A DNA stretch of 63,565 nt, filler included, from Klebsormidium nitens (taxonomy: Eukaryota; Plantae; Klebsormidiophyceae): the NCBI GenBank assembly GCA_000708835.1. It is 4 parts of 4 records of this genome, joined end to end, with 100 filler letters (N's around TTAATTAATTAA, not from the genome) between each part and the next. Parts side by side here need not be neighbours in the genome. Positions count along the whole stretch, not along the records: positions 21,014 to 38,222 come from DF237988.1; positions 38,323 to 51,855 come from DF238065.1; 2 more parts are not named here. One strand, written 5' to 3'. Positions within the stretch are counted from its first letter, which is position 1. Every line of letters starts with the position of its first letter. Made by a program: the position numbers and the translations under genes. Of this stretch, positions 1 to 63,565 are shown in pieces. The notes beneath the pieces are model-generated. The model saw nothing but the letters and a program-made list of their open reading frames with translations. It was not told the DNA's origin and searched no databases.

Positions 1-11
1 GGGAAGCCTGC

Positions 12-658
12 TCACTCCACGCGCTGCTCTCCTGCTGTCCCACGCCTTCGCTCCCCTTGCTCCTTAACCACGCCGTGCTCTCCCTGGCCGCCGCCAGCTG
101 TTGCTCTTGTGCCGCTTGGGCCTCTTCCTCTGCCCTTCCCCCATGCCTGCTTGTCCTGGCTCTGCTTGGCCTCCCGCGCCTTGATTTCCTTGGGCACTGC
201 TGCCAACCTTTCCTGTGGGGCTAACACCTTTGCCTCTCCGCGCTGCTTCGCAGTCCCCTCGTTTTTGGCTTTTGCCTCCACCTCCTCTAGCTCTTGGCCC
301 GTATTTAGCAAATTCTTCTGTGTGGGTCTCTCTCCCTGGCCTCTGCATCCTCCGGCCTTGTGGACATAGTTCTAATCAGCAGGGTAAGCACAGCAACTTC
401 ATTAGTGTGGGTTTGGTCCTCATCCAACAGAGTTTGTTCCAATACCTGCAGCCTTTGGCTTGCTGAAAGCAATGGTTCCGCGATGCACACCGGCTCGCCA
501 GTGGCTTCGTCATCAAGTAGGCTGGGACTGCAAGCAGTGCACATTGGAAGGATACGTCTGCAGCAGCAAAGAAACAGAGAATGGGGCCAATTCAGGAGCA
601 TCGATCTAATTTGACATGATTTGCTTTGTTTCAATTTTAAGCTGCCACAAGCAGCCAC
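12..658 (-). CDS. Probable spliced host gene fragment: Cys-rich (RING-like) segment followed by coiled-coil/low-complexity tail
   Basis: ORF 305-658 has CCCRRILPMCTAC; ORF 12-311 is E/K/Q/A-rich coiled coil. Exon structure not resolved. Confidence 0.3.
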
Positions 659-1179
659 GCCAAAAACCGCGTTGCAAAGGGTGCGAATTGGATGGGGTTA
701 GTAATGGGTGTGGTAGTGGACGTCACGGTAATGGATCCTCCAGATTAGTATTAATTGAGTGCATGCACACCGGCCCTCTGGACTTTGAAAGTGACAAAGT
801 GAAACCCTTCGTCGGAAAGCAATCAGAAAATTAGCGTACCGAACGAAAAAGCTGCCTGACGTGTGTGTTGGAAGGTTGAACTACCGGCCAATGAGCCGGG
901 GGACTGACGAGCTGTCACTCCATACGAGCAGTTTCCACGTGGAAGAAATCATCAATCTAAGCGAATCTTGATCCGTATTTCAAACCGTCAATATGGATTG
1001 CAGGTGTTCATCTCCGGATCCATGTAGAAACACGTGGCTTCATGCGAGCCTCAACTTCACAGCACAGCATGCACCGCGTCGAATTCCACGGACCTTTCGA
1101 CCTTTCCAGTCCGGTATCGATCCAAAAGTTAGTCAGAAGAAAGCCCAGCAAACCAAATGAAGTTCAACCTTATTTTGAG

Positions 1180-3500
1180 CCGCTCGATGGCCGCCACGTG
1201 TACCCCCCGGGCCGAGGCTCCGACGGTCCGCAAAAATCGAGATCAGCGCGGCCGTCGAAAGCCACCGACTGCCGGTTTTGACCCTTTACCGCAGCCATTA
1301 CCGCTCGTACGGGGCTGCTCGCCACTTGAGCCGTCCCGACTGACTTCACAACGCGGTAACGGCTGCGGTAAAGGCCGCCATTCGTACGGAGGTAGCTAAG
1401 TCCCGGGAGTCGGCCTAAATTCTTGAAGCTGCCAATGGCGATTCCCGGGATCTGATTGGCCGGGTCGCACGTACCGAATCTGGAGAATCTTCAATCTGCG
1501 GCCGAAATTCATCGGCGGCCGAATTACTTAGACTCCGAAAATTTCGGCGCGCGACTCACTGAACACTGAAGTACCGAGCCTAGGCCTAGCTAGTCTAGCT
1601 AGGTCACTACCAGTGGTGCCACTGGGGGCCCACTTACTGGTAAACGGGCCCCCAATGGCCCAAATCGGCCCCCAAAGGCGGAGGCTAGGGGGCCCAACGG
1701 GCCCCCAATAAGGAAGCCCAAGGGGCCCAACGGGCCCCCATTGCGGGGCTTCTAGGGGCCCTCGGGCCCCTATAGCTTGAAGTCATGGGGCCCCAACTCC
1801 CCCCAGTTACCGAAGTTAAGGTGCCACCGGGGGACAGATCGAGACTTGGCCCCGGAAATACTACGCACCGGCAAGGCATGGTACCTAGGTGGTCCATTGT
1901 ACAGGTACAGGTATGTACCAACAAGTGAATGGATACCTACCCCGGACCCCGTCGGTCACATCATGAATTAGCTACGGTACCTACGAACGATATCACTGTG
2001 CACTGTACAGCCAATCTACGGTGTTGGAATGCCCTGTCAATATCGAACGGGCGAAATTTCTACCATTATTTCAGTGCGCCGTCAAACTTAAACCACCACC
2101 CACAGTTTATAACCGGGCAAACCGGTGTTCAGTTGTGACCAACGGTCACCGAAAATACGAATTGGAGCGAGGGCGCACGGTTTTGACTGTTGCAAAATGG
2201 CGCTTATAGAGCTTGAAAACTTGACCATTTCTTCATGGAATCCGGCGGTCTTTCGTCGCGCAGGCCGGGACCACTCAACATGACTGGCTTCCATCGAAAC
2301 CGCCGCTCGAAACGACCAAAAACCATGCATTTTCAAGTGGGCTACAGCATTGGTCGTATGCATGCGCCATTGTCAATTTTCAAGTTCGCAAACTTGACTT
2401 TGACCAATCCTGATACAGGACCCTAAATACTGCAGGTGGTGGTTTAAGACTAGCTAATTGCTAGTCCTTTTTATCATATGGATTGGCTTTACTTGGCACG
2501 TACGGCCCTAGGGCCATGCCTATGGGGATTCAGAAACCCAACCGAGGGCCCCCAATCACACGGGTGGAGGGGGCCTTGGGCCCCCATTGAACGCTCTGGA
2601 GGGGCCCAACGGGCCCCCATTGAGCGTAGCTTGGGGGCCCTTGGGCCCCCAATTGAAAAAGTTAGCGGCAACACTGGTCACTACTGAGTACTTCAGTTTC
2701 GCAAGTAGCACAAAGAAGCTCATTCAAATAGTGTTACAGCCACTTCTGATAGGTGAAAATAGGCCGATGACGTCAATGTACAATACGCTATGACGACCAC
2801 ACTAAAAACCTAACCATTAGGCTGGTCACCCTAAAAAGTCGCTTGCCTAAAACCCTAAAAACCATCCCCCGGAAGGCCGGTCACCCTAATAAGGGAAGCC
2901 TGCGACCCTAAAGAGTCCCCGGGGCACAAAACCCTAAGGAGGGTTGGCCGGTCACCCTAAAAAGCTACCAGCTGCCGACGTCACCCTAGAACCACAAAAT
3001 CCCTCTCGTTTAAATCCAACGGCTGGGATGAAGGTCGGATTATTTTACACCCGTCAGAGTGGCCGTAACACTATTTGAATGGGCTTCTTTGTCCCTACTC
3101 GAAAAACGGTCGAATTTCGCAAAATCTGCCGAGTTCCGACCTACGTACGGCGGTCCAATCAGATCGTGAGGATCTGTCACATCCAAATTGGCAGCTTCAA
3201 TAATAAAGGCCTAGGGCCCGGGCATCTTAGCTACCTTATGTCCGGTCGAGTCGGTGGGGCGCGGCCAGGTGGTGCCCATGGCATCACCGCGCAGTGTGTC
3301 CGAAAAGCCCGGGGTCCGACCGTACTAGCTGCGGCCACGTGGTACGGAGCGCCCGGGGCGAGTTTGGTACTAAACTCATGAGTTAGAATGCAAGGTCGCG
3401 CGCGGCCAACTGGGTCTCGGTACTCGCGCGACCCACCGGTTCTGAAATATCGACTGCGTGGTAATGGTAACTGAGCACGGTAAAGACTGCAGGCCATAGC
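1180..3500. mobile_element. Non-coding palindrome-rich foldback-like element with diverged inverted arms
   Basis: Reverse complement of about 1390-1470 (ccaatcagatc..attggcagcttcaa..aggcc..cccggg..cttagctacc) recurs at about 3150-3235. Internal arrays of GGGGCCCAACGGGCCCC mini-hairpins at 1620-1800 and 2500-2660. No credible ORF. Confidence 0.5.
2800..2990 (+). repeat. Cluster of (GGTC)ACCCTAA / AAACCCTAA telobox-like motifs
   Basis: About eight ACCCTA(A) motifs in 190 bp, several as GGTCACCCTAA. Confidence 0.5.
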
Positions 3501-3876
3501 AGGCCTTTGACACTGCCCACGCTCGCCCGGCAGACGGGCGGACGTCCCATCGTACGATGCGTGTTCTCCCCGTATACAGTACGTCGATTTGCGACGTCTT
3601 TTGCCGTCAGTAGAGGCTAGGCTAGTGTAGTGTCAGTACTAGGGTAGGCTATGCAAGTATAGTGTTAGTACTAGGAAGTAGCGCAAGTGACTCAAAAAGT
3701 CAAGACTAGGATTGAAGGCATTTGCGGATTATGCACTGCATGCCAGCCAGCCGCCCTAGAAGCACAGGAGCGCTAGCCCTAGAGCGCTACAGGAGCTGTA
3801 ACAACGCTGGAGAAGCTCTCGAGAGCCTCTTGAAGGAGATAAGGAGAGCACTGTGACTTGACAGCAAGAAGCAGTC

Positions 3877-5348
3877 ATGCTGCGGCAGTGGGACCCTGAC
3901 GAGCTCCAGCTTGAGCGATTTGTAGAAAGGCAGGACGCAGATCCCGATGGGCCTTGGGGTGCTCTGTTACCTTACACAACAACTGGAAAATTAAAGGACA
4001 ATTTTCTTGCTGGGAAGAAGAGACCAAAGGAGGAACGGCGCCTCGTTAAGTTCGCACAGCAGAGCCGCAGGCCCCTAGATCATGTCCGCTTACCTTTTCT
4101 GACATGGCAGGAATCTGGTTTCACCGCCACTGGTAGCAGTGTCAATCTCCTCCCCTACTCCTGTGAGATTGTGAAGTGCTCCACTTCCTGGCACAATTTC
4201 TCAGCCGATAGCCACAACTTGCGATTTGTCTCGCTCCCTATTTACCATGGCACTCCGTTCACTGGCACCGGGGTTGGGGACCCGGATGATTTTGAGATCG
4301 CTTCGCCCTTGTCAAGGAGGCTGGATGAGGTGGAGTTTGTCGCGACAGGAACGCCACAGAGCAGTCCTGTAAAGGCTGAAGAAGACTTGTTGACAGATGC
4401 CTCTAGTGATACGTCTTCCACCCCCACGTCTTCTGATGGAGATTCATTGCCAGAGGTAAGAGCGTGCATGAGAGCAAAGTACACTTTTTCCTGTCAGTGT
4501 TCTGCTCATTTGACTTTCATGTTGATACGGATTTGCAGTAGCAGCACCTCAGAAACGGGGCTGTGACTTTACTGCGGCATTTTTGCCGTATCTGTGCATC
4601 CAGTGGCAACAAACTTCATTTTTTGCTAGCGTTGACCTGCTGTTGGTATAGGATCAGACGTTCTTTTCCGCTTGCAGCCAGTATGTTACAAGTCGAATGA
4701 AGAAATTATTAGGGTTGAGAGCAGGTGCCGCTATATCTTTCCAGGAGACTCGTCTTCACAACTTTCCCGTGCTGATGTCTGCAGGACGATGTTCTGCGCA
4801 TCGGTGCCAACCTGCAAACTCCTGTAATGGAAGGTGCAGACCTGGTCGTGGGACACCTGAAGAAAGTGAAGAGACTCTCCCGCGACAGCAGGTTCCGATT
4901 CTGCCTGTTGGATGTTGGCCAGGATCAAGACATTGCGGTGATGTCAGCAGCAGCCAATGTGAGGGCTGGAGTAAAGGTGTTGGTCTGTCTGGAGGGTGGC
5001 ACGGTATTGGGAACAGGAGAGGTGGTGCATGCAGTGATCATCGAGGACGTAGAGAGCAGGGGCATACTCTGCGGCCCAGTAGAGCTTGGATGGGAAGAAG
5101 GGGCATCGGGGGAGAGCGTGGTGCATCTGTCATGGGATTTTGAGGTTGGGGATGTAGTTGAGTGGGGGTACTTCGAAGAAGAAACCGTGCGGGAAAGCTT
5201 GACAAATTGGACACTCAAACATGATGTGGAAGATAGCAGCGGGGCCAGTGTATCAGCAGGTGATGAAGCTGCCGCAGGAGAAGTAGAGTCTGAGCTGGAC
5301 CGGGAGGGGGACGATGACTCTGATACAAGTGGACTAGAGACAGCTAAG
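3877..5348 (+). CDS. Spliced host-type gene (5' part) containing a PheT/Trbp111-like tRNA-binding OB-fold domain
   Basis: LVVGHLKKV..FCLLDVG..AANVRAGVKVLV..VESRGILCGPVELG..FEVGD matches the tRNA_bind pattern VVG..DVG..ApNV..G.kV..veS.GmLC..ELG. Donors gtaaga (about 4457) and gtaagg (5349). Confidence 0.6.
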
Positions 5349-6869
5349 GTAAGGAACAGGTGCCTAAGTGCGTCCAACAGGGTTGTTTGACCCCTTGGTG
5401 TACGGCTTTCTTTGAACTTGCCTGAAACCTGAAGCTACAGCCTTTTTGAAAATCGAGGGCAGTCGTCTAGCTGACAAGCGCCGTTTGCAGGTTTCTCCTT
5501 CGAGTTGCCTCGGACAAGTTGGTTGGAGGGTCACTATTTTTTGAGGTCTTGTTCCTGGTTTCTATTAGGGTTTGGTGGCCGCGTAACATTCTTCTGCTTG
5601 TTACCTAGTCAAATTTCTCTGTCAGCAGTATCTGGTTCAATGCAGAACATAAAGCGGGACCGGTGGCCTTGAAGGCACTCGCTTTGTGTTAAGAAGGAAG
5701 CTTGTCTTGTTGCGGCTGCTTAATATTACTTCTGCGTATAGCTCTCCTTCTGTGCACTGCAGAGAAGGCCACGGAGAAGGTTCAGCTCAAAGAAGCCCAC
5801 CTCTGAAGGCGAACTAGAGCTACCGCACCATCACCGCATACAGGTGCAGAAGGTGAGTGGCCGACATGTGGGCAAACAGACAGCTCCATCGGGTCTCAAG
5901 GTAAGGCTTGGATTCAAGTGACTTCTGCTTGCTTCTACCTCGAAGCTATGTTGTGGAGGTCTGTAGCCAGCGTGCCAAGGATGGACGTGTCAGATTAAGG
6001 GAAGGCTGGCCCGAATAGTCTCATAGAGTGGTGACTGCCGACTGCGTGTTTCAAGTGGCCTTGTGAAGGCTTTTCCTCGCTGATGTCGGTTCCAAAGGAC
6101 GTTGATTCCGAGCGTCTTGATGTATGGATCGACTGACTAATTTGAGTAAGTATTCTACCATAACTGAAATTTCACAGTTGGTCAGGTAGTGGAACGGCCA
6201 GAGTGAGTTTTCTGGAAGGCATGATGGCTTGCTGAGCACGTGGGTGTCACAGAAGCGGCATACCTTTGCATACGGCGTTTGTAAGGAAGCGCCCAGAGTA
6301 GGAGGTGTTGATCAATAGCTTTCAAGAAGGATGCAGGCCAGCTCCGCTCATGGGGTTACCTTGTTCTGCTTTTCTGTGCAGAGTGCGGGTAAGGTGGACG
6401 AGCTGGCTGGCCGTGAGCAAATGGGGGCCACGCCGAAAGCTCTCTCGTATGTTTCCAGAAGTGGGGCGGAGGTAAGCAGCGCAAGGACCAAGTGCAATGC
6501 CTTACATGAAGCATAACCCTGGGTTTGCTGTAGTGGAAATGCTGCAGACGGTTGTTGTCTTCCCGCAATCTGCTCTCTCAGGATCATGTGTGCTTGTGTT
6601 CTCTGTCCATAGGGCCACTCTATTGCAGCAACTGCATCATGAGTTAGCGGAGCTCTGATGGGTTAGCATGCTGAGTAAGCGATTGATTTTGGCTGACTTC
6701 GCGGTCTGCAGTCCCCTAGAACTCCAACGACTCCAAGAACACCAAAGAGAGAGAGCTCCCATGGATCTGCTGTCACTGACGTAAGTACTGGGACGTGGCC
6801 TTGGTACAATATCCATTGGGCTTGCAAGCTTGAAGTGGTGTGCATGATGTGCTGTCAAGGAATCAACCG

Positions 6870-7908
6870 GCAAATTTGTGCTCAACCAGGCACTGCGCAT
6901 ATCTGGTCCGCTACTGATCACTTTGTAAGCTGTGCCACCATCAAGAAGCCGATAGTCCCTGTCCCACTCTCAAAATGTGTGATCACTAGCATCTTGCTGT
7001 TCACTGGCATGTCGCTGTCTTTCTTGCAGTACCCGTACCCGCGCAAGGTGCGCGACATATTCTTCTTCGAGATGCGCACGAGGCCGGAGTGGGCCTCGTG
7101 CAGATCGTTCTTCGTCCCTAGCGGGCGCTCGCTGACGATCTCTAAGGTCGTCAAAGGCAGTCTTCGCGGGGGTGACGTTGTGATCTTGTTTGGATATCCA
7201 GGTGAGGCTGGCGTGCTGCTGGAGTCCCAGTCCAGCCTTTGACACCTTCCATTCAGTCTGCATCCTCTTCCCATGCTCGCTGCTTCACCCAAGCCTTTTT
7301 CTTGCTCACAAGAGATGTGAATTTCGTGAGCTAAGAGGATATCACTGGTTTCCTTTTTCCTCGACAAGTGCGCTTCGAGTTGTCGTTTTCACTTCCTGCA
7401 TGAAGACGTCCTATCCTTGTCTGCAGGAGAGGACGTGACAGAGTCCGTTTTCATCCAGAATTACGATATGACCCCAGCTGAGGCCTCCGTGGCCGTGCGG
7501 CAGGTCAAACGCTTGTACGTGAAGGACACTCTGTCAATCTCGGTCGGACGAGTGTCAGCAATGTCGCAGTGGGTAGTTATTCACAACCTGAGCACCATCC
7601 GAGGGACGTCCGGTGGCGGGGGATCCGTGCTAGAGGAACCGTTTGCCTTGTTGTTTGTCCACAGCCGCACCCACAGCGACAGGCCAGAAGAAGCAAACCT
7701 GGCGATTTCGGTCGATAACCCGCTTTTCATCGCCATGTATTGCCACGAGGTCCTGCCTGAAATCGTCAAACTTGACGACAGCAAGTGGCCCGAAGGACAT
7801 GCGGGGTACATGAAGCAGCGGCTGGCAGAGTGGTTAAAGAAGCACGAGGTCTTCATTGAGAAGCTGGGATACGCTGAGGTTGCCGGTAGGTTTCTGGACA
7901 GGGTCTGA
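6870..7908 (+). CDS. Trypsin-like serine protease domain (spliced; possibly the 3' part of the gene starting at 3877)
   Basis: Catalytic-triad-like motifs in order: SATDHFV (His), RDIFFFE (Asp), HNLSTIRGTSGGGG (GxSG Ser). Intron between about 7200 and 7426. Confidence 0.6.
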
Positions 7909-9351
7909 TTGTCGAGTGACTCAAATCGAAGGCGAGAGGTAGGAAGTTTGCCACTATCAAGCCACATCCGTTCAAAAGGATGGGGCTTTGTGTTTGCAGA
8001 TAGATTGTACTTGAGTACTAGCATGTACTTGAGTACTAGCATCTCATGAAGGTGTATGATTGTTTCTGAAAGTATGAAGAGCCAATCTTTCCAAAGACGC
8101 TAGAGTGGATCCGAGTCCTTCTTCAGTTAGCATGTGTAGAGATGTAACCTGCTTTGCGACTCCTCAATAACATAAGTGGGATTGAAGTTGGATCAGGATC
8201 GACGGATTTGGCCGTGCTTATGCTCCTAAAGGTTTTCAAGAGGTTCTTTAGCTCTAAGCAGAGAGTTTTCAGGCATGAATGTCTACACCATACAGACCCA
8301 AATCGCTGATTCGAATGTCTGACATGGCTGCCATGCACAATGAGTCATGCTAACATTGGACGTACACACATGACACATGCAAGGAGAAATTCTCAAAGTC
8401 TGTCGGAGTATATTGAGTGCACATGGCAAAAGCTGCCTCTTTGCCTCATGATTGTTGCACTTGAGTTTGCCAAGGTGGTCCATCTTAACAAGCCGCGGGG
8501 GAGGTTGACGGGCCCCTTTTCGGTCAACGAGACATCTAAAAGCCGCCCGCCATAAGCACTCAAATGCGGCACCAGAAACAACTTGGGCGCAACAAAGGTC
8601 GGAAGGAACGTGCCTCCTTTCAAATCCCCAAGAGCGCAGCCGACCCAAGTACTTTGGGGTCGGGCCGGACTCGACGGGCCTCTTCACCACCCGTCTAGCC
8701 GTCTGGCCGTCTCCTTGCAGCACGGGCACGTCTCTAGATTTCGCCACTGAATGAAGAACTAGTGCCATCCCTCTGCCGCAGGCTGCCCCAATTGTGCCTC
8801 GCATGCAAAGCTCCTTTGCATGACAATGACCCTCGGAAAGCCTCATACTTTTTGAACTTTTGTTCTCATTTTTTCGAAGAACCTTTTGCCCCATGAGATT
8901 CATGAGTTTCTCTGCATAAGTGGGGGCCCGGGTGAAAGCAGAGCTAACTCCACTGACCGAGGCAGTGCTTTTTGTTTTTGGCGACCTCAGCACGTAACCC
9001 TCTTCAATTTTTGAGCTAACCCGTCTACGGGGATATTTGACACTCAAATAGTACAGTAACCCGAACGCGACGGGGTTCAATGTCAACAAACGGTCGCCGC
9101 CAGACTTCGTGATCGGTCCACATGGGGGCGGAAAAGCTAAACCGGCCGGGGGGCAGGGGAACAAGGCGAGTGTTCGCCCCCACTTTGCAAAACACGGACC
9201 ACCAGCAACGTGTATATAGTTTTGTGAAGCTCGATGTCTGCATCGCCGCCGAGATACTTTAAGTGGGTGGTGCTTCGGCCCAAAAGCACGGTGTGCCAGC
9301 AAAAAGTACACGAATGGGGGACATATCTGACGTGTCAGGTTTTGAGGCTAG

Positions 9352-9579
9352 ATCATTGGGCTAGTGTACTAGTGTATGCTCTTCTTGGAAGGATCTGGAG
9401 GTCCCGAGTCAAACCCATCGGCCTTAGGGTACAGATTTCCTTTTATGATTTTTTCCCAGCTAGCACGTGCGGTCATAAAAAATCATAAAAGGAAATCTGT
9501 ACCCTAAGGCCGATGGGTTTGACTCGGGACCTCTAGATCCTCCCAAGAAGAGCACACACTAGTACACACAGCCAATGAT
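9352..9579. repeat. Long near-perfect palindrome (arms about 103 bp, 22-nt spacer)
   Basis: 9352-9454 is the reverse complement of 9477-9579 with few mismatches; spacer cccagctagcacgtgcggtcat. Confidence 0.95.
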
Positions 9580-10429
9580 TGGGAAAAACTAAGTACCTGC
9601 AGGAAAACGCACAGGTCCGCGTGCCCCGGGGTGCTTTGCCACAGGGATGGGACCCCCCCCGGGGGGGGGGGCAGAATTTGCGAGAAAACAAAGCGTGTGT
9701 TCGCCCCTCCGTACCCACCGCAGTCAAAATTTGTCATGATATATGTACTAAAGACTATATGAATTACTTGCAAAAATCGACTGAATTTTTCGGGACCGTC
9801 CGCTGCCGATTGCGTTGAATCCCGACCGTTCGATCGCGCGTCGACGGTCTTTCAAAAGCGGTTGCGGTTTCCTCCCCGGCGGACCGCCGAAGCTGACTTG
9901 GCACGCCCGGCGGGCAGCCGACATGTTCCAGAAGGCTCCGATTGGTGGGGAAAGTGCCCCAACTCATCACTCTCCCGCCTCTTTAATTCAAACCTATTGC
10001 CGACCAGCCGCTCAGGGGCGCAACAAAAGCATCATCGCAAGTGCAGCGCTGCCTCCTCAAAGCTTTGCATCTCAGCGCCCATCGCAAGCATGGCAGCACG
10101 ACCAGTCCATGGCTTGCAGTCAGTGGATCAGTTTGCAGATTTCCAGAGAAGTATGCGCCTATCAGGAACTCAGGCTCACCATGATGCTGTGGAAGAAACG
10201 AGCGCTCATGCCAGCTACCAGGTGAGCTTCAAGAGCTCGCAGGTCAGCTCCGTCGTCAACCTAGGGTTTCTGACTGGCATCAGCTCCATCACAAGGCCAG
10301 CTCCAGTCATGCTCCTGTTTCTCAGCTCTACTCCAGGATTTGGTGCGCCTGATAGCCAGAGCTCCCAATCAATTTGTGTATGCTTCCAGGCCATGGCTGC
10401 GGCCCGGGGTGGCAGCTCCACGGATAAAA

Positions 10430-10815
10430 ATAAGTATGATAAATTCAAATAAAAACAAGTATCATCGAGATTCTGAACATATCTGTAAATTCTGCTTGCA
10501 CAGTCGCATTTGTCTCCTCGAGTTGAGCACGTATCACCTCTTTTATTCAGAATTTGTCAAAGGTGGGGTATGTTTATCCAATTTATTTGGCCCGATAAAT
10601 ATGAAATACTTCCAAAAGCAGGGTGCCAGCACGGATATGCCAGGATTCGGGCCTGAATATATTTAATAATATTGGATATTGTGGATTTTATTCAAAGTAT
10701 CGGTTAAAAACTGAATATATTAAATATATCCAATAATTTATAGGTGCAAACATGCCAAAAGCAAGCTTGGATATCGATATTTTGACGAATATTCAATTTA
10801 TTTATCGATAAATAT
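10430..10815. other. AT-rich island with repeated GATAT/AATAT(A)TT/ATCGAT motifs
   Basis: Abrupt drop in GC; multiple aatatatt, ggatat, gatatc and atcgat words. Confidence 0.6.
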
Positions 10816-11019
10816 ATCAAGAAAGCAAGCCCTTCGATCGTCTAATATTCTGGCAGGTGCTACAGTTTATCAAGGAAGCTACCACCCCGGGGGCTGCGGT
10901 CTCCCCATCATCATGCTGCAACAGCGCATCGCTCTCAGAGGGCTCCTCCAGAGGCAGTCTAGACTCGTCCGACGGTGGTCGGATGCAGTCGCCGGTGAGC
11001 TCTCTCTGGGATCTTGCGT

Positions 11020-11660
11020 TACCTTCCAACCATCCATTGATGATCGATGCATGGTCCTTCCAAAGGATTGACAGCTGTTGTTTGCGAGTCGTGCGGGATG
11101 CCTTTGGAGTTTCGTCTGCCAAGCCTAGGCCCCAGACGGAATTTGCGAGCTAGCGCGTAGTTCTGCTTNNNNNNNNNNNNNNNNNNNNNNNNNNNNNNNN
11201 NNNNNNNNNNNNNNNNNNNNNNNNNNNNNNNNNNNNNNNNNNNNNNNNNNNNNNNNNNNNNNNNNNNNNNNNNNNNNNNNNNNNNNNNNNNNNNNNNNNN
11301 NNNNNNNNNNNNNNNNNNNNNNNNNNNNNNNNNNNNNNNNNNNNNNNNNNNNNNNNNNNNNNNNNNNNNNNNNNNNNNNNNNNNNNNNNNNNNNNNNNNN
11401 NNNNNNNNNNNNNNNNNNNNNNNNNNNNNNNNNNNNNNNNNNNNNNNNNNNNNNNNNNNNNNNNNNNNNNNNNNNNNNNNNNNNNNNNNNNNNNNNNNNN
11501 NNNNNNNNNNNNNNNNNNNNGCAAGGCCAGTACACTCGACTGGTCAATAATGATGCACCCATCCGAAGGCATGATAGCTGTTGCTTGCGAGTTGTGTGGG
11601 ATGCCTTTGGAGCCTCCAGATAGGATTTGCGAGCTAGCGCGTGGTCCTCCACCTTCCTCC
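11020..11660 (-). repeat. Tandemly duplicated unit (about 140 bp visible) ending in the H-family flank motif, on both sides of an N gap
   Basis: gatgc..ccttccaaagg..acagctgttgtttgcgagtcgtgcgggatgcctttggag..atttgcgagctagcgcgt at about 11045-11160 recurs at about 11550-11643. Confidence 0.7.
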
Positions 11661-11675
11661 TCCAACCAAAGACTC

Positions 11676-11741
11676 ATCAGTAGATTCTTGCACAGTATAT
11701 AGTCCTATAGATATAGTAATCAGTCGCAAAAATCTACTGAT
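11676..11741 (-). repeat. H-family hairpin copy H1
   Basis: ATCAGTAGATTCTTGC / GCAAAAATCTACTGAT arms around a TATAG-rich loop; the shared flank lies on the left, so this copy is inverted relative to H2-H5. Confidence 0.9.
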
Positions 11742-11899
11742 TCTTCGAACCCCTCGCCTTCCAGGTCGCGCCGCGCTTCAGCAATCTGCCGCTCCGAGAA
11801 AGCCCCTCCAGGGTGGGCCAATCCGAGACTCCGGGTGGCGGCCCTCCACTACCTCCGGTGAGCTCCGATCCCGTGCTCGCGGATGGCCAAGCTCCCATG

Positions 11900-11950
11900 G
11901 CGCTTCGCTTGGGGGCGTGGCGAAGCCCCTAGCAAAGCGCTATCGCCCCC
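11900..11950 (+). repeat. GC-rich hairpin direct repeat, copy 1
   Basis: gcgcttcgcttgggggcgtggcgaagcccctagcaaagcgctatcgcccc; recurs at 13097-13150. Confidence 0.8.
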
Positions 11951-12292
11951 CGCCGCTGCAGGATCCCATCATCCGTGAGTCTAACCTGTGGCCTTGCGCT
12001 CCTTGCTTGCAGGAAGGAGATGGTGCGGATATCCACGGTGAATCACGCTCGGACGAGGAAGGCAGTAGCGTTACCCAGCTTCCCGCCCCAAAACGCAGCA
12101 GGTAGGGGCGCTTCGCCGGCTCCTCTCCGATCGCCAAGCTGCTCGTGAATTTTGCAAGCCCACTTACAAGACCATCGCAAGCGCTCTTTCTGCATTCTGG
12201 AACTAATCATTATTAGTGCATTCAACAGGCGCACAGCAAATACTCAACTGCCGACGCACACCGCTGAGACGAGCAGAAAGGCCGCATCCTTC

Positions 12293-12634
12293 ATGGCCGA
12301 GCAGAAGGCCGAGCTGAAAGCCGTTCGAGCCCGTCAGAGACGCGAACCCGGCAGAGCGCGCTTGGAGGACACGCTCGACGATGTCTTAAAGGCGGATGTG
12401 GATTTCGACCCTCGGCACTGGCATTTGACGGACACCAACTTCATCCGCGAAAAGACGCCCCCTAAAGCGAGGGACACCCATAAGCAGAGCACGTTGCCGG
12501 AGTGCCTGACCTCCGCCCAATCAGCAAAAGCGGTGAGGAATGCGTTGCCTGCTATAAACGCTCAGAAACAAGACGACAGAAAGCTTTCCGATCATCTAGA
12601 CTGGGGAGCTCCCCTTACCTGTGCCCACAGCTGA
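12293..12634 (+). CDS. Hypothetical protein / possible exon
   Basis: GC3-rich open frame MAEQKAELKAVRARQRR..; no recognised domain. Confidence 0.3.
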   Translation: MAEQKAELKAVRARQRREPGRARLEDTLDDVLKADVDFDPRHWHLTDTNFIREKTPPKARDTHKQSTLPECLTSAQSAKAVRNALPAINAQKQDDRKLSDHLDWGAPLTCAHS

Positions 12635-13096
12635 CGGCGGCTCTGCGAGCCTCCTCTTGTTCCACGCATTCTCGTCGGATCTGATCACCCCAAAGCTTGC
12701 CTCTCTTCTTTGCCAGTGCAATCATTGCATTGGTCCTCTCCTCAGCTTGAAGCGCTCTAGTAGCTTTTGCTTTTGCCGCCTTTGCGAGCTTCACCTCATC
12801 CACAGACTTCGTCATCGATATGTATGTTCACCAACGGAAATGTCCGACTGGCCTTGAACGCACAGACCGTTCTGGGAACCCTCACAGCTATGTAGACCTG
12901 CTCAACCTCAAATATCCGCCATCATCGCTCCAGTCGTGGGCTTTGCCACGCACTCGTGGCACGTGAGTCACTTTTCTGAACACAATGCTCAACACCTGCA
13001 GGTTCAGCCACCAGTCGAAGTCAGCTGGAGGACCAAGGCGCAGATCAAACCTACGAAAGAGCGTGACAGGTGAAGCCTCTACCTCCACATCTTGAC

Positions 13097-13150
13097 CGCT
13101 TCGCTTTGGGGGCCCGGGGCAAAGCCCCTAGCAAAGCGCTATCGCCCCTC
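13097..13150 (+). repeat. GC-rich hairpin direct repeat, copy 2
   Basis: cgcttcgctttgggggcccggggcaaagcccctagcaaagcgctatcgcccc. Confidence 0.8.
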
Positions 13151-13632
13151 CCTCATCTGTTGGTACTTACGGATGCCAGTAAGGCTTTGCGGCATGTACC
13201 GATCCATTTCCTCCCTTGCTCGTGTTGTACCTGTTCTGAAAACCCATTTGTGAATATCTAGATCTGTACAGTCGGCTTCCAAATCATCATGTATCATGTA
13301 TCACAAAATAGGTCTTTCTGACAATCCACCACACTCTTCCACAGACGCGCACACCCGCAAGTCGAGCATACGCCGGCCATGAGCGAGCAGGCCGCGGAGC
13401 TGATGGCCAACAACAGAGAGGGGCTCCGCGCCTACGAGGTGGAAAGGGCAGCTCGAGCCGGGGCCCTCGATCAGCTGCATGGGGGACCTGGCCGCCGGCA
13501 TCGGCGCCGACCACACTGCCCCTATCAAGCAGGAGCGATCAATGCTGCGGGACTGGCTCGTCGTGCATGAGGAACCCCCCGAGGTAGGAGGCTCGCTTCG
13601 TACTCCAGCGTGAGAGGCGCGAGGTCCCAAAA

Positions 13633-13698
13633 ATCAGTAGATTCTTGCGAAGAAGTATATAGATTATAGGACTAGATAGGTGACAAGAATCTACTGAT
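13633..13698 (+). repeat. H-family hairpin copy H2
   Basis: ATCAGTAGATTCTTG / CAAGAATCTACTGAT perfect arms; followed by ggagggccacgcgctagctcgaaa. Confidence 0.9.
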
Positions 13699-15434
13699 GA
13701 GTCTTTGGGAAGAGGAGGAATAGCGGAGGGCCACGCGCTAGCTCGAAAATCATGGCGTCGGCGGGAGTCCTTGCCCAGGAGTGAAAGGCTTATGGACCCA
13801 ATCAGTAGGTCAGTCAGTCCCCTCTGTTGATCGGACGCACTCCCTGCTGGCCCCAAGATCAAACCATTTTTTCGTATATGTTGAATGAGGTTCATCGAAT
13901 ACTCTGTCAACCGGTAAGAGCAACATGTGCGGGGACTCTCGGAGTTCATTAAAAGCATGCTTGGTGACCCCTGAGCCTACACCTGGTTTCCAAGCATCAA
14001 AGGTGCCATCACCATCTCAATTGCTACACCGTTCCAAGCAGGTAGAAGCACTAGCTACTGAGTTATTGGCCTCGTGCACGTGGACGTTCAATGGGACCTC
14101 GCTTCGACTTTTTGCAGCCAACGTTTGACGCAAGGGGCGAAAGCATCGAGGACACCATGGAGGGCTCCGCAGACGGTGGTGACTCTGAGGCAACCGACAG
14201 CAAGCGTGAGGACGTGAGCATGTGCGTGCAATCAACACCGGAGACCGACGCTGCGGGGCAGTATTGGTTTACCTCGGGGAAGCCGCTGGAGCAGTGCAGA
14301 CGTGCAATGGAGGCTCGCAGTGACGCCATCTTGATCGCCTGCGACGTGACAAAGGACTCCGGTGCCAAGAAATTCGGGAGCGTCCTCGACCCGGCCGCCC
14401 TGCAAGAGTACGTCACGCGCCGCAAGGAGATGGGCCTCGGTCACGCCAATCTATACGAGGGCTTGACCGAGGGCCTGCCGACCAAGCTGTACGCGGACAT
14501 CGACCTGCGGACCGCAAGCAAGGTGCAAGGGGACTTCGAGCGGTACAAGAGACACTTGGACGAAGTGAGGGACGCCTTCCTGGTGGACGTGGTGGGCATA
14601 CCGCTCGAGAGCATCCGGTTCGAAGCCAGCGAGGCCCACGGGGATGCGGCCGACGGCGGGTACAAGTGGAGCATCCACGAGCTGCTGAGCGGATACTACC
14701 TCGAGGACTTCCACGCCCGCGACGAGTTCAAGAAGGCCTTTGAACACTTCCAGAAGCACCTTCCCGCGCATCTCTCGCACTGCGACGAGTTCCTCTGGCA
14801 TACGCCCGACCCCCAGAGAGGCCCGAAGCTCATCTGGGACCCCTCTGTATTCGCCAAGTTCAAGTGCTTCCGGTTGCTGTACTCGCGGAAGAAGGGCTCG
14901 GACCGGCCCCTCTTGCCCGTCGATGGATGTTCGACGCAGCTGGTGGACCATCTGGTGGGCATCTATACGGAGGAGGAGCTCGCGTGCCAGCTGCCTATCG
15001 ACGTCGGAGCGCTGGAGCGGTACAACCGGGAGGTCGGGGTGGATGCAGGGGAGCGCCGCGAGACCCCCCGCCGTCATACGACCCGGGTCGCGGTGGAGGG
15101 GGGCTCAGCCGAAGGCGGCACTCGGGAGGACGCGGAGGGAGCGCCCCTGACCGCGCACGAGCTGGAGCGCCTGACGAGCGTTTACAGGGAGGACCACCCC
15201 GGGGCGGAGATCCGGACCACTCTGCAGGTTGCTACAGATATCTTTACCCTCCATTTCCATATCCAGCAGCCGATGTGCCGCATCCTTGGGGCCGCGCACG
15301 ACAGCGACGGGAACAACGGCGGGTACCTTGTTTACAGGCGGAGCGATCCGACGGTTGCCTATTACAAGTGCCACTCCGCGAGGTGCAGGTGAGCTTGCTG
15401 AAGTCACCGCCAGCTTGCAGGCGGCGTGGTGCGG

Positions 15435-15502
15435 AATCAGTCAAAATTTGCATCTATACTCTATACCTATAGGACTATAAAGGTTGCAAATTTTGACTGA
15501 TT
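15435..15502 (+). repeat. H-family hairpin copy H3 (intron 1)
   Basis: Perfect 18-bp arms AATCAGTCAAAATTTGCA / TGCAAATTTTGACTGATT, 32-nt TATA-rich loop. Confidence 0.95.
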
Positions 15503-15646
15503 GACCGTCTGCCGGAAGGGATGGCGGAGGAATGCGCGCTAGCTCGCAACTCCTGACTCTCTGCAAACTCTGCGCGAGCATGTGAGGCATACCACCAGCT
15601 GGCACACGCCCCTCTTCAGCTAGGATGGCCGCGGTGCAGGAACTTG

Positions 15647-15714
15647 AATCAGTCAAAATTTGCATCTATACTCTATACCTATAGGACTATAAAGGTTGCA
15701 GATTTTGACTGATT
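15647..15714 (+). repeat. H-family hairpin copy H4 (intron 1; 212-bp tandem period with H3)
   Basis: Identical to H3 except one base. Confidence 0.95.
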
Positions 15715-16581
15715 GACCGTCGGCCGGAACTTGGAACGAAGGAGGACCGCGCGCCAGATGGCAATTCCTGACTGAACCGCTCCGTCTCTTTGTGCAGCGG
15801 CACCGTGCGGCGGTTGCAGCTGCAAGTCCACCAGATACCCGGGTGGTCTCAAAACTACACGGACACGAGCGGCATGCTGCCTTACCCCTTGTTTGATATC
15901 GATCGGAGGGCGCCAAAGCGCACGATCCTCGTGACAGCTAACAAGGGCATAGGGAAGTCGAAGGCGAGCTATGATTGGCTGTGGAATATGCTGCAGAAAA
16001 ACGAGGGCGCAGGCGTCGTCATCATTGCTGCCAACATCGCCCTCGCGAAGAAGTGCGAGTCGGACCTACGGATCGAATGTGAACGCAATCTACGAGAGCG
16101 AGCCTCGACCTATTTGGGCTCGACCTGTTCGTCAATTACCTGGACGCGCCGGGTGGCGATATCAAACAGCCGAGGATAATATGCTGCATCAACTCGCTCC
16201 ACCGTGTCCGTTCCAGCCCGGCGATAGTCATGGTCGACGAGGCGGACATGGTCCTCGCCAACTGCAACTCCGACGTGATGACGAACCGGAAGAAAGTCTT
16301 CATGGCCGCCGAGCGCATCACGGGGGACGCCCGCGTCCTCATCGCGATGGACGCGCACATCGACTGCGCGAGGGTCCTCGAGTGGTTCTATATGGTCCGG
16401 CCGGACAGCGAGCTGCACTCGATCCAGAACGCCGGCATACACCCGAGCCAACTGGGGAGGACGGCCACCATCTGGCGCCTACCGAAGTTGAAAAACTTGG
16501 AGCTCACGTGCGCCCCGGCCGTCGCGCGTACCCTCGAGCTCCTGAAGAGCGGCCTGAAAGTCGGGGTGAGCGTCTCAGAAA

Positions 16582-16646
16582 ATCAGTAGATTCTTGCAAC
16601 TAATCATATAGACTATAGAACTATATAGACTGCAAAAATCTACTGC
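16582..16646 (+). repeat. H-family hairpin copy H5 (intron 2)
   Basis: TCAGTAGATTCTTGCA / TGCAAAAATCTACTG arms starting about 16 nt after the GTGAGC donor; degenerate ggagga..cgctag flank. Confidence 0.9.
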
Positions 16647-18584
16647 GGAGTCTCTGGCTGAAAAAAAGGAAGGGGGAGGACAGGACCCTACGCTAGGTTG
16701 CAATTCTTGTGGCCGGTCGTTCTTGAGTCGAAGCCATCAAAAGTGTATCTATGTTGTAGCAGCGCCCTAGAACTCTGGGGAAGATTCAAAAAGCAGTCAC
16801 GGGCCGCCATTGACACGTTTCTAACGGGCGTCAGTTGCACATGCTGCAGGCGCCCTCGGCTAGCCTGCGCTACGTGAAGCAGCTGACGGAGGCCGCCGCT
16901 TTAGAATTCGGGCCATCGAAGGATGTGAAGGCATTCCACGGCGCGCAGAAATCTCCGGAGGACAAGAAGCGTCTGTTTCAAGCCGTGGCGGAACCGGACG
17001 TGCACATGCTGGCGGATTTGATGACACACACGTCGGTCATAGGCCCGGGAGTATCGGTTGGAAGGCCTTGGTACGATACGGTCGTGGCGCTGGCTTACAA
17101 CAGCTCCTTCCACCCGGACGTGTTTGCCTTCATCCAGATGCTCTTTCGGCTTCGCATCGCGGGGCCCATGGACATATTCCTCAGTGCCGACAACCCGCGC
17201 GACTGTCAGCCGGCGTGCTTGCCGACAACGAAGGAAGACGTCTTCCGAGCGATCGAGGATGAGGACGAGGAACTTCGCAAAATGCTAGGGTCCACCGACC
17301 ACCTCGACTTTCTTGTCAGACGACGCGGCAAGCGGGCGATATGCAACCGGGAGTCTGCCACGTGCGTGTTGTACGCCAACAACGTGCTCGCGAGATGCGA
17401 CAGCATCCGCCACTACCTGAAGATCATGACGGAGGATCTGCAGAAGCAGGGACTGACGGTCATCGAGAAGGGAGCACCGTGTGTGGAGACCGAACATACT
17501 CCTCCAGAGGCTTGCGATCCCGATGCAGAGCTGACGGCTGAGGAGTGGCGAGAGAAGTACGTGGTTCGCGGAGACCAATACTCGCATCTCTAGGTGCTGG
17601 AGGAGTCGCAGGACGTCGGCTTACTAGAGCTGAATCAGATCAAGTTGTACGAGGCGATCCATGAGTTCTACAAGGTCGACCCCGGACTGGTCGACTTTGA
17701 CTTCTTCGATGAGTTCTGTGGGGAGGACAACAAGAACCGTGACATGTATGGAAATTACATGAGGTGAGCAACCTTGATTCGACGGGGCAACTTTCCCACT
17801 GAGCTGATGGCGTTTGATTGGTTGTCCGGTGGAAGCTTTGTCCTTGCAAGGATTATCCCGAAACGCTTGATTGATGATCATTCTACTGGCGGCTGCAGGT
17901 TCCGCAAGCTCTCCCGCGACCAGATTGCCGCGGGGCTTTGCATTCCACTGAAGGAAGCCGATGCGGTGGGCGTTACTCAAGACTATGTGACGGAGCGGGA
18001 CAGGCCTCAGAACAAGGTGCTCTTTGCCCGTGACGTGCTGGCGGACCTCATGGGCGTGAAGGACTCGGAAGGAGGATCGCTTGACGGGGCACTTGACAGC
18101 TACGAGGTCACGGAGTCTTCAATTCAAGCCGCCTATGCGGCGAAGGTCGGCACGAGCCAAGGGAGGCTCGCGAAGGTGCGCGGTGACTATGGGATACGAC
18201 AGAAGGCGGCGCTGGACAAGCTGACGCCGAACCTGAAGCGGAACGTTGTCAAGAAGGTCATCTCCATCGGGCTAGGCCTCGACTTTCTCTTGAGCACGAC
18301 TAGCAATAACAAGTTCGTAGGTCCGCACGTCTTCCAACCGGCCCTCTGGAGGGAGTTGCATGAGCGATATGGGGATACGCCAAGTAGCTCAGAGGCGGAC
18401 GTTGCGCTCATCGTGATCCCGTCATAGCTAGCTAGTAGTATAGATGCAACAGTACATAAGACGATTGAGTATACTCTTAAAGAGTCAAGTGGTGAACGGA
18501 GTCAATTGATTGATGTGCGATACATGTTCTGACGCAAATGGCATGTGACCATTCTTTTATCTTTGGCGACAAGTAACATGCGCT

Positions 18585-19064
18585 ATGCAGAGCGTGATCA
18601 ATACACACGTTCGAAGGTCCGACCAAATTCAAGCCTTCTATAACGAATGCCTTGAGAAAGCTATTGGCCGGATCAAACGGGCATATGAAGAGGAGCAGTG
18701 CACAAGCATGATTCTTAAGCTGGGGGAGATAGCAGGGCTGAAAGGAATCCTCCCCCCGCACTCCATGCATGACTTAGTCAAAGTGGTGCGCATTGGCCTC
18801 GAAAAAGCTGGAGTCAGAGCTTACAGGTGCCGAGACCCGCATCATCTTATGGTGGAATGGGGAAACGTGCTCAAGAAATCTACCCAATCATCTGGTGCCA
18901 GAGCGACTCACACCAAACACAAGCATGCGGCGGCTGACGGTGGGCCACGCTTTATCTTTGATGGGGACCGTGGCACAATTCCCATGCTCGAAGTACTGAT
19001 GAACCCTGCGAAATGTAAGCAGGCCTATCTATGTAAGCAGGAGGCAATTGATGTTACCGGTTAG
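18585..19064 (+). CDS. Small NCLDV-type conserved hypothetical protein (DUF5759-like, from memory)
   Basis: YNECLEKAIGRIKRAY..LPPHSMHDLVKVVRIGLEKAG..PHHLMVEW resembles the phycodna/mimivirus pattern YnkiLerch.kIk.as..P.Yd...i.yi...L...Gf...Pnll.IsW. Intronless. Confidence 0.55.
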   Translation: MQSVINTHVRRSDQIQAFYNECLEKAIGRIKRAYEEEQCTSMILKLGEIAGLKGILPPHSMHDLVKVVRIGLEKAGVRAYRCRDPHHLMVEWGNVLKKSTQSSGARATHTKHKHAAADGGPRFIFDGDRGTIPMLEVLMNPAKCKQAYLCKQEAIDVTG

Positions 19065-19114
19065 CACCCATGCCCCGTCCCTCGTTCGTAACTCCGAACC
19101 ATTTTAACCATCTC

Positions 19115-19657
19115 TCAGTAGCCCGACGACGACGAATCATAATCGTCTGTGATGGGGGCCGCTTGGCGTCGTCGCCCGGAACCCCTTTTAGACGGCTTGT
19201 AAAGCGCTTTAGGAGTCGCCGTCGCTTTCGATGTTCTTCGGTTCGCTTGTGGAGTCAAAGCTTCGAAATCTTCGATCGAAAGCTTCGTAGCGCTCGTCCT
19301 ATAAGACCCCTGAAAATGCATAGCCTGAGGCCTCAGATTCTCTGGCAATGCATGCAGAGATACCTGGTATGCATACTCTTTGTGTTGGCTGCCTCTCGTT
19401 GTCTCCGCGAGTAAAACATACGCCTTGAATGGAAGGGTTACTGCCCTAGGGGCAGTTGCCTTGAGCAACCGATACAAAGCGCTACCGGCCCTGCAACCTG
19501 CTTGAACGACTCGCCCCCGCTCAGCGTCGATCTCGAGCCGCGACTCAGCTAGCTTGTTGGTGTGGTCCGAGCACTTTTTGTCGATAGCCTTTACGACCTT
19601 GAATGATCGTCGATTTCTCTTGTTTCTGAGCGGCTGATCCTCCATATTCAATGGCAT
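19115..19657 (-). CDS. Hypothetical basic protein, intronless
   Basis: Open frame of about 180 aa (MPLNMEDQPLRNKRNRR..), between two virus-like genes; no domain recognised. Confidence 0.45.
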   Translation of the reverse strand: MPLNMEDQPLRNKRNRRSFKVVKAIDKKCSDHTNKLAESRLEIDAERGRVVQAGCRAGSALYRLLKATAPRAVTLPFKAYVLLAETTRGSQHKEYAYQVSLHALPENLRPQAMHFQGSYRTSATKLSIEDFEALTPQANRRTSKATATPKALYKPSKRGSGRRRQAAPITDDYDSSSSGY

Positions 19658-20021
19658 GATAATAATGCACCAGGGGTCGGCGTCAGAGCGGCTCCCCCTG
19701 ATGCATTTTTGGAGTCTGTCTCCCAATAACCAAAAACATGCCCCGTCAAATGACCACTCGTCAGGCGGAATGCACTATTAAATGCGAACGGCCTCCCTTG
19801 GCTTTTAGAATACTCCAATGTTTATTTACTGTAAATAGAATTACTGATATTTTGAACCCAAAGCGCTTTGATAAATTCATTGATTTATAAGTGTCCAAAG
19901 GCCTCGAAAAAGATGCCCATAACCCCTTGGCAAAGGGCCTCACGCAATCGTGCTTCTCTCCCCCAGAGCGCTTGCTTCGGATTATTCTGAGAATAATATC
20001 TTACGGGAGAGTATCGTCCCC

Positions 20022-20753
20022 ATGGCAGCTAACCAGTCAGCACCAGCAACCGATGATGATGTTAAGAGAGTCATATGCGGCGAGACTTTCTGTCATAACC
20101 TGTTAAATGACGGCATCGCAAGGGCCTCGACGACTTGTATTCAGTACATGGCAAGCCTGACTTACATTTATAAGCTGCTGAACAAAGGAGCGGTTATGCC
20201 CCCCAACGTCGAGTGGATCCGCGACGACATCGACCGCCTTATCCCCTTGCTGGAAAAAGAATACACAAACAGAGGGACACTATGCAATAAATACACCCCG
20301 CTGATGACCTTGTCAAAACAACAGGGATGGATGGATTCGTACAACCGATACTATCGTAGCTTCTTGATCGCAAAAACTGCGCAAATCTCTCAGGCGGGAT
20401 CGCAAAAAGCCACCCAGAAGGAAGAAATGAATTGGATCGACATGCGAGAAATCAAGGAAAAAATGGAGGAGCTAGGACGGCGCATAAGGCGCCAAATCCT
20501 CCCCGAGTTTCGCGCGAACCGGAGACCGCTCGGTCAAGACGAGGTGAAGGTCGTGTTCCAGCACCTCGTGTTGGCGGCAAACGTCCTCGAGCCTCCCAAA
20601 CGACGTGATTGGGGTAACCTTCCAATTCGGAAGCTAGACGGCACCTTCTACAATGAAGCAGCGAAGGCCCTATATGAAGAGTTTGGCAACGAACTGGTCG
20701 AGAAAGCCACGGATACATATGTCATGGTCCTGAAGACGTTCAACATCGGATAA
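20022..20753 (+). pseudogene. Tyrosine recombinase of the virophage/Polinton-like-virus/NCLDV type, C-terminally truncated
   Basis: EEMNWIDMREIK..HLVLAANVLEPPKRRDWGNLPIR..YVMVLKTF matches nW..w.e....l.lY..lPP.R.Dy..m..N..f....KT. The HxxR and catalytic Tyr region is missing and the ORF stops at the edge of a palindromic insert. Confidence 0.7.
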
Positions 20754-20913
20754 AGTGAGGATTGCCGCTCATGTGCCGCGCAATGCCGCCGGCACCTTGC
20801 GGCACATGACACAGACCTATCGCCACTCGGCAACGGTCCCCGTGCCGGGGAGTATTTGAACAGTGCCGATAGTTTTTGTCGGCATACTAAGCGGCATAAT
20901 AGCATTTCTCCGG
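20751..20913. mobile_element. Probable end of an inserted element with TGCCG/CGGCA hairpin repeats, truncating the recombinase
   Basis: TCATGTGCCGC..GCGGCACATGA and GTGCCGA..TCGGCAT hairpins; many TGCCG/CGGCA words; runs into the gap. Confidence 0.5.
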
Positions 20914-21013
20914 NNNNNNNNNNNNNNNNNNNNNNNNNNNNNNNNNNNNNNNNNNNNTTAATTAATTAANNNNNNNNNNNNNNNNNNNNNNNNNNNNNNN
21001 NNNNNNNNNNNNN
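20914..21013. other. Artificial contig linker N44-TTAATTAATTAA-N44
   Basis: Same 100-bp construct at 38223-38322 and 51856-51955; gives stops in all six frames. Confidence 0.9.
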
Positions 21014-21363
21014 TGTTCAGCACCGCTTCATATAATGTGCGCACCCAGTGCACTTTCAGTTACTTTGGAATGGCGTCACTTTCAATGCAATAAGCGGTCC
21101 AATATACATCTGGTATGACAGTTGATGCTATTCTCAATTACAAACCAGTTCATTGTCGCTTACAACCCCTCCTATTGACTATCCGAAACGGCTCAAGGTC
21201 CAGAACGTCCTTGAGACTCAGGAGCGCACCGTCTTTGCAAACGGCTTTGAAGGATGTGACCCACTTCCTAGCCTTGCTCCCCGCATGCTTCAGCTCAAAC
21301 TCCCCTACCGCCAAGGACTCTCCTTTTCCGCCTACACACGGAGGCACACGCGTCAGGGAATAC

Positions 21364-23450
21364 TCAAGGTATACGACTCTGCTTTGAGCATATTGCTTGA
21401 CAACAAGCAGAGCAGTCCTTGACAATCTTTGACGCGCGCTTACCACATGATTCACACTGGCACCCCTCTACTTCAGCAACAGTCTGCCGGGACTCCATGT
21501 CCTTCTTGACCACGAGAGTGCCCCTGAGCTTGTTACACTCGATGGGAATCCTCCTGACGTAGACAGGGCCCTTCCCCTTCCTCTTCTTGATACTTAGGTT
21601 CTCCTCATGCAAAGAGCGCTTCCTCCCCACCTGCAAAAGAGTAGCAATGATTACTCCCACCATGAAGTACCTTACAGATACATGCCTGCACAATGGCTGT
21701 ATGCACATACAAAACAAGTAACATCAGACAGGGTGGAACGGTGCCTTACTTTGGGACTGTCAACTTTCTCCCCAGCATCCTTGGAACCCCTCGCAAGGGA
21801 CAGGAGCTCCTCCTTCAAGCACGCAGTCACCCCTTCCAGCTCTTTGACTATCTTGTTGCTTTCCCTAGAGTCTTCTGCATCACGTAGAGCCCTGTCACGT
21901 GCTTTCTCCGACTCCTGCAGTCTTTGGGTCAATTCGTTGACGACCGCCTCGCCTTCTCCCTTCCCCTTTCTAACTTCAGCTTCGAGCTGTCGTATCGAGG
22001 CTCTAGCGTCTTCCCCATCACTTCGTGCCTCCAAGAGTTGGGCCTCGAGTTTCTGAATGGATAACGTTGACTCGTCCAACCTGAGCTGAACCTGCACCAA
22101 CCGATATATGCAGTCAGGTGGCCGAATGAGCACATACATTCGTATGTACGCAGTGCGTGGGTCATAGCGCAAAACCGAGCAGAGCGCGCAGCGCAGCGCA
22201 GCGCGCAGAGCTCACCTGTTCTAGCTCCTCCTGGGCTCTCATCGATTCCCTCTGAGCCTCGCTCACTTCAGCCTCAAGCTGCTGGTGAGCAGCTCTTGAC
22301 TTTCCCAAAGCCAGCACAGAAGCACCCTCTGACTCCAACAATTCAGCTTGAAGTTCCTGAATGGTTGTTTTCAAGTCGAGCTGATTCTGCACACATCAGC
22401 AAAGGGGCAGTTTACAGATGATCAGGATAATCATGCATCTGTGTACTGTACCTACAAACAAGGGTGCGCATCACAGAACAGCCCTGCACGTGCTTTCTCA
22501 CAAAGACCTGTTTGCCTGAGTGCTCACCCGTTCCCATTCGACCTCTGCCTTCTTAGCCCTCCGCGCCTCCTCATAAAGTGCTTGGTTAGCCTTTCTCAAG
22601 TCTTCAACCTCAATACCAAGTCGCTGAATTGTAGATTTGGCTTCCTCTACCTCCAGCACAGAGGCGTCCCGGGCACTTATAGCCGTCCTCAGCTCAGCTT
22701 GGAGACGCACATTGGATGCACCCAAGGCCACCAACTTGCGCGTTCCAGCACGCCTCAAGTCACTGAGTTTGAACTCAACCTGCAAGATTCACCTAGACTT
22801 AGAGTACTTGCAGACCTCCGTGCATTCCCAAGGGTCAGAGCCGTGTGCATGCATGCATGCATCCTCCAGTTCTCAACACTGGCGCGCACTCACCTCTTTT
22901 TGCTTCTCCGCTGCTAGTTCGAGTTTCTGTGCCAGTTGTTTGTTCTCCACGTTGCTTCTTTGCAGCTCATCATGGATCCGGTCCTTCTCTAAGACGTACT
23001 CCTGTGTAAGTTTGCAGCAACCCTGGGGACGCCTCGACCACAGTGGCACAGCCGCACTCATGAACCCTGCAACTAACTCCTGCACGTGTTGGTAAGCCCA
23101 TTTGCATTGGGGCAGGTGATTGGCCCCAACCACAAGGCTTACAAGCTTTCCTTGGCTTGTCTTGAGTGAAGAGAGGAGGTTTATCAGCTCCTTAAGGATT
23201 GCCCCAGCACTTTCCTCCCCGTCGTGTACGTTCAGCCCTCGGTAGAATATTGCTCCTGGGGGTGACACTAACAGTCGCTGGAAATCTGACCCCAAGTAGC
23301 GTGCTCTGACTCGGGAATTGTGTAGGAGGCTGAACAGGGCAATGTTGTTCGGGGCATTTGCCAACATTGCTGCAAACGCTGCTACGGAGTTGCTCCTCAG
23401 CGTGCATCTTTCCTGACCCTTTAGGAAATCCAGGCAAGGATGCATGGTCG
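21364..23450 (-). CDS. Multi-exon coiled-coil protein with a C-terminal C-x-C-x2-C motif (SAND/ULT- or Tify-binding-like)
   Basis: Several coiled-coil exons flanked by GT/AG sites (22873-23445, 22498-22785, 22162-22392, 21810-22100); terminal IPIECNKLRGTLVV..GCQCESC. Confidence 0.5.
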
Positions 23451-24795
23451 GTGGATGAGGGCAGGTGTGATCTATTCCTCCGTTTGGGACCCTTTATAAG
23501 CTTGCAGGATTGGCAACCCTGCCAATTGGCGCTTGTGGCCTGAGCCATGGTGACCTCTTTGGCGGCACACTGGCGAAGGGGGCGCCAGTCGTGAGTCAAA
23601 GAGGTTGCTGGCGGGCTAAACAGTACTCGCGGGGCCCAGCTTGGCGATAAACGGCGGGCATCCGGGCACCCGTGTTTCCTATGGTTGGCGGGCACTGGCG
23701 AATAAGGGCAACTTGATGGGCGGCTTCAGGAAAGGACTTCAAAGCATGCACTCACTTTGAGAAAAAAAGAACCAGAGATTGGGCTAGCGGCGCTTCACAT
23801 CTGCTGACGCCTCTTCGCAAGCGCCATGGCAGAAGACAGCTTCTTTGTAAAGAAATACAACCACACTCAACTTGGTGCTTGTGTCTTCACGGCCGAGGCA
23901 GCAAGGGAGTGCATCAGCAACATGCCTGGCAGCACCTCAGCGTGGTGCACTGAGAGTGTGTCAGCTTCCGCAGCAACGCTGACCGCCCAGCAAAGGGCCC
24001 TGCTGGACATGGCTCGAAGTCTTGCGGGGTTACACTCCCGCAGGTTGCTCAGGTGAGCATGGGACAGGTTACTCACGTGCGCACTTGTGTGGTATGGACG
24101 TTGGCCCAGGACAGTGGCGTATGATCAGCGTTTTGCGCTTGGTCAAGGATAAGCTGGGGCTTAGGGAATTGAGTAGTATTACCCAAGGTCTCTTTCGCAG
24201 GTGGCGGTGGTGGACTGGATCAGGGGTGGGCAAAACGGGGGTCTCAGGTGAGTCGTGGCTTAGGGAGTTGANNNNNNNNNNNNNNNNNNNNNNNNNNNNN
24301 NNNNNNNNNNNNNNNNNNNNNNNNNNNNNNNNNNNNNNNNNNNNNNNNNNNNNNNNNNNNNNNNNNNNNNNNNNNNNNNNNNNNNNNNNNNNNNNNNNNN
24401 NNNNNNNNNNNNNNNNNNNNNNNNNNNNNNNNNNNNNNNNNNNNNNNNNNNNNNNNNNNNNNNNNNNNNNNNNNNNNNNNNNNNNNNNNNNNNNNNNNNN
24501 NNNNNNNNNNNNNNNNNNNNNNNNNNNNNNNNNNNNNNNNNNNNNNNNNNNNNNNNNNNNNNNNNNNNNNNNNNNNNNNNNNNNNNNNNNNNNNNNNNNN
24601 NNNNNNNNNNNNNNNNNNNNNNNNNNNNNNNNNNNNNNNNNNNNNNNNNNNNNNNNNNNNNNNNNNNNNNNNNNNNNNNNNNNNNNNNNNNNNNNNNNNN
24701 NNNNNNNNNNNNNNNNNNNNNNNNNNNNNNNNNNNNNNNNNNNNNNNNNNNNNNNNNNNNNNNNNNNNNNNNNNNNNNNNNNNNNNNNNNNNNNN

Positions 24796-24982
24796 TGATA
24801 CTATGTTTCAGCCTTTTCCTTTTTTCCCTTCAGGGGAAATTTTTGAAGGACAGTGTGTACAACATGGTACTATCCACAAATGGGCTATATATATGTATCT
24901 TCTTTTTTGGGAAAAAAAAGTTATATAATAGGTATAGTAGGGCTTTCCTTGGACCGGCATGAGTGAGCACTATGTATGTATG
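24796..24982 (+). repeat. Left inner inverted repeat (continues into the N gap)
   Basis: Its reverse complement aligns with 37722-37899 (catacatacatagtgctcactcatgc identical; then cctactat, tttttttcc, acatatatat, catttgt, ggaaaaaagg, gaaaca.agta in order). Confidence 0.85.
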
Positions 24983-25061
24983 TTTAACCGTTCCACATGA
25001 AAAGCTCATTGTATGTGATGGCTTTCATGGACCATACCGTTTACAAAGTGTCGTACTCAAC

Positions 25062-25186
25062 TGCGGAGGCACTTGGCGTGGATACATGGAGGATTCCAAG
25101 AGTCTCCCTAGGGCAGCTAAATTTGCATCTCTCAACCTGAGATACTTTTTGAAAAACGCTCGTCATCCGTGTATATGCGCGAGCCA
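25062..25186 (+). repeat. R-family 124-bp palindromic repeat R1
   Basis: tgcggaggc..gcgtggatacatggaggattccaagagtctccctagggcagctaaatttgcatctctcaacctga..aaaaacgctcgtcatccgtgtatatgcgcgagcca. Confidence 0.9.
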
Positions 25187-25314
25187 TCTCATTGAAATTG
25201 TGGCACATGTTGTATGTGATGACTTCAATGTCGCTTAGACACAAGTGCCATTCTACAATACCCATGGCTGCTCCCATTATTCTTGCGCTCATAGCAGACA
25301 CTCAGCCTTGTGCC

Positions 25315-25746
25315 ATGGACACAACATCTCTCCTGCACTTGGCACAGACAATCGGTTCTCTCAGCAAGGATCCCAGTAAGCATGTGGGTTGCTTGCTGCT
25401 GGACAGAGCGGGCACCAGCGTCCTCAGCGTGGGCTGGAATGCCTTTCCGGATGGAGTGAATGATAATATCCCTGAGCGATGGCAGAGACCATCAAAGTAC
25501 AGCTTCGTAACCCATGCCGAAGTGAATGCCATTTCCAAAGCGGCTAGGAATGGAATCCGGTTGGACGGCGCTACACGTATCATCACACTCTTCCCATGTA
25601 CGGACTGTGCAAAGGCGCTCATTCAATCAGGCATCCGACGGATAGTGACCACACAACCTGATGTCAATGACGCGAAGTGGGGGCCGGACTGGCGAAACGC
25701 AATGGGATTATTGAAAGAAGCAAACATAGAGCTGAATGTACAGTGA
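25315..25746 (+). CDS. dCMP deaminase (NCLDV-like, intronless)
   Basis: SKDPSKHVGC, GWNAFPDG, RPSKYSFVTHAEVNAI (HAE), TLFPCTDCAKALIQSGI (PCxxC). Confidence 0.95.
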   Translation: MDTTSLLHLAQTIGSLSKDPSKHVGCLLLDRAGTSVLSVGWNAFPDGVNDNIPERWQRPSKYSFVTHAEVNAISKAARNGIRLDGATRIITLFPCTDCAKALIQSGIRRIVTTQPDVNDAKWGPDWRNAMGLLKEANIELNVQ

Positions 25747-25773
25747 GGGCACCGTATTTTTGCTGGCTGTGAC

Positions 25774-26592
25774 ATGGAAAACATTTGCTTGTCGGCAGGC
25801 GGGCTCAAGTTCCCGCTTCACTTGGGAGCTCTCGACTTTCTAGAGGAGCGCGGGGCTGCTCCTCGAGCTTATGCTGGAAGCAGCTGTGGGGCAGTCGTGG
25901 CCGCACTCGTAACAGCTGGATATCGACCCAGTCAGCTCCACAAGCTGTGTAAGGCACGGCCTTTAAGCATGTTCCAAGTTTCCCCTCAAAAGTGGGGCAT
26001 GTGCAAGCCAGCTGGGAAGGACGAGGTCAGGGACCTCTTGAGAAAGAGGCCCAGCTGCCGGAAGCAGGGCAGCTCAGACCCCACCTTTCGAGTGCTTAAG
26101 GAAGAAACGGGTAAAGACCTCTTTGTAACCGCGATGCGAGTCCGTGACGGCAAGTTGGTGATCTTTGGTGCAGAAGAGGCCACCATGGACCTTCCGATAC
26201 ACGAAGCTGTTACAGCCAGCTGCAGCATCCCCTTCCTGAACCCTGCCATCGAGCTGGATGGAGAGTTGTACTTGGATGGAGCCCTAGGAGCTTATCTGCC
26301 CATGCGGGCTTTTGAACACATCGAAGACAAGCAAACTGTCACCGGTCTCATGATATGCAATGCAAGGGAAAGAGAAACGCCACTAACATTCGAAGAGTAC
26401 AGCAGCTCTGTTGGAAATATCGTATTAGAAAGACTCAGTGAACCCCAGAAAGCTTGGGAGAGTAACAGGACTATTCATTATGATGCAAATGAACTTGGAG
26501 TTTTCGAGAGCCCTAATGCAGGCCTAGCAGACATCATGTTCTCCAGAGGACGCAATACTTTGCAGAGATGGGCAGCTCGACACCACGTCTAA
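25774..26592 (+). CDS. Patatin-like phospholipase (NCLDV-like, intronless)
   Basis: LSAGG oxyanion loop, GSSCG (GxSxG), ASCSIP, YLDGAL (DGx). Confidence 0.93.
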   Translation: MENICLSAGGLKFPLHLGALDFLEERGAAPRAYAGSSCGAVVAALVTAGYRPSQLHKLCKARPLSMFQVSPQKWGMCKPAGKDEVRDLLRKRPSCRKQGSSDPTFRVLKEETGKDLFVTAMRVRDGKLVIFGAEEATMDLPIHEAVTASCSIPFLNPAIELDGELYLDGALGAYLPMRAFEHIEDKQTVTGLMICNARERETPLTFEEYSSSVGNIVLERLSEPQKAWESNRTIHYDANELGVFESPNAGLADIMFSRGRNTLQRWAARHHV

Positions 26593-26936
26593 GCAACATT
26601 CGGCCATGTCTCTACAGCTTGTGCCTGAACAAAGCCCTGCTCATAGCAATCGTGCGCTGTCCATCAAAGTCCTCATCAGGCTGCAAGTGCCTCCACGTGA
26701 CCGCGAGCGGTCTCATGGAGTTCCGCGCGCGCACATATTGCGGCCGCCTTTACATATTCGACCGAGCTCTCGCACATTTTGGTGACCACATGAAAAGTCT
26801 TAGGATTTCAGGGTGACGGCTCCTCGTTTTGGTGACCACATGAAAGTGCCTTTTGCTTGACCGGTGATTTGAGTCCCGGCATGCGCCTCCCGACGTTGAT
26901 TGGGAGTTGGAGATGCCGTGAAAGAGTGCCCGGAAG

Positions 26937-27005
26937 TGCCGCACGGTGCCGGAGAGTACCACATCCTGCCGTAGTAGGTCAGTTTCACTTAACCACGTGA
27001 GCCTT
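26937..27005 (+). repeat. Direct repeat left of the nuclease gene
   Basis: tgccgcacggtgccggagagtaccacatcctgccgtagtaggtca..cttaaccacgtgagcctt; recurs at 29167-29242. Confidence 0.85.
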
Positions 27006-27590
27006 TATTTACCAATTTCACCCAAAGTGTCGCCCCCATGATGTAACGTAGGCAACACGAAACGCGATGACAGTAATACCAGATTTATCTGGCTTTCCGC
27101 TGGCCGCCAAGCTGGCCTGGTACCAAAAGAAACCCCGTGCTATGTCTCCTCAGAAATGCCCTGACTTTTGACCCATAACGAATGCACCTACGGACATTTC
27201 GCCAATTGATCACTCAGGGACATCGAAGGGACTGATGGAGGTCTCTATAACGTATGTCGCGGGGCATGCTAAGAGTAGGGATCCCAGATTCCCAGGTTGA
27301 TAAGCCCGGTGATGCAGCATACATTGTTAGCATACCATCTCTTGAGCAAGAAACCCGGTCCATTCATAGGCAGCAAACCCATCCGGAATCATCAGAGTAT
27401 TGCACGCGACTTGCAAACACTTTCATCGAAATTGGTCATTTTGAGTCTATGTGTCAGAAATCTCAAAGGTTCAAACGTGGTCTTTAACTCTAAAACCCAG
27501 GGCCCACCAACAAGGTGTTCAACTCGCAAGAGCAATAGCTACAACACATGATAGACCTAGGACCAACAAAATTCGTTTGAATATCATCCA

Positions 27591-28640
27591 TCACCACCTA
27601 CTCTTGTTTCTCGAAACTGGCTCAATTGTCCAGTCCTCCTGCAAGTTGGCATACTCCAGGATAAGCGTGTTCAATGACATGCCTTTTCGCAACCACACAC
27701 CGCCTTGTTGTCCTTCCGTAAACCCCTCCACAAAGTCGCCCTTGTAGATCGACTTCACCTCTCCGGCTTGCTGAAGCACTAGGGAGTGCCCAAGGTCGAG
27801 AAAGCAGAGCCCATCAATGTTGGTGTAAGTACACGCTATGACAAGCGAGTCCGGGTGCCGTTGCAAGAACGCCTCTCTAGTATATCGAAGGGCCTGCTCT
27901 CTAACCCTCACAAGCTGTGCATGACGGTTCACGCGCTGATTGCGCCCCGGAAGCTCGGTGGCGTGCTTCACTTCGATGACCATGAAAATCCCAAACCCGT
28001 TGGTTAGAACCAGGTCTACGACACCCAAGTCACTCCGGCCCTTACAAACCTCCCAGTTCATATCAAAGATGTATGGGCAACACGAGAGGCCGTCTGCCCA
28101 GAGCTTGGACCCAGAATCGATCAAGGCCTGTACCAGCCGACGTGTCAACTCCTGCTCTTCAACCGCACCCAAAGGGGATCTCAGTAAGTGGGACTCCAAG
28201 TCGCGAACCCAGCCCTCATGCACGCCCCGAGCAAAACCGAGTTCCTCTGGATCCGACCACCTCTTGAGAAGTCTGATGGTGGCTAGAGCATTGGCCCTAG
28301 CAGCTTGAAGCTCATGCGGAATGGCAAATTGGTAGATGGGGGGGTTTATTTCCAATGTACTTCCTTCGCTCCCACTCCTTGTGACCTGTTGGAACGCCCA
28401 CACCGTCACAGAAAATTCGCCCCCCCTGCAGTAGTTGTATTGTTCGTTCATGCCCCATAGTGCCTCGATTCTCTTGGAGGGTTCAAACGAACCTTGGAGG
28501 CGCCATCCCCTCTTAGCGTGAAGGATTCTCTGCAGGTGACTGATGCAAAGGTAGCGAACCAGCGCGCCTCTTCTTGGATGCCAACGAAGGCTCTCTAGGG
28601 TCCCATCCCAGCTGAAGCACGTCTTACAGCAGCACCCCAT
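27591..28640 (-). CDS. PD-(D/E)xK (restriction-endonuclease/RecB-like) nuclease-domain protein, intronless
   Basis: EQELTRRL (motif I), GVVDLV (II), VIEVK (III), REQALRY (QxxxY motif IV). Confidence 0.75.
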   Translation of the reverse strand: MGCCCKTCFSWDGTLESLRWHPRRGALVRYLCISHLQRILHAKRGWRLQGSFEPSKRIEALWGMNEQYNYCRGGEFSVTVWAFQQVTRSGSEGSTLEINPPIYQFAIPHELQAARANALATIRLLKRWSDPEELGFARGVHEGWVRDLESHLLRSPLGAVEEQELTRRLVQALIDSGSKLWADGLSCCPYIFDMNWEVCKGRSDLGVVDLVLTNGFGIFMVIEVKHATELPGRNQRVNRHAQLVRVREQALRYTREAFLQRHPDSLVIACTYTNIDGLCFLDLGHSLVLQQAGEVKSIYKGDFVEGFTEGQQGGVWLRKGMSLNTLILEYANLQEDWTIEPVSRNKSRW

Positions 28641-28699
28641 GACAGCGTAACTCAGCTTCAGCAGCCACGTTTAAGGTTGTGTGTATTCTTCCGGTAACT

Positions 28700-28810
28700 A
28701 GCAGCACAGCACAGCACATCACAGCACAGCACAGACCCGGGCGCGTTTCAGGCGCTCAGTCTGCCATTTCGTGACATGCACAGCTCTGGGCACCACAGCA
28801 CACAGCACAG
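28700..28810 (+). repeat. (CAGCA)n microsatellite patches
   Basis: gcagcacagcacagcacatcacagcacagcacag and cacagcacacagcacag. Confidence 0.7.
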
Positions 28811-29071
28811 TGATTTACTGGCACTGGGCAAATTGATTTGAGCCATAATCGGACTTTCCTAAGAGCAAAATATGATCTACTAGATACCAAACCCCCTCAT
28901 TTTCGACCCATCTTTTCATTTCACGAAGAATAAATGCTGAGCTGTCGATGACGTGGTGACAAGGGCAAAACAGGCGGTCAATCGACGCGCCGGCTTGACC
29001 TCCCTAGCTGAGCGTTACGCTCGACCTACGACACTTATGATGAAACTTGTAGTAAACCATCTGTTCTTCGC

Positions 29072-29330
29072 TGACCACGTTGAGAACGTGGATGAGTACG
29101 GACCGAGAGGACCCAATATTACACAACTTGTGAGACCACCACTGGGCCGGACTATTCCGCGAAAGATGCCGCGCGGTGCCGGAGAGGGCCACACCCTGCC
29201 GTAGTGGGTCAATTTCGTGTTATACTTAATCACGTGAGCCTTAAACCCTCTGCTCTTTCCTGACCACATTGAGAACGTCTTTCGGACTCGGCCTGAGAGG
29301 ACTCGATACCACACAAACTTGCAAGACCCT
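29072..29330 (+). repeat. Direct repeat right of the nuclease gene, within a tandem unit of about 189 bp
   Basis: tgaccac(g/a)ttgagaacgt..gagaggac..acacaacttg..agacc at 29072 and 29261; the unit includes the copy of the 26937-27005 repeat. Confidence 0.8.
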
Positions 29331-29929
29331 TACTACACCGCGCGGTCCGACTGGCAAACTGGACCGAAGCCATTGGACCAATAGGATCGGTCCAGTGGAT
29401 CGGTCCGTCAAGCTCCGGAACGGGCCGTGAAGGGCCCGAGCAAAGCCAGAAGTGCCAATATGGAGCCGGAGAGCGCCAAGTGCCAGAGGTCCTTCCCTGG
29501 GAATTTCAAGCATATAAATGGCCGCACTTTCAGCAATAAACCATCCATCTGGTTCAACCCTTCACCTTTTCAATCCTTTCACACTCCATGGAGATTCAGC
29601 AGTACTTGCAGCAGTCACTCTCGGGTAATTGGCTTTGCCAAGAGGTGAGTATACCGTGTTGCATATGTGCAAGCACATCAGCTGCATGGAGGTCATGATA
29701 GCGTACCTTCTACGGCATCGATTCTTGCTGTTGGGTCAACTCTGACAACTCTAGATTGGCCTTCAACCATATCAATCACCGTTTGCAGAGACGAAGTGCA
29801 GATGACATAGACGCCGCGCTCGGTTTGCCACAGCCAGAGACACCTCCGAGCTCCGTGGTAAGACAGCAGCGTCTGAGAGGATGCGAACTCTGCTTTCTCC
29901 AGATGCCATATTGCCTTTGGGATGCCTCA

Positions 29930-30170
29930 ACACACCATGTATGTTCGGACGCCCTCCTGGGATGAGCCCAAGGAATGAGCTTTTGGTGTTTTCGGACGCT
30001 TCTGTGATCTTAGGTATCTATGATGAGCTTTCGGATGAGCTTTCGGACGCGCTTTCGGATGAGCTTTTGGATGAGCTTTCGGATGAGCTTTCGGGCGCTA
30101 TCCTCGGACGAGCTCCTGAAATGAGCTCCTGGGATGAGCTCTTGGTACTTTCGGACGCTTGGGTATAAGA
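29930..30170 (+). repeat. 12-bp GATGAGCTTTCG tandem repeat within a local duplication
   Basis: About six gatgagcttt(c/t)g units at 30022-30093, flanked by duplicated ctcctgggatgagc..ttttggt..ttcggacgct. Confidence 0.8.
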
Positions 30171-31639
30171 CTCTGCTATTCCCAAGCATTTCCTCATCCA
30201 TTTGCTTCAGCCTTCACCTTTGCAAGCTCTTCAGCCTTCATCTTTGCAAGATCTTCAGCCTTCACCTTTGCAAGCAGTCTCCACCTGTAGAGCACTACCA
30301 ATGGCAGTACAGCAGCAGAAGATGTTGCTGTTCCCCTACTTGAGCATAGATTCCGACTGCTTACAGCAACTGCTCGGAGACGAAACCAGTCTGCAACCAG
30401 AGATGCCAAGCTCCATGGGCCAGCAGCAGGTAGGCTCTTTTCTGGAAAGTTCAAATTCAATGAATGCATCAGAGTGAGCGATGCTTCAGGGTTCTTGGTT
30501 GCCGCGTTTATAATAAGCAGGTTGGCATGTTGGTTGCAGGGACGGCTGCATGCAGACACGGTCGACATCACCGCAAGGCAGCAGCAGAAGGTAGACACCA
30601 GAATCTTTGAAGTGAGAACCTTTCAGCATAAGGCTGATGCACTTCGCATGTCAACAATTGCAATTGCAATGCGTGAAATGAATCATGCAAGGAAAGAGGA
30701 TGATCTAGGGTTTGGACAACATGTCATCACACTTCATCAATCACCGTCTGCAGGAATTCTTGGCCCCATTCCCAGACCGCATTCCCAGTCCCACGCTACG
30801 GCCACAACATCCATGGTAAGAATACACACCAAACAGTAATGCTTTCCAATTTCTTGGTCTGCCCAGGCTACGTTGGCATATTTGCATGTTTACTCAAGGC
30901 TCCATTTCACACTTGCCCCGATTCTCAATTAGGATATCGGTGCGAGTGGGCGCTGTCCTGTTGCTGAAGCTCTAGCTGAACGCGTACTAAATGAGTACTG
31001 AAGCGCTTACCTGGTGGAAACCTTGCAGGCCTCCAACAGGAACGTGGGATTGTCAGCGACGGTCCCGTACGGTGTTAATCTCTTCGGGAACCGCTATCGT
31101 CCCCGCTCCCGCCGCTATCGTTCCCGCTCCCGCTCCCCTGCACGACAGCTGGTGAGCACCTGTCATGTGTTTCAAGGTTGTACGTATCTCGACCCGTCTG
31201 AAGTTGTTAATCAGGGCAAATTCCTGTAATTCCGGTTGCAGGAATCCATTCTGGTTTCAACTCTGAAACCTGACTCCTCAATTACGCCCTGCAGACTTTG
31301 GATCTGGGGGTCAACAGCAACATCTCAGATGCGTCAACCCGGCCCTTGCTGGAGAGAATTGTTGCCATGCTGCACGACCTTCCGGAGGAAGATTTGGAAG
31401 GTGTAGAAAGGATCATTGTAGCCACTATCGGATCCTTCTGTGGCTGAACCGCTTGCGCGGTCTGCAAGGGTTGTGGGCAGTCACAAACAGGTGCCAGCAG
31501 TAGGCTGGGAGCACTTTGAACCACCGACATGTAAATACCGTATTTCAGGGAGTTTGAGATTGCTTTAGTAGATTGCAGGTTCCGTATGTTAGACCATGCC
31601 ATGCCACTTTTAGGGTGTATATACGATATCGTATACATC

Positions 31640-31763
31640 TGCAGAGGCGCTTGCGCAAAAACACAGAGGATTTAGAGAGTTTCCTTGAGGAGGCTAAACT
31701 TGCATCTCTCAACCTGATATAGTTTCTGAAAAGCGCGCGTTACCCGTGTACCTGTGCAGACTA
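31640..31763 (+). repeat. R-family repeat R2
   Basis: tgcagaggcgcttgcgcaaaaacacagaggatttagagagtttcct..ttgcatctctcaacctga..cccgtgtacctgtgcagac. Confidence 0.88.
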
Positions 31764-32509
31764 CACCAATTGGAATGATGTACATGTTGTCAGCCATGTG
31801 TGACGATTACGTCTGGTTAAGCCTAACCTCGTTCTCGTCAGGATTTCGTTGGCTGCTTGTTAGCGAAACGACAGCGGTTACGTCTTAACGGCGCGCTGTG
31901 AGACCGTTGATATACGGCGTTCCNNNNNNNNNNNNNNNNNNNNNNNNNNNNNNNNNNNNNNNNNNNNNNNNNNNNNNNNNNNNNNNNNNNNNNNNNNNNN
32001 NNNNNNNNNNNNNNNNNNNNNNNNNNNNNNNNNNNNNNNNNNNNNNNNNNNNNNNNNNNNNNNNNNNNNNNNNNNNNNNNNNNNNNNNNNNNNNNNNNNN
32101 NNNNNNNNNNNNNNNNNNNNNNNNNNNNNNNNNNNNNNNNNNNNNNNNNNNNNNNNNNNNNNNNNNNNNNNNNNNNNNNNNNNNNNNNNNNNNNNNNNNN
32201 NNNNNNNNNNNNNNNNNNNNNNNGCAAGTTCCCTAGAGGGGGCGAGTCTAGAGACTTCCCAAAATCTGAACAAGGAGCCTCTTCGTGAGTCCTAACTGTT
32301 CAGAAGAAATCAGAACTTGGGAAGAAGGCAAGAGAGCAACAATTTTTCTGAGAGGCGCTCTTGCTGAAGGTGAACCTAAGTTGGGCTGAAAAGCTGGGCA
32401 TGGATTCCGCACATGTCTAGCAGACGGGCAGCGTTGAAACCCGTCCAACCGTCACACCATGACTTTAAGATGCCATACCAATCATGAAAGTGGTATTTGT
32501 ATACACAAT

Positions 32510-32633
32510 TGCAGAGGCACATGCGCGGATACACGGAGGATTCAGAGAGTCTCCCTAGGGCGGCTGAAGCTGCATCTCTCAATTTGACATACTTTGTGAA
32601 AAACGCTCGTTATCCGTGTATCTGCGCGGGCCA
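32510..32633 (+). repeat. R-family repeat R3
   Basis: tgcagaggcacatgcgcggatacacggaggattcagagagtctccctaggg..tgcatctctcaa..aaaaacgctcgttatccgtgtatctgcgcgggcca. Confidence 0.95.
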
Positions 32634-32929
32634 AGTCAAGCGAGCTTTAGACCGGAGAAGCCCCTGCATCGGCCATACTAGCATCGAACGTAAGCTCAGC
32701 ACGTGCGTAAAGACACGTGCACGGTCTAAATTGCTTTCACATTGGTAATGGTACCACGCGACCGCGCGCGCTGTGGCGCTTCAGAACGTTGCCGCAGATT
32801 ATGGCAGTATAGATCGGACAAGCGTCAGCTCAATAACGACAACAACAACAACAACGTAGAAAGGCGCAAAGATAGAGCTTTAGAAGAGAAAGAAGAGAGA
32901 GGCGCAGCTGCTAACAAGAAGACGGCCTA

Positions 32930-33961
32930 ATGGCGGACTGGGACAACATTAGGGCTGCTCTTGCCCCCAGCTGCAACGCCGCTGTGCTAGACAAGGTGCT
33001 CAGTCAAGTGAAGCTCATCCTCCTAAACCTGCGGGGAGAAGGGGTGGCTGATGCTGCAGACTTACAGGCGCAGTACACGAGGATTCTTGCCCGGAGTCTG
33101 TCAAACTCGAGAAGAGCTAGAGGCCTCGTGGCACACTCGCTGCGGGAGAGGATAGAGGAACTGGTAAACGGAGGTTGGAGGGGGTTGATTGAGGCTTTAG
33201 TACTTCTTCACCAGCCTGACGACAACCTGCTGTTGCTTACCCAACAACTGAACTCATCATCTATCCTGGAACGTGAGCTAGAAGGGGTCTCCTTGGGGGC
33301 AGTTATGAGAGCACTGAACACAGCAAATAGGGGAGAAGGATGCGACATCATCAAGCTCCGAGCTAAAGAGATACAGCGGAGAGTAGATGCAAGAGTATCT
33401 GTCATGCTCCCCTACTGGGAGAAGAGCTGGAAGCTTTACAACTGGTCATCACTTTCAACGAATCAGGAGACCATCCGAGATCATTTGTACACGCGGTTCA
33501 ATGCAGTGCTAAGGCTCATCATCCCGCACGAGCGTTACTGGGAGAACCTCGTGGAGAAGTATGTGAGAGCCACGTTCCGCCTATCACAGTCAGCAAACGG
33601 ACCAATCATCACCTCAAAGCTATACCACACCGCTGACATGGAGCTGGTAGTTCCCAATGTTGAGAGCGGGCACCTGAGGGTTCTGTACGAGGTCTTAGTC
33701 GACAATGAGCGAAAGCTGATGTGGTGGTCCATCCCACGGTCTTTGACATTACAGCAAGTGCTTCCCATCCCAATTCAGAGAGGAGAAGAATCAGAGGTGC
33801 CACCAGAGCAGACCTCGATGTTCCAGAAAGCTTGCGCAAAGTGCGGGTCTGCTGCTACTTCAAAGTGCTCTAGGTGTGAGCTCTGTAGATATTGCAGTGC
33901 AGACTGTCAGAGAGAGGACTGGGCCAGACACAAGGAGTACTGCACATTGCATAGAAAGTAG
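32930..33961 (+). CDS. MYND-type zinc finger protein, intronless
   Basis: C-terminal CAKCGSAATSKCSRCELCRYCSADCQREDWARHKEYC. Confidence 0.9.
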   Translation: MADWDNIRAALAPSCNAAVLDKVLSQVKLILLNLRGEGVADAADLQAQYTRILARSLSNSRRARGLVAHSLRERIEELVNGGWRGLIEALVLLHQPDDNLLLLTQQLNSSSILERELEGVSLGAVMRALNTANRGEGCDIIKLRAKEIQRRVDARVSVMLPYWEKSWKLYNWSSLSTNQETIRDHLYTRFNAVLRLIIPHERYWENLVEKYVRATFRLSQSANGPIITSKLYHTADMELVVPNVESGHLRVLYEVLVDNERKLMWWSIPRSLTLQQVLPIPIQRGEESEVPPEQTSMFQKACAKCGSAATSKCSRCELCRYCSADCQREDWARHKEYCTLHRK

Positions 33962-34096
33962 GCAATTGAAGAAGCCCTCGGCAGCAAGCTAAAACAAGCA
34001 GGCAGCTGAACTGGTCCTGAAGCTAACCGAGATGTTATCACATATTATGACTACTAAGACCATACCACTCACGGAGGACATACATTCGTATTCGAT

Positions 34097-34220
34097 TGCA
34101 GAGGAGCTTGCGCGGATACACGGAGGATTCCAAGAGTCTCCTTAGGGCGGCTAAACTTGCATCTCTCAACCTGACATACTTTATGAAAAACGCTCGTTAT
34201 CCGTGTATCTGCGCGGGCCA
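34097..34220 (+). repeat. R-family repeat R4
   Basis: Same consensus; lies between two convergent gene ends. Confidence 0.95.
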
Positions 34221-34286
34221 ATCAAGATGCTACCGTTCGAGAATGTCCTTGACGGATGCTGACGTACATACAAAAATGGCTGCTAC

Positions 34287-35369
34287 TCAAGCAAGCTTCA
34301 GACCGAAAAAGGCCCTGCATCTTCTGTTATTTTGCATGACCTTGCAAGGTTCGTACCCTAACTTATGCATGACCACACCCACTGCCCTTGCAGAGGGAGC
34401 ACGCTGGCCCTCGTACATGATTGCAACGAGCCTCTCGAGGAAGGAGCTCGAGGCCAGCCTCTCAGTAGGATCCACAGTGCAATGCTCGGTAATAAATTGC
34501 TTGATCACGGCCTCGACAGCGGCCGTGCTTCGCGGATGCGGGGCCTGAGGCATCACTTCCTGATCCGGGGGTTCCTGTGCGGAGACGGGAGCATGCAGCC
34601 TGGGTTCGTCGGAGCTTCCCTGGACGTCCTGGCGGTCACGTGCGGAGGTCCTACTCCGCTTGCGAGGGACCTTTAGGCTCAGGGTGGCCATCCGGAACTC
34701 GTGGTCCAACTCGGCGATGCGTACATCAGCTTGGCGCTCAGCCACCCGCGCGTTTGCCTCGACCTCGGCCTGTCGAGTCTTCTCCTTTGCAAGCAAGACC
34801 TCTGTGCTGATGTACACGCCCGACTTCCTTCCAAGCGGAGGGTTCTCTTGCAAAACGATGGGTGGCTGCTGCCTGTTTGTAGTAAGCTCCAGGTAGGCGT
34901 CCCGGATTGCCTTGAAGAAAGCTCGAACTCGCTCGCCGGCCTCTGTCTGTGCCGCCATCGCAAACCTCTCAAAGGCATCTACAGTGAGATAGTACTTCTC
35001 TGGAGCTGGGCCCTTCCGTAATCCTTCTCCCTCCTGAGCGAGGAGGGAGTTAGTCGAGCCATGCTCAATCCGTGTGAAGTCCGTGTCTTCCACGGGGCGA
35101 GCCCTCAAAGCCCGGATGGCATTGTCTCTCCTGCCATACTGCAGCCAGGTATACGCGTCGTCGAAGTTGATTGGGTAGCGCTGGCCCTTGTCATCAAAAG
35201 CTTTCACAAAAACCTTCCCTAGCTCCTCCCAGCCCTCCAGCTGGCTCACGTCAATGGCCCGGACGGCTGGGTGTGCGAGCACGCGGTCGGCAAGAGCTAC
35301 CTCCATGTCAGCTGAGCAGTTGCCCTTCTCGGCCGGAACGGTCGCCCTAAGTGTTGACGCAGCCTCCAT
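34287..35369 (-). CDS. Viral antirepressor-like (MSV199/AntA-like) N-terminal DNA-binding domain, coiled coil, and D5/P4-primase-type C-terminal winged helix
   Basis: YPINFDDAYTWLQYGRRDNAIRAL..DF..YYLTVDAFERFAMAAQTEAGERVRAFF; C-terminal IKQFITEHC..SARAVGVVMHKLGY..RAFFGLKL. Confidence 0.7.
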   Translation of the reverse strand: MEAASTLRATVPAEKGNCSADMEVALADRVLAHPAVRAIDVSQLEGWEELGKVFVKAFDDKGQRYPINFDDAYTWLQYGRRDNAIRALRARPVEDTDFTRIEHGSTNSLLAQEGEGLRKGPAPEKYYLTVDAFERFAMAAQTEAGERVRAFFKAIRDAYLELTTNRQQPPIVLQENPPLGRKSGVYISTEVLLAKEKTRQAEVEANARVAERQADVRIAELDHEFRMATLSLKVPRKRSRTSARDRQDVQGSSDEPRLHAPVSAQEPPDQEVMPQAPHPRSTAAVEAVIKQFITEHCTVDPTERLASSSFLERLVAIMYEGQRAPSARAVGVVMHKLGYEPCKVMQNNRRCRAFFGLKLA

Positions 35370-35485
35370 CCCGGGCAGAAGTTACCACTCCTGGCCTGAA
35401 CTGTTGCCTTAAGTATCGATCCGTATGCGCAAGACAGTCAGCTGTTAGACGCCATACCACATATGTAAGTGGTTTTGTGTGCAAC

Positions 35486-35609
35486 CGCGGAGGCACATGC
35501 GTGGATACACGGAGAATTCAGAGAGTCTCCCTAGGAAGGCTAAACGTGCATCTCTCAACCTGAGGTACTTTTGGAAAAAGGCTCGTTATCCGTGTATCTG
35601 CGCAGGCCA
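35486..35609 (+). repeat. R-family repeat R5
   Basis: Same consensus; lies between two divergent gene starts. Confidence 0.95.
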
Positions 35610-35831
35610 CACGAAGTCGGTCAAGAGCTAACATACTGGTACTTAGGGCATCGGCATCCGACTAAGATGCAAGCTGGTGAAATATGTGGCCGAATGCGTT
35701 TGAAACGGGTGAAATTCTTCCAGGACCACCCGTAACGATGGCGAGTCAGCAGATTATCACCCCGTCCACTCTAAAGACGATATCCCAGGGGTTCGAAAGG
35801 AGCATGACGGACCGCTTGGGGTCCATATTCG

Positions 35832-37201
35832 TTGGACTGTTCCATAATAACGGCAACGAGTACCCGGTTTCCCTTTGAAGAAGCCTGGCAGTGGTTGGAG
35901 TACAGCACAAAAGGAAGCGCACTACGCCGGTTGGAAAAGTACACGGAAGGCGTAGACTTTAACATCAATGTTAAGAGAGACACGGGGGGAGGTCCGTCCC
36001 ACAGATACTTTCTCACGACGGATTGCTTCGAGGACCTGGCCATGAAGACAGAGACGGCCGTCGGTAACAGCATTCGCCGGTACTTCCGAGCAATCAGAAA
36101 TGCATACGTTGAGGCTCTACGGTCATTCAAAGCAGTCGAGTCACGCGAGAAGGCATTGGAGATGCTTCTAGACAAGCAAGGGTGCCTCTATCTTGCGTGT
36201 ATCAACGAAAGTGGAATGGAAAGCTGTACAAGTACGGTTGCAGCACCAACCTCCAGAAGCGGAACATAGCGCATCGCAATCACTTCAAGGACCCTTACAC
36301 TTACCGGCTGGAGTGGGCTTGGAAAGCGGATCGGCCAAAGGATGCAGAGGATTCCTTCAAAGAGGACCCTCTAATCAAAGAACTTCACCAGGATGTGGAG
36401 GTTGGAGGCACTGTGCATCGATAGATCATACACTTGCCGGAACGTGTGGACAAGGACACAGTCCTGGCAATTGCTGAAAGGGCTGCCCACAAGAGCCAAC
36501 ACACGATCCAACACCTCTATGTGGGTGGAGTGAGCAACAACGAGAAGTGCAAGGAGGTCTTACTGGAAAAGGAGAAGACCCGACAAGCCGAGATCAATGC
36601 CAAGGTGCGCTTGGCTGAGTTGGATTACGCTCTGAGGATGGAAGAGCTCAAGCTTTCAGCTCGAACGCAAGCAGGGCACGCAGCACCAGAGCCTCATGCA
36701 AGTCGTCCAGCAGCTCCCCTGCTGGACGGGTGGGATCATGAGGAAACGGGAACGGTCTCGGATGCCTGCAGCACTGCGATGGTTCTGTCCAACTGCCATG
36801 TGTCCACCACTGCGGAATGTACAGAGGAGATGCCAAGAGAGGGCTCTGTGACGCTGGGAGACACCACTGAAGGAAGGGAGGAGCAGGCGGATGCCGGTGA
36901 AGGTATTGAAGTAGCCCTCGAGCAGCAAGTCCAAGATGCTGCCCAATCGGGCGACAGCCAGGCAGCGGAGCTGGTCAAGCGGTTCGTCGAAGAGCATTGT
37001 GTAGTGGGGGCGTCGGAGAAGGTGACATCCAAGGAGTTCCGTGCACGCCTTCTGGCTACTTATGGTGAAAGCTACGGGCGTCTTCTCGGCCCAAGGCGTG
37101 TCGGTATGCTTATGCACGCAAATGGTTTCGAGGCTAGAGAGGTGCAGTGCGAGCTGAAGCGCTGTAGGGGCTTTGCGAGCATCTCCCTGAAGTCGTGCTA
37201 A
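35832..37201 (+). pseudogene. Paralog of 34287-35369 with an extra T5orf172/GIY-YIG-like domain; frameshift about 36210 and TAG at 36422-36424
   Basis: FPFEEAWQWLEYSTK..YFLTTDCFEDLAM..IRRYF; GCLYL..KLYKYGCSTNLQKR..AEDSFK; EVLLEKEKTRQAE shared with the paralog; same C-terminal wHTH (KRFVEEHC..RRVGMLM..RGF). Confidence 0.75.
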
Positions 37202-37269
37202 ATAGATGCGGCACTTGTCATCGGCCATGACTTCGAGATAACATGCCACCTACAAAGTACATATTCGAT

Positions 37270-37393
37270 TGCACAGGCGCATGCACGGATACACAGAGGA
37301 TTCAGAGAGTCTCCCTATGCGATCTAAACTTGCATCACTCAAGCTCACAGACTTTTTGAAAAACGCTCGTCATCCGCGCATCTGCGCAGGCCA
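37270..37393 (+). repeat. R-family repeat R6
   Basis: Same consensus; tandem with R7 at a 206-bp period. Confidence 0.92.
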
Positions 37394-37475
37394 TGCCAAT
37401 TGAGACGCTACACAAATTGTCAGCCACGACACTTGAAACCATACCAACCACGAAGTGCTTACATTCATATCTAAT

Positions 37476-37599
37476 TGTGCGGGCGCATGCGCGGATACAC
37501 AGAGAATTCAGAGAGTCTCCCTAGGGGAGTGAAACTTGCATCTCTCAACTTCAGAGACTTTTCGAAAAACGCTCGTCATCCTTACATCTGCGCAGACCA
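37476..37599 (+). repeat. R-family repeat R7
   Basis: Same consensus; last copy before the right inner inverted repeat. Confidence 0.92.
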
Positions 37600-37721
37600 C
37601 GCCAATCAGATGTTGCACATGTTATCAACAATGACTAGACCGCTCCTGCTACCCTTACCCCTAATAAGGCATGATATGTACGTCTGTGGGTTCTACTCCG
37701 TTGCACGTGGGTTCGTTTCTG

Positions 37722-37899
37722 CATACATACATAGTGCTCACTCATGCAAGTCTATGAGAAGTCCTACTATGCATGTTTACATTTTTTTCCAGAAAGAGAT
37801 TACATATATATGTCATTTGTAGATGGTCTTATAAAATGTATACTAAGTTACAGAATTCCCCCCCCATGGGGGAAAAAAGGAAGGTGGAAACACAGTACA
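37722..37899 (-). repeat. Right inner inverted repeat
   Basis: Inverted counterpart of 24796-24982. Confidence 0.85.
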
Positions 37900-38007
37900 A
37901 AGTAGTTTTAAGGTAGATTCAAGTGAGGACTATGTATGTATCTCTTCCATTCTTGAGACGAAACGCCTCCCTGAATGATCAACACACCTCTGCACTCTAA
38001 GCCTCTA

Positions 38008-38150
38008 ACCTAGCCCAAGAAATATTTCTCGAACTGCTCCTACTCAAGTCCCTGAGCCTCTGAACTAGCCCAAGAAACATCTCGCCTTGAAATGCTCATA
38101 CACAAGTCCCTAAGCCTCTGATCTAGCCCAAGAAACATCTGCTCATACCC
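38008..38150 (+). repeat. Subterminal tandem repeats of about 55 bp (caagtccctaagcctctg..ctagcccaagaaacat)
   Basis: Three copies. Inverted motif copies ggcttaggga(a/g)ttga at about 24158-24175 and 24257-24271, and ttgggctag at 23779. Confidence 0.75.
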
Positions 38151-38632
38151 AAATCCGTTGGCCTCAATAAACATTCCTCAACCAACGCTCGCATGCACCC
38201 GCATGTGAAGCGGCGCTGAACANNNNNNNNNNNNNNNNNNNNNNNNNNNNNNNNNNNNNNNNNNNNTTAATTAATTAANNNNNNNNNNNNNNNNNNNNNN
38301 NNNNNNNNNNNNNNNNNNNNNNCTTCTCAGTGAGGAGAATGAGGAAGATGAGAAACGAGCGCATATGCTTCCGCCCTTCCATTGCATACATTCAGGCTTT
38401 GCCGCCGGGGGCCTCTACCCCCTCGGTTTCATCATGCTCATCCGCCTCATTCTCTTCAGTGAGGAGGATGAGGAAGATGAGAAACGAGCGCATCAAACAT
38501 GTTTTCGGCTGCGTTCATGCGTCGCACGTTTGGCGAAAGGTTCGATTAGTGGCGTCTGATGCCTCATTGAGTAATCGCAAAGAGAGAACGTTTGCAATTG
38601 CTTTCATTTTTGTGTATTTGAAATATCTGTAC

Positions 38633-41600
38633 CTATGTCAATATCTCTCTGCGAAAGGCTTTTGAGCTCAGACCTCGCGCGCAGTTATTCAACTTCACCC
38701 GGGGCATCATGGGGCTGCTGGGACGGCTGCTCCAGCGGCTGCGTGTCGCCCCCCCATTCCAAGTTTCTGCGGCGATCGGCTCCGTGTCGTGTTGCTCTTG
38801 AGACCCCGACCGCGGGTCGCCGCTCTCCGCGTCACCCGGGGCATTATGGGGCTGCTGGGACGGCTGCTCCAGCGGCTGCGTGTCGCCCCCCCATTCCGAG
38901 GTTTCTGCGCCGATCGGCTCCGTGTCGTGCTGCGCTTGAGACCCCGACCGCGGGTCGCCGCTCTTCGCTTCACCCGGGGCATCCTGTGTCTGCTGGAACG
39001 GCTGCGTGAGGGGCTGGGTGTCGCCCCCCCATTCCGAGGTCTCTGCACCGATCGGTTCCGTGTCGTGTTGCGCTTGAGACCCCGCTTCACCCGGGGCATC
39101 CGGGGGCCGCTGCGTGCTGCCCCCCTCTGCAGCTTTGTCACCGCCCGGCGTCTCCTGGGCATCCCGGGGCTTCTCGAGCGGCTGCGCGTCGCCCCCCCAC
39201 TCAGAGGCGTCTCCGCCGATCGTCCCCGTTTTCGTTGCTTCAATTACTCTCTCGTCTGTTTGTGTAGCAACGGACAGCTTGCGACTCTCTTCTGGTGACG
39301 TGGCGGTCGTCTGCAAAAGTATTCAGGACGCGGACGATTAGGGGGACTGAAACGTAGCTTGGGGGCGTAGTACTTAAGGCATAACGGCAAACTCGAGTTG
39401 CGAATTTCCAAGCAATGGTTTCTCCTTGATGGATTTTCATTCTCTTTCATGGATCTACGCTTTGAAACATTTTTTCGAGTTGATACAGACAGGATATTCC
39501 TCACCGGTAGTCGTAGGGGGAAGACGAGGTCGTCTGGTGTTTTTGGCGTGCAGATGCCGGGGTTTAACGAAGTTGATTTCTCGACGCTCAGCTCGGGAGG
39601 TTTTATCTGCAAGATTTGGGTATCTGTCAGATACGCAGAGTGCATTCGTGAGATTTGGTAACTTGGCGCTTGCGACCTGGAAGATTTTTAGTAGAGTGTC
39701 GCTTACGCTAACGACTACAACGGTCACGCTGATTCTCACCTGGCGTTCAGTAGCTCCTGCTTCCTTTCCTCGTTTGCGGAGTGATTCTTCGGATTTTTTG
39801 AGTACTTCAATAGCCTGAATAGAGGGAGGGATTTTCTCTTAGGTACAGTGTCTTCCGTTTGAGAAACGCTTTGGAGTGCATTTGGTTGCAGATTGTCCTT
39901 TGGTCATTGATGCAATTCACCGAATATCATTTTGCGTTGAGTTGTATGATGAGGGATCGTTACGACTTACGGCTTCTGCGAAATCGGGGTTCATGTCCTC
40001 GAGCTCTCCCCAGGCCCGTTTTTTTTTGGTAGACGTTTGCGTAACCGCTTGAGAAACGGCAGCCCTTGCTTCGTACAGCAGACCTTCTGGTAGTCTCGTA
40101 AAGGGTCCTTTAAAATTCATCGCTGCAGAGCAGTTAGTTTGTTTAGCCTCAGTGTGGAAGATGATATGGTTTGTCATGTGTCTCGAAGCGAGCCGAAGAT
40201 GCAAGTTCATTGCCTTGTGCCTGATCTATTGGCTTGCAGCACTGGTCGTTGGCCTCACCTTGGCATACGTCATCGTGGCATTTTTGATAGAAGTGCCCTT
40301 GCTGTAGGTCCACGACCATGTACACTGCAGGAGAAGATCTTGTCAACAATTGGTCTCTTGTTTGAGAGAAACTCGTGCAATGGTGCGAGTGAGCGATAAC
40401 GAACCTCGAAGCTGCCCTAAGCCACGGTCGAGGTGGTATGAGACTAGAATTTGGTTGTGAGGCTCACTGTTGTTTTGTGTGTGGTGTCTATTGACATTGT
40501 AGCAGAACTTCGTGCCCTTGAACGAGTAGGACAGGAAGCCCTCGTTGATTATGATGCGTGAGGAGATTTTGGCGCCTGCGTGACCAACGGGCTTGCTTGG
40601 AACGAGAAGCGAATTCGCCAATTTTGGTTCTCTTTGCAAGGTCCATTGGACATCGACGATGAGGAGAAGAGGACCAGCGGTGAGCAGCATGCAAAGATTT
40701 TCGTGGACCCTTAGTATTTGGGCCGAACCTTGGGCCCTGAAGTTTTCTCGAACAAACGCTGTCAAGAAGTCCTCCATGCTCTTGATGAAGATTGACGGTT
40801 TGCTGTTTTCTGATTGAGCCGTTTTGACTGGTGCTGCTGGACCGTCTTCAGGTGAGGCGTTCTGCAGGATAGCAGATCAAGTTTGCGTTACCGTCTCAGG
40901 AGTCGATCTCAGGAGGGATCTTTCTATTCGTGCAATCCTGGAACCGATTTATGACCATTTCGAGCACTGCAGGTCTGAGTCACTGTTTCTCTGCTGAAGC
41001 CTGGATTGCGGATTACCTCTCGGTGATGAAGGGGAGGAAGCGGCGTACTGGAGAGTGGCACCAGAGACGCGAGGGACCAGGTAATCTGCTTCTTGATGTT
41101 CTGCAAGTAAGAGTCAAGAAGAATGGGATCAATGGAAAAGTTTTTTGCCTGCTGTAGACAGTTTGCACCAGTCTTATCACTTTGTTTAGTTGAGATCCAA
41201 CTAGCGTTCAGGTTCTAGTAGGTCTCATCTTGGCATATCTTACCTCCTCCTTGAAGAATCTGCACGTTGGGGTAAATGGGATATTTGGCCCCTGCTGCTT
41301 CGTCGAGAATATTGTCCTTAGATGACGCGTCTTTGTGTAGACCCCTTGGTCTATAACGAGAGCTCGCTCAGCCGCGTGTCGCTGATTCACAATTAGTCTC
41401 TTGCAGGCTTCGTCACCAGAATCGGCCCGCAGGTAAACTTCCGAGCAGACCTGAACGTTGAATGAATGCTTTCAGTCTGATCAGCCGGGTGGATTGAAGT
41501 GCACGGAATGAATCTTCGGGGTGTGCAGGTTGAATGGTTGAGCAAACGGTTTCCGGGTCGCAAATTGAACTGACCTTGTCCACGAAGTCCTTCATCTCTT

Positions 41601-42638
41601 CGTGTACATTTGAGAAGCAGCGTCCGAAGATCGGGACGATCAGGTGCCTGCTGAATTTTGCTGCACGGAACGAGATAGGGCGTTTCAGTTGATTATAGAT
41701 GAGGATTCTGTCCGTCAGCGGTTCTGTGGTTTTTCCAGATGTGCACGTTCAAAAAAAGGAGAATGGACTGCCGCGATTGTGAAAAACTTTCTTTTGTAAA
41801 GTTATCATGGCGCAAGATTGCTTACTTGAGTATGATGCATCCAGTTCAACAACTCTTTCTTTCCAGATGCCCGTTCCATAGGCCTCCCTGCACACGTCTT
41901 CTGTAACTGCCAGGATCGTGTCGACGAGGTCGTCTGCCGAGAGTCCAGGATTTTGATTCTTCATGTACTCCAAGTCATAGAAGAGGTTGGCGCGCCGGCC
42001 CTGTTTGATAGGACAGGGTTCAGGAACAGGTAGGAGCATTGATGAAGCTTTGGACGCCAACAAACGATGCTTGAAGGAAGCAACTTTGCTTTTAGCTGTA
42101 ATAGACGGGATCCGAGCTTGGAAACTCACCGTGCGGAAGATTTCGTATGTGTGCTGCCACTGGAGTTTGTTCGCGGCGAAGCTGCGTCAGCGCATTCACT
42201 GATTCTCGTTAGTTTTCGATTGACAGGACTTTGCTAAACCGTGTTGGTAATGGCAGCAGAATATGGATTACTTCGGATCAAGATCGTTGACAGATGTCGG
42301 CACAGAAAAATCTGATATATGGAACGACAGTATCAAACAATGAATGGAAGCAAACAACTCTAGGCTTACCTCTTCAAGAGAGCTTCGATCGTTACTGCAT
42401 AGTAGTTGTAGGTGCCATATTCAGGATCTTGTCTGGCCAGGAATATGAGACTTTCCGCATCGAAGTACGTGTCAGCATAACGGTACATGTCGTTTAGAGT
42501 TTTAAAGTGTTGCATAACAAGCCGTTCTTTGAGGAGGTCAAATCCTGGCATGTCTGATATTGGCTGGTCGCGATTCTTGCGCATCCCCTCGCGAATGCTC
42601 GGACGGACGCATGACATCTTCGATCGATTATGCTCCAT
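38633..42638 (-). CDS. PRIMPOL: Eukaryote-type PrimPol (CCDC111-like primase-polymerase), multi-exon, with a repetitive C-terminal tail
   Basis: Motifs in order on the minus strand: QHFKTLNDMYRY..NYYAVT, LFYDLEYMKNQNPG (DxE), KFSRHLI (SxH), VIDQGVYTKTRHLR, KFCYNVNRHHTQNN + VYMVVDLQQGHFYQKCHDDVC (UL52-type Zn finger). Integrity of all exons not verified. Confidence 0.88.
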
Positions 42639-42949
42639 GACTGCTTTCCCAATTGCATATGGCGTCCAAATAGAAAGATCGAGGTGGCAGTTATTTGCAT
42701 CTGCATACTTTGTCCCTGAGGGTTGCTCCGCGGTTGGCGCCCTGACTCTTTTCCATGGACGTGGTACTAAGGAAGATTCTACTTTGAACTACAGAGGCTC
42801 TTCCTTTTAAATGACGAATCAGATCTTCATGTAACTCAATGGAAGAGGCGTGCTCAATCTTATTGCTCTTCATGCAAGAGACCAGCTCCCTCGGTCCCTG
42901 GCTGCGCCTCTGCAATTTATGGCTTTCTTAATGTATATGTACCATACGA

Positions 42950-43130
42950 CTTTAGGCCGTGCGTGCGCCGCGCGCGACCTCACCTGCCGCCGCCCGGCCG
43001 CGGTTCCGAACCACCGTACGCGCGCGCGGTACCGAACCTTTATGCGCGGCGCGCGAAACCACCCTTGGGTTCGGGCTCAAACCTCCAGGGTTTGGTGGGC
43101 CAATAGAATTCAAATTTGATGGATCGCGAG
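42950..43130. promoter_or_regulatory. CpG-dense, CGCG-rich segment between the divergent PrimPol and helicase genes (bidirectional promoter or origin candidate)
   Basis: cgcgcgcg runs and repeated CGAACC/GAAACC words in the divergent intergenic region. Confidence 0.35.
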
Positions 43131-43577
43131 CCTAGCCAATGAATGCTGCATGCTGCGCTGAGCTTGAGCGACTTTCTGACTGCTCTCTGCGGACTCTGAG
43201 CTGTCTCAGATACTCTGATAACCTGCGTAAGTCACACCGTGATACCCATAAAAGTGATTCTTTGGGACCTGCGTTCAGCTCACAACTTGTTCGCAGGTCG
43301 ATCGGTTTCAAAGTGCGCCTCTTTTCATTAAGCGTAGGCTCTTTCTTCTGCCGTTTTTTACTTTGAGCTGATGGTCTAGGTAATCAGTTTGCATAGGTTC
43401 CTTATCTTCTTTCAGCCATCCTCACGGTTTCCTCAGCTTGAGGGCCGTAGTGATTCCAGCTGCACGTGTTGAAGAGTTGATCTCTTTAGCAGGCGGTTTT
43501 GCTATTTGTGAGCGATTGGCTTCACAGCACCAGTGGTAGCAGCTAGCAGGTTTCCTATCGGTAGCGAAGTTGACAAG

Positions 43578-46500
43578 ATGCCTTCGAAACGGTCAAGCTT
43601 TGGCGATCAGGGGTGCAACCCCAATCAATGTCGCGCTGTGTGCTTGATCGTCGACGACGAGAACGCCAAGTCGTCGTTCCCTCCCGAAGTCTTGAAAATG
43701 CTTCACAGAATGGGGAAGAGAATTGGTGTGAGCGCCTGGATGCTGATGGTCCCGATGACCTCATGCGCTTCCTACTTCCTGGGACCGAATGCGCTTGTGG
43801 AGGTTGATGGCGTCGACTGGAAGAGCAACCTGATCCACTGGGGCTTTTGCGTCGGTCCCAGTGGCTTTGGGAAATCGCAAGCGTACCAGAAAATCAGCAA
43901 GAACATCGACGTGGTCGAGCGAATCATCAATGACGAGATCATGGAGCACATTCTTAAGGATCTGGATCGACAGGTTTACAAAGAAGGTTCTTCCGAGTTC
44001 GAAAAGCTCATGTCCGAGATCAAGTTTCTGAAAGTCAAGATGGACGGCGCGGTGAGTGGACTTTTGAGCCCCGCTCACAACGCTCTCATGGAATGCTTTC
44101 GATCTCATGCAAGGCAGTCACTGCATCGTGATGTTTCTCTGCAGATCGTTCGTTCAAGACCTGATTGTTTCACTTGAACATTATTACTATTCATCAGTCA
44201 TTCATTGCGGTATACAAATTGGTCGCTAAATAAGTTGCATCGTTGCGTTTCTCCGCATTTTCGTTTAGGACAGCTGACTCAATGCTTTCTTTGACTAGTC
44301 TGATCATTCATCAATCACATTCATTGCGGTACACATTCAATAGTTGAATTGCTCTAACATTCTAGGAGCCAGGGATCGCGTGCAGTCATCTGTGCAGTGA
44401 CGTCATCGCCGTCAGCATTCGACTATATAATTCCGCAAGTTCGTGTTGCTGAAGGCATGCTTTTGAAACGTACTGAACATTTGACTTTGAAGATGACAAT
44501 TCAGAGGCGGGATACAAAGCTTGCATTTCTCATCAAAATTATGAGGTGCACGTAGATCGAGGTATGCCACGTCATTCCTTCTGAGTTTTGACTAGTTCTT
44601 CAGCAAGAAAGCACTGCAAAGTAGCTTGATCCCGTTATGTCTATCTACCATACGTCTCCTTAACAAAACGTGCTGTTTCTGCAGGTTAACTTCGAACGCC
44701 TGTTCCAGATGCTCCTCGCTGCTCGTGATCATTCGGGAATGCTCCTCTTCGAATAAGCTCATCAATTCTTCGAGATGCTCGACGCCTACAAGAAGGGCAA
44801 CTCAGACCGGGTTAGAGCTCTGCAGCTGAAGGGAGGAAGCGCGTGGACCCGTGAGCTTGTCGACGATAAGTGTGAGAGCAAGACGTGCGAGTACACGCAC
44901 GTTTGCATCGGCGGCTTCACGCAGCCTGAGCCCCTGCACAGAGAGATTAGCAAGACACCGAACGACGGGCTCATGAACCGGTACCAGACGGCGTTCCCCC
45001 CGCCAGAGTTCCCTGACTTCAGTGAGTTGCTCGAGTGACAGTTTCGAATCCGACCTGTTTGACGATCAAACAATGTGTCGAATGTTTAAACTCCCAAGAT
45101 GTTTTCTCAAACTTGTCTTTGGTATCGTTGCTTTGATCCATCGGAAAGATTCCAAAATCCTTCGTAAGTGCGAAAATCTGAGCATGTTCGAAAATTCGTG
45201 CAGGCCAGCTATGCATCGGTTCTGATGAGCAACAAGTAGTCGACGAAGACAACGACCTGATGCAGAAGGTGCGATTAGAAGCTCGTATCAACGTATCAGT
45301 GCCTCGCTCTCGTCACGTGGCTTGTTTGTCAACAAAAGTATAGAACTCGTTTGCCCTATCTCCTTTGATGCGAATGACTGCCTGCAGCTGAAAGGATCCG
45401 TGTCGTGATGTGCAGCTGATGTACCGATTGTACTGGCTGACGCACAGCTTGGACGAGGACAAGGGCAAGACCATCTTCAAGCTGACAGGAGCTGCTCGTG
45501 ACGTGTTTGGCCAGGGGTTTGACAGCATTCAGGCAGTTCTTCGGCAGCTGTATGACAAAGACTTGCTGCACAAGGCTGGTAAGCGCGACTTCCTACTCCA
45601 AAGTAGGAGGTAATGTAACCTAGCGTCTGAAAAAATCCCCGTGAGCAGCCTACGTTCCACTTCGAATGGCTTCTGTGTCCATTTTCGAATCTCGATAGGG
45701 TAAAGCGGACAGGGAGAATGCACTTCTGGGAGCGGACGCGCAGGATCTCAGAAAGCGAAAGAAAACAAAGCTTCAAGCATACACTTTTTGTGCAGGGATC
45801 ATCTCGAAAACCAAGGGCGAGGTGCTCCAGATCTCCGCAATCTTCAGGGCGATGAGCCTGGTTCTTGAGCCGTCTTACCTGACCCAAGGGGAGCAGCCCG
45901 AGTCCCTCCTGATCACCGAAGACGACGTCCGGCAGGCGTGGAACTTCGTCAACCTTACAACAAGGCAGCGCATCGAGTTTGAGAATGACAAGGAGGTGAT
46001 CAAGGTCTGCAGCAAGGTCCTGGGGTGGAAGCCGCTCGGTCTCCGAGTCGAAGAAGATGAAGAGGAGGACGACGATGACGAAGAAGATGACAACACCAAC
46101 ATGGACGCACTGGTAAGCGTACACCAAGCTTGGGGCTTTCTTCCTCTCTGATGGTTTCTACTTCGCGAAAGGCAGCTACAGAGGAACCCGTTTTGTCGCA
46201 GTTTCATTTGCTTTTCGTGCTCTAAAAGCCGATCTGCGACTTTCTAGGAAGAAGCCTTAATCGAGCGCGCTTTTTGCAGAGCCCCCTCGACCGAACCGCA
46301 AAGAGGCTCTTCAAAACATTCCGGGACGAGACGATCAGCCGCATCGAGGTGTCCAGAAAGAGAACCTTTGGCAACAACAACCAGATCATGGACGTGCTCA
46401 ACTACATCTCTTCAAAGGACGACAACGGGGTGCACTACTTCGGGTCGGTGGAGGAGACGGTCAAAGGGCAGATCAGCAAATTGAAGCAAGAGGTCTTCAG

Positions 46501-46612
46501 CAAGCTCATCCCGAAGTCCGAGGAGGAGAACATCGACCTGATCAACAATCTGAGCCGCATTGGAATGACCTTGGACGCGTTTCTGCCATCACGCGCCCGG
46601 AAGAACATGTAA
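43578..46612 (+). pseudogene. DUF3987/YfjI-type AAA+ helicase-like protein, multi-exon, with a nonsense codon in Walker B
   Basis: VGPSGFGKSQA (Walker A); MLLFE*AHQFF (TAA 44754-44756 where Glu is expected); IGGFTQP, DGLMNRY, ISKTKGEVLQISAI, ITEDDVRQAW. Introns e.g. 44052-44684. Confidence 0.78.
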
Positions 46613-46660
46613 GTCGCGAAAGCTCTGGAAGATCCGTAGCCACTTTTCCGTCTGACGAAT

Positions 46661-49600
46661 TCAAGTGCGACTCGTCTGAAGTTCCTTGTAAATCATCTCG
46701 CGTGAAGAAGCTTGGACTGAATCGGTCCTACCGAATCTAATCGCTTCTTTTGGGATCCTGTCCAGGAAAAAAGGCTCTCCTAACAACTCCGACAACTCGG
46801 ACCCGGGCAACACTTCTTCCCATGCTTCAGACGGCCAAGAGTTGGAAATGGAGGAGGCGTAGAGAAGTAGATTCGTTACCTGACAGGGCTGCTTAGTTGC
46901 TGTAGACGTAGCTTCTTGGAGTCGGTTCTGGGTCGCTGCATGGGCCGCCTCGAGAGCCCGGAGCTGCCTCTGCTGCTCTGCATCTCGTCGTAGATGGTCG
47001 AGCTTCGTGATCACCAGGATCATGAAGCGAAACCTATGCTCGGACATGTACCTGAGGCAAAGTAGACAGAGCTTTGTAGATGTTGAAGCAGAGAAGACAG
47101 AGCCTCCTAAGTGCTGCCAGGCTGCGATGTGATCTCGACTTTGCTGAAACGATTCTATGTAGGCTTCGAAGCATTTGGACTACAGTCGACTGTGCTTAAC
47201 ATATGTTTCTAGCCAGAGATTGTACGATGAACATTGTCAGGTTGCTGAGGACCATTGACTGTCGACGAGTTCTCTTACCTGAGCGATGTTCTGAATTGGC
47301 CCCACCACTTGAACCTCTGTTCACACACCGACATGTTTGCAGTTTCGAGTTCTGGATGCTTGTACGGGTTCGTGTTCGCTGCGCACCACCGCCCCACATG
47401 GTTCTTCTTGAAGTGAAACTTGTCGACTGCAGAGGGCACAGGGAAGCTGATGTCAGTACTGCACTGCATAATGAATATACTGTGGGCGCAAACTGAGATT
47501 AAGTATACTAGTCTGGGATTGGTGAAGAGTGGGGCGCACTGGAAATGTATGCAATCGCGTAAAAACGTGTCCCGCACAAGCTGTCTTTGCGTACAGAAAA
47601 GACAGTATTGCAGCCGGAGTTGGTGTCCGCGCATCTTGTGATTACGAGTTCATCCTGTGTGACGCCTGTTCATGCTTGACAGAAGCCCGCGCGCTGCCTT
47701 CTACAAGCAGCGTCTCTCTCAGGGGGGTTCTAAACAGGGCCATTTCGCCCCCCCCCCCGAAGGTTCACGGAGGAAAACGCCCGTTCTGCGTCGCGGCAAG
47801 TTCGAACTTGAGAGCAAACGTAATGGAGGTGCCGTCTGCGAACGAGAAAAAGCCTTACCGACTTTCTTCGTGTCTTCGTGAAACTCGCGGGTTTTGTCGC
47901 TCATCGCAGTTCGCCCCCCGCTTGCTGCAAACCGTGCCCAGTGGCACATGTCGTCCATGCCTATGAACTCGGGCAGGCGCACATGCGCAAACAGGAGCAT
48001 CATGTAGTGGTGCACCTGCAATCAGGAGGAAAGACGAAAGGTATCACCTGGTGGAAGGGGGGGTCAAGCGTATCATCGGCTGACTGCGAATCTAAGATCG
48101 TACGGACGTCCAAAACCTGAGAACTAGGCACAGCGGCTACGGATGTCACGCCAGGAGGACACGAAGAGGGGCCGCCCGGAAAAAGGGGCTGAAAAGCTTC
48201 TCGGGACGCTCCTCGTTTTAATCAGCCGTTTATACGTCTGGACACGGAGCTCGGCGTTGAAGTGAGCACGAAGGAGCTCGATTCTAGGACTTATGTTTTG
48301 GTAGGAACGACAGAGGGAACATTACGTTACTCACCATCGTAGTGGACTCCGAAAGGATCAACTCCAGGGGGGGGAACATGTAGCCGCACGCCCAGAAGGC
48401 GACCAGCGTGCCGGCTGTCACGCCGCGTCCGTCCGAGCTCGTGCGCGGGGTGCAGGCTGTCAGCTTGGTCTTGCGGGGCGGCTTCTCGGCATCCGATTCC
48501 GGTGCGGGATCTGGTAGCTGGTCCTCCCGGTCGCGCGTGTAGAAGTCCCCTGCGGCGTAGTGTTTGTAGAACATCAGAGCCGCAAGCTGCGGCGCCACTT
48601 CAGAGCAAACGGTCGGCTCAAATCAATGCAGAAGCGTCGCATCGGAAAGAAAGACATGCTGCCCCAGAAAGGGAAGTTCAACTTCACGGCCCCTGAGGCT
48701 GACGTTGCTGCTGTGCATGTTCCAGATGCGATAAACCCTGCATTCTTGAAGAGCTTCGATGCTGGATGGAGAACGGTGCTTCACCTTGGGGCTGCGAGCG
48801 CAGGTACTCGTCCAAGAGGCCCCTGCCGAAGACAGTCACGTTCTCCTCAGGCTCCCACGTGTTCTCAGCGGCCGGGCAGCCCTTCCACTTGACCAAGTAG
48901 ATCGGTACCTATAGAGAGAGTGGGATAAAGAGTATCTAAAGCACGCTGATCCTTGCAAGAAAGAATGCTCCGGTCCAGTCTTTGTGCTTGAAATTAGGCC
49001 TTCCAGATCCAATAACATGCAACGTTTGAGCAACACGATCATCCTCGGGCCTTTGAGTGCGCAGACCCTAAAACCTTGCGTGCACGATTAGGCAGGCCCT
49101 GGGAGAACTTGGTGAGGAGCTGAAGACATGGCAACGCAGCTCGTTCTTCAAGTTACTGGCAGGAACCCTAAACATTGAGCGGTTGATTTGTCCAAGTGCA
49201 GACGTTTATTTGGACTCTGCTTGCTGAGAAGGAGGGGAACATCAGAGCGCTCTCTGAACCTGGCATGGCGGTGGCACCAAGTTCTGCATGCAAGTGGGTT
49301 CTGAATTCCTACGATAAGGGAAACATAGCTTACCCCATTTTTTAGCATGCTCATCTCTATTCGTTCAGCCTCGTACAGCGAGTCATCCTGCTCCAGCAGC
49401 TGCCTGGTCCTGCGCGTCCGTAGAGAAACTGGGCCAGCGTCCAGATCCCATTTCTCAGCGGATGCAGCGGAACCCTGGAGCCCTGACCCCCCCCCGCCTG
49501 AAGCCCCACCGTCCTCTTCGTCGCCCCCCCCTTCGTCTTCTGGCTCTTCCTCCTCCTCGTCGTACTCGCCGTCACTGTCGAGATCTCGTAGATCGATTTC

Positions 49601-51318
49601 TTCCACATCGCCCGCCGCAGGCTCATCAATCCGACTCTCCCCTTCTCCTCCCCGCACTCCTTCCGGATTCTCTGGCCGGCTTTCCGCACCGCCCTGCACT
49701 TCCGCAGTTCCAGCTGGCACTCCTGCATGATGCAGGCGACAGCGCTTCTTGTTTTTCAGGGGGGTTCTGGGGCAACCCTTCACAACCCGACCGATTGCAG
49801 TCTCGAAAAGCTCTGAATCCTTCTCTGCGCAGCAAGCTCGAAACACTTTGGCATTGCCGTCAAAGTGGCAGTACCTCCCGCAGAGCTCATTCTCACACTT
49901 CTTGCTGTGCTCGAGTGCCTCATCACGCAGGTGACACCAGAAAGGATCGTTGAGACTGCAGAGGACGCTGTCGATGGGCTCTCGCAAATCTATTGTGCCT
50001 AGCAAGGATGGGCAATGCTTCTGGCAGAACCGCACAGCCCAGAAGTGCAAATATGCATGCTCAAAGCGCTCCCTGTTCAAACTCCCTCTGAGCGACCGCC
50101 TCCGCCGCAGCCGCTGGAGAGCTGCCCCAGGCTCTTCCGAGAAGCGATCCAGGCCAAAGGACGCATTGTGGGCATGAACAGCAGAGACAAAGCTTGCGTG
50201 CATGTAATACCTGCAGAAATGCAAGGGCAAAGCCCGAGATCAGCAGACTGGCCAGGAGACGGATATGTGCGTGCATGCAGGTCGAACGCAATCTCCCTGG
50301 AGTAAGGCATTCTGCACAGACCCACCATCCTGCCATGTTCCTTATCAGAACGGATGACCTGAGACCTGCGACCCAACTGCCTTTTTTGTTGTTTCGACGA
50401 TGTTCAGAGACACGAGATTTGATTGTGCACCTGAGAACAATGTCGCAGAAGCTAGAGCATAGTTTATTGAGCAAGCCAGAATAAACTTCATGTCCTGTTA
50501 AGAGCAATCGCAACTAGATCAGCATGGAATATACAATGCCGCGGCAATGCTGAGATGAATGTAAGACAGACTCGGCAGGCTAAGAAGCATTCAGCAATCT
50601 ACTTGGGGAGAAGCACTTACAGATTGTGGTCGTGGTGTCGGAGAAGCTGCTTGCTGATGACCGTCTCTCCAGACAGCTCTAGCCAGTCGCTATTGTCGTG
50701 CGCAGCAGCGTACGGCCGCCGTGCCTGCGAGGCTGGTGGGCAGAATTAGCTGACAGAGAAGATCGCCTTGCACCCAGGACAGAACTTCTCTTGCACGAGC
50801 CCTTTGCCAGGCGGGCCGTCGTGAGGAAAGAAGAATGGCCGTCTGGGCTTTGCCTCAAGTACCCACTCGAGCTGCTCGGAACACAGAAAGCACCTTGTTG
50901 GCTTCGGGAAAGCAACGAAGAGCAGGGACTCCCTCCGTGCAATCTCCTCAACTGATGGGCGTCTTACGCCCGGAAGAAAAGACAGATCTGCTGAAGCACA
51001 CCTCAGTTTGTCAATGACGTTCTTCACAACCACCCTGTCGACGTGGCTGCTTGGCGACAGGGTGGTGTTCACGATAGAAGCGATGAGCTCTGCCCGATGA
51101 GGAAAGGACTGAGGGAAGAGCTTCAGGCAGTCTAAGAGCAGGACAAAGCTCATTAGGCACAGGGGGGCTGCGAGGTTGTCGATCCTGCCGGCTGCTTCCT
51201 CTGCCGGGTCCTCATTTGGCCTCTTCTGCTTCTTAGAAGACATGTTCACTGCATGCAGAGCAACTGGGGGGACCGGGGGGGGGTGGCTATCGTGAAAGAC
51301 GCTGCTACCCAACCTCAA
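46661..51318 (-). mobile_element. KDZ (Kyakuja-like) transposase gene with CxC5 and CxC6 clusters and an internal chromodomain; multi-exon; in-frame TAA at 50746-50748
   Basis: PTRCFLCSEQL..FCPGC (CxC5); HSKKCENELC..DGNAKVFRACC..GCPRTP..CRLH (CxC6-like); YLVKWKGCPAAENTWEPEENV (chromo); TAGTLVAFWACG..ELILSES, IGMDDMCH, VDKFHFKKNH..C..NP..NMSVCEQRFKW (KDZ core). Confidence 0.85.
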
Positions 51319-51465
51319 CCACCATTGTTCTTCTCTTGGTTGGTATACTTTGACCTTTCTCTTCAGGGCTGCGCTCTTAGCAGCTGTACATGCAAAGCAA
51401 CTGGGGGGACCGGGGGGGGGTGGCTATCGTGAAAGACGCTGCGAATCAACCTAAACCACCATTGG
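51250..51465. repeat. Tandem duplication of about 135 bp at the 5' end of the KDZ gene
   Basis: catgca.agcaactggggggaccgggggggg(g)tggctatcgtgaaagacgctgc..caacct.aaccaccatt twice. Confidence 0.85.
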
Positions 51466-51558
51466 CATTGCTCTCCGGCCTGCCCCTGAAGGACGCCATC
51501 TCTCTCCTCCTTTCCTTCAACTTCAACTTTACCTCTGAAAGCTGATGCAAGATGGGGA

Positions 51559-51855
51559 ATGAGTGGAATGTGGCGGATGAAGGGGGTGAAACCCGGGTAT
51601 AGGGACCCCCCCGCCCGGGCATGAGTGGAATGAGGCGGATGAAGGGGGTGAAACCCGGGTATAGGGACCCTCCCGCCCGGGCATGAGTGAAATGAGGCGG
51701 ATGAACACGATGAAACCGGGGTATAGGGGGGGACCCGGGCATGAGCATAATGAGGCGGATGAAGGGGGTGAAACGGGGGTCAAGGGACCCCCGCCCGGGC
51801 ATGAGTGGAATGAGGCGGATGAAGGGGGTGAAACCCGGGTATAGGGACCCCCCCG
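51559..51855. repeat. Minisatellite of about 60 bp (5 units, running into the linker)
   Basis: atgagtggaatgaggcggatgaagggggtgaaacccgggtatagggaccccccgcccgggc units starting at 51559, 51621, 51683, 51741 and 51801. Confidence 0.95.
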
Positions 51856-52475
51856 NNNNNNNNNNNNNNNNNNNNNNNNNNNNNNNNNNNNNNNNNNNNT
51901 TAATTAATTAANNNNNNNNNNNNNNNNNNNNNNNNNNNNNNNNNNNNNNNNNNNNATAGCAACAAATGCGGGTTCATAGTGCATGTACTTAGTCCTACCC
52001 CATGCAGCTAGTGACATATTTGCAAACGGACTTCTGCATGATGGTCATGGATCTAGCATCTGGCACGACCGCTGATATGGCCGACAACCAGGTTCACATT
52101 TGCACCTGTTGCCATCATAGTACGTGGCCCTGCAGTGCATGTTCAATCGTTGCCATCAATGATCTGGGGGCATTGTCCCGGACCCTTCTTAGGCCGAGGG
52201 GGTCCTGCAGCGAAAACTGCTTGTTTTGCCAACTTTTCGTGTGCCTCGATTTGCTCTAGCATGTTGCAGTGTCATAAGTTGAGGGGCCTCCAAACATGCC
52301 TTTCAACGCCCCCAACCACCTCGAAAAAACGGATTGCAAATCCATGAACTCTACATCAAGTTTTAGGGTTTTGAACATGCTCCCACTGTCGAATACCGTC
52401 CTACCACCTTCATTTGTCAACGTCAGCAGAAAGTTGAAGCATAGCAATGTAGCAAAGCCACAAAGCTTATGCAGC

Positions 52476-55400
52476 ATGACGCTGCATGTGGGTGCCCGTT
52501 GGGTTGGATTGAGCAGGGTGATCTTTCAGGCCTGCAGGCCCTCTAGCATTGCTTCCTCGGACATAACATGCCCACTTATGGGGGCAGAGGCCAATGGGAC
52601 CGTCCAAACAGTTGGTGAATGCGCTGTAGGCGGTCGCCAGCAGCTACCTAATCATAAGAATGGCTTTTCATTTGCATTCCTGGCAGCACCTAGACTGCCT
52701 GCCAGCAACTTTGTAAATCCTCCTGGAGGCATACCTGGTGCGCACTTTCGCACTTTTGGGGAAAGTGCTCTGAAAGCTTCAAAAAAGGAGGAGGACGACG
52801 GGGTCACTGAGGAAGAAGGGGCACGGAGTTCGAAAAGGGCAATCAATGAGAAAGATGGGGGAGTGAGGAAACCCGTCTGGAGGCCGAATGAATGGAGGGA
52901 GGAGAGAAGACTCAGGCTGGGGCTCTTACGAAACTTGAGAGTGTGGCCCCCAGATGAAGACTTGGACAAGAAGCTGCCAAACGCAACAATCGGTGGGAAA
53001 CTGATCAGTGCTGGATCATTGAGAGCTACTCTTTACAGTCTTGCAAAAGGCCCAATAGCAGATCCCACGTGGGACAAGAGCACCGCCCTTTATAAGGAAG
53101 CCAAACAGGAGGCTGTCCAAGCTGTCCGGGGAAGCAAGTTTCTTTGCAGCGAAGAGGATGCACTGCGAGCTCTAAATGCACTCGAATGGTGGCTGTCTAG
53201 GAATCCCAAGGACCCGAGCAAATGCGTCGACATGTTGTTTAGTCCCGTGTTGCACGCACTTGCGGCAGCCCGGCGGACTGATGCAATCTCTAGACTATGG
53301 GACAGGTAAGGCCTTGTAAACGCTTGGTATGTAGAACTCTGGTTGAAGCACATTTGCTTCGGAAATTGACAATGTATCGGATATTCTCACCTAACTTTTT
53401 CCTCTCTCGACTGCCGTGTAAAGCGGTCTGCACCTTGCATGTATAGATTCGTAGCTACTGCTGTAAAGATCTTAGCTGAAGGTTGCCAAAACCCTAGTAA
53501 GGGCACTGTGTTGCCCCTAACAAGCATTTCCTCAAACTTTGAGGTCTCTTTTTGAGAAACATCAAAAAGCCTGAGGTCTGCCCTTACTACTTGGTGGCAT
53601 ATCAGACCACTTAGTTGAATTCTTCCTGGGATTGGAGGAATGCTCAGCCGGTCAGTTTGAAAAGCGCGACTGCCTTCTCCAGATATGATTTCTCTTGTTG
53701 CCTTCATCAATGTGGGCGCAAAAACTGTCACTGAGTTTAAATGTCTGATTTGCTTCTTTTGTTCCACCTAGGCACTGCTACCGCGGTGAAGGAAATGACC
53801 GGTTCGTTCCCGTCTTCCTCGCCGCCTGCCTTCTTGCCAACATGTTCGGACAACTCCTTACAATGTACAAACAAGCCGAAGAAAATGGTTGGCGTATGCC
53901 CGTACAGACCGTGAACATAGTGATCAAGGCGATGGCCGCACAAGGGTGCTCGTGTAGCGAAATCTGGGAGTTTCACAAGAGTTGGTTTGAGAAGACGGGG
54001 ATGAGGCCTCAGTGGCCCACGTTGGTAACCCTTCTAACCTCTGGGGTGACGGTAGAGGAGATTCAAAGCCTACACTGTGAAGATTCACTGTTTGACGCGT
54101 ATGTGCTGATCCGCGCACTTGCTGAGCTGGGCCGAGCAAACGAGGCGCAGAAAATTGTGCGGCACATCTTGGGATCGCAAGATTGCACCAGACCAATGCC
54201 CACCATCGCAGTTATCTCTCTCCTTAGGCTGTTTATACAATCTGGGTTTCAAGCGGAAGCTGAGAGGTTGGCAGATCAACAAGAGCGGCTAGGCTTGCGA
54301 CTAGGAGCGGCAATGTACTTCTATTTGAAAACAGTAAAGAAGCCGGGGAAAGCGCTTGAAACATACCAAACATTGGAGGCGATTGAGGGGTCCCACCGCC
54401 AAAGCCTGGCAGTGCTAGCGGTGCTCATCAGGAGGTGCTACGAGGACCTCCACCTGACCAAGGCAATGTATCATGTAAGCTTTTCCATTTTGAGCATTAT
54501 CCTGATCCCTTCTTCCTACCTCTGGTACTTTCAAGGGCTTAAGACATTCTGCTTAGTGCTTTCTCCTTCTTTCTGGGGAAGACGATCCGAGCAGTCCTCC
54601 CTGGTCTGGACGGGCCCCAGAGCGGGTCGTTTAGGCAACTTCCAGCCTTTTCATAAGAATGTAAGCATTCTTAAGTGCCTCACCCAAAGCTGACGGAATG
54701 AAATCAAGTCACGATGCGCTTCAGGTTTGGTGGTACAAAGGTGCAATGTCTCAAGGGCTTTTGAGGTTTCCTCTTGCGTTTTGTCTGGTTACATCTCTTA
54801 AGGTCCCGGTTGCAAATGTCAAGGCCATGCTTGCATACTTGTTGATTTGTCAATTCTGTCACTTGCAAGAGAGCCCGTTTTAAGCTCGCTAAGCCTTGCT
54901 TCCTGTCTCGTCTTCCATCTTCTCAGCGAACTAAAAAATGGTGCATCTTTTACAGTACTGAGCATACGCATTCACGAATCGTTTCTTTTTCTCGAACCTG
55001 GCTGGTCTCAAACCAGACGGCTCCTTTCTGTTGTCCCCTGCATCCTTGCATCCAGCTTCTTGCTATCCATGAAAGTAGTTTTTAGAAGAAGTCGGCAAGA
55101 GCATCTTCACAACTCCCTTTGAATTGCCTGCTTGAGGCCCGTATCTTGATATGCAGCTGCTTTTAGGTGGAAGCAGCAACTGTACACTGCGAATCACCGA
55201 TGATGGGAATGCTCAGTTGACCTCTTCAGCGCAATTGCCGTGATCTACCTAGTCTGGACGGAAAGTGTCGCTCCAATCTAGCAAGGTATCATGAGTTTTC
55301 TAGATCAACCTTTTTTCTCACCCGTTGTCTAAACCACGCAGGCATATCTGGTCGGCAGGGGATTGGAGGGCGAATTTACCCCACCCGTCTTTGCCGACCT

Positions 55401-56240
55401 GGTTGAACGGTTGGCTCAAAAGGACCGGGCTGCTGAAGCCGAGGGTGTGCTGGCAGACTACTTCCAGGCGCGGCACAAGTTGCGCAGCGGCAACTACCTG
55501 GCAGAGCGGGCTTTCGAAGAGTACGATAATGCTGCCCTTCTCTTTTGAGACCTTCATTACCTGGGCTGCTGCTTTTTAATAAGGTTTCCTAGGTTAGGAC
55601 GGTCAACATCTATTTAGGTAAGTACTTTTGAATGGATGATGTTTACTAAGAGCGTATCAATCTTTTTGTACCGGGGCGGATACCTTTGCGCGTGTATGCG
55701 AAACATCTAATCGACGTCCCAAGTCGAAAGTACCGGAATGGTAGCACCATTTCCAGCTACTGTTGTTAAGGGTTCCTTTTCTCGACGCTCACTTTGTGAA
55801 AGCCGGATTGTTAGCAGGGGCCTTATCCAGTCTGCTAACCGATGTTGTGAGGCGCAGAGATTGACTTCCTGCCTGTCTTGTTGCTTCGCAGATTGGCGGC
55901 TATGTATTTGAAATTCCAACAACCACAAAAACTGGTGGGACTAGTCAGGAACATGCTCACGCAAAGATACTTCGTCAGCAATACGCTCCTGATGAGCTGG
56001 GTGCGTCAGCTAAAAGCTGGCGACCACAGAGCGGAGGCAGAGGAGATGCTGGTCGCCGAAAGCGAGATGGCTCATTTACGGCGAGAGTGGACAAAGATCA
56101 ATAGAAACGTAGACCGGAGGGGTGAGAAAAAAGACCAAAAGCGGGGGAGCGAAGTTGGGGTGGACATTGAGGAATCCGAGGGGACGTCCAAAGAAGAGGG
56201 ACGGGGGGGAGCGGACGCACTAGTTGCAGAAAGAAGGTGA
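52476..56240 (+). CDS. Host multi-exon helical-repeat (PPR-like) protein with a possible organellar targeting N-terminus
   Basis: Degenerate PPR-like units (VNIVIKAMAAQG..EIWE, YVLIRALAELGRANEAQKIV, VISLLRLFIQSGFQAEAERL, FADLVERLAQKDRAAEAEGV, SNTLLMSWVRQ..RAEAEEML); GT-AG-bounded exons. Confidence 0.6.
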
Positions 56241-59200
56241 GAGATGGTGGAAGCAAGGGCGTTGTCCGGATGTACGGAAAAGACCGTCCTTTTGTTTTGA
56301 GCGTGAAATCCGTGTTTCGTGAAGGGAGCGTGAAGGAGGGGACATAGAGAACACTGAGGAGGAAACAACTGGATTCTTGAGTGCCGGGTTCTCGTCGGTT
56401 GAAAATCAAAGCACTTGGATTGAAGCGATTTTAGCGAGTCTATTTGGACGGCATTCGTGTCCTCGCTGGCATCCTTACCTGTCCAAGGAAGCTCCTGGTG
56501 AAGCCATGCTACGTCACTTCAAAGGTCGTTGCTCGAGCTTGAGACTTCTCTTTCAATAAGAGCATCCCAAATGAAAGGCCGCTTCGAAGATGGTTCACTG
56601 AACGGAATCATAAAAGAATCGTCAATTCCTTGCCAAGCTTTTTTCCTGAACAATAGGCTGACCGTCCGCATCTTCCTGTGCTTCAGGCTTCATGAGGACG
56701 GGCAGTGAGCGCTGTGGTGCCGACCAGTTCCGTTGGCCGAGCTGGCAGGTCAGCGTTTATCCCCAACCGCTTTGTCGCCTTGGAACTCTAGTAGCTAAGG
56801 AACAAGCGAGCGAGACATTGTTGGTCCCACACCGGTCAGTAGGCCGGTTGATCTCTTCGAAAATTGTCAAACCGTTGGTTCAGTTCCGCAGGTCACATGA
56901 AAAGGCACTAGCGGAACACCTTTCAAAATCAAGATCACCCACAGCAGTCTTAACTTTGTACTTTTGGAAGCAGAGCGCGTCAGACTTTTCGGTTCGGTAG
57001 TTTCTCAGGATGCATATATTCAGATCTGCATCTCAATCTGGTCAGGGTCATCCTTGAAATAGAAGGGGTAAAACACCTGCGTCATCAAAGATCGTTTGCA
57101 ACACAAACTTAGCTCGCTCCTGTCATCTTCACTTAGCGACTAGCGTCTAAAGCCTCATCTCGTCGAGCGAGGTCTCGTCCCCTCAACAAGTGTCTGGTAA
57201 GCTTGCGTGGACCCGTCCAGAGATCAAGTATCAACTCACGCAGACATGTTTTGTGCAGTGCTCTATTGAGGCGGTCAAGAACGGGGCAAGCTTTCACAAG
57301 AGGGCCTGGGCGGAGTGGGGTACGTCCACCGGAGGGGTGTCGCTAGGTGAGTCGCAGCTATCAAAGGGTTCCCCTTGCACCTGATCACAACCCGTGCTTT
57401 GTGATCCGCACCAAAGAATGTTTCCAGTTGGGCTCTGGATGCGACATATGCGCTGCCAAGTCGGGCAACATGCGACTATCGACATCAGTTTTTGCGGTTA
57501 CTGTCCTTCAGGTTTAACGTGAACCTTCTCCGTGAGCGGTCTCAACTCAATACCAAAGCAGAGAGTGCAGTGTACCATTAGAGGTGCTTTGGTCAGGGAG
57601 CAAAGGACGATGCACGTGATTGTATCGTTGTGTATCCTATTGTATCGTATTTGTCATTCTCTACTGTACTGTTATTGTTTGTCGATTGGCGGACCTGAGA
57701 GACTTCGCGCCTTTTCAAGTCTCCAACAACCCTTCAAAAGCAGTTTGGTAGTGTTAAGTTGATTGATTTCGTATGACCCGCCAGTACTCGTGTTTCTTCT
57801 ATGCGGATGTTTTCTATCAAAGATGTCAACAAGCGAGACGTTCACACATTGTAGAATCTCTTCTCTCCAGGTATCGCTTACGAGGTCCTTCCGTTGTGCG
57901 CCGCCGTCAAAGCTTCTGGGGGGCTGCTTGACAACCGACTGGAAGTGGAGACCACGGATTCGGTCTGGTCTTGGTGCAGCGCTCTGCGAGGGAGGGGCAT
58001 TCACGCCCTGCGATGCCCGTTGTTCTGGTGCGTACCAACCCCCCTTTCTTTACTTTCTTAGGTGGCTACGTCGTCCGCTTTGATTTTCCAGACCGGCAGA
58101 CCACAGTTGGTGCACGCGAGTATTTGTTGGACCTGTCGTACTTTCTTCAATCTCTTTCTCAGTCCTGTTACGATCACCGAACTTGCAAAGGTTGAGATTT
58201 GGCGGGTCCCGGGCTACTTTTTTGTTCGGGACGCTTTGACACAGCGTCGCTTGCATCCGGTACTTTTCGTTTCGGCGACGGCAGTCGCATGATCGATCGA
58301 TTCCATCATAAACGCATCCCCGGCATTGCGAGGCTCAGACTGTACCGCTTTTAGAAGAGTCTTCTTCTACAACAACCGGCTGTAGTCACTTGGCACCGCA
58401 GAGAGAGACGACTCAGGAGATTAGACGAACTCAGAATCGCAAACGTGAAAGATTTGACTGCGAAGTGTCGGTTCAGGTTGAACGGGATGATCACGATATT
58501 CTTTGCCGCAGCTCTCATCGGCTATGCTGCGATCGCGTTCTTTGCAAGCTACGAAGGAAAAGGAAAGCTGGAAAAGAGGATTACACGCTCCCTCTGATCT
58601 GCAACAGTTCTCAGCTTCCTGTTTCCGTCGCCTGCCGACTGCGCTCACGCCCCTCTTGTCCCTCCACAGTCCCAGTTGGCGCCTCCTGGGCAACGCGACC
58701 GAGGAGCTGGCCCACCCCAGATCGCCGTGGGAGGCGTCTTTGGCGGGGTGGTGCAGGCGGCGCGCAACGGGATGCAGGCCGAGGTGCATCAGTCATGCAG
58801 ACTGCGCGAGCTCAACCAGGCGCGCGAGGTGGAGAAGCTGAGGTCCTGGAGGAGCAAATCTAAGGTGAGCCTGCNNNNNNNNNNNNNNNNNNNNGTGTCC
58901 TGGCAATGGACGCAGGTGCCCAGTGACACTTGAAAGCAAAGGCAAGAAGGCCCGTTCAGGCGCAAGAAAGGACGTGAACCCGCCACATGCTATTTCTCTT
59001 TACCACCATAAGATCGCGTCATATCGGGTGGGGAAAATTGATCTTGGTTCAAGGCACGTAGTTCGTTTAACCCCTTTCCTCGGAATTATTGAAGCAGTAC
59101 TCTCCGGAATTATGCCAGACGAATTTTGTGAGGTACAGCATCCAAGCGTGGAAGGACCTTGCTACGCGAGCGGCTCGGAAAAAGTGCTTCTGTCTCGCAT

Positions 59201-62200
59201 CCCCTTTGATCCGTCAGGAGTATACGGGCCACTGGGTGAATATTGGAAAGTTGGACTAGACTCGGCACAGTCGGCTAGGCAACTACCGAAGCAATCTTCT
59301 GCAGCATCCGAATCGACAAAGTAAAGGAGCAAGTGGAATTTTGTTTCGTTTCAGAAACGTCTGGCGAGACGATTGTTTGGGAATCAAAAGCACGAATCTT
59401 GAAGCGTTGATGTGAGGCGTTTTTGGATTCGTCCATCGGATTTGTCCTGTCCTCTTGAATCTTGACTCTTACCTCTTCTCGTCACCCTTGTGATTAGTAT
59501 GGCCTTCAAACCGCAACATCAATCTGCTGTTATCTTTTTTGCCTGAGCGTTTGTTCTTCGAGTCGAGCCACGAGTGCCACTCTTCAACGGCTGCTCGTAG
59601 TCTATATTGCTCCGTTTGGTTCTGATCCAATCGGATCCAAAGTTCGTCGCCTGGAAACCCTGGAAGTTACTGCCGTCTAGCTGAAGAAGAGCTGAGTGCA
59701 ACTCGTTGCCTAGGTTCGCAATCGGCGCAATCATCCCTGCAGGCGAAAATGGGGGCCCAAAACATGGCCTAGCCGCTGCAAGTCTCCCGCTCGCAGCTTC
59801 CCCACTCCCTCTCCGGTCTAGTTGTCGGGCACCCGCCCTTGGTCATCGTCGTGTTGGTGCTCGTCGGGCTGACAGCTGTCACTGTTGCGCAGGTGGCAGG
59901 CGCGGGTCCGGTCGCCTGACGCGCGCGCAATGCGCGCATACCTGCCGCTGTATAATGGAGGTTCCGGCCCGGATGCCAAGAGTGGGGATACCCAGGTGAG
60001 CAGCTACGGAGGCTGGGGCTTGGTTGCGTTCCATCAGAGGCCGGAAAGCGTTAAGCTTGAGGAGAAAAGTTTAGGATGCCGGAGACTCAAACACCTCGTC
60101 AGGACTGACATGACGAACAGAGATCTGCACAATTGTAGTAAGTATGGGGGCAGCTGGAAGAAAGATGCTAGCGGCGCGCACTAGGTTTTGGGTTGGGAAC
60201 TGGCGGCTTTGGTTCTTAAATTGTGTGCGTAAGAAGCCAACGTTTGAGACGATCTCAGGGGAAGGACGCGATGTCTAGAAGTCCAGTCTGGTCTGTCCAC
60301 TTTATGTTGATGACGAACTTCTATGGGAGAGTCTTCCCAGTTCGAGGCGAATGTAAATAAGGTCTCCCTTTGTCCTCAGTCTTTCTCCTGAGTCATGCGG
60401 GTTTGAGTAAGTTGAAAGCGATTTACTCAAACTGAAGCCTGACTCCCTGCCGATGGCAAACTCAGCTCTTTCACACGAAAGCTCTAATTCCGGACCGTGA
60501 GCAATATTCTCCAGAATTGTGCACCACTAGCAGCTTTACATGCTTGTGAGCCACCTACAGGTCACGCATCCTCCCGGCAGCTGATCGACCGGCAGCGTGC
60601 CACTCTGTTGACTCCATCCCTGCGTCCCCACCTTCTCTGCCGGTCAAGGCGCGAGTCTCAGACGGCTTTCGCTACGAGGAGGATTAGCTCCACCAACTCA
60701 GGACTGAAGGTACAGGGGACCCTCGGAAGCGAGCTCGACCTGAAGAAGATTACTTGCTTCAAGCGTTTAATGATAGGGCAATTTGTGTACGATCGGAAGG
60801 GTACTGCCTAGGGACTCGGTTTTCTGCCTAAGTCTGGGCAGAAGTTCCCGACGCACAGTGACGTGCTTTATTTGTTGCACAATATTCTATTTATTGACCG
60901 CCTGAAAGATACGGATCATGTCTAATTAGTCTAAGACGCTGCCACTATCCCTCTCGCTCGGTCGACATTGTGTCGGCTCTGCTTTTCAGCGTCGATTTGC
61001 TTGACCTAGTGACCCTAGGATGCATGCATGTACCATACTTGATTGAACCAGGACATGTGCACAAGATGTATACAAATCTAGCTACTGCCAGCGCTTTCGA
61101 TGCATTGAGTTGGCACTGAAGCCTGTTATGCGAAGTCGTCAAAAATTGCGCCGGTCGGCCATCGGCGGCGGCGCCCTCCGAGCAAAGGCATGAACCAATT
61201 GTGATGAAAATAAAAGGTATTGATCTCGTATGCCGGCTGGCAGCCTTATATAAGGTGAGAGCAATCTATTAGTTCGTCCAGAGTACGGTCTGGCAGGCTG
61301 GTACCGTATACGTGGTGAATCATGTTTCCAACGTGCATTGATGCAATCTCACTCTATAATCATTCCCTACGCTGATCAGTACATGCCCTCGATCGGATCG
61401 AAGTTATACTAACCGCTCTAAAGTCGAAGCACCGATCGTCAAATTACCATATGCAACGTACGCCATGCTCAGCTCAAGAGAACGTGTTAAAAAGAAATGC
61501 AGATTGCGGAAGCCGCGCCACGCTGCGCGGCCTCGATCTAGTCAAAACGTCTTTAGACATGCGGCCGCCTATAGAGGACAATTATGCAAACCGCTTGCTT
61601 CGGCGGCCGTGCGCGACTGCATGAGGCCCACGATCACAGCATTGCGTGCTGTGTAGCTTGATAAGCGAAGAAGCGAATCAAGACTTACTCCAATCAGGAC
61701 TGTATTTATGTGTTGCAGTGTGGACAGAAAGCCCCCAGTGTGAGCAGCTTGCATTGGGTTGCACTGGCTGCCAAGGGGATCCCTCTTAAAGTTCCCGGAC
61801 CGATCCGCGCCGAGAATGGAGCGGAACCGGAACAAATAAGTATACGTGTCCCACTTCATTCGCTAGACTGGTGACGTACCCCTGGTGACGAAATGGTGAC
61901 GCAACCAGTCTCTATCTTGACACCAATCTAACCTCCATTAAAACCTACGACAGGTTTGTGAAGCTCAATCATGGGTGAGTCATGAGTCAATGGTGTCAGA
62001 CTGAAAGGCACAGGGCACCCTGCGACTTGAGACTGCCCACTGCCCAGGCGGCTTCCAAGTTTCAAGCAGAATGTTCAGCAAGCAGAAGGCCCAGGGCCCC
62101 AGAAGGCATGGTAGGAAGGAAGACGCACAAAGGTTCAGCCTTCTTATTGCGTCGAATTGCACGCCAAGTTACACAGGACGCGCCCGTTCGCTCCGAAGGG

Positions 62201-62535
62201 TTCACTGCTTCTATGTTTGAGCTCTCACCTTGGAGACTCAAGGAAGCACATTCGGCGTCCGGTAACTGAGTCAAAGCTGCTTTCACTCCGCTCTGGACAG
62301 TCCCTGTCTCACGCTTTTTTGGAGATTTAAGCATCAGGATGCACGCAGGACGTTAAGTGTTGAACAAAAACTGGGATCATTTTAGATCGTACCCCTGGCT
62401 AACAAGCCTTGTGCCAGTGCACACACGTCCGAGAAGGGTTCCGTCCCGGTTATGAGCTCCCAGTTGTGGGGCTTATGGAGGCACACTGACCTTCCGGTTA
62501 TCGAGCCGACCATTGGGGCCAGCTTTTCTTCACCG

Positions 62536-62877
62536 ACTGCTTCAGAATGTGCTCTAAATAGGGCGTGTCAAACTACTCCAGAGAAGTGCTCTGAACATGG
62601 CGCATCAATACTGCTTCGGAGTCATGCTTTGAACAGGGCCTGTCAAACTGCTTCAGACTTGTGCTCTGAACAAGGCGGGTCAAACTCAGAGTTGTACTCC
62701 GAACAGGACTGCTTCAGAGTGGTGCTCTGAACAGGGCGGGCCGATACTGCTTCAGAGTTGTGCTCTGAACAGGACTGCTTCAGAGTTTGCTCTGAACAGG
62801 GCGGGTGGAAACCGCTTGAGAATTGTGCTGTAAACAGGCCGGGTCAAAATTGCTTCAGAGTTGTGTGCTCTGAACAG
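62536..62877. repeat. Hairpin minisatellite: 10 copies of ACTGCTTCAGAGTTGTGCTCTGAACAG with 1-12-nt linkers
   Basis: Each unit contains TTCAGAG-N5-CTCTGAA; linkers are related (ggcgggtcaa, g, ggcgggccgat). Confidence 0.9.
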
Positions 62878-63565
62878 TGCGCGTCGTAGAAGACTTGTCC
62901 CGCCTCTGAGCTCCCTCAAGGAGCCGCATTGCACCTTCCGGCCATGACCCAAAGACCAGGGCCAGAACTATGTCTACTAGTATAAGTTGCTAAGAGAAAG
63001 AGATATCGCTTTTGGATTAATAAGGAAAATATATCTGACTGGGTGCTTTTGAACAAAGGAGAAAGTTGCTACTGAAGAAAGCACAAGAGTGTCTGGAAGA
63101 GATATCTTGGTGATCATCCTTCGGATTCTTGCCGATCTCTCCCTTTTTCTTTGCAGAAGCCTAAGGAGGAGGCCTTAGCCTAAATTGTTGGATTGCCGCC
63201 CGTAAGAAGTAAGTTGCGGTACAATCTGAAATTGGAGAGATCCAGGTAAGCCTCCTTGTCAAAGTAAGGGTTGTGGGCATGCTAGTCGCTTCTAAGAAAC
63301 CCGCAAGAGCAAGACGCATAAGTCCTTTGTTGTCTGCAAGAGTGATTCGCTGATGCCGCTCCATAAGCAGGGATGGCTGTTTGCCTCTGTCAACAGGGTC
63401 TTCACTGGCAATAGTATTTGAAGGGGCAAACGGCGTCTGTGAGAATCAATTGCTCGAGCAGATTGGGCGTTGGCACTTGAGCAAGAAGTGGTTTTTATCC
63501 TTTTGTCCACAGGGTCTTCACATTTCTTCAACGGCAGTAAGTTTTGACGGGCAAAAGGCGTCTGT

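Follow-up and report, generated by a model that had tools for sequence, protein, structure and literature searches.

Results and Discussion

A putative cargo transposon in Klebsormidium nitens

The segment at 21014..38222 of the window, that is, of the whole 63,565-nucleotide stretch of Klebsormidium nitens DNA analysed, is one entire scaffold of 17,209 bp that begins and finishes in 20-bp terminal inverted repeats, and we read it, with modest confidence, as a silenced chromosomal DNA transposon, non-autonomous and loaded with cargo, from a family that is small and old. The initial annotation had proposed a giant non-autonomous cargo transposon or, alternatively, a linear extrachromosomal or viral DNA; the former stands as the best reading, short of proof, and the latter is disfavoured by the evidence from read contigs described below. 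The N44-TTAATTAATTAA-N44 linkers flanking the segment are concatenation spacers.

The left terminal inverted repeat (21014..21033, plus strand) begins with TGT and the right one (38203..38222, minus strand) finishes with ACA. The two are identical at 18/20 positions in inverted orientation and differ by G>A at base 9, at a CpG, and by C>T at base 18, and their similarity drops sharply after 20 bp, with 27/80 of the next bases matching. A search of the window for the terminal 20-mer at up to three mismatches returned two matches, namely the two ends alone, against 0.03 expected, and none of 100 shuffles gave two matches; the scaffold ends of the other three scaffolds in the window matched at 5–7 of 20 positions. 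Thus, the annotated 20-bp TG..CA terminal inverted repeat was confirmed, and the end pair, of TGTTCAGC type, is of the kind that non-autonomous TIR DNA transposons have. No second copy of either terminus was evident among the read contigs at 85% identity or higher, and the terminus pattern had no match among IMG/VR viral contigs. Seven metagenome-contig matches to this pattern were dismissed as chance, because they had only 20–22 bp in common with the segment.

Nested inverted arms and subterminal repeats

The subterminal word TTGGGCTAG at 23779 overlaps an inner, degraded version of the terminal repeat (together 23779..23800, plus strand), which is identical at 14/15 positions within 23786–23800 and at 15/20 when counted from 23781, as the initial annotation had described for a degenerate third copy fused to a subterminal word. 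The inner-copy match is modest on its own, since 6 of 300 simulated segments gave an equal one. Three inverted copies of TTGGGCTAG lie towards the right end, and a single further occurrence, at 9356, falls outside the segment. The outer part of the inner-left arm (24075..24271, plus strand) carries the subterminal word GGCTTAGGGA at 24158 and 24257, which recurs inverted at 38049, with one change, and at 38107, in agreement with the earlier description of ggcttaggga.ttgagtag-type motifs bracketing the cassette array. Comparison of 24075–24188 with the right end indicated a weaker outer arm similarity (score 44; shuffle maximum 39).

The inner-left long arm (24796..24982, plus strand) pairs in inverted orientation with the right arm (24796–24990 against 37715–37905), with 132 of 172 ungapped columns identical (77%) and a score of 140 compared with a shuffle maximum of 35, which substantiates the inverted repeats of about 190 bp noted earlier. 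The right palindromic unit holding the inner-right long arm (37722..37941, plus strand) has 20-bp inverted ends and a fold z of −3.57, and a right subterminal tandem repeat with a period of 58 and 2.6 copies lies at 37997..38144 (plus strand). The inner-left arm was found to extend into the assembly gap at 24272..24795, for which a read contig gives 325 letters before 24796 that hold the other arm of the palindromic unit; according to read contigs, the assembly gaps of the segment contain subterminal sequence and LTR.

Seven direct-repeat units of about 160–206 bp with inverted 15–19-bp ends, the first at 25026..25187 (plus strand) and the others starting at 31603, 32473, 34060, 35449, 37233 and 37439, are all present inside the segment and nowhere else in the window. 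Their stems gave a covariation term of +0.41, and only three of the seven folded better than shuffles did (z < −2). The unit pattern had no match in IMG/VR viral contigs, and scans of the segment against Rfam and for tRNAs each returned nothing. An integron-like cassette array was set aside as a candidate, as no recombinase family was detected in the frames of at least 55 aa and the units do not qualify as conserved folded recombination sites.

The confinement of these seven units to the segment, together with the independent nested arms, bears on the reading that the 20-mer is a common dispersed repeat which broke the assembly twice, so that the segment would be no unit at all. Scaffold ends do usually fall at repeats, but the 20-mer is absent from the remaining 46 kb of the window, and read contigs cover each 20-mer in full, with a depth that stays low and flat, and end only beyond it. 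This reading is therefore very improbable.

Cargo genes and the virus-remnant reading

The cargo region contains an intronless dCMP deaminase gene (25312..25746, plus strand; Pfam PF00383, E 9e-19; PHROG 174, E 7e-35), an intronless patatin-like phospholipase gene (25774..26592, plus strand; Pfam PF01734, E 1e-21) and an intronless ORF with a C-terminal MYND finger (32930..33961, plus strand; Pfam PF01753, E 4e-9). Another intronless ORF at 27591..28640 (minus strand) is predicted as a PD-(D/E)XK-like nuclease, which we treat as a lead only: a D..EVK motif is visible, its Atlas matches are all below 0.9, and the closest named clusters are PD-(D/E)XK families at 0.79–0.81. Spliced-looking ORFs with short tandem repeats and no family assignment occupy 29580..31400 (plus strand). 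The AntA/MSV199-type gene KFL_010390050 (P0001) lies at 34287..35369 (minus strand), and a broken paralogue, which falls into three pieces against P0003 and has an AntA/MSV199-type domain and a T5orf172-type region, at 35808..37201 (plus strand). NCBIfam matches were all far under the cut-offs and were disregarded. Diverged copies of about 85–90% identity, corresponding to 35695–36508, to about 27.3–28.5 kb and to exons of the left gene, were observed elsewhere in read contigs, and a related protein is encoded on a second K. nitens scaffold, 50,853 bases long, which bears KFL_006520040.

A Pfam search of 134 stop-to-stop frames of at least 55 aa, a threshold that short exons could escape, detected no transposase, integrase, recombinase, capsid or polymerase family (E 0.01) and no replication gene, which upholds the earlier statement that the segment lacks a transposase. 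This result also weighs against the possibility that an integrated DNA virus, be it Polinton-like, virophage-like or part of a giant virus, degenerated into the present segment, lost its core genes and left its old genome termini as the inner arms. The intronless virus-type cargo of dCMP deaminase, patatin, AntA/MSV199 and T5orf172 families and the long inner inverted arms agree with such an origin, as does the methylation enrichment reported for K. nitens genes of viral origin (PMC12344493). However, the 134 frames gave no hit to a packaging ATPase family, nor to capsid, polymerase or integrase families; among IMG/VR viral contigs, neither the terminus nor the unit had a match, and P0003, patatin and the deaminase, each queried singly, had no relatives. 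Distant AntA-type relatives, at 26–36% identity, were found in 19 prokaryote contigs, nearly all cyanobacterial, and in 6 viral contigs, one of which was inspected and is a piece of a tailed-phage genome. As the left gene moreover has canonical spliceosomal introns, we regard a virus remnant as improbable.

This left gene, KFL_010390010 (P0005; 21150..23445, minus strand), is spliced, has a stop codon 136 bp inwards of the segment's left end, and encodes a long coiled coil with a predicted SAND-like C-terminal domain, a label that rests on Atlas and is not called by Pfam. A sequence search of solved structures gave nothing below E 0.19; the structure models are weak (mean pLDDT 54.7 for the whole protein and 49.3 for the C-terminal part), and Foldseek with the weak whole-protein model found no match at E 0.001. 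A paralogue elsewhere matched in five pieces at exon positions. The initial annotation regarded this gene as host-like and possibly captured by extension of the left end; such capture is possible, but the SAND-like C-terminus, the transposon-type methylation described below and the paralogue elsewhere suggest that KFL_010390010 may instead be the transposon family's own accessory gene.

Read contigs beyond the ends, depth and methylation

The results on end crossing and depth were obtained with read contigs rather than raw reads. At the left end, read contigs extended 22 letters beyond the segment in runs X1, X2 and X3, and at the right end, one contig extended 8 letters beyond in run X1. Contig depth, which does not equal copy number, was flat (13.7–19.5 among the 8 pieces listed), and a contig from another locus had a depth of 14.6. 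Hence, neither the read pile-ups ending at 21014 and 38222 nor the raised coverage that the earlier proposal of a linear replicon anticipated was seen. A solo LTR of a very abundant retrotransposon (31799..32456, plus strand), with TG..CA ends and a 5-bp duplication CCATG, sits between direct-repeat units 2 and 3.

In run X5, which was called bisulfite-like from its substitution pattern (C>T 361 and G>A 319, compared with T>C 3 and A>G 10), at least 33–85% of non-CG cytosines were retained among the 8 pieces listed, with a minimum of 76% for the left gene; as contigs less than 85% alike did not enter the comparison, these estimates err on the high side. KFL_010390010 looks silenced. Counting the other way, 4/5 CG, 1/5 CHG and 5/10 CHH sites near the left end were converted. 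Silent transposons of K. nitens are reported to carry CHG and CHH methylation (PMC5890265).

Taken together, these data make a free linear or circular replicon, whose ends would define the scaffold, scarcely probable. The left contig halts at an identical letter in all three runs of one sample, as a physical end could make it do, but the sequence runs beyond both repeats for unequal lengths, the depth is flat and resembles the value at another locus, there is a host LTR insertion, non-CG cytosines are retained, diverged copies exist elsewhere, and no replication gene was found among the frames.

The way in which the contigs stop raises a further alternative, namely that the 20-mer belongs to a longer terminal repeat, present in many copies, of which the assembler kept nothing but this inner edge at either end; the segment would still be an inverted-repeat element, with its true ends outside the scaffold and TGT..ACA a coincidence. 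At branch points, adjoining read contigs have 30 letters in common, and the last 30-mers at the segment ends include 8 and 22 terminal letters. Because the contigs stop 22 and 8 letters out, and not at about 30 as they do at the LTR junction (28 letters), TGT..ACA may not be the true ends; that both stop within 30 letters could point to target preference or to a repeat that extends further outside the scaffold. Furthermore, the left last 30-mer stops exactly at base 9, where the two terminal repeats differ, so that other loci may share the terminus plus the outside sequence. A shared target sequence or tandem end-to-end junctions would, however, give the same pattern, and a symmetric break starting with TGT would be a coincidence of the order of 1 in 16 to 1 in 64; we accordingly consider a longer terminal repeat unlikely. 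Two simpler arrangements were set aside, a palindromic end-to-end junction because the right flank letters do not fit, and a simple insertion into a repeat because it predicts an overlap of about 30 letters.

Under the favoured transposon reading, a DDE transposase supplied in trans would move the segment, with the terminal and subterminal repeats as its binding sites. An older end pair could be represented by the inner arms, at 77% identity; its left terminus would have decayed near 23.8 kb, and a family left end 2.8 kb further out may then have taken its place. The coiled-coil/SAND-like gene would be an accessory DNA-binding gene or a passenger, and the cassette array may have grown through duplication and exchange at the 160–206-bp units. 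Repeated DNA on the outside is the probable reason for the scaffold breaks at the two ends.

Comparison with known elements

The initial annotation suggested KDZ (Kyakuja, Dileera, Zisupton) as the autonomous partner. KDZ elements, which make target-site duplications of 7–8 bp, are large and carry cargo, with consensus rows of 9–24 kb, as does the segment, but this assignment is not favoured: none of the 14 fungal KDZ consensus rows shown, which cover fungal families only and include 10 of 19 Kyakuja-1 places, begins with TG, the starts being CA, GA, GC and GG, and Kyakuja lacks the terminal inverted repeats that the segment has. A gene on the next scaffold seems to be KDZ-like, judging from a motif; no DNA similarity of the segment to that neighbouring scaffold was detected.

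Judged by sequence, the TGT..ACA termini appear to fit PlavakaA better than KDZ. PlavakaA, of the CMCT/CMC clade, is described with TGT..ACA ends, short terminal inverted repeats and a 2-bp target-site duplication; the segment shares the termini and the short repeats, whereas it has no Plavaka transposase and its sequence after TGT is unlike that of the fungal families described (PMC12730594). The Plavaka superfamily is reported in streptophyte algae, in an account whose relevant part does not name K. nitens (PMC13519894). In Amoebidium, Plavaka is reported to flank intron-poor gene clusters of up to 50 kb; those giant repeats usually have a transposase at their flanks, and many of the genes code for tyrosine recombinases. 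The segment has neither, and differs from them further in its seven palindromic spacer units and in inverted arms that are nested (PMC11244446). Ginger1 and Ginger2/TDD share with the segment the TGT start, which is like that of LTR ends, but the Ginger ends described are TGTNR with repeats of 40–270 bp, whereas those of the segment are TGTTC and 20 bp (PMC2836005). Since TGT..ACA is common to several superfamilies, the termini identify none of them, and we name a PlavakaA-like transposase as the leading candidate, with Plavaka as the partner remaining a tentative suggestion.

Other elements share part of this organization. Pack-type and CACTA non-autonomous elements have a short terminal repeat, subterminal tandem repeats, captured genes and a coiled-coil DNA-binding accessory protein. 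The segment resembles them in these respects, with a coiled-coil protein that may be accessory, but its ends are not CACTA, and its cargo consists of whole intronless virus-type genes rather than host gene fragments. Polintons, Polinton-like viruses and endogenous giant-virus regions are similar to the segment in size, inverted ends, virus-type accessory genes and silencing, but the polymerase, capsid, ATPase and integrase families were not found in it by Pfam in frames of at least 55 aa.

Significance

No description of this element was found in the literature searched, a scope to which Repbase and most subscription journals do not belong. The usual interpretation of virus-type genes in K. 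nitens is endogenised giant-virus DNA. Should the segment prove to be a transposon, some of these genes would move as cargo enclosed by defined ends, and termini would become available for a giant element of algae whose superfamily, likely Plavaka, has been little described. The signal of a shared end plus flank, if it stems from target preference, would be a rarity among DNA transposons with terminal repeats. It is conceivable, as a speculative extension that we think improbable, that streptophyte algae harbour a target-site-specific giant TGT..ACA transposon family with a SAND-type accessory protein of its own. Such a family would pick up genes of phage and giant-virus type as exchangeable cassettes flanked by palindromic spacer units, and would thereby disseminate viral genes in the host genome. 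A transposon of the kind favoured here would provide a route for viral-gene multiplication in a relative of land plants.

Termini and repeats of the segment

The window comprises four scaffolds separated by spacers of the form N44-TTAATTAATTAA-N44. One of these, the 17,209-base scaffold at 21014-38222 (the segment), is where KFL_010390050 and KFL_010390010 map, two proteins annotated in Klebsormidium nitens on a contig of that same length. The segment ends matched each other in inverted orientation at 18 of the outermost 20 bases (21014-21033 and 38203-38222) and at only 27 of the adjoining 80, the likeness of the outer left end to the right end being limited to its 20 bp. The terminal 20-mer had two matches in the whole window, both at the segment ends (0.03 expected), which confirms the inverted termini described in the initial annotation; the other three scaffolds showed an end-to-end inverted match of just 5-7 of 20. 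The two differing positions show transitions on the left side (G>A in a CpG context, and C>T), which would fit methyl-cytosine decay. The degenerate third terminus copy noticed earlier at 23786 was also recovered (14/15); such a match occurred in 6 of 300 simulated segments and is modest taken alone, but it overlaps a subterminal word. Directly beyond it lies a candidate short spliced gene (23827-24250, plus strand), with subterminal words inside its apparent introns and no family match.

The inner inverted arms (24796-24990 and 37715-37905), likewise reported previously, were upheld by a score of 140, compared with at most 35 in shuffles (identity 132/172), and a weaker outer part at 24075-24188 scored 44 against 39. 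A read contig prolonged the left arm into an assembly gap and placed each arm in a ~220-bp unit with inverted ends. Seven direct units of ~160-206 bp lie between the cargo genes and, within the window, are present in the segment alone. An integron-like mechanism for them is unsupported, because their stems lack covariation and only three of the seven fold at z below -2. A second direct-repeat set, 76-82% alike (26937-27005, 29053-29137, 29167-29242, and 29242-29328), brackets a predicted nuclease gene. Directly after unit 3, a 35-bp remnant (32636-32670) matches at 86% positions 34287-34321, where the minus-strand AntA/MSV199 gene has its 3' end, and suggests a trace of an earlier cassette that may have been deleted or replaced. 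The observation is real and well defined; set against these repeats, the view that it is no unit at all is very improbable.

Read evidence for a probable chromosomal location

Five of the 24 listed sequencing runs contain the segment wholly or partly; four of them (X1-X4) are from one sample, perhaps the source of the assembly, and are not independent support. A contig starts 22 letters before 21014 in X1, X2, and X3, and one in X1 continues 8 letters beyond 38222; because the contigs pass both ends, the molecule does not simply stop at the terminal repeats. Depth over 8 listed pieces was 13.7-19.5, similar to the 14.6 of a contig that comes from elsewhere in the genome and aligns with the left gene in five pieces, each at an exon position; depth is not a measure of copy number. 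The linear extrachromosomal or viral DNA proposed at first is unsupported in view of these extensions and the unraised depth, and a free replicon is scarcely plausible.

Contigs share 30 letters where the graph branches, and at the junction of a long terminal repeat (LTR) a contig enters the repeat by 28 letters. Had the segment simply inserted into a repeat, the contigs should extend ~30 letters past either end; 22 and 8 were observed. Since the last 30-mers include 8 (left) and 22 (right) terminal letters, the left one ending where the two repeats differ, another locus may share the terminus and outside sequence. This could reflect a preferred target, copies joined end to end in tandem, or a longer repeat that extends past the scaffold; graph dead ends might also account for it. 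A longer repeat would agree with true ends lying outside the scaffold, which we consider unlikely.

At 31799-32456, summed contig depth was ~25,000 vs ~15 for the segment. This stretch has TG..CA ends flanked by CCATG on both sides; it is a solo LTR that landed between two of the tandem units, which points to a chromosomal history of the segment. Its own ends are likewise TGT..ACA, and a loose end there resembles a primer-binding site motif. Diverged copies of 35695-36508 and of ~27.3-28.5 kb were found among the extra contigs.

Gene content

None of the 134 frames of at least 55 aa in the segment matched a transposase, integrase, recombinase, capsid, or polymerase family, in agreement with the earlier view that it carries no transposase. 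Strong family matches were dCMP deaminase, patatin, and MYND finger. The AntA/MSV199 family is represented by two paralogous genes, KFL_010390050 (34287-35369, minus strand) and a plus-strand paralogue in three pieces relative to protein P0003. Among 25 scanned relatives, 4 match AntA, 3 MSV199, and 4 T5orf172, one protein matching both MSV199 and T5orf172. The cargo is virus-type, but its distant relatives with context (identity 26-36%) pointed to no giant-virus donor: 19 of the contigs carrying them are prokaryotic, the great majority from cyanobacteria, and 6 are viral, the single viral locus inspected being phage-like. A degenerate integrated virus would explain such cargo and, with no capsid or polymerase match among the frames, is improbable. 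A 349-aa ORF, a predicted PD-(D/E)XK nuclease, is a lead only. A related protein is on a K. nitens scaffold of 50,853 bases; six close relatives of the AntA/MSV199-type cargo gene (P0002, P0004, P0014, P0015, P0017, and P0018) are on JGI contigs of 14-63 kb, which could carry the same ends in other samples.

The left gene (KFL_010390010, 21150-23445, minus strand) has five introns, all canonical GT-AG, and a product with a predicted long helix. For its C-terminus, the closest cluster in the Atlas protein cluster resource was SAND (score 0.86, 179 shared features), and by structure 7 of 10 Atlas rows were clusters with SAND, ULT1, or TDBD families (TM 0.50-0.66); Pfam did not call SAND.

Methylation

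Differences in the run X5 were nearly all of two kinds, 361 being C>T and 319 G>A, as expected from bisulfite conversion, the library type not being on record. Assuming that all differences are non-CG, at least 33-85% of non-CG cytosines were kept in 8 listed pieces, the minimum for the left gene being 76%, values biased upward by counting only contigs at least 85% alike. Near the left end, converted sites were CG 4/5, CHG 1/5, and CHH 5/10. CpG observed/expected was 0.46-0.80 across segment parts vs 0.81-1.07 in three outside regions. In K. nitens, silent transposons are reported to be methylated in the CHG and CHH contexts (PMC5890265), and genes of viral origin to be enriched in methylation (PMC12344493).

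Other features of the window

On the minus strand at 46660-51420 lies a gene of several exons that encodes a chromo domain (Pfam, E 1e-10); its C-terminal motifs resemble those of KDZ-type transposases, Pfam on single exons giving no confirmation. Its termini are probably unassembled, because tandem repeats of 138 bp and 62 bp form the ends of its scaffold, and no DNA similarity was found between this scaffold and the segment. Convergent with it is a spliced plus-strand gene (43533-46612) that encodes a P-loop and weakly matches DUF3987. An intron-poor plus-strand stretch (14091-18427; CpG observed/expected 1.07, unlike its surroundings) gave weak DEAD/ResIII matches only and looks like a virus-type primase and superfamily-2 helicase. 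A near-perfect 230-bp MITE-like palindrome (9351-9579) holds the 9-letter subterminal word of the segment at 9356, and an apparently inverted, repeat-rich pair with 32-33-bp units (1600-1860 and 2500-2690) suggests a possible small foldback-like element.

Comparison and interpretation

In the available part of PMC12730594, PlavakaA has TGT..ACA ends and 2-bp duplications, Kyakuja CA..TG ends without inverted repeats, and Zisupton and Dileera 8-bp duplications; among the KDZ consensus rows shown in its supplement, 0 of 14 begin with TG. Plavaka occurs in streptophyte algae (PMC13519894, in part), and the closest precedent in the material covered is Amoebidium, where Plavaka transposases flank methylated intron-poor gene clusters that reach 50 kb (PMC11244446). 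Plavaka membership of the segment is a candidate assignment that we hold to be doubtful. Ginger, as described in the section seen, requires TGTNR ends and 40-270-bp repeats (PMC2836005), and the segment lacks these. IS481EU shares the TGT..ACA ends but is known, in the excerpt consulted, from parabasalids (PMC10045372).

On balance, we lean toward the segment being a chromosomal element that moves by cut-and-paste, is non-autonomous, and belongs to a small, old family. The giant non-autonomous cargo transposon of the initial annotation is the best supported of its proposals, in that ends, arms, cargo, the LTR, sequence running on past the ends, and diverged internal copies were seen; mobilization in trans, presumably by a DDE transposase, is the inferred part. 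The inner arms may be an older end pair whose left terminus has since decayed, after which another left end of the family, lying 2.8 kb outward, would have been used; the SAND-like gene would be an accessory or passenger, and methylation may have silenced the segment. No published description of it was found in the limited selection of literature searched. By analogy, the segment would work like a giant non-autonomous cargo transposon, and it is probably a known kind of element in a new form.

Follow-up and report, generated by a model that had tools for sequence, protein, structure and literature searches.

The eukaryotic transposons known to bring their own DNA synthesis do so with the family-B polymerase of Polintons, the rolling-circle nuclease of Helitrons or, in Teratorn, an entire herpesvirus. 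PrimPol is an enzyme of low processivity, and its eukaryotic repriming architecture is known for short, error-prone tracts.

Among transposons of the KDZ (Kyakuja-Dileera-Zisupton) type, a Chlamydomonas Zisupton of 31.7 kb has been described (PMC9977147), and the cargo of the giant algal elements is often reported to be without known use (PMC12477816). A bacterial DUF3987 protein is described as a 5'-3' helicase, which binds the adjoining PrimPol and promotes strand displacement (PMC11724360).

We analysed a 63.5-kb stretch of Klebsormidium nitens DNA (the window), in which positions 38323-51855, lying between N spacers, form a contig of 13.5 kb, here called contig C. The other contigs of the window hold virus-like genes.

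Genes and ends of contig C

Three spliced genes fill contig C (Table 1): one encodes a PrimPol, one a predicted helicase of the DUF3987 type and one a chromodomain transposase that is KDZ-like. The first-pass annotation had placed these on the minus, plus and minus strands, respectively, and had seen introns in all three, one nonsense codon each in the helicase and the transposase, and a minisatellite after the latter. Our gene models confirm the layout, with the KDZ label given by motifs, as well as the introns and both stop codons, and the 62-bp array is real at 51555-51855. GT and AG were found within 4 nt at all 23 intron positions checked in the three genes. Both stop codons are also present, with 0 differences, in contigs of read run X1, which rules out assembly error as their origin, where X1 may itself be the source sample of the assembly.

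Table 1 Features of contig C (positions along the window)
Feature	Position	Strand	Remarks
Left end repeat array	38323..38500	.	units of about 129 bp with internal hairpin; cut by contig end
Divergent PrimPol-family primase-polymerase gene	38633..42617	-	12 exons, open frame; start codon inferred
138-bp tandem repeats	38693..39229	-	encode low-complexity C-terminal tail of PrimPol; no end repeat
Head-to-head spacer, PrimPol/helicase	42618..43577	.	intergenic
DUF3987 (MCM-related, superfamily 6) helicase	43578..46862	+	7 exons, about 593 codons
Nonsense codon TAA	44754..44756	+	in helicase Walker B; second acidic residue there in paralog P0004
KDZ-like transposase	46661..51243	-	7 exons, about 844 codons if last exon unspliced; from six-frame reading and splice sites/phases
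Chromodomain exon of transposase	48785..48908	-	PF00385, E 1.3e-10
Nonsense codon TAA	50746..50748	-	in transposase exon 1
Two 76-nt direct repeats, 137 nt apart	51252..51464	.	upstream of transposase start
Right end repeat array	51546..51855	.	five 62-bp units; cut by contig end

The PrimPol exons, as modelled, are free of stop codons and keep the DxE, SxH and third acidic motifs as well as a C-H-C-C zinc finger of the UL52 type, which together place the product in the PrimPol (AEP) family. The annotated protein P0001 matches the Pfam Herpes_UL52 zinc finger (E 2.5e-9), and, against a profile derived from 72 further PrimPols, 7 of 8 exon-bearing ORFs fall in order over positions 39-455. No Pfam match to a PriCT domain was found in the contig C genes scanned, and two structure predictions, with mean pLDDT of 41.0 and 41.6, were too poor for a structure search. 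The spacer between PrimPol and helicase is likely a shared promoter; its GC-rich part has a palindromic look but folds no better than shuffles (z -1.04), and its segment 43073-43108 is common to one helicase-paralog contig.

The helicase gene matches DUF3987 (PF13148) with E 9e-16 and a score of 58 bits, where the cut-off is 27, and has an Atlas score of 0.97 for this domain. Walker A is encoded in exon 1, Walker B is unbroken in paralog P0004, and the exon-4 acceptor, re-read by eye, lies at 45415. The helicase alignment retrieved 0 loci from metagenome and viral contigs, as did two transposase exons from the viral contigs, and a sequence search of the PDB gave no match for the helicase or for one transposase exon.

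The transposase reads, in order, as two cysteine clusters, an acidic linker, the chromodomain and a core with candidate D, D, H and E residues; these residues, read by eye, agree with what we take to be the KDZ consensus. No single transposase exon matches the Pfam KDZ or CxC models at E cut-offs from 0.1 to 10, and the top Atlas match for the CxC cluster scores only 0.76, while the two cysteine clusters are visible by eye. From its motifs the protein is likely a cut-and-paste transposase and a candidate member of the KDZ type.

Both ends of the contig break inside repeat arrays, which carry inverted subterminal repeats. At the left, a contig of run X3 jumps back from 38422 to 38323, indicating further tandem units. 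The left array carries the motif of the right-end repeat in inverted orientation: a left-end 31-mer matches 5 of 5 units of the right array on the opposite strand with 3-8 mismatches and, with as many as 9 mismatches allowed, has no other match in the 63.5 kb. None of 300 shuffles gave better than 8 mismatches. The inverted match is short (31-40 nt), and the arrays enclose all three genes. A target-site duplication of 7-8 bp is reported for KDZ transposons (PMC12730594); contig C ends inside its arrays and shows neither termini nor such a duplication.

In a bisulfite-like run (X6), C→T changes within the PrimPol gene were found at 11 of 11 CHH sites, 4 of 4 CCG sites and 1 of 11 CAG/CTG sites, counts that rest on rows absent among those listed. 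CHG methylation is described as a mark of silent transposons in K. nitens (PMC5890265). The PrimPol gene likely carries methylation of this transposon type, and the contig C copy is likely silenced by it.

PrimPol ancestry and copies elsewhere

The housekeeping PRIMPOL ortholog of the host is a different protein, P0014, which shares about 36% identity with the contig C PrimPol and clusters with sequences from Spirogloea, a fern, a lycophyte, yew and tea (support 99/97). The paralogs P0001, P0002 and P0006 form a clade of their own (100/100), whose stem measures 1.81 changes per column, and their monophyly with P0014 was rejected (p-AU 0.0049), placement and AU test both being model-dependent with a stem of this length. 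The trees were built from 149 rows, without the fragment P0015, and then from 31 rows picked after viewing the first tree. A housekeeping identity for the contig C gene, which the first-pass annotation had named as a ground against its proposal if single-copy and in conserved synteny, is rejected by the separate P0014, by the three paralogs named above and by the AU test. Judged from sequence, the gene is a non-housekeeping member of a long-branch family with at least three paralogs. In the paralog contigs, 19 of the 30 listed differences fall at third codon positions (p 0.0007), which indicates that the PrimPol paralogs are under purifying selection at the sequence level.

PrimPol alignments retrieved 0 loci from the viral contigs and 5 from metagenomes. 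These 5 are only distantly related (23-31% identity), and no match to helicase or transposase below E 0.1 accompanies any of them.

All three genes of contig C belong to multi-copy families, with diverged copies of each. Helicase and PrimPol are alike in copy number: beyond the contig C copies, run X1 yielded 3 contigs for the helicase and at least 2 for the PrimPol, at single-copy depth. Copy number is low, at about 4. Summed contig depth over the transposase is 30-50, against 16.9 for a single copy. In one diverged X1 contig (depth 18.3), helicase exons are followed by the final two exons of the transposase (joints 45879->47001 and 47053->47273); with the summed depth, this indicates dispersed copies, as expected of a KDZ transposon.

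The co-occurrence of all three genes at several loci had been suggested at first pass as a check. Helicase and transposase are joined in 1 further contig, and PrimPol and helicase at 0 of 7 joints in diverged contigs. The paralog contigs are 1.2-4.3 kb long and end near the spacer. Annotated PrimPol paralogs lie on scaffolds 1116, 1441 and 695 and helicase paralogs on 1116, 188 and 1281, with 1 of 3 in common. On the 160-kb scaffold that holds the helicase with intact Walker B, no close PrimPol of 284-907 aa was found.

A proposed partnership with the TIR element elsewhere in the window (segment B) finds no support. The two share no DNA at E<=1, and the transposase exons have no match below E 0.04 in the window outside contig C.

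A proposed transposon that would prime its own copying

We favour the reading that contig C represents the greater part of a single large DNA transposon of the KDZ type, whose own primase and helicase would prime its copying, with host polymerases synthesising most of the DNA; we give this reading a probability of about 45%. The transposase would bind the end arrays and cut at termini just beyond the contig, its chromodomain directing it to marked chromatin. Unwinding the element and loading PrimPol would be the work of the DUF3987 protein, and the primers laid by PrimPol would allow the element to be copied, or the donor site to be restored, during transposition. The contig C copy is unable to move by itself; its PrimPol could act in trans.

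A bolder version, in which a KDZ transposase, a phage-type DUF3987 helicase and a recruited PrimPol amount to an own primosome, so that self-primed copying replaces plain cut-and-paste in a new class of replicative eukaryotic transposon, seems doubtful to us. This combination was not found described in the literature searched; Repbase, the original KDZ description (Iyer et al. 2014) and bioRxiv supplements lay beyond that search and may list one.

It is equally doubtful that helicase and transposase alone make up the true element, with PrimPol as captured cargo, or a separately spreading neighbour, that has no role in transposition. The helicase-transposase link is the only one seen in a second copy, the PrimPol and helicase paralogs share so few scaffolds, and algal KDZ elements are described as carrying accessory genes (PMC12477816). 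However, PrimPol sits inside the inverted arrays, head to head with the helicase, its paralogs show the purifying selection described above, DUF3987 proteins are reported typically to pair with primases (PMC4889955), and a whole copy would not fit on the paralog scaffolds of 5.9 and 8.6 kb.

Full self-synthesis, in which the excised element replicates extrachromosomally by its own PrimPol and helicase alone and reinserts, in the manner of a Polinton with another replicase, is improbable. For bacterial mobile elements, AEP plus DUF3987 has been put forward as the machinery of replication (PMC11724360), the end arrays could act as origins, and the catalytic motifs of PrimPol are all intact, yet the enzyme retains the eukaryotic repriming architecture, the copy number is low, and contig C has no gene for a family-B polymerase (no match among the 25 ORFs scanned), a capsid or a single-strand binding protein. 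The first-pass proposal of a new self-synthesizing class is supported in part, by the non-housekeeping PrimPol, the multi-copy genes, the second copy that links helicase to transposase and the enclosing inverted end repeats. The term itself, in the Polinton or casposon sense, is overstated, because there is no processive or family-B polymerase and PrimPol is of low processivity; self-priming with host polymerases is the likelier of the two.

Less probable again is that the primase-helicase pair serves excision or donor-site repair and not copying. IEE, the insertion sequence excision enhancer and a PrimPol-helicase, is reported to raise insertion sequence excision in a transposase-dependent manner (10.1101/2023.06.07.543989), but the elements on which IEE acts do not encode it, and it has been proposed to cause abortive transposition. 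We regard chance neighbours, that is, a host PrimPol duplicate or giant-virus remnant beside unrelated repeats, as very improbable: repeats do gather on small scaffolds, and virus-like genes are near at hand in the window, but the PrimPol is neither the housekeeping gene nor sister to P0014, the genes are rich in introns, five scans of viral contigs gave 0 loci for the primase, the helicase and two of the transposase exons, and the contig ends carry inverted repeats.

If the preferred reading, a KDZ element with its own primase-helicase pair, is true, it would be a step towards own DNA synthesis, would give one testable function to the mostly unexplained giant KDZ cargo, and would mean that a selfish element has made the DNA-repair enzyme PrimPol its own. 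It would also be a caution that counts of PrimPol copies in algal genomes take in mobile paralogs.

Comparison with known systems

KDZ transposons, including the giant algal and Cryptococcus elements, are among the closest systems described: they resemble contig C in exceeding 10 kb, in the N-terminal cysteine clusters, discerned by eye in contig C, that precede the transposase core, and in carrying extra genes and an often pseudogenised transposase (PMC11343200, PMC12477816). Their cargo is TET/JBP or unknown genes, whereas in contig C it is a primase and a helicase, and the transposase of contig C holds an internal chromodomain.

In the bacterial and phage AEP and DUF3987 replication modules (AgaPP/AgaPH), mobile elements likewise carry the genes for a PrimPol-type primase and a DUF3987 helicase next to each other (PMC11724360, PMC4889955), but the genes of contig C are spliced and eukaryotic, its primase belongs to the eukaryotic PrimPol family without a PriCT match, and a transposase-like protein takes the place of an integrase as mobiliser. 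IEE also links PrimPol and helicase activity to transposition (10.1101/2023.06.07.543989); it is bacterial, a single fused protein, and acts in trans on insertion sequences.

The housekeeping PRIMPOL of eukaryotes is colinear with the contig C PrimPol and has the same motifs and zinc finger, whereas the latter belongs to a separate, long-branch and multi-copy clade and bears a repeat tail. Polintons/Mavericks and casposons, like contig C, combine genes for DNA synthesis and integration in one inverted-ended element, but they do so with a family-B polymerase and a retroviral-type integrase or Cas1 (PMC6431247, PMC4779613), in place of which contig C has a primase, a helicase and a KDZ-like transposase.

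The three genes of contig C

Contig C (38323-51855), third of the four N-separated contigs of the window, is an entire small scaffold (13,533 nt) of a charophyte alga, its annotated products carrying the name Klebsormidium nitens. It was modelled by reading all frames, with tblastn of stored proteins and splice sites and phases checked by coordinates. The PrimPol, helicase and transposase-like genes described in the first-pass annotation were all recovered by frame reading, tblastn and splice checks, together with DUF3987 and chromodomain matches. The PrimPol gene comprises 12 exons in an open frame, and 7 of 8 exon-bearing ORFs fall in order on a profile built from 72 other PrimPols. Its public model, P0001, lacks the first exon and that of the third catalytic motif, both present in the DNA; the paralog P0002 matches the missing motif exon at 71% (tblastn). 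The final tail repeat is one base short, so that the PrimPol frame changes towards the C-terminus, well away from the catalytic domains.

The seven-exon helicase gene has a DUF3987 match of 58 bits, and its Walker B is interrupted by a stop where the paralog P0004, itself altered at the final Walker A residue, has two glutamates. The third gene, also of seven exons, combines a chromodomain with two cysteine clusters and an acidic linker, and the motifs of its core are similar to the KDZ consensus. Single exons gave no match to KDZ or CxC models, and the Atlas lead reaches only 0.76; the gene is likely a KDZ transposase, the profile search having covered single exons. X1 contigs that agree with the window letter for letter contain both the helicase stop and the transposase stop, X1 being a sequencing run that is possibly the source sample of contig C.

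Elsewhere in the window, contig A holds a primase-like ORF recognised by eye (no Pfam match) and, after it, a helicase with a frameshift and a match to Herpes_ori_bp (E 8e-10); together they apparently form a second, virus-like primase-helicase module. Contig B carries virus-like cargo (dCMP deaminase, patatin, MYND finger and AntA/KilA-like ORFs); the 11 long ORFs scanned include no transposase.

Coordinates of features in the window
Feature	Position	Strand	Observation
Apparent primase-helicase module, contig A	14055-18424	+	long, apparently intronless ORFs
Contig B	21014-38222		short terminal inverted repeat
Left-type repeat in fused contigs	38323-38351		
Final 138-bp repeat of PrimPol tail	38633-38760		one base short (137-nt spacing)
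PrimPol gene region in X6	39429-42355		
Last helicase exon and possible last transposase exon	46661-46862	opposite	overlap
Possible further transposase intron	from ~46880		
Right-hand side of fused contigs	51401 onward		

Origin and likely methylation of the PrimPol gene

We rejected housekeeping PRIMPOL as the identity of the contig C gene: in the trees P0014, which like P0006 is annotated as K. nitens, branches with Spirogloea, a fern, a lycophyte, yew and tea and follows the species order, and the contig C family stands apart. In a tree of 31 rows picked from the 149-row tree, that family (P0001, P0002 and P0006) is a clade of its own with a very long stem and an unsettled sister, and the AU test rejects its monophyly with P0014 (p-AU 0.0049), a value to be read with caution given the long branches. 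A search with P0002 against 1.84 billion representatives returned P0001 (63%), P0006 (50%), a 76% fragment and then ordinary PrimPols, mostly at 30-44%. Third codon positions hold 19 of 30 differences in the PrimPol paralog contigs, among the best-supported 40 rows. Two trebouxiophyte proteins fall outside the main chlorophyte clade, within a second divergent PrimPol clade (P0038, P0047, P0103, P0111 and P0022; 98/93) that may represent a further lineage, mobile or paralogous.

In run X6, C>T and G>A changes predominate, as in bisulfite data. Among the rows listed for the PrimPol gene (three single contigs), T stands at 11/11 CHH and 4/4 CCG sites, at 1/11 CAG/CTG and at 5/10 CG, unconverted sites being deduced from absence among those rows. 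The pattern suggests CWG specificity, with CAG/CTG protected and CCG and CHH converted, and, read from the absent rows, suggests that the gene carries CHG-type methylation. Excerpts of PMC5890265 describe CHG methylation as marking silent transposons in K. nitens.

Linkage at other loci and the ends of the probable element

Beyond the contig C copies, run X1 contains helicase sequence on three more contigs (3,991, 4,275 and 3,150 nt) and PrimPol sequence on at least two more, which overlap (3,125 and 2,464 nt). All have roughly single-copy depth, and the pieces listed are ~80-86% alike. In the X1 contig of depth 18.3, taken to be the 3,991-nt record, helicase exons run on into the last two transposase exons (among the 15 joints listed of 44), and the convergent pair is therefore present at a second locus. 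Outside contig C, co-occurrence was seen for helicase and transposase in one diverged contig, and for PrimPol and helicase in none (0/7 joints in the diverged contigs, where helicase contigs stop near the spacer). Annotated PrimPol and helicase paralogs have only one of three scaffolds in common, and two of these paralog scaffolds (5,944 and 8,644 nt) are similar in size to the two halves of contig C. The 160-kb scaffold gave no close PrimPol within the lengths searched, an argument against a three-gene unit of fixed composition. The pieces in environmental runs X5 and X7 are short, of low depth and mostly 94-99% identical; those listed belong to helicase and transposase (X5) or primase and transposase (X7), and they show presence elsewhere and not linkage. 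The nearest Atlas helicase cluster is 94% eukaryotic, with rotifers as its most frequent source, and phage clusters come next.

The right-hand array noted in the first pass stands, and we add a left one, a 129-bp spaced repeat running on past the contig end. On the opposite strand, each of the five right-end units contains a match to a 31-mer of this repeat (3, 7, 7, 7 and 8 mismatches), and the window has no other match to it at ≤9 mismatches; the best of 300 shuffled queries reached 8. Contigs in X1 (depths 40.4 and 8.7) and X6 fuse left-type repeat to right-hand sequence with the same 11 letters between; with a matched side of only 21-25 nt, these might perhaps be internally deleted, possibly non-autonomous derivatives.

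Proposed mechanism and comparison with known elements

DUF3987 proteins are MCM-related, usual neighbours of primases (PMC4889955, in excerpt). For one of them, 5'-3' helicase activity has been shown, as well as binding to its PrimPol, which can then copy through duplex DNA (PMC11724360, in excerpt). The simplest reading, we infer, would be a transposon-borne primosome: the transposase would cut at the element ends, the helicase would open the element, PrimPol would prime and host polymerases would extend. Alternatively, the genes might serve excision or donor repair, in the manner of bacterial IEE, or might be mere cargo. Full self-synthesis by the element is less likely, because eukaryotic PrimPol makes short, error-prone tracts and contig C has no family-B polymerase. 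The earlier interpretation survives in part: the PrimPol is non-housekeeping, Polinton-type self-synthesis becomes less likely, and the proposed partnership with the segment B element finds no support, the two contigs having no common DNA.

Polinton-type elements have a family-B polymerase, whose absence from contig C sets the element there apart from them. None of the literature searched, a scope short of Repbase and some KDZ papers, describes a KDZ element that carries primase or DUF3987, and the portion of PMC6431247 consulted lists none; a self-priming replicative transposon class seems unlikely, at perhaps one chance in four. Cryptococcus, Ectocarpus and Chlamydomonas are reported to have giant KDZ elements that carry additional genes (excerpts of PMC11343200, PMC12477816 and PMC9977147), and TET/JBP cargo is described in fungal KDZ elements (PMC12730594, in excerpt). 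The contig C element, a likely KDZ member, probably works like such a giant KDZ transposon with an added replication module.
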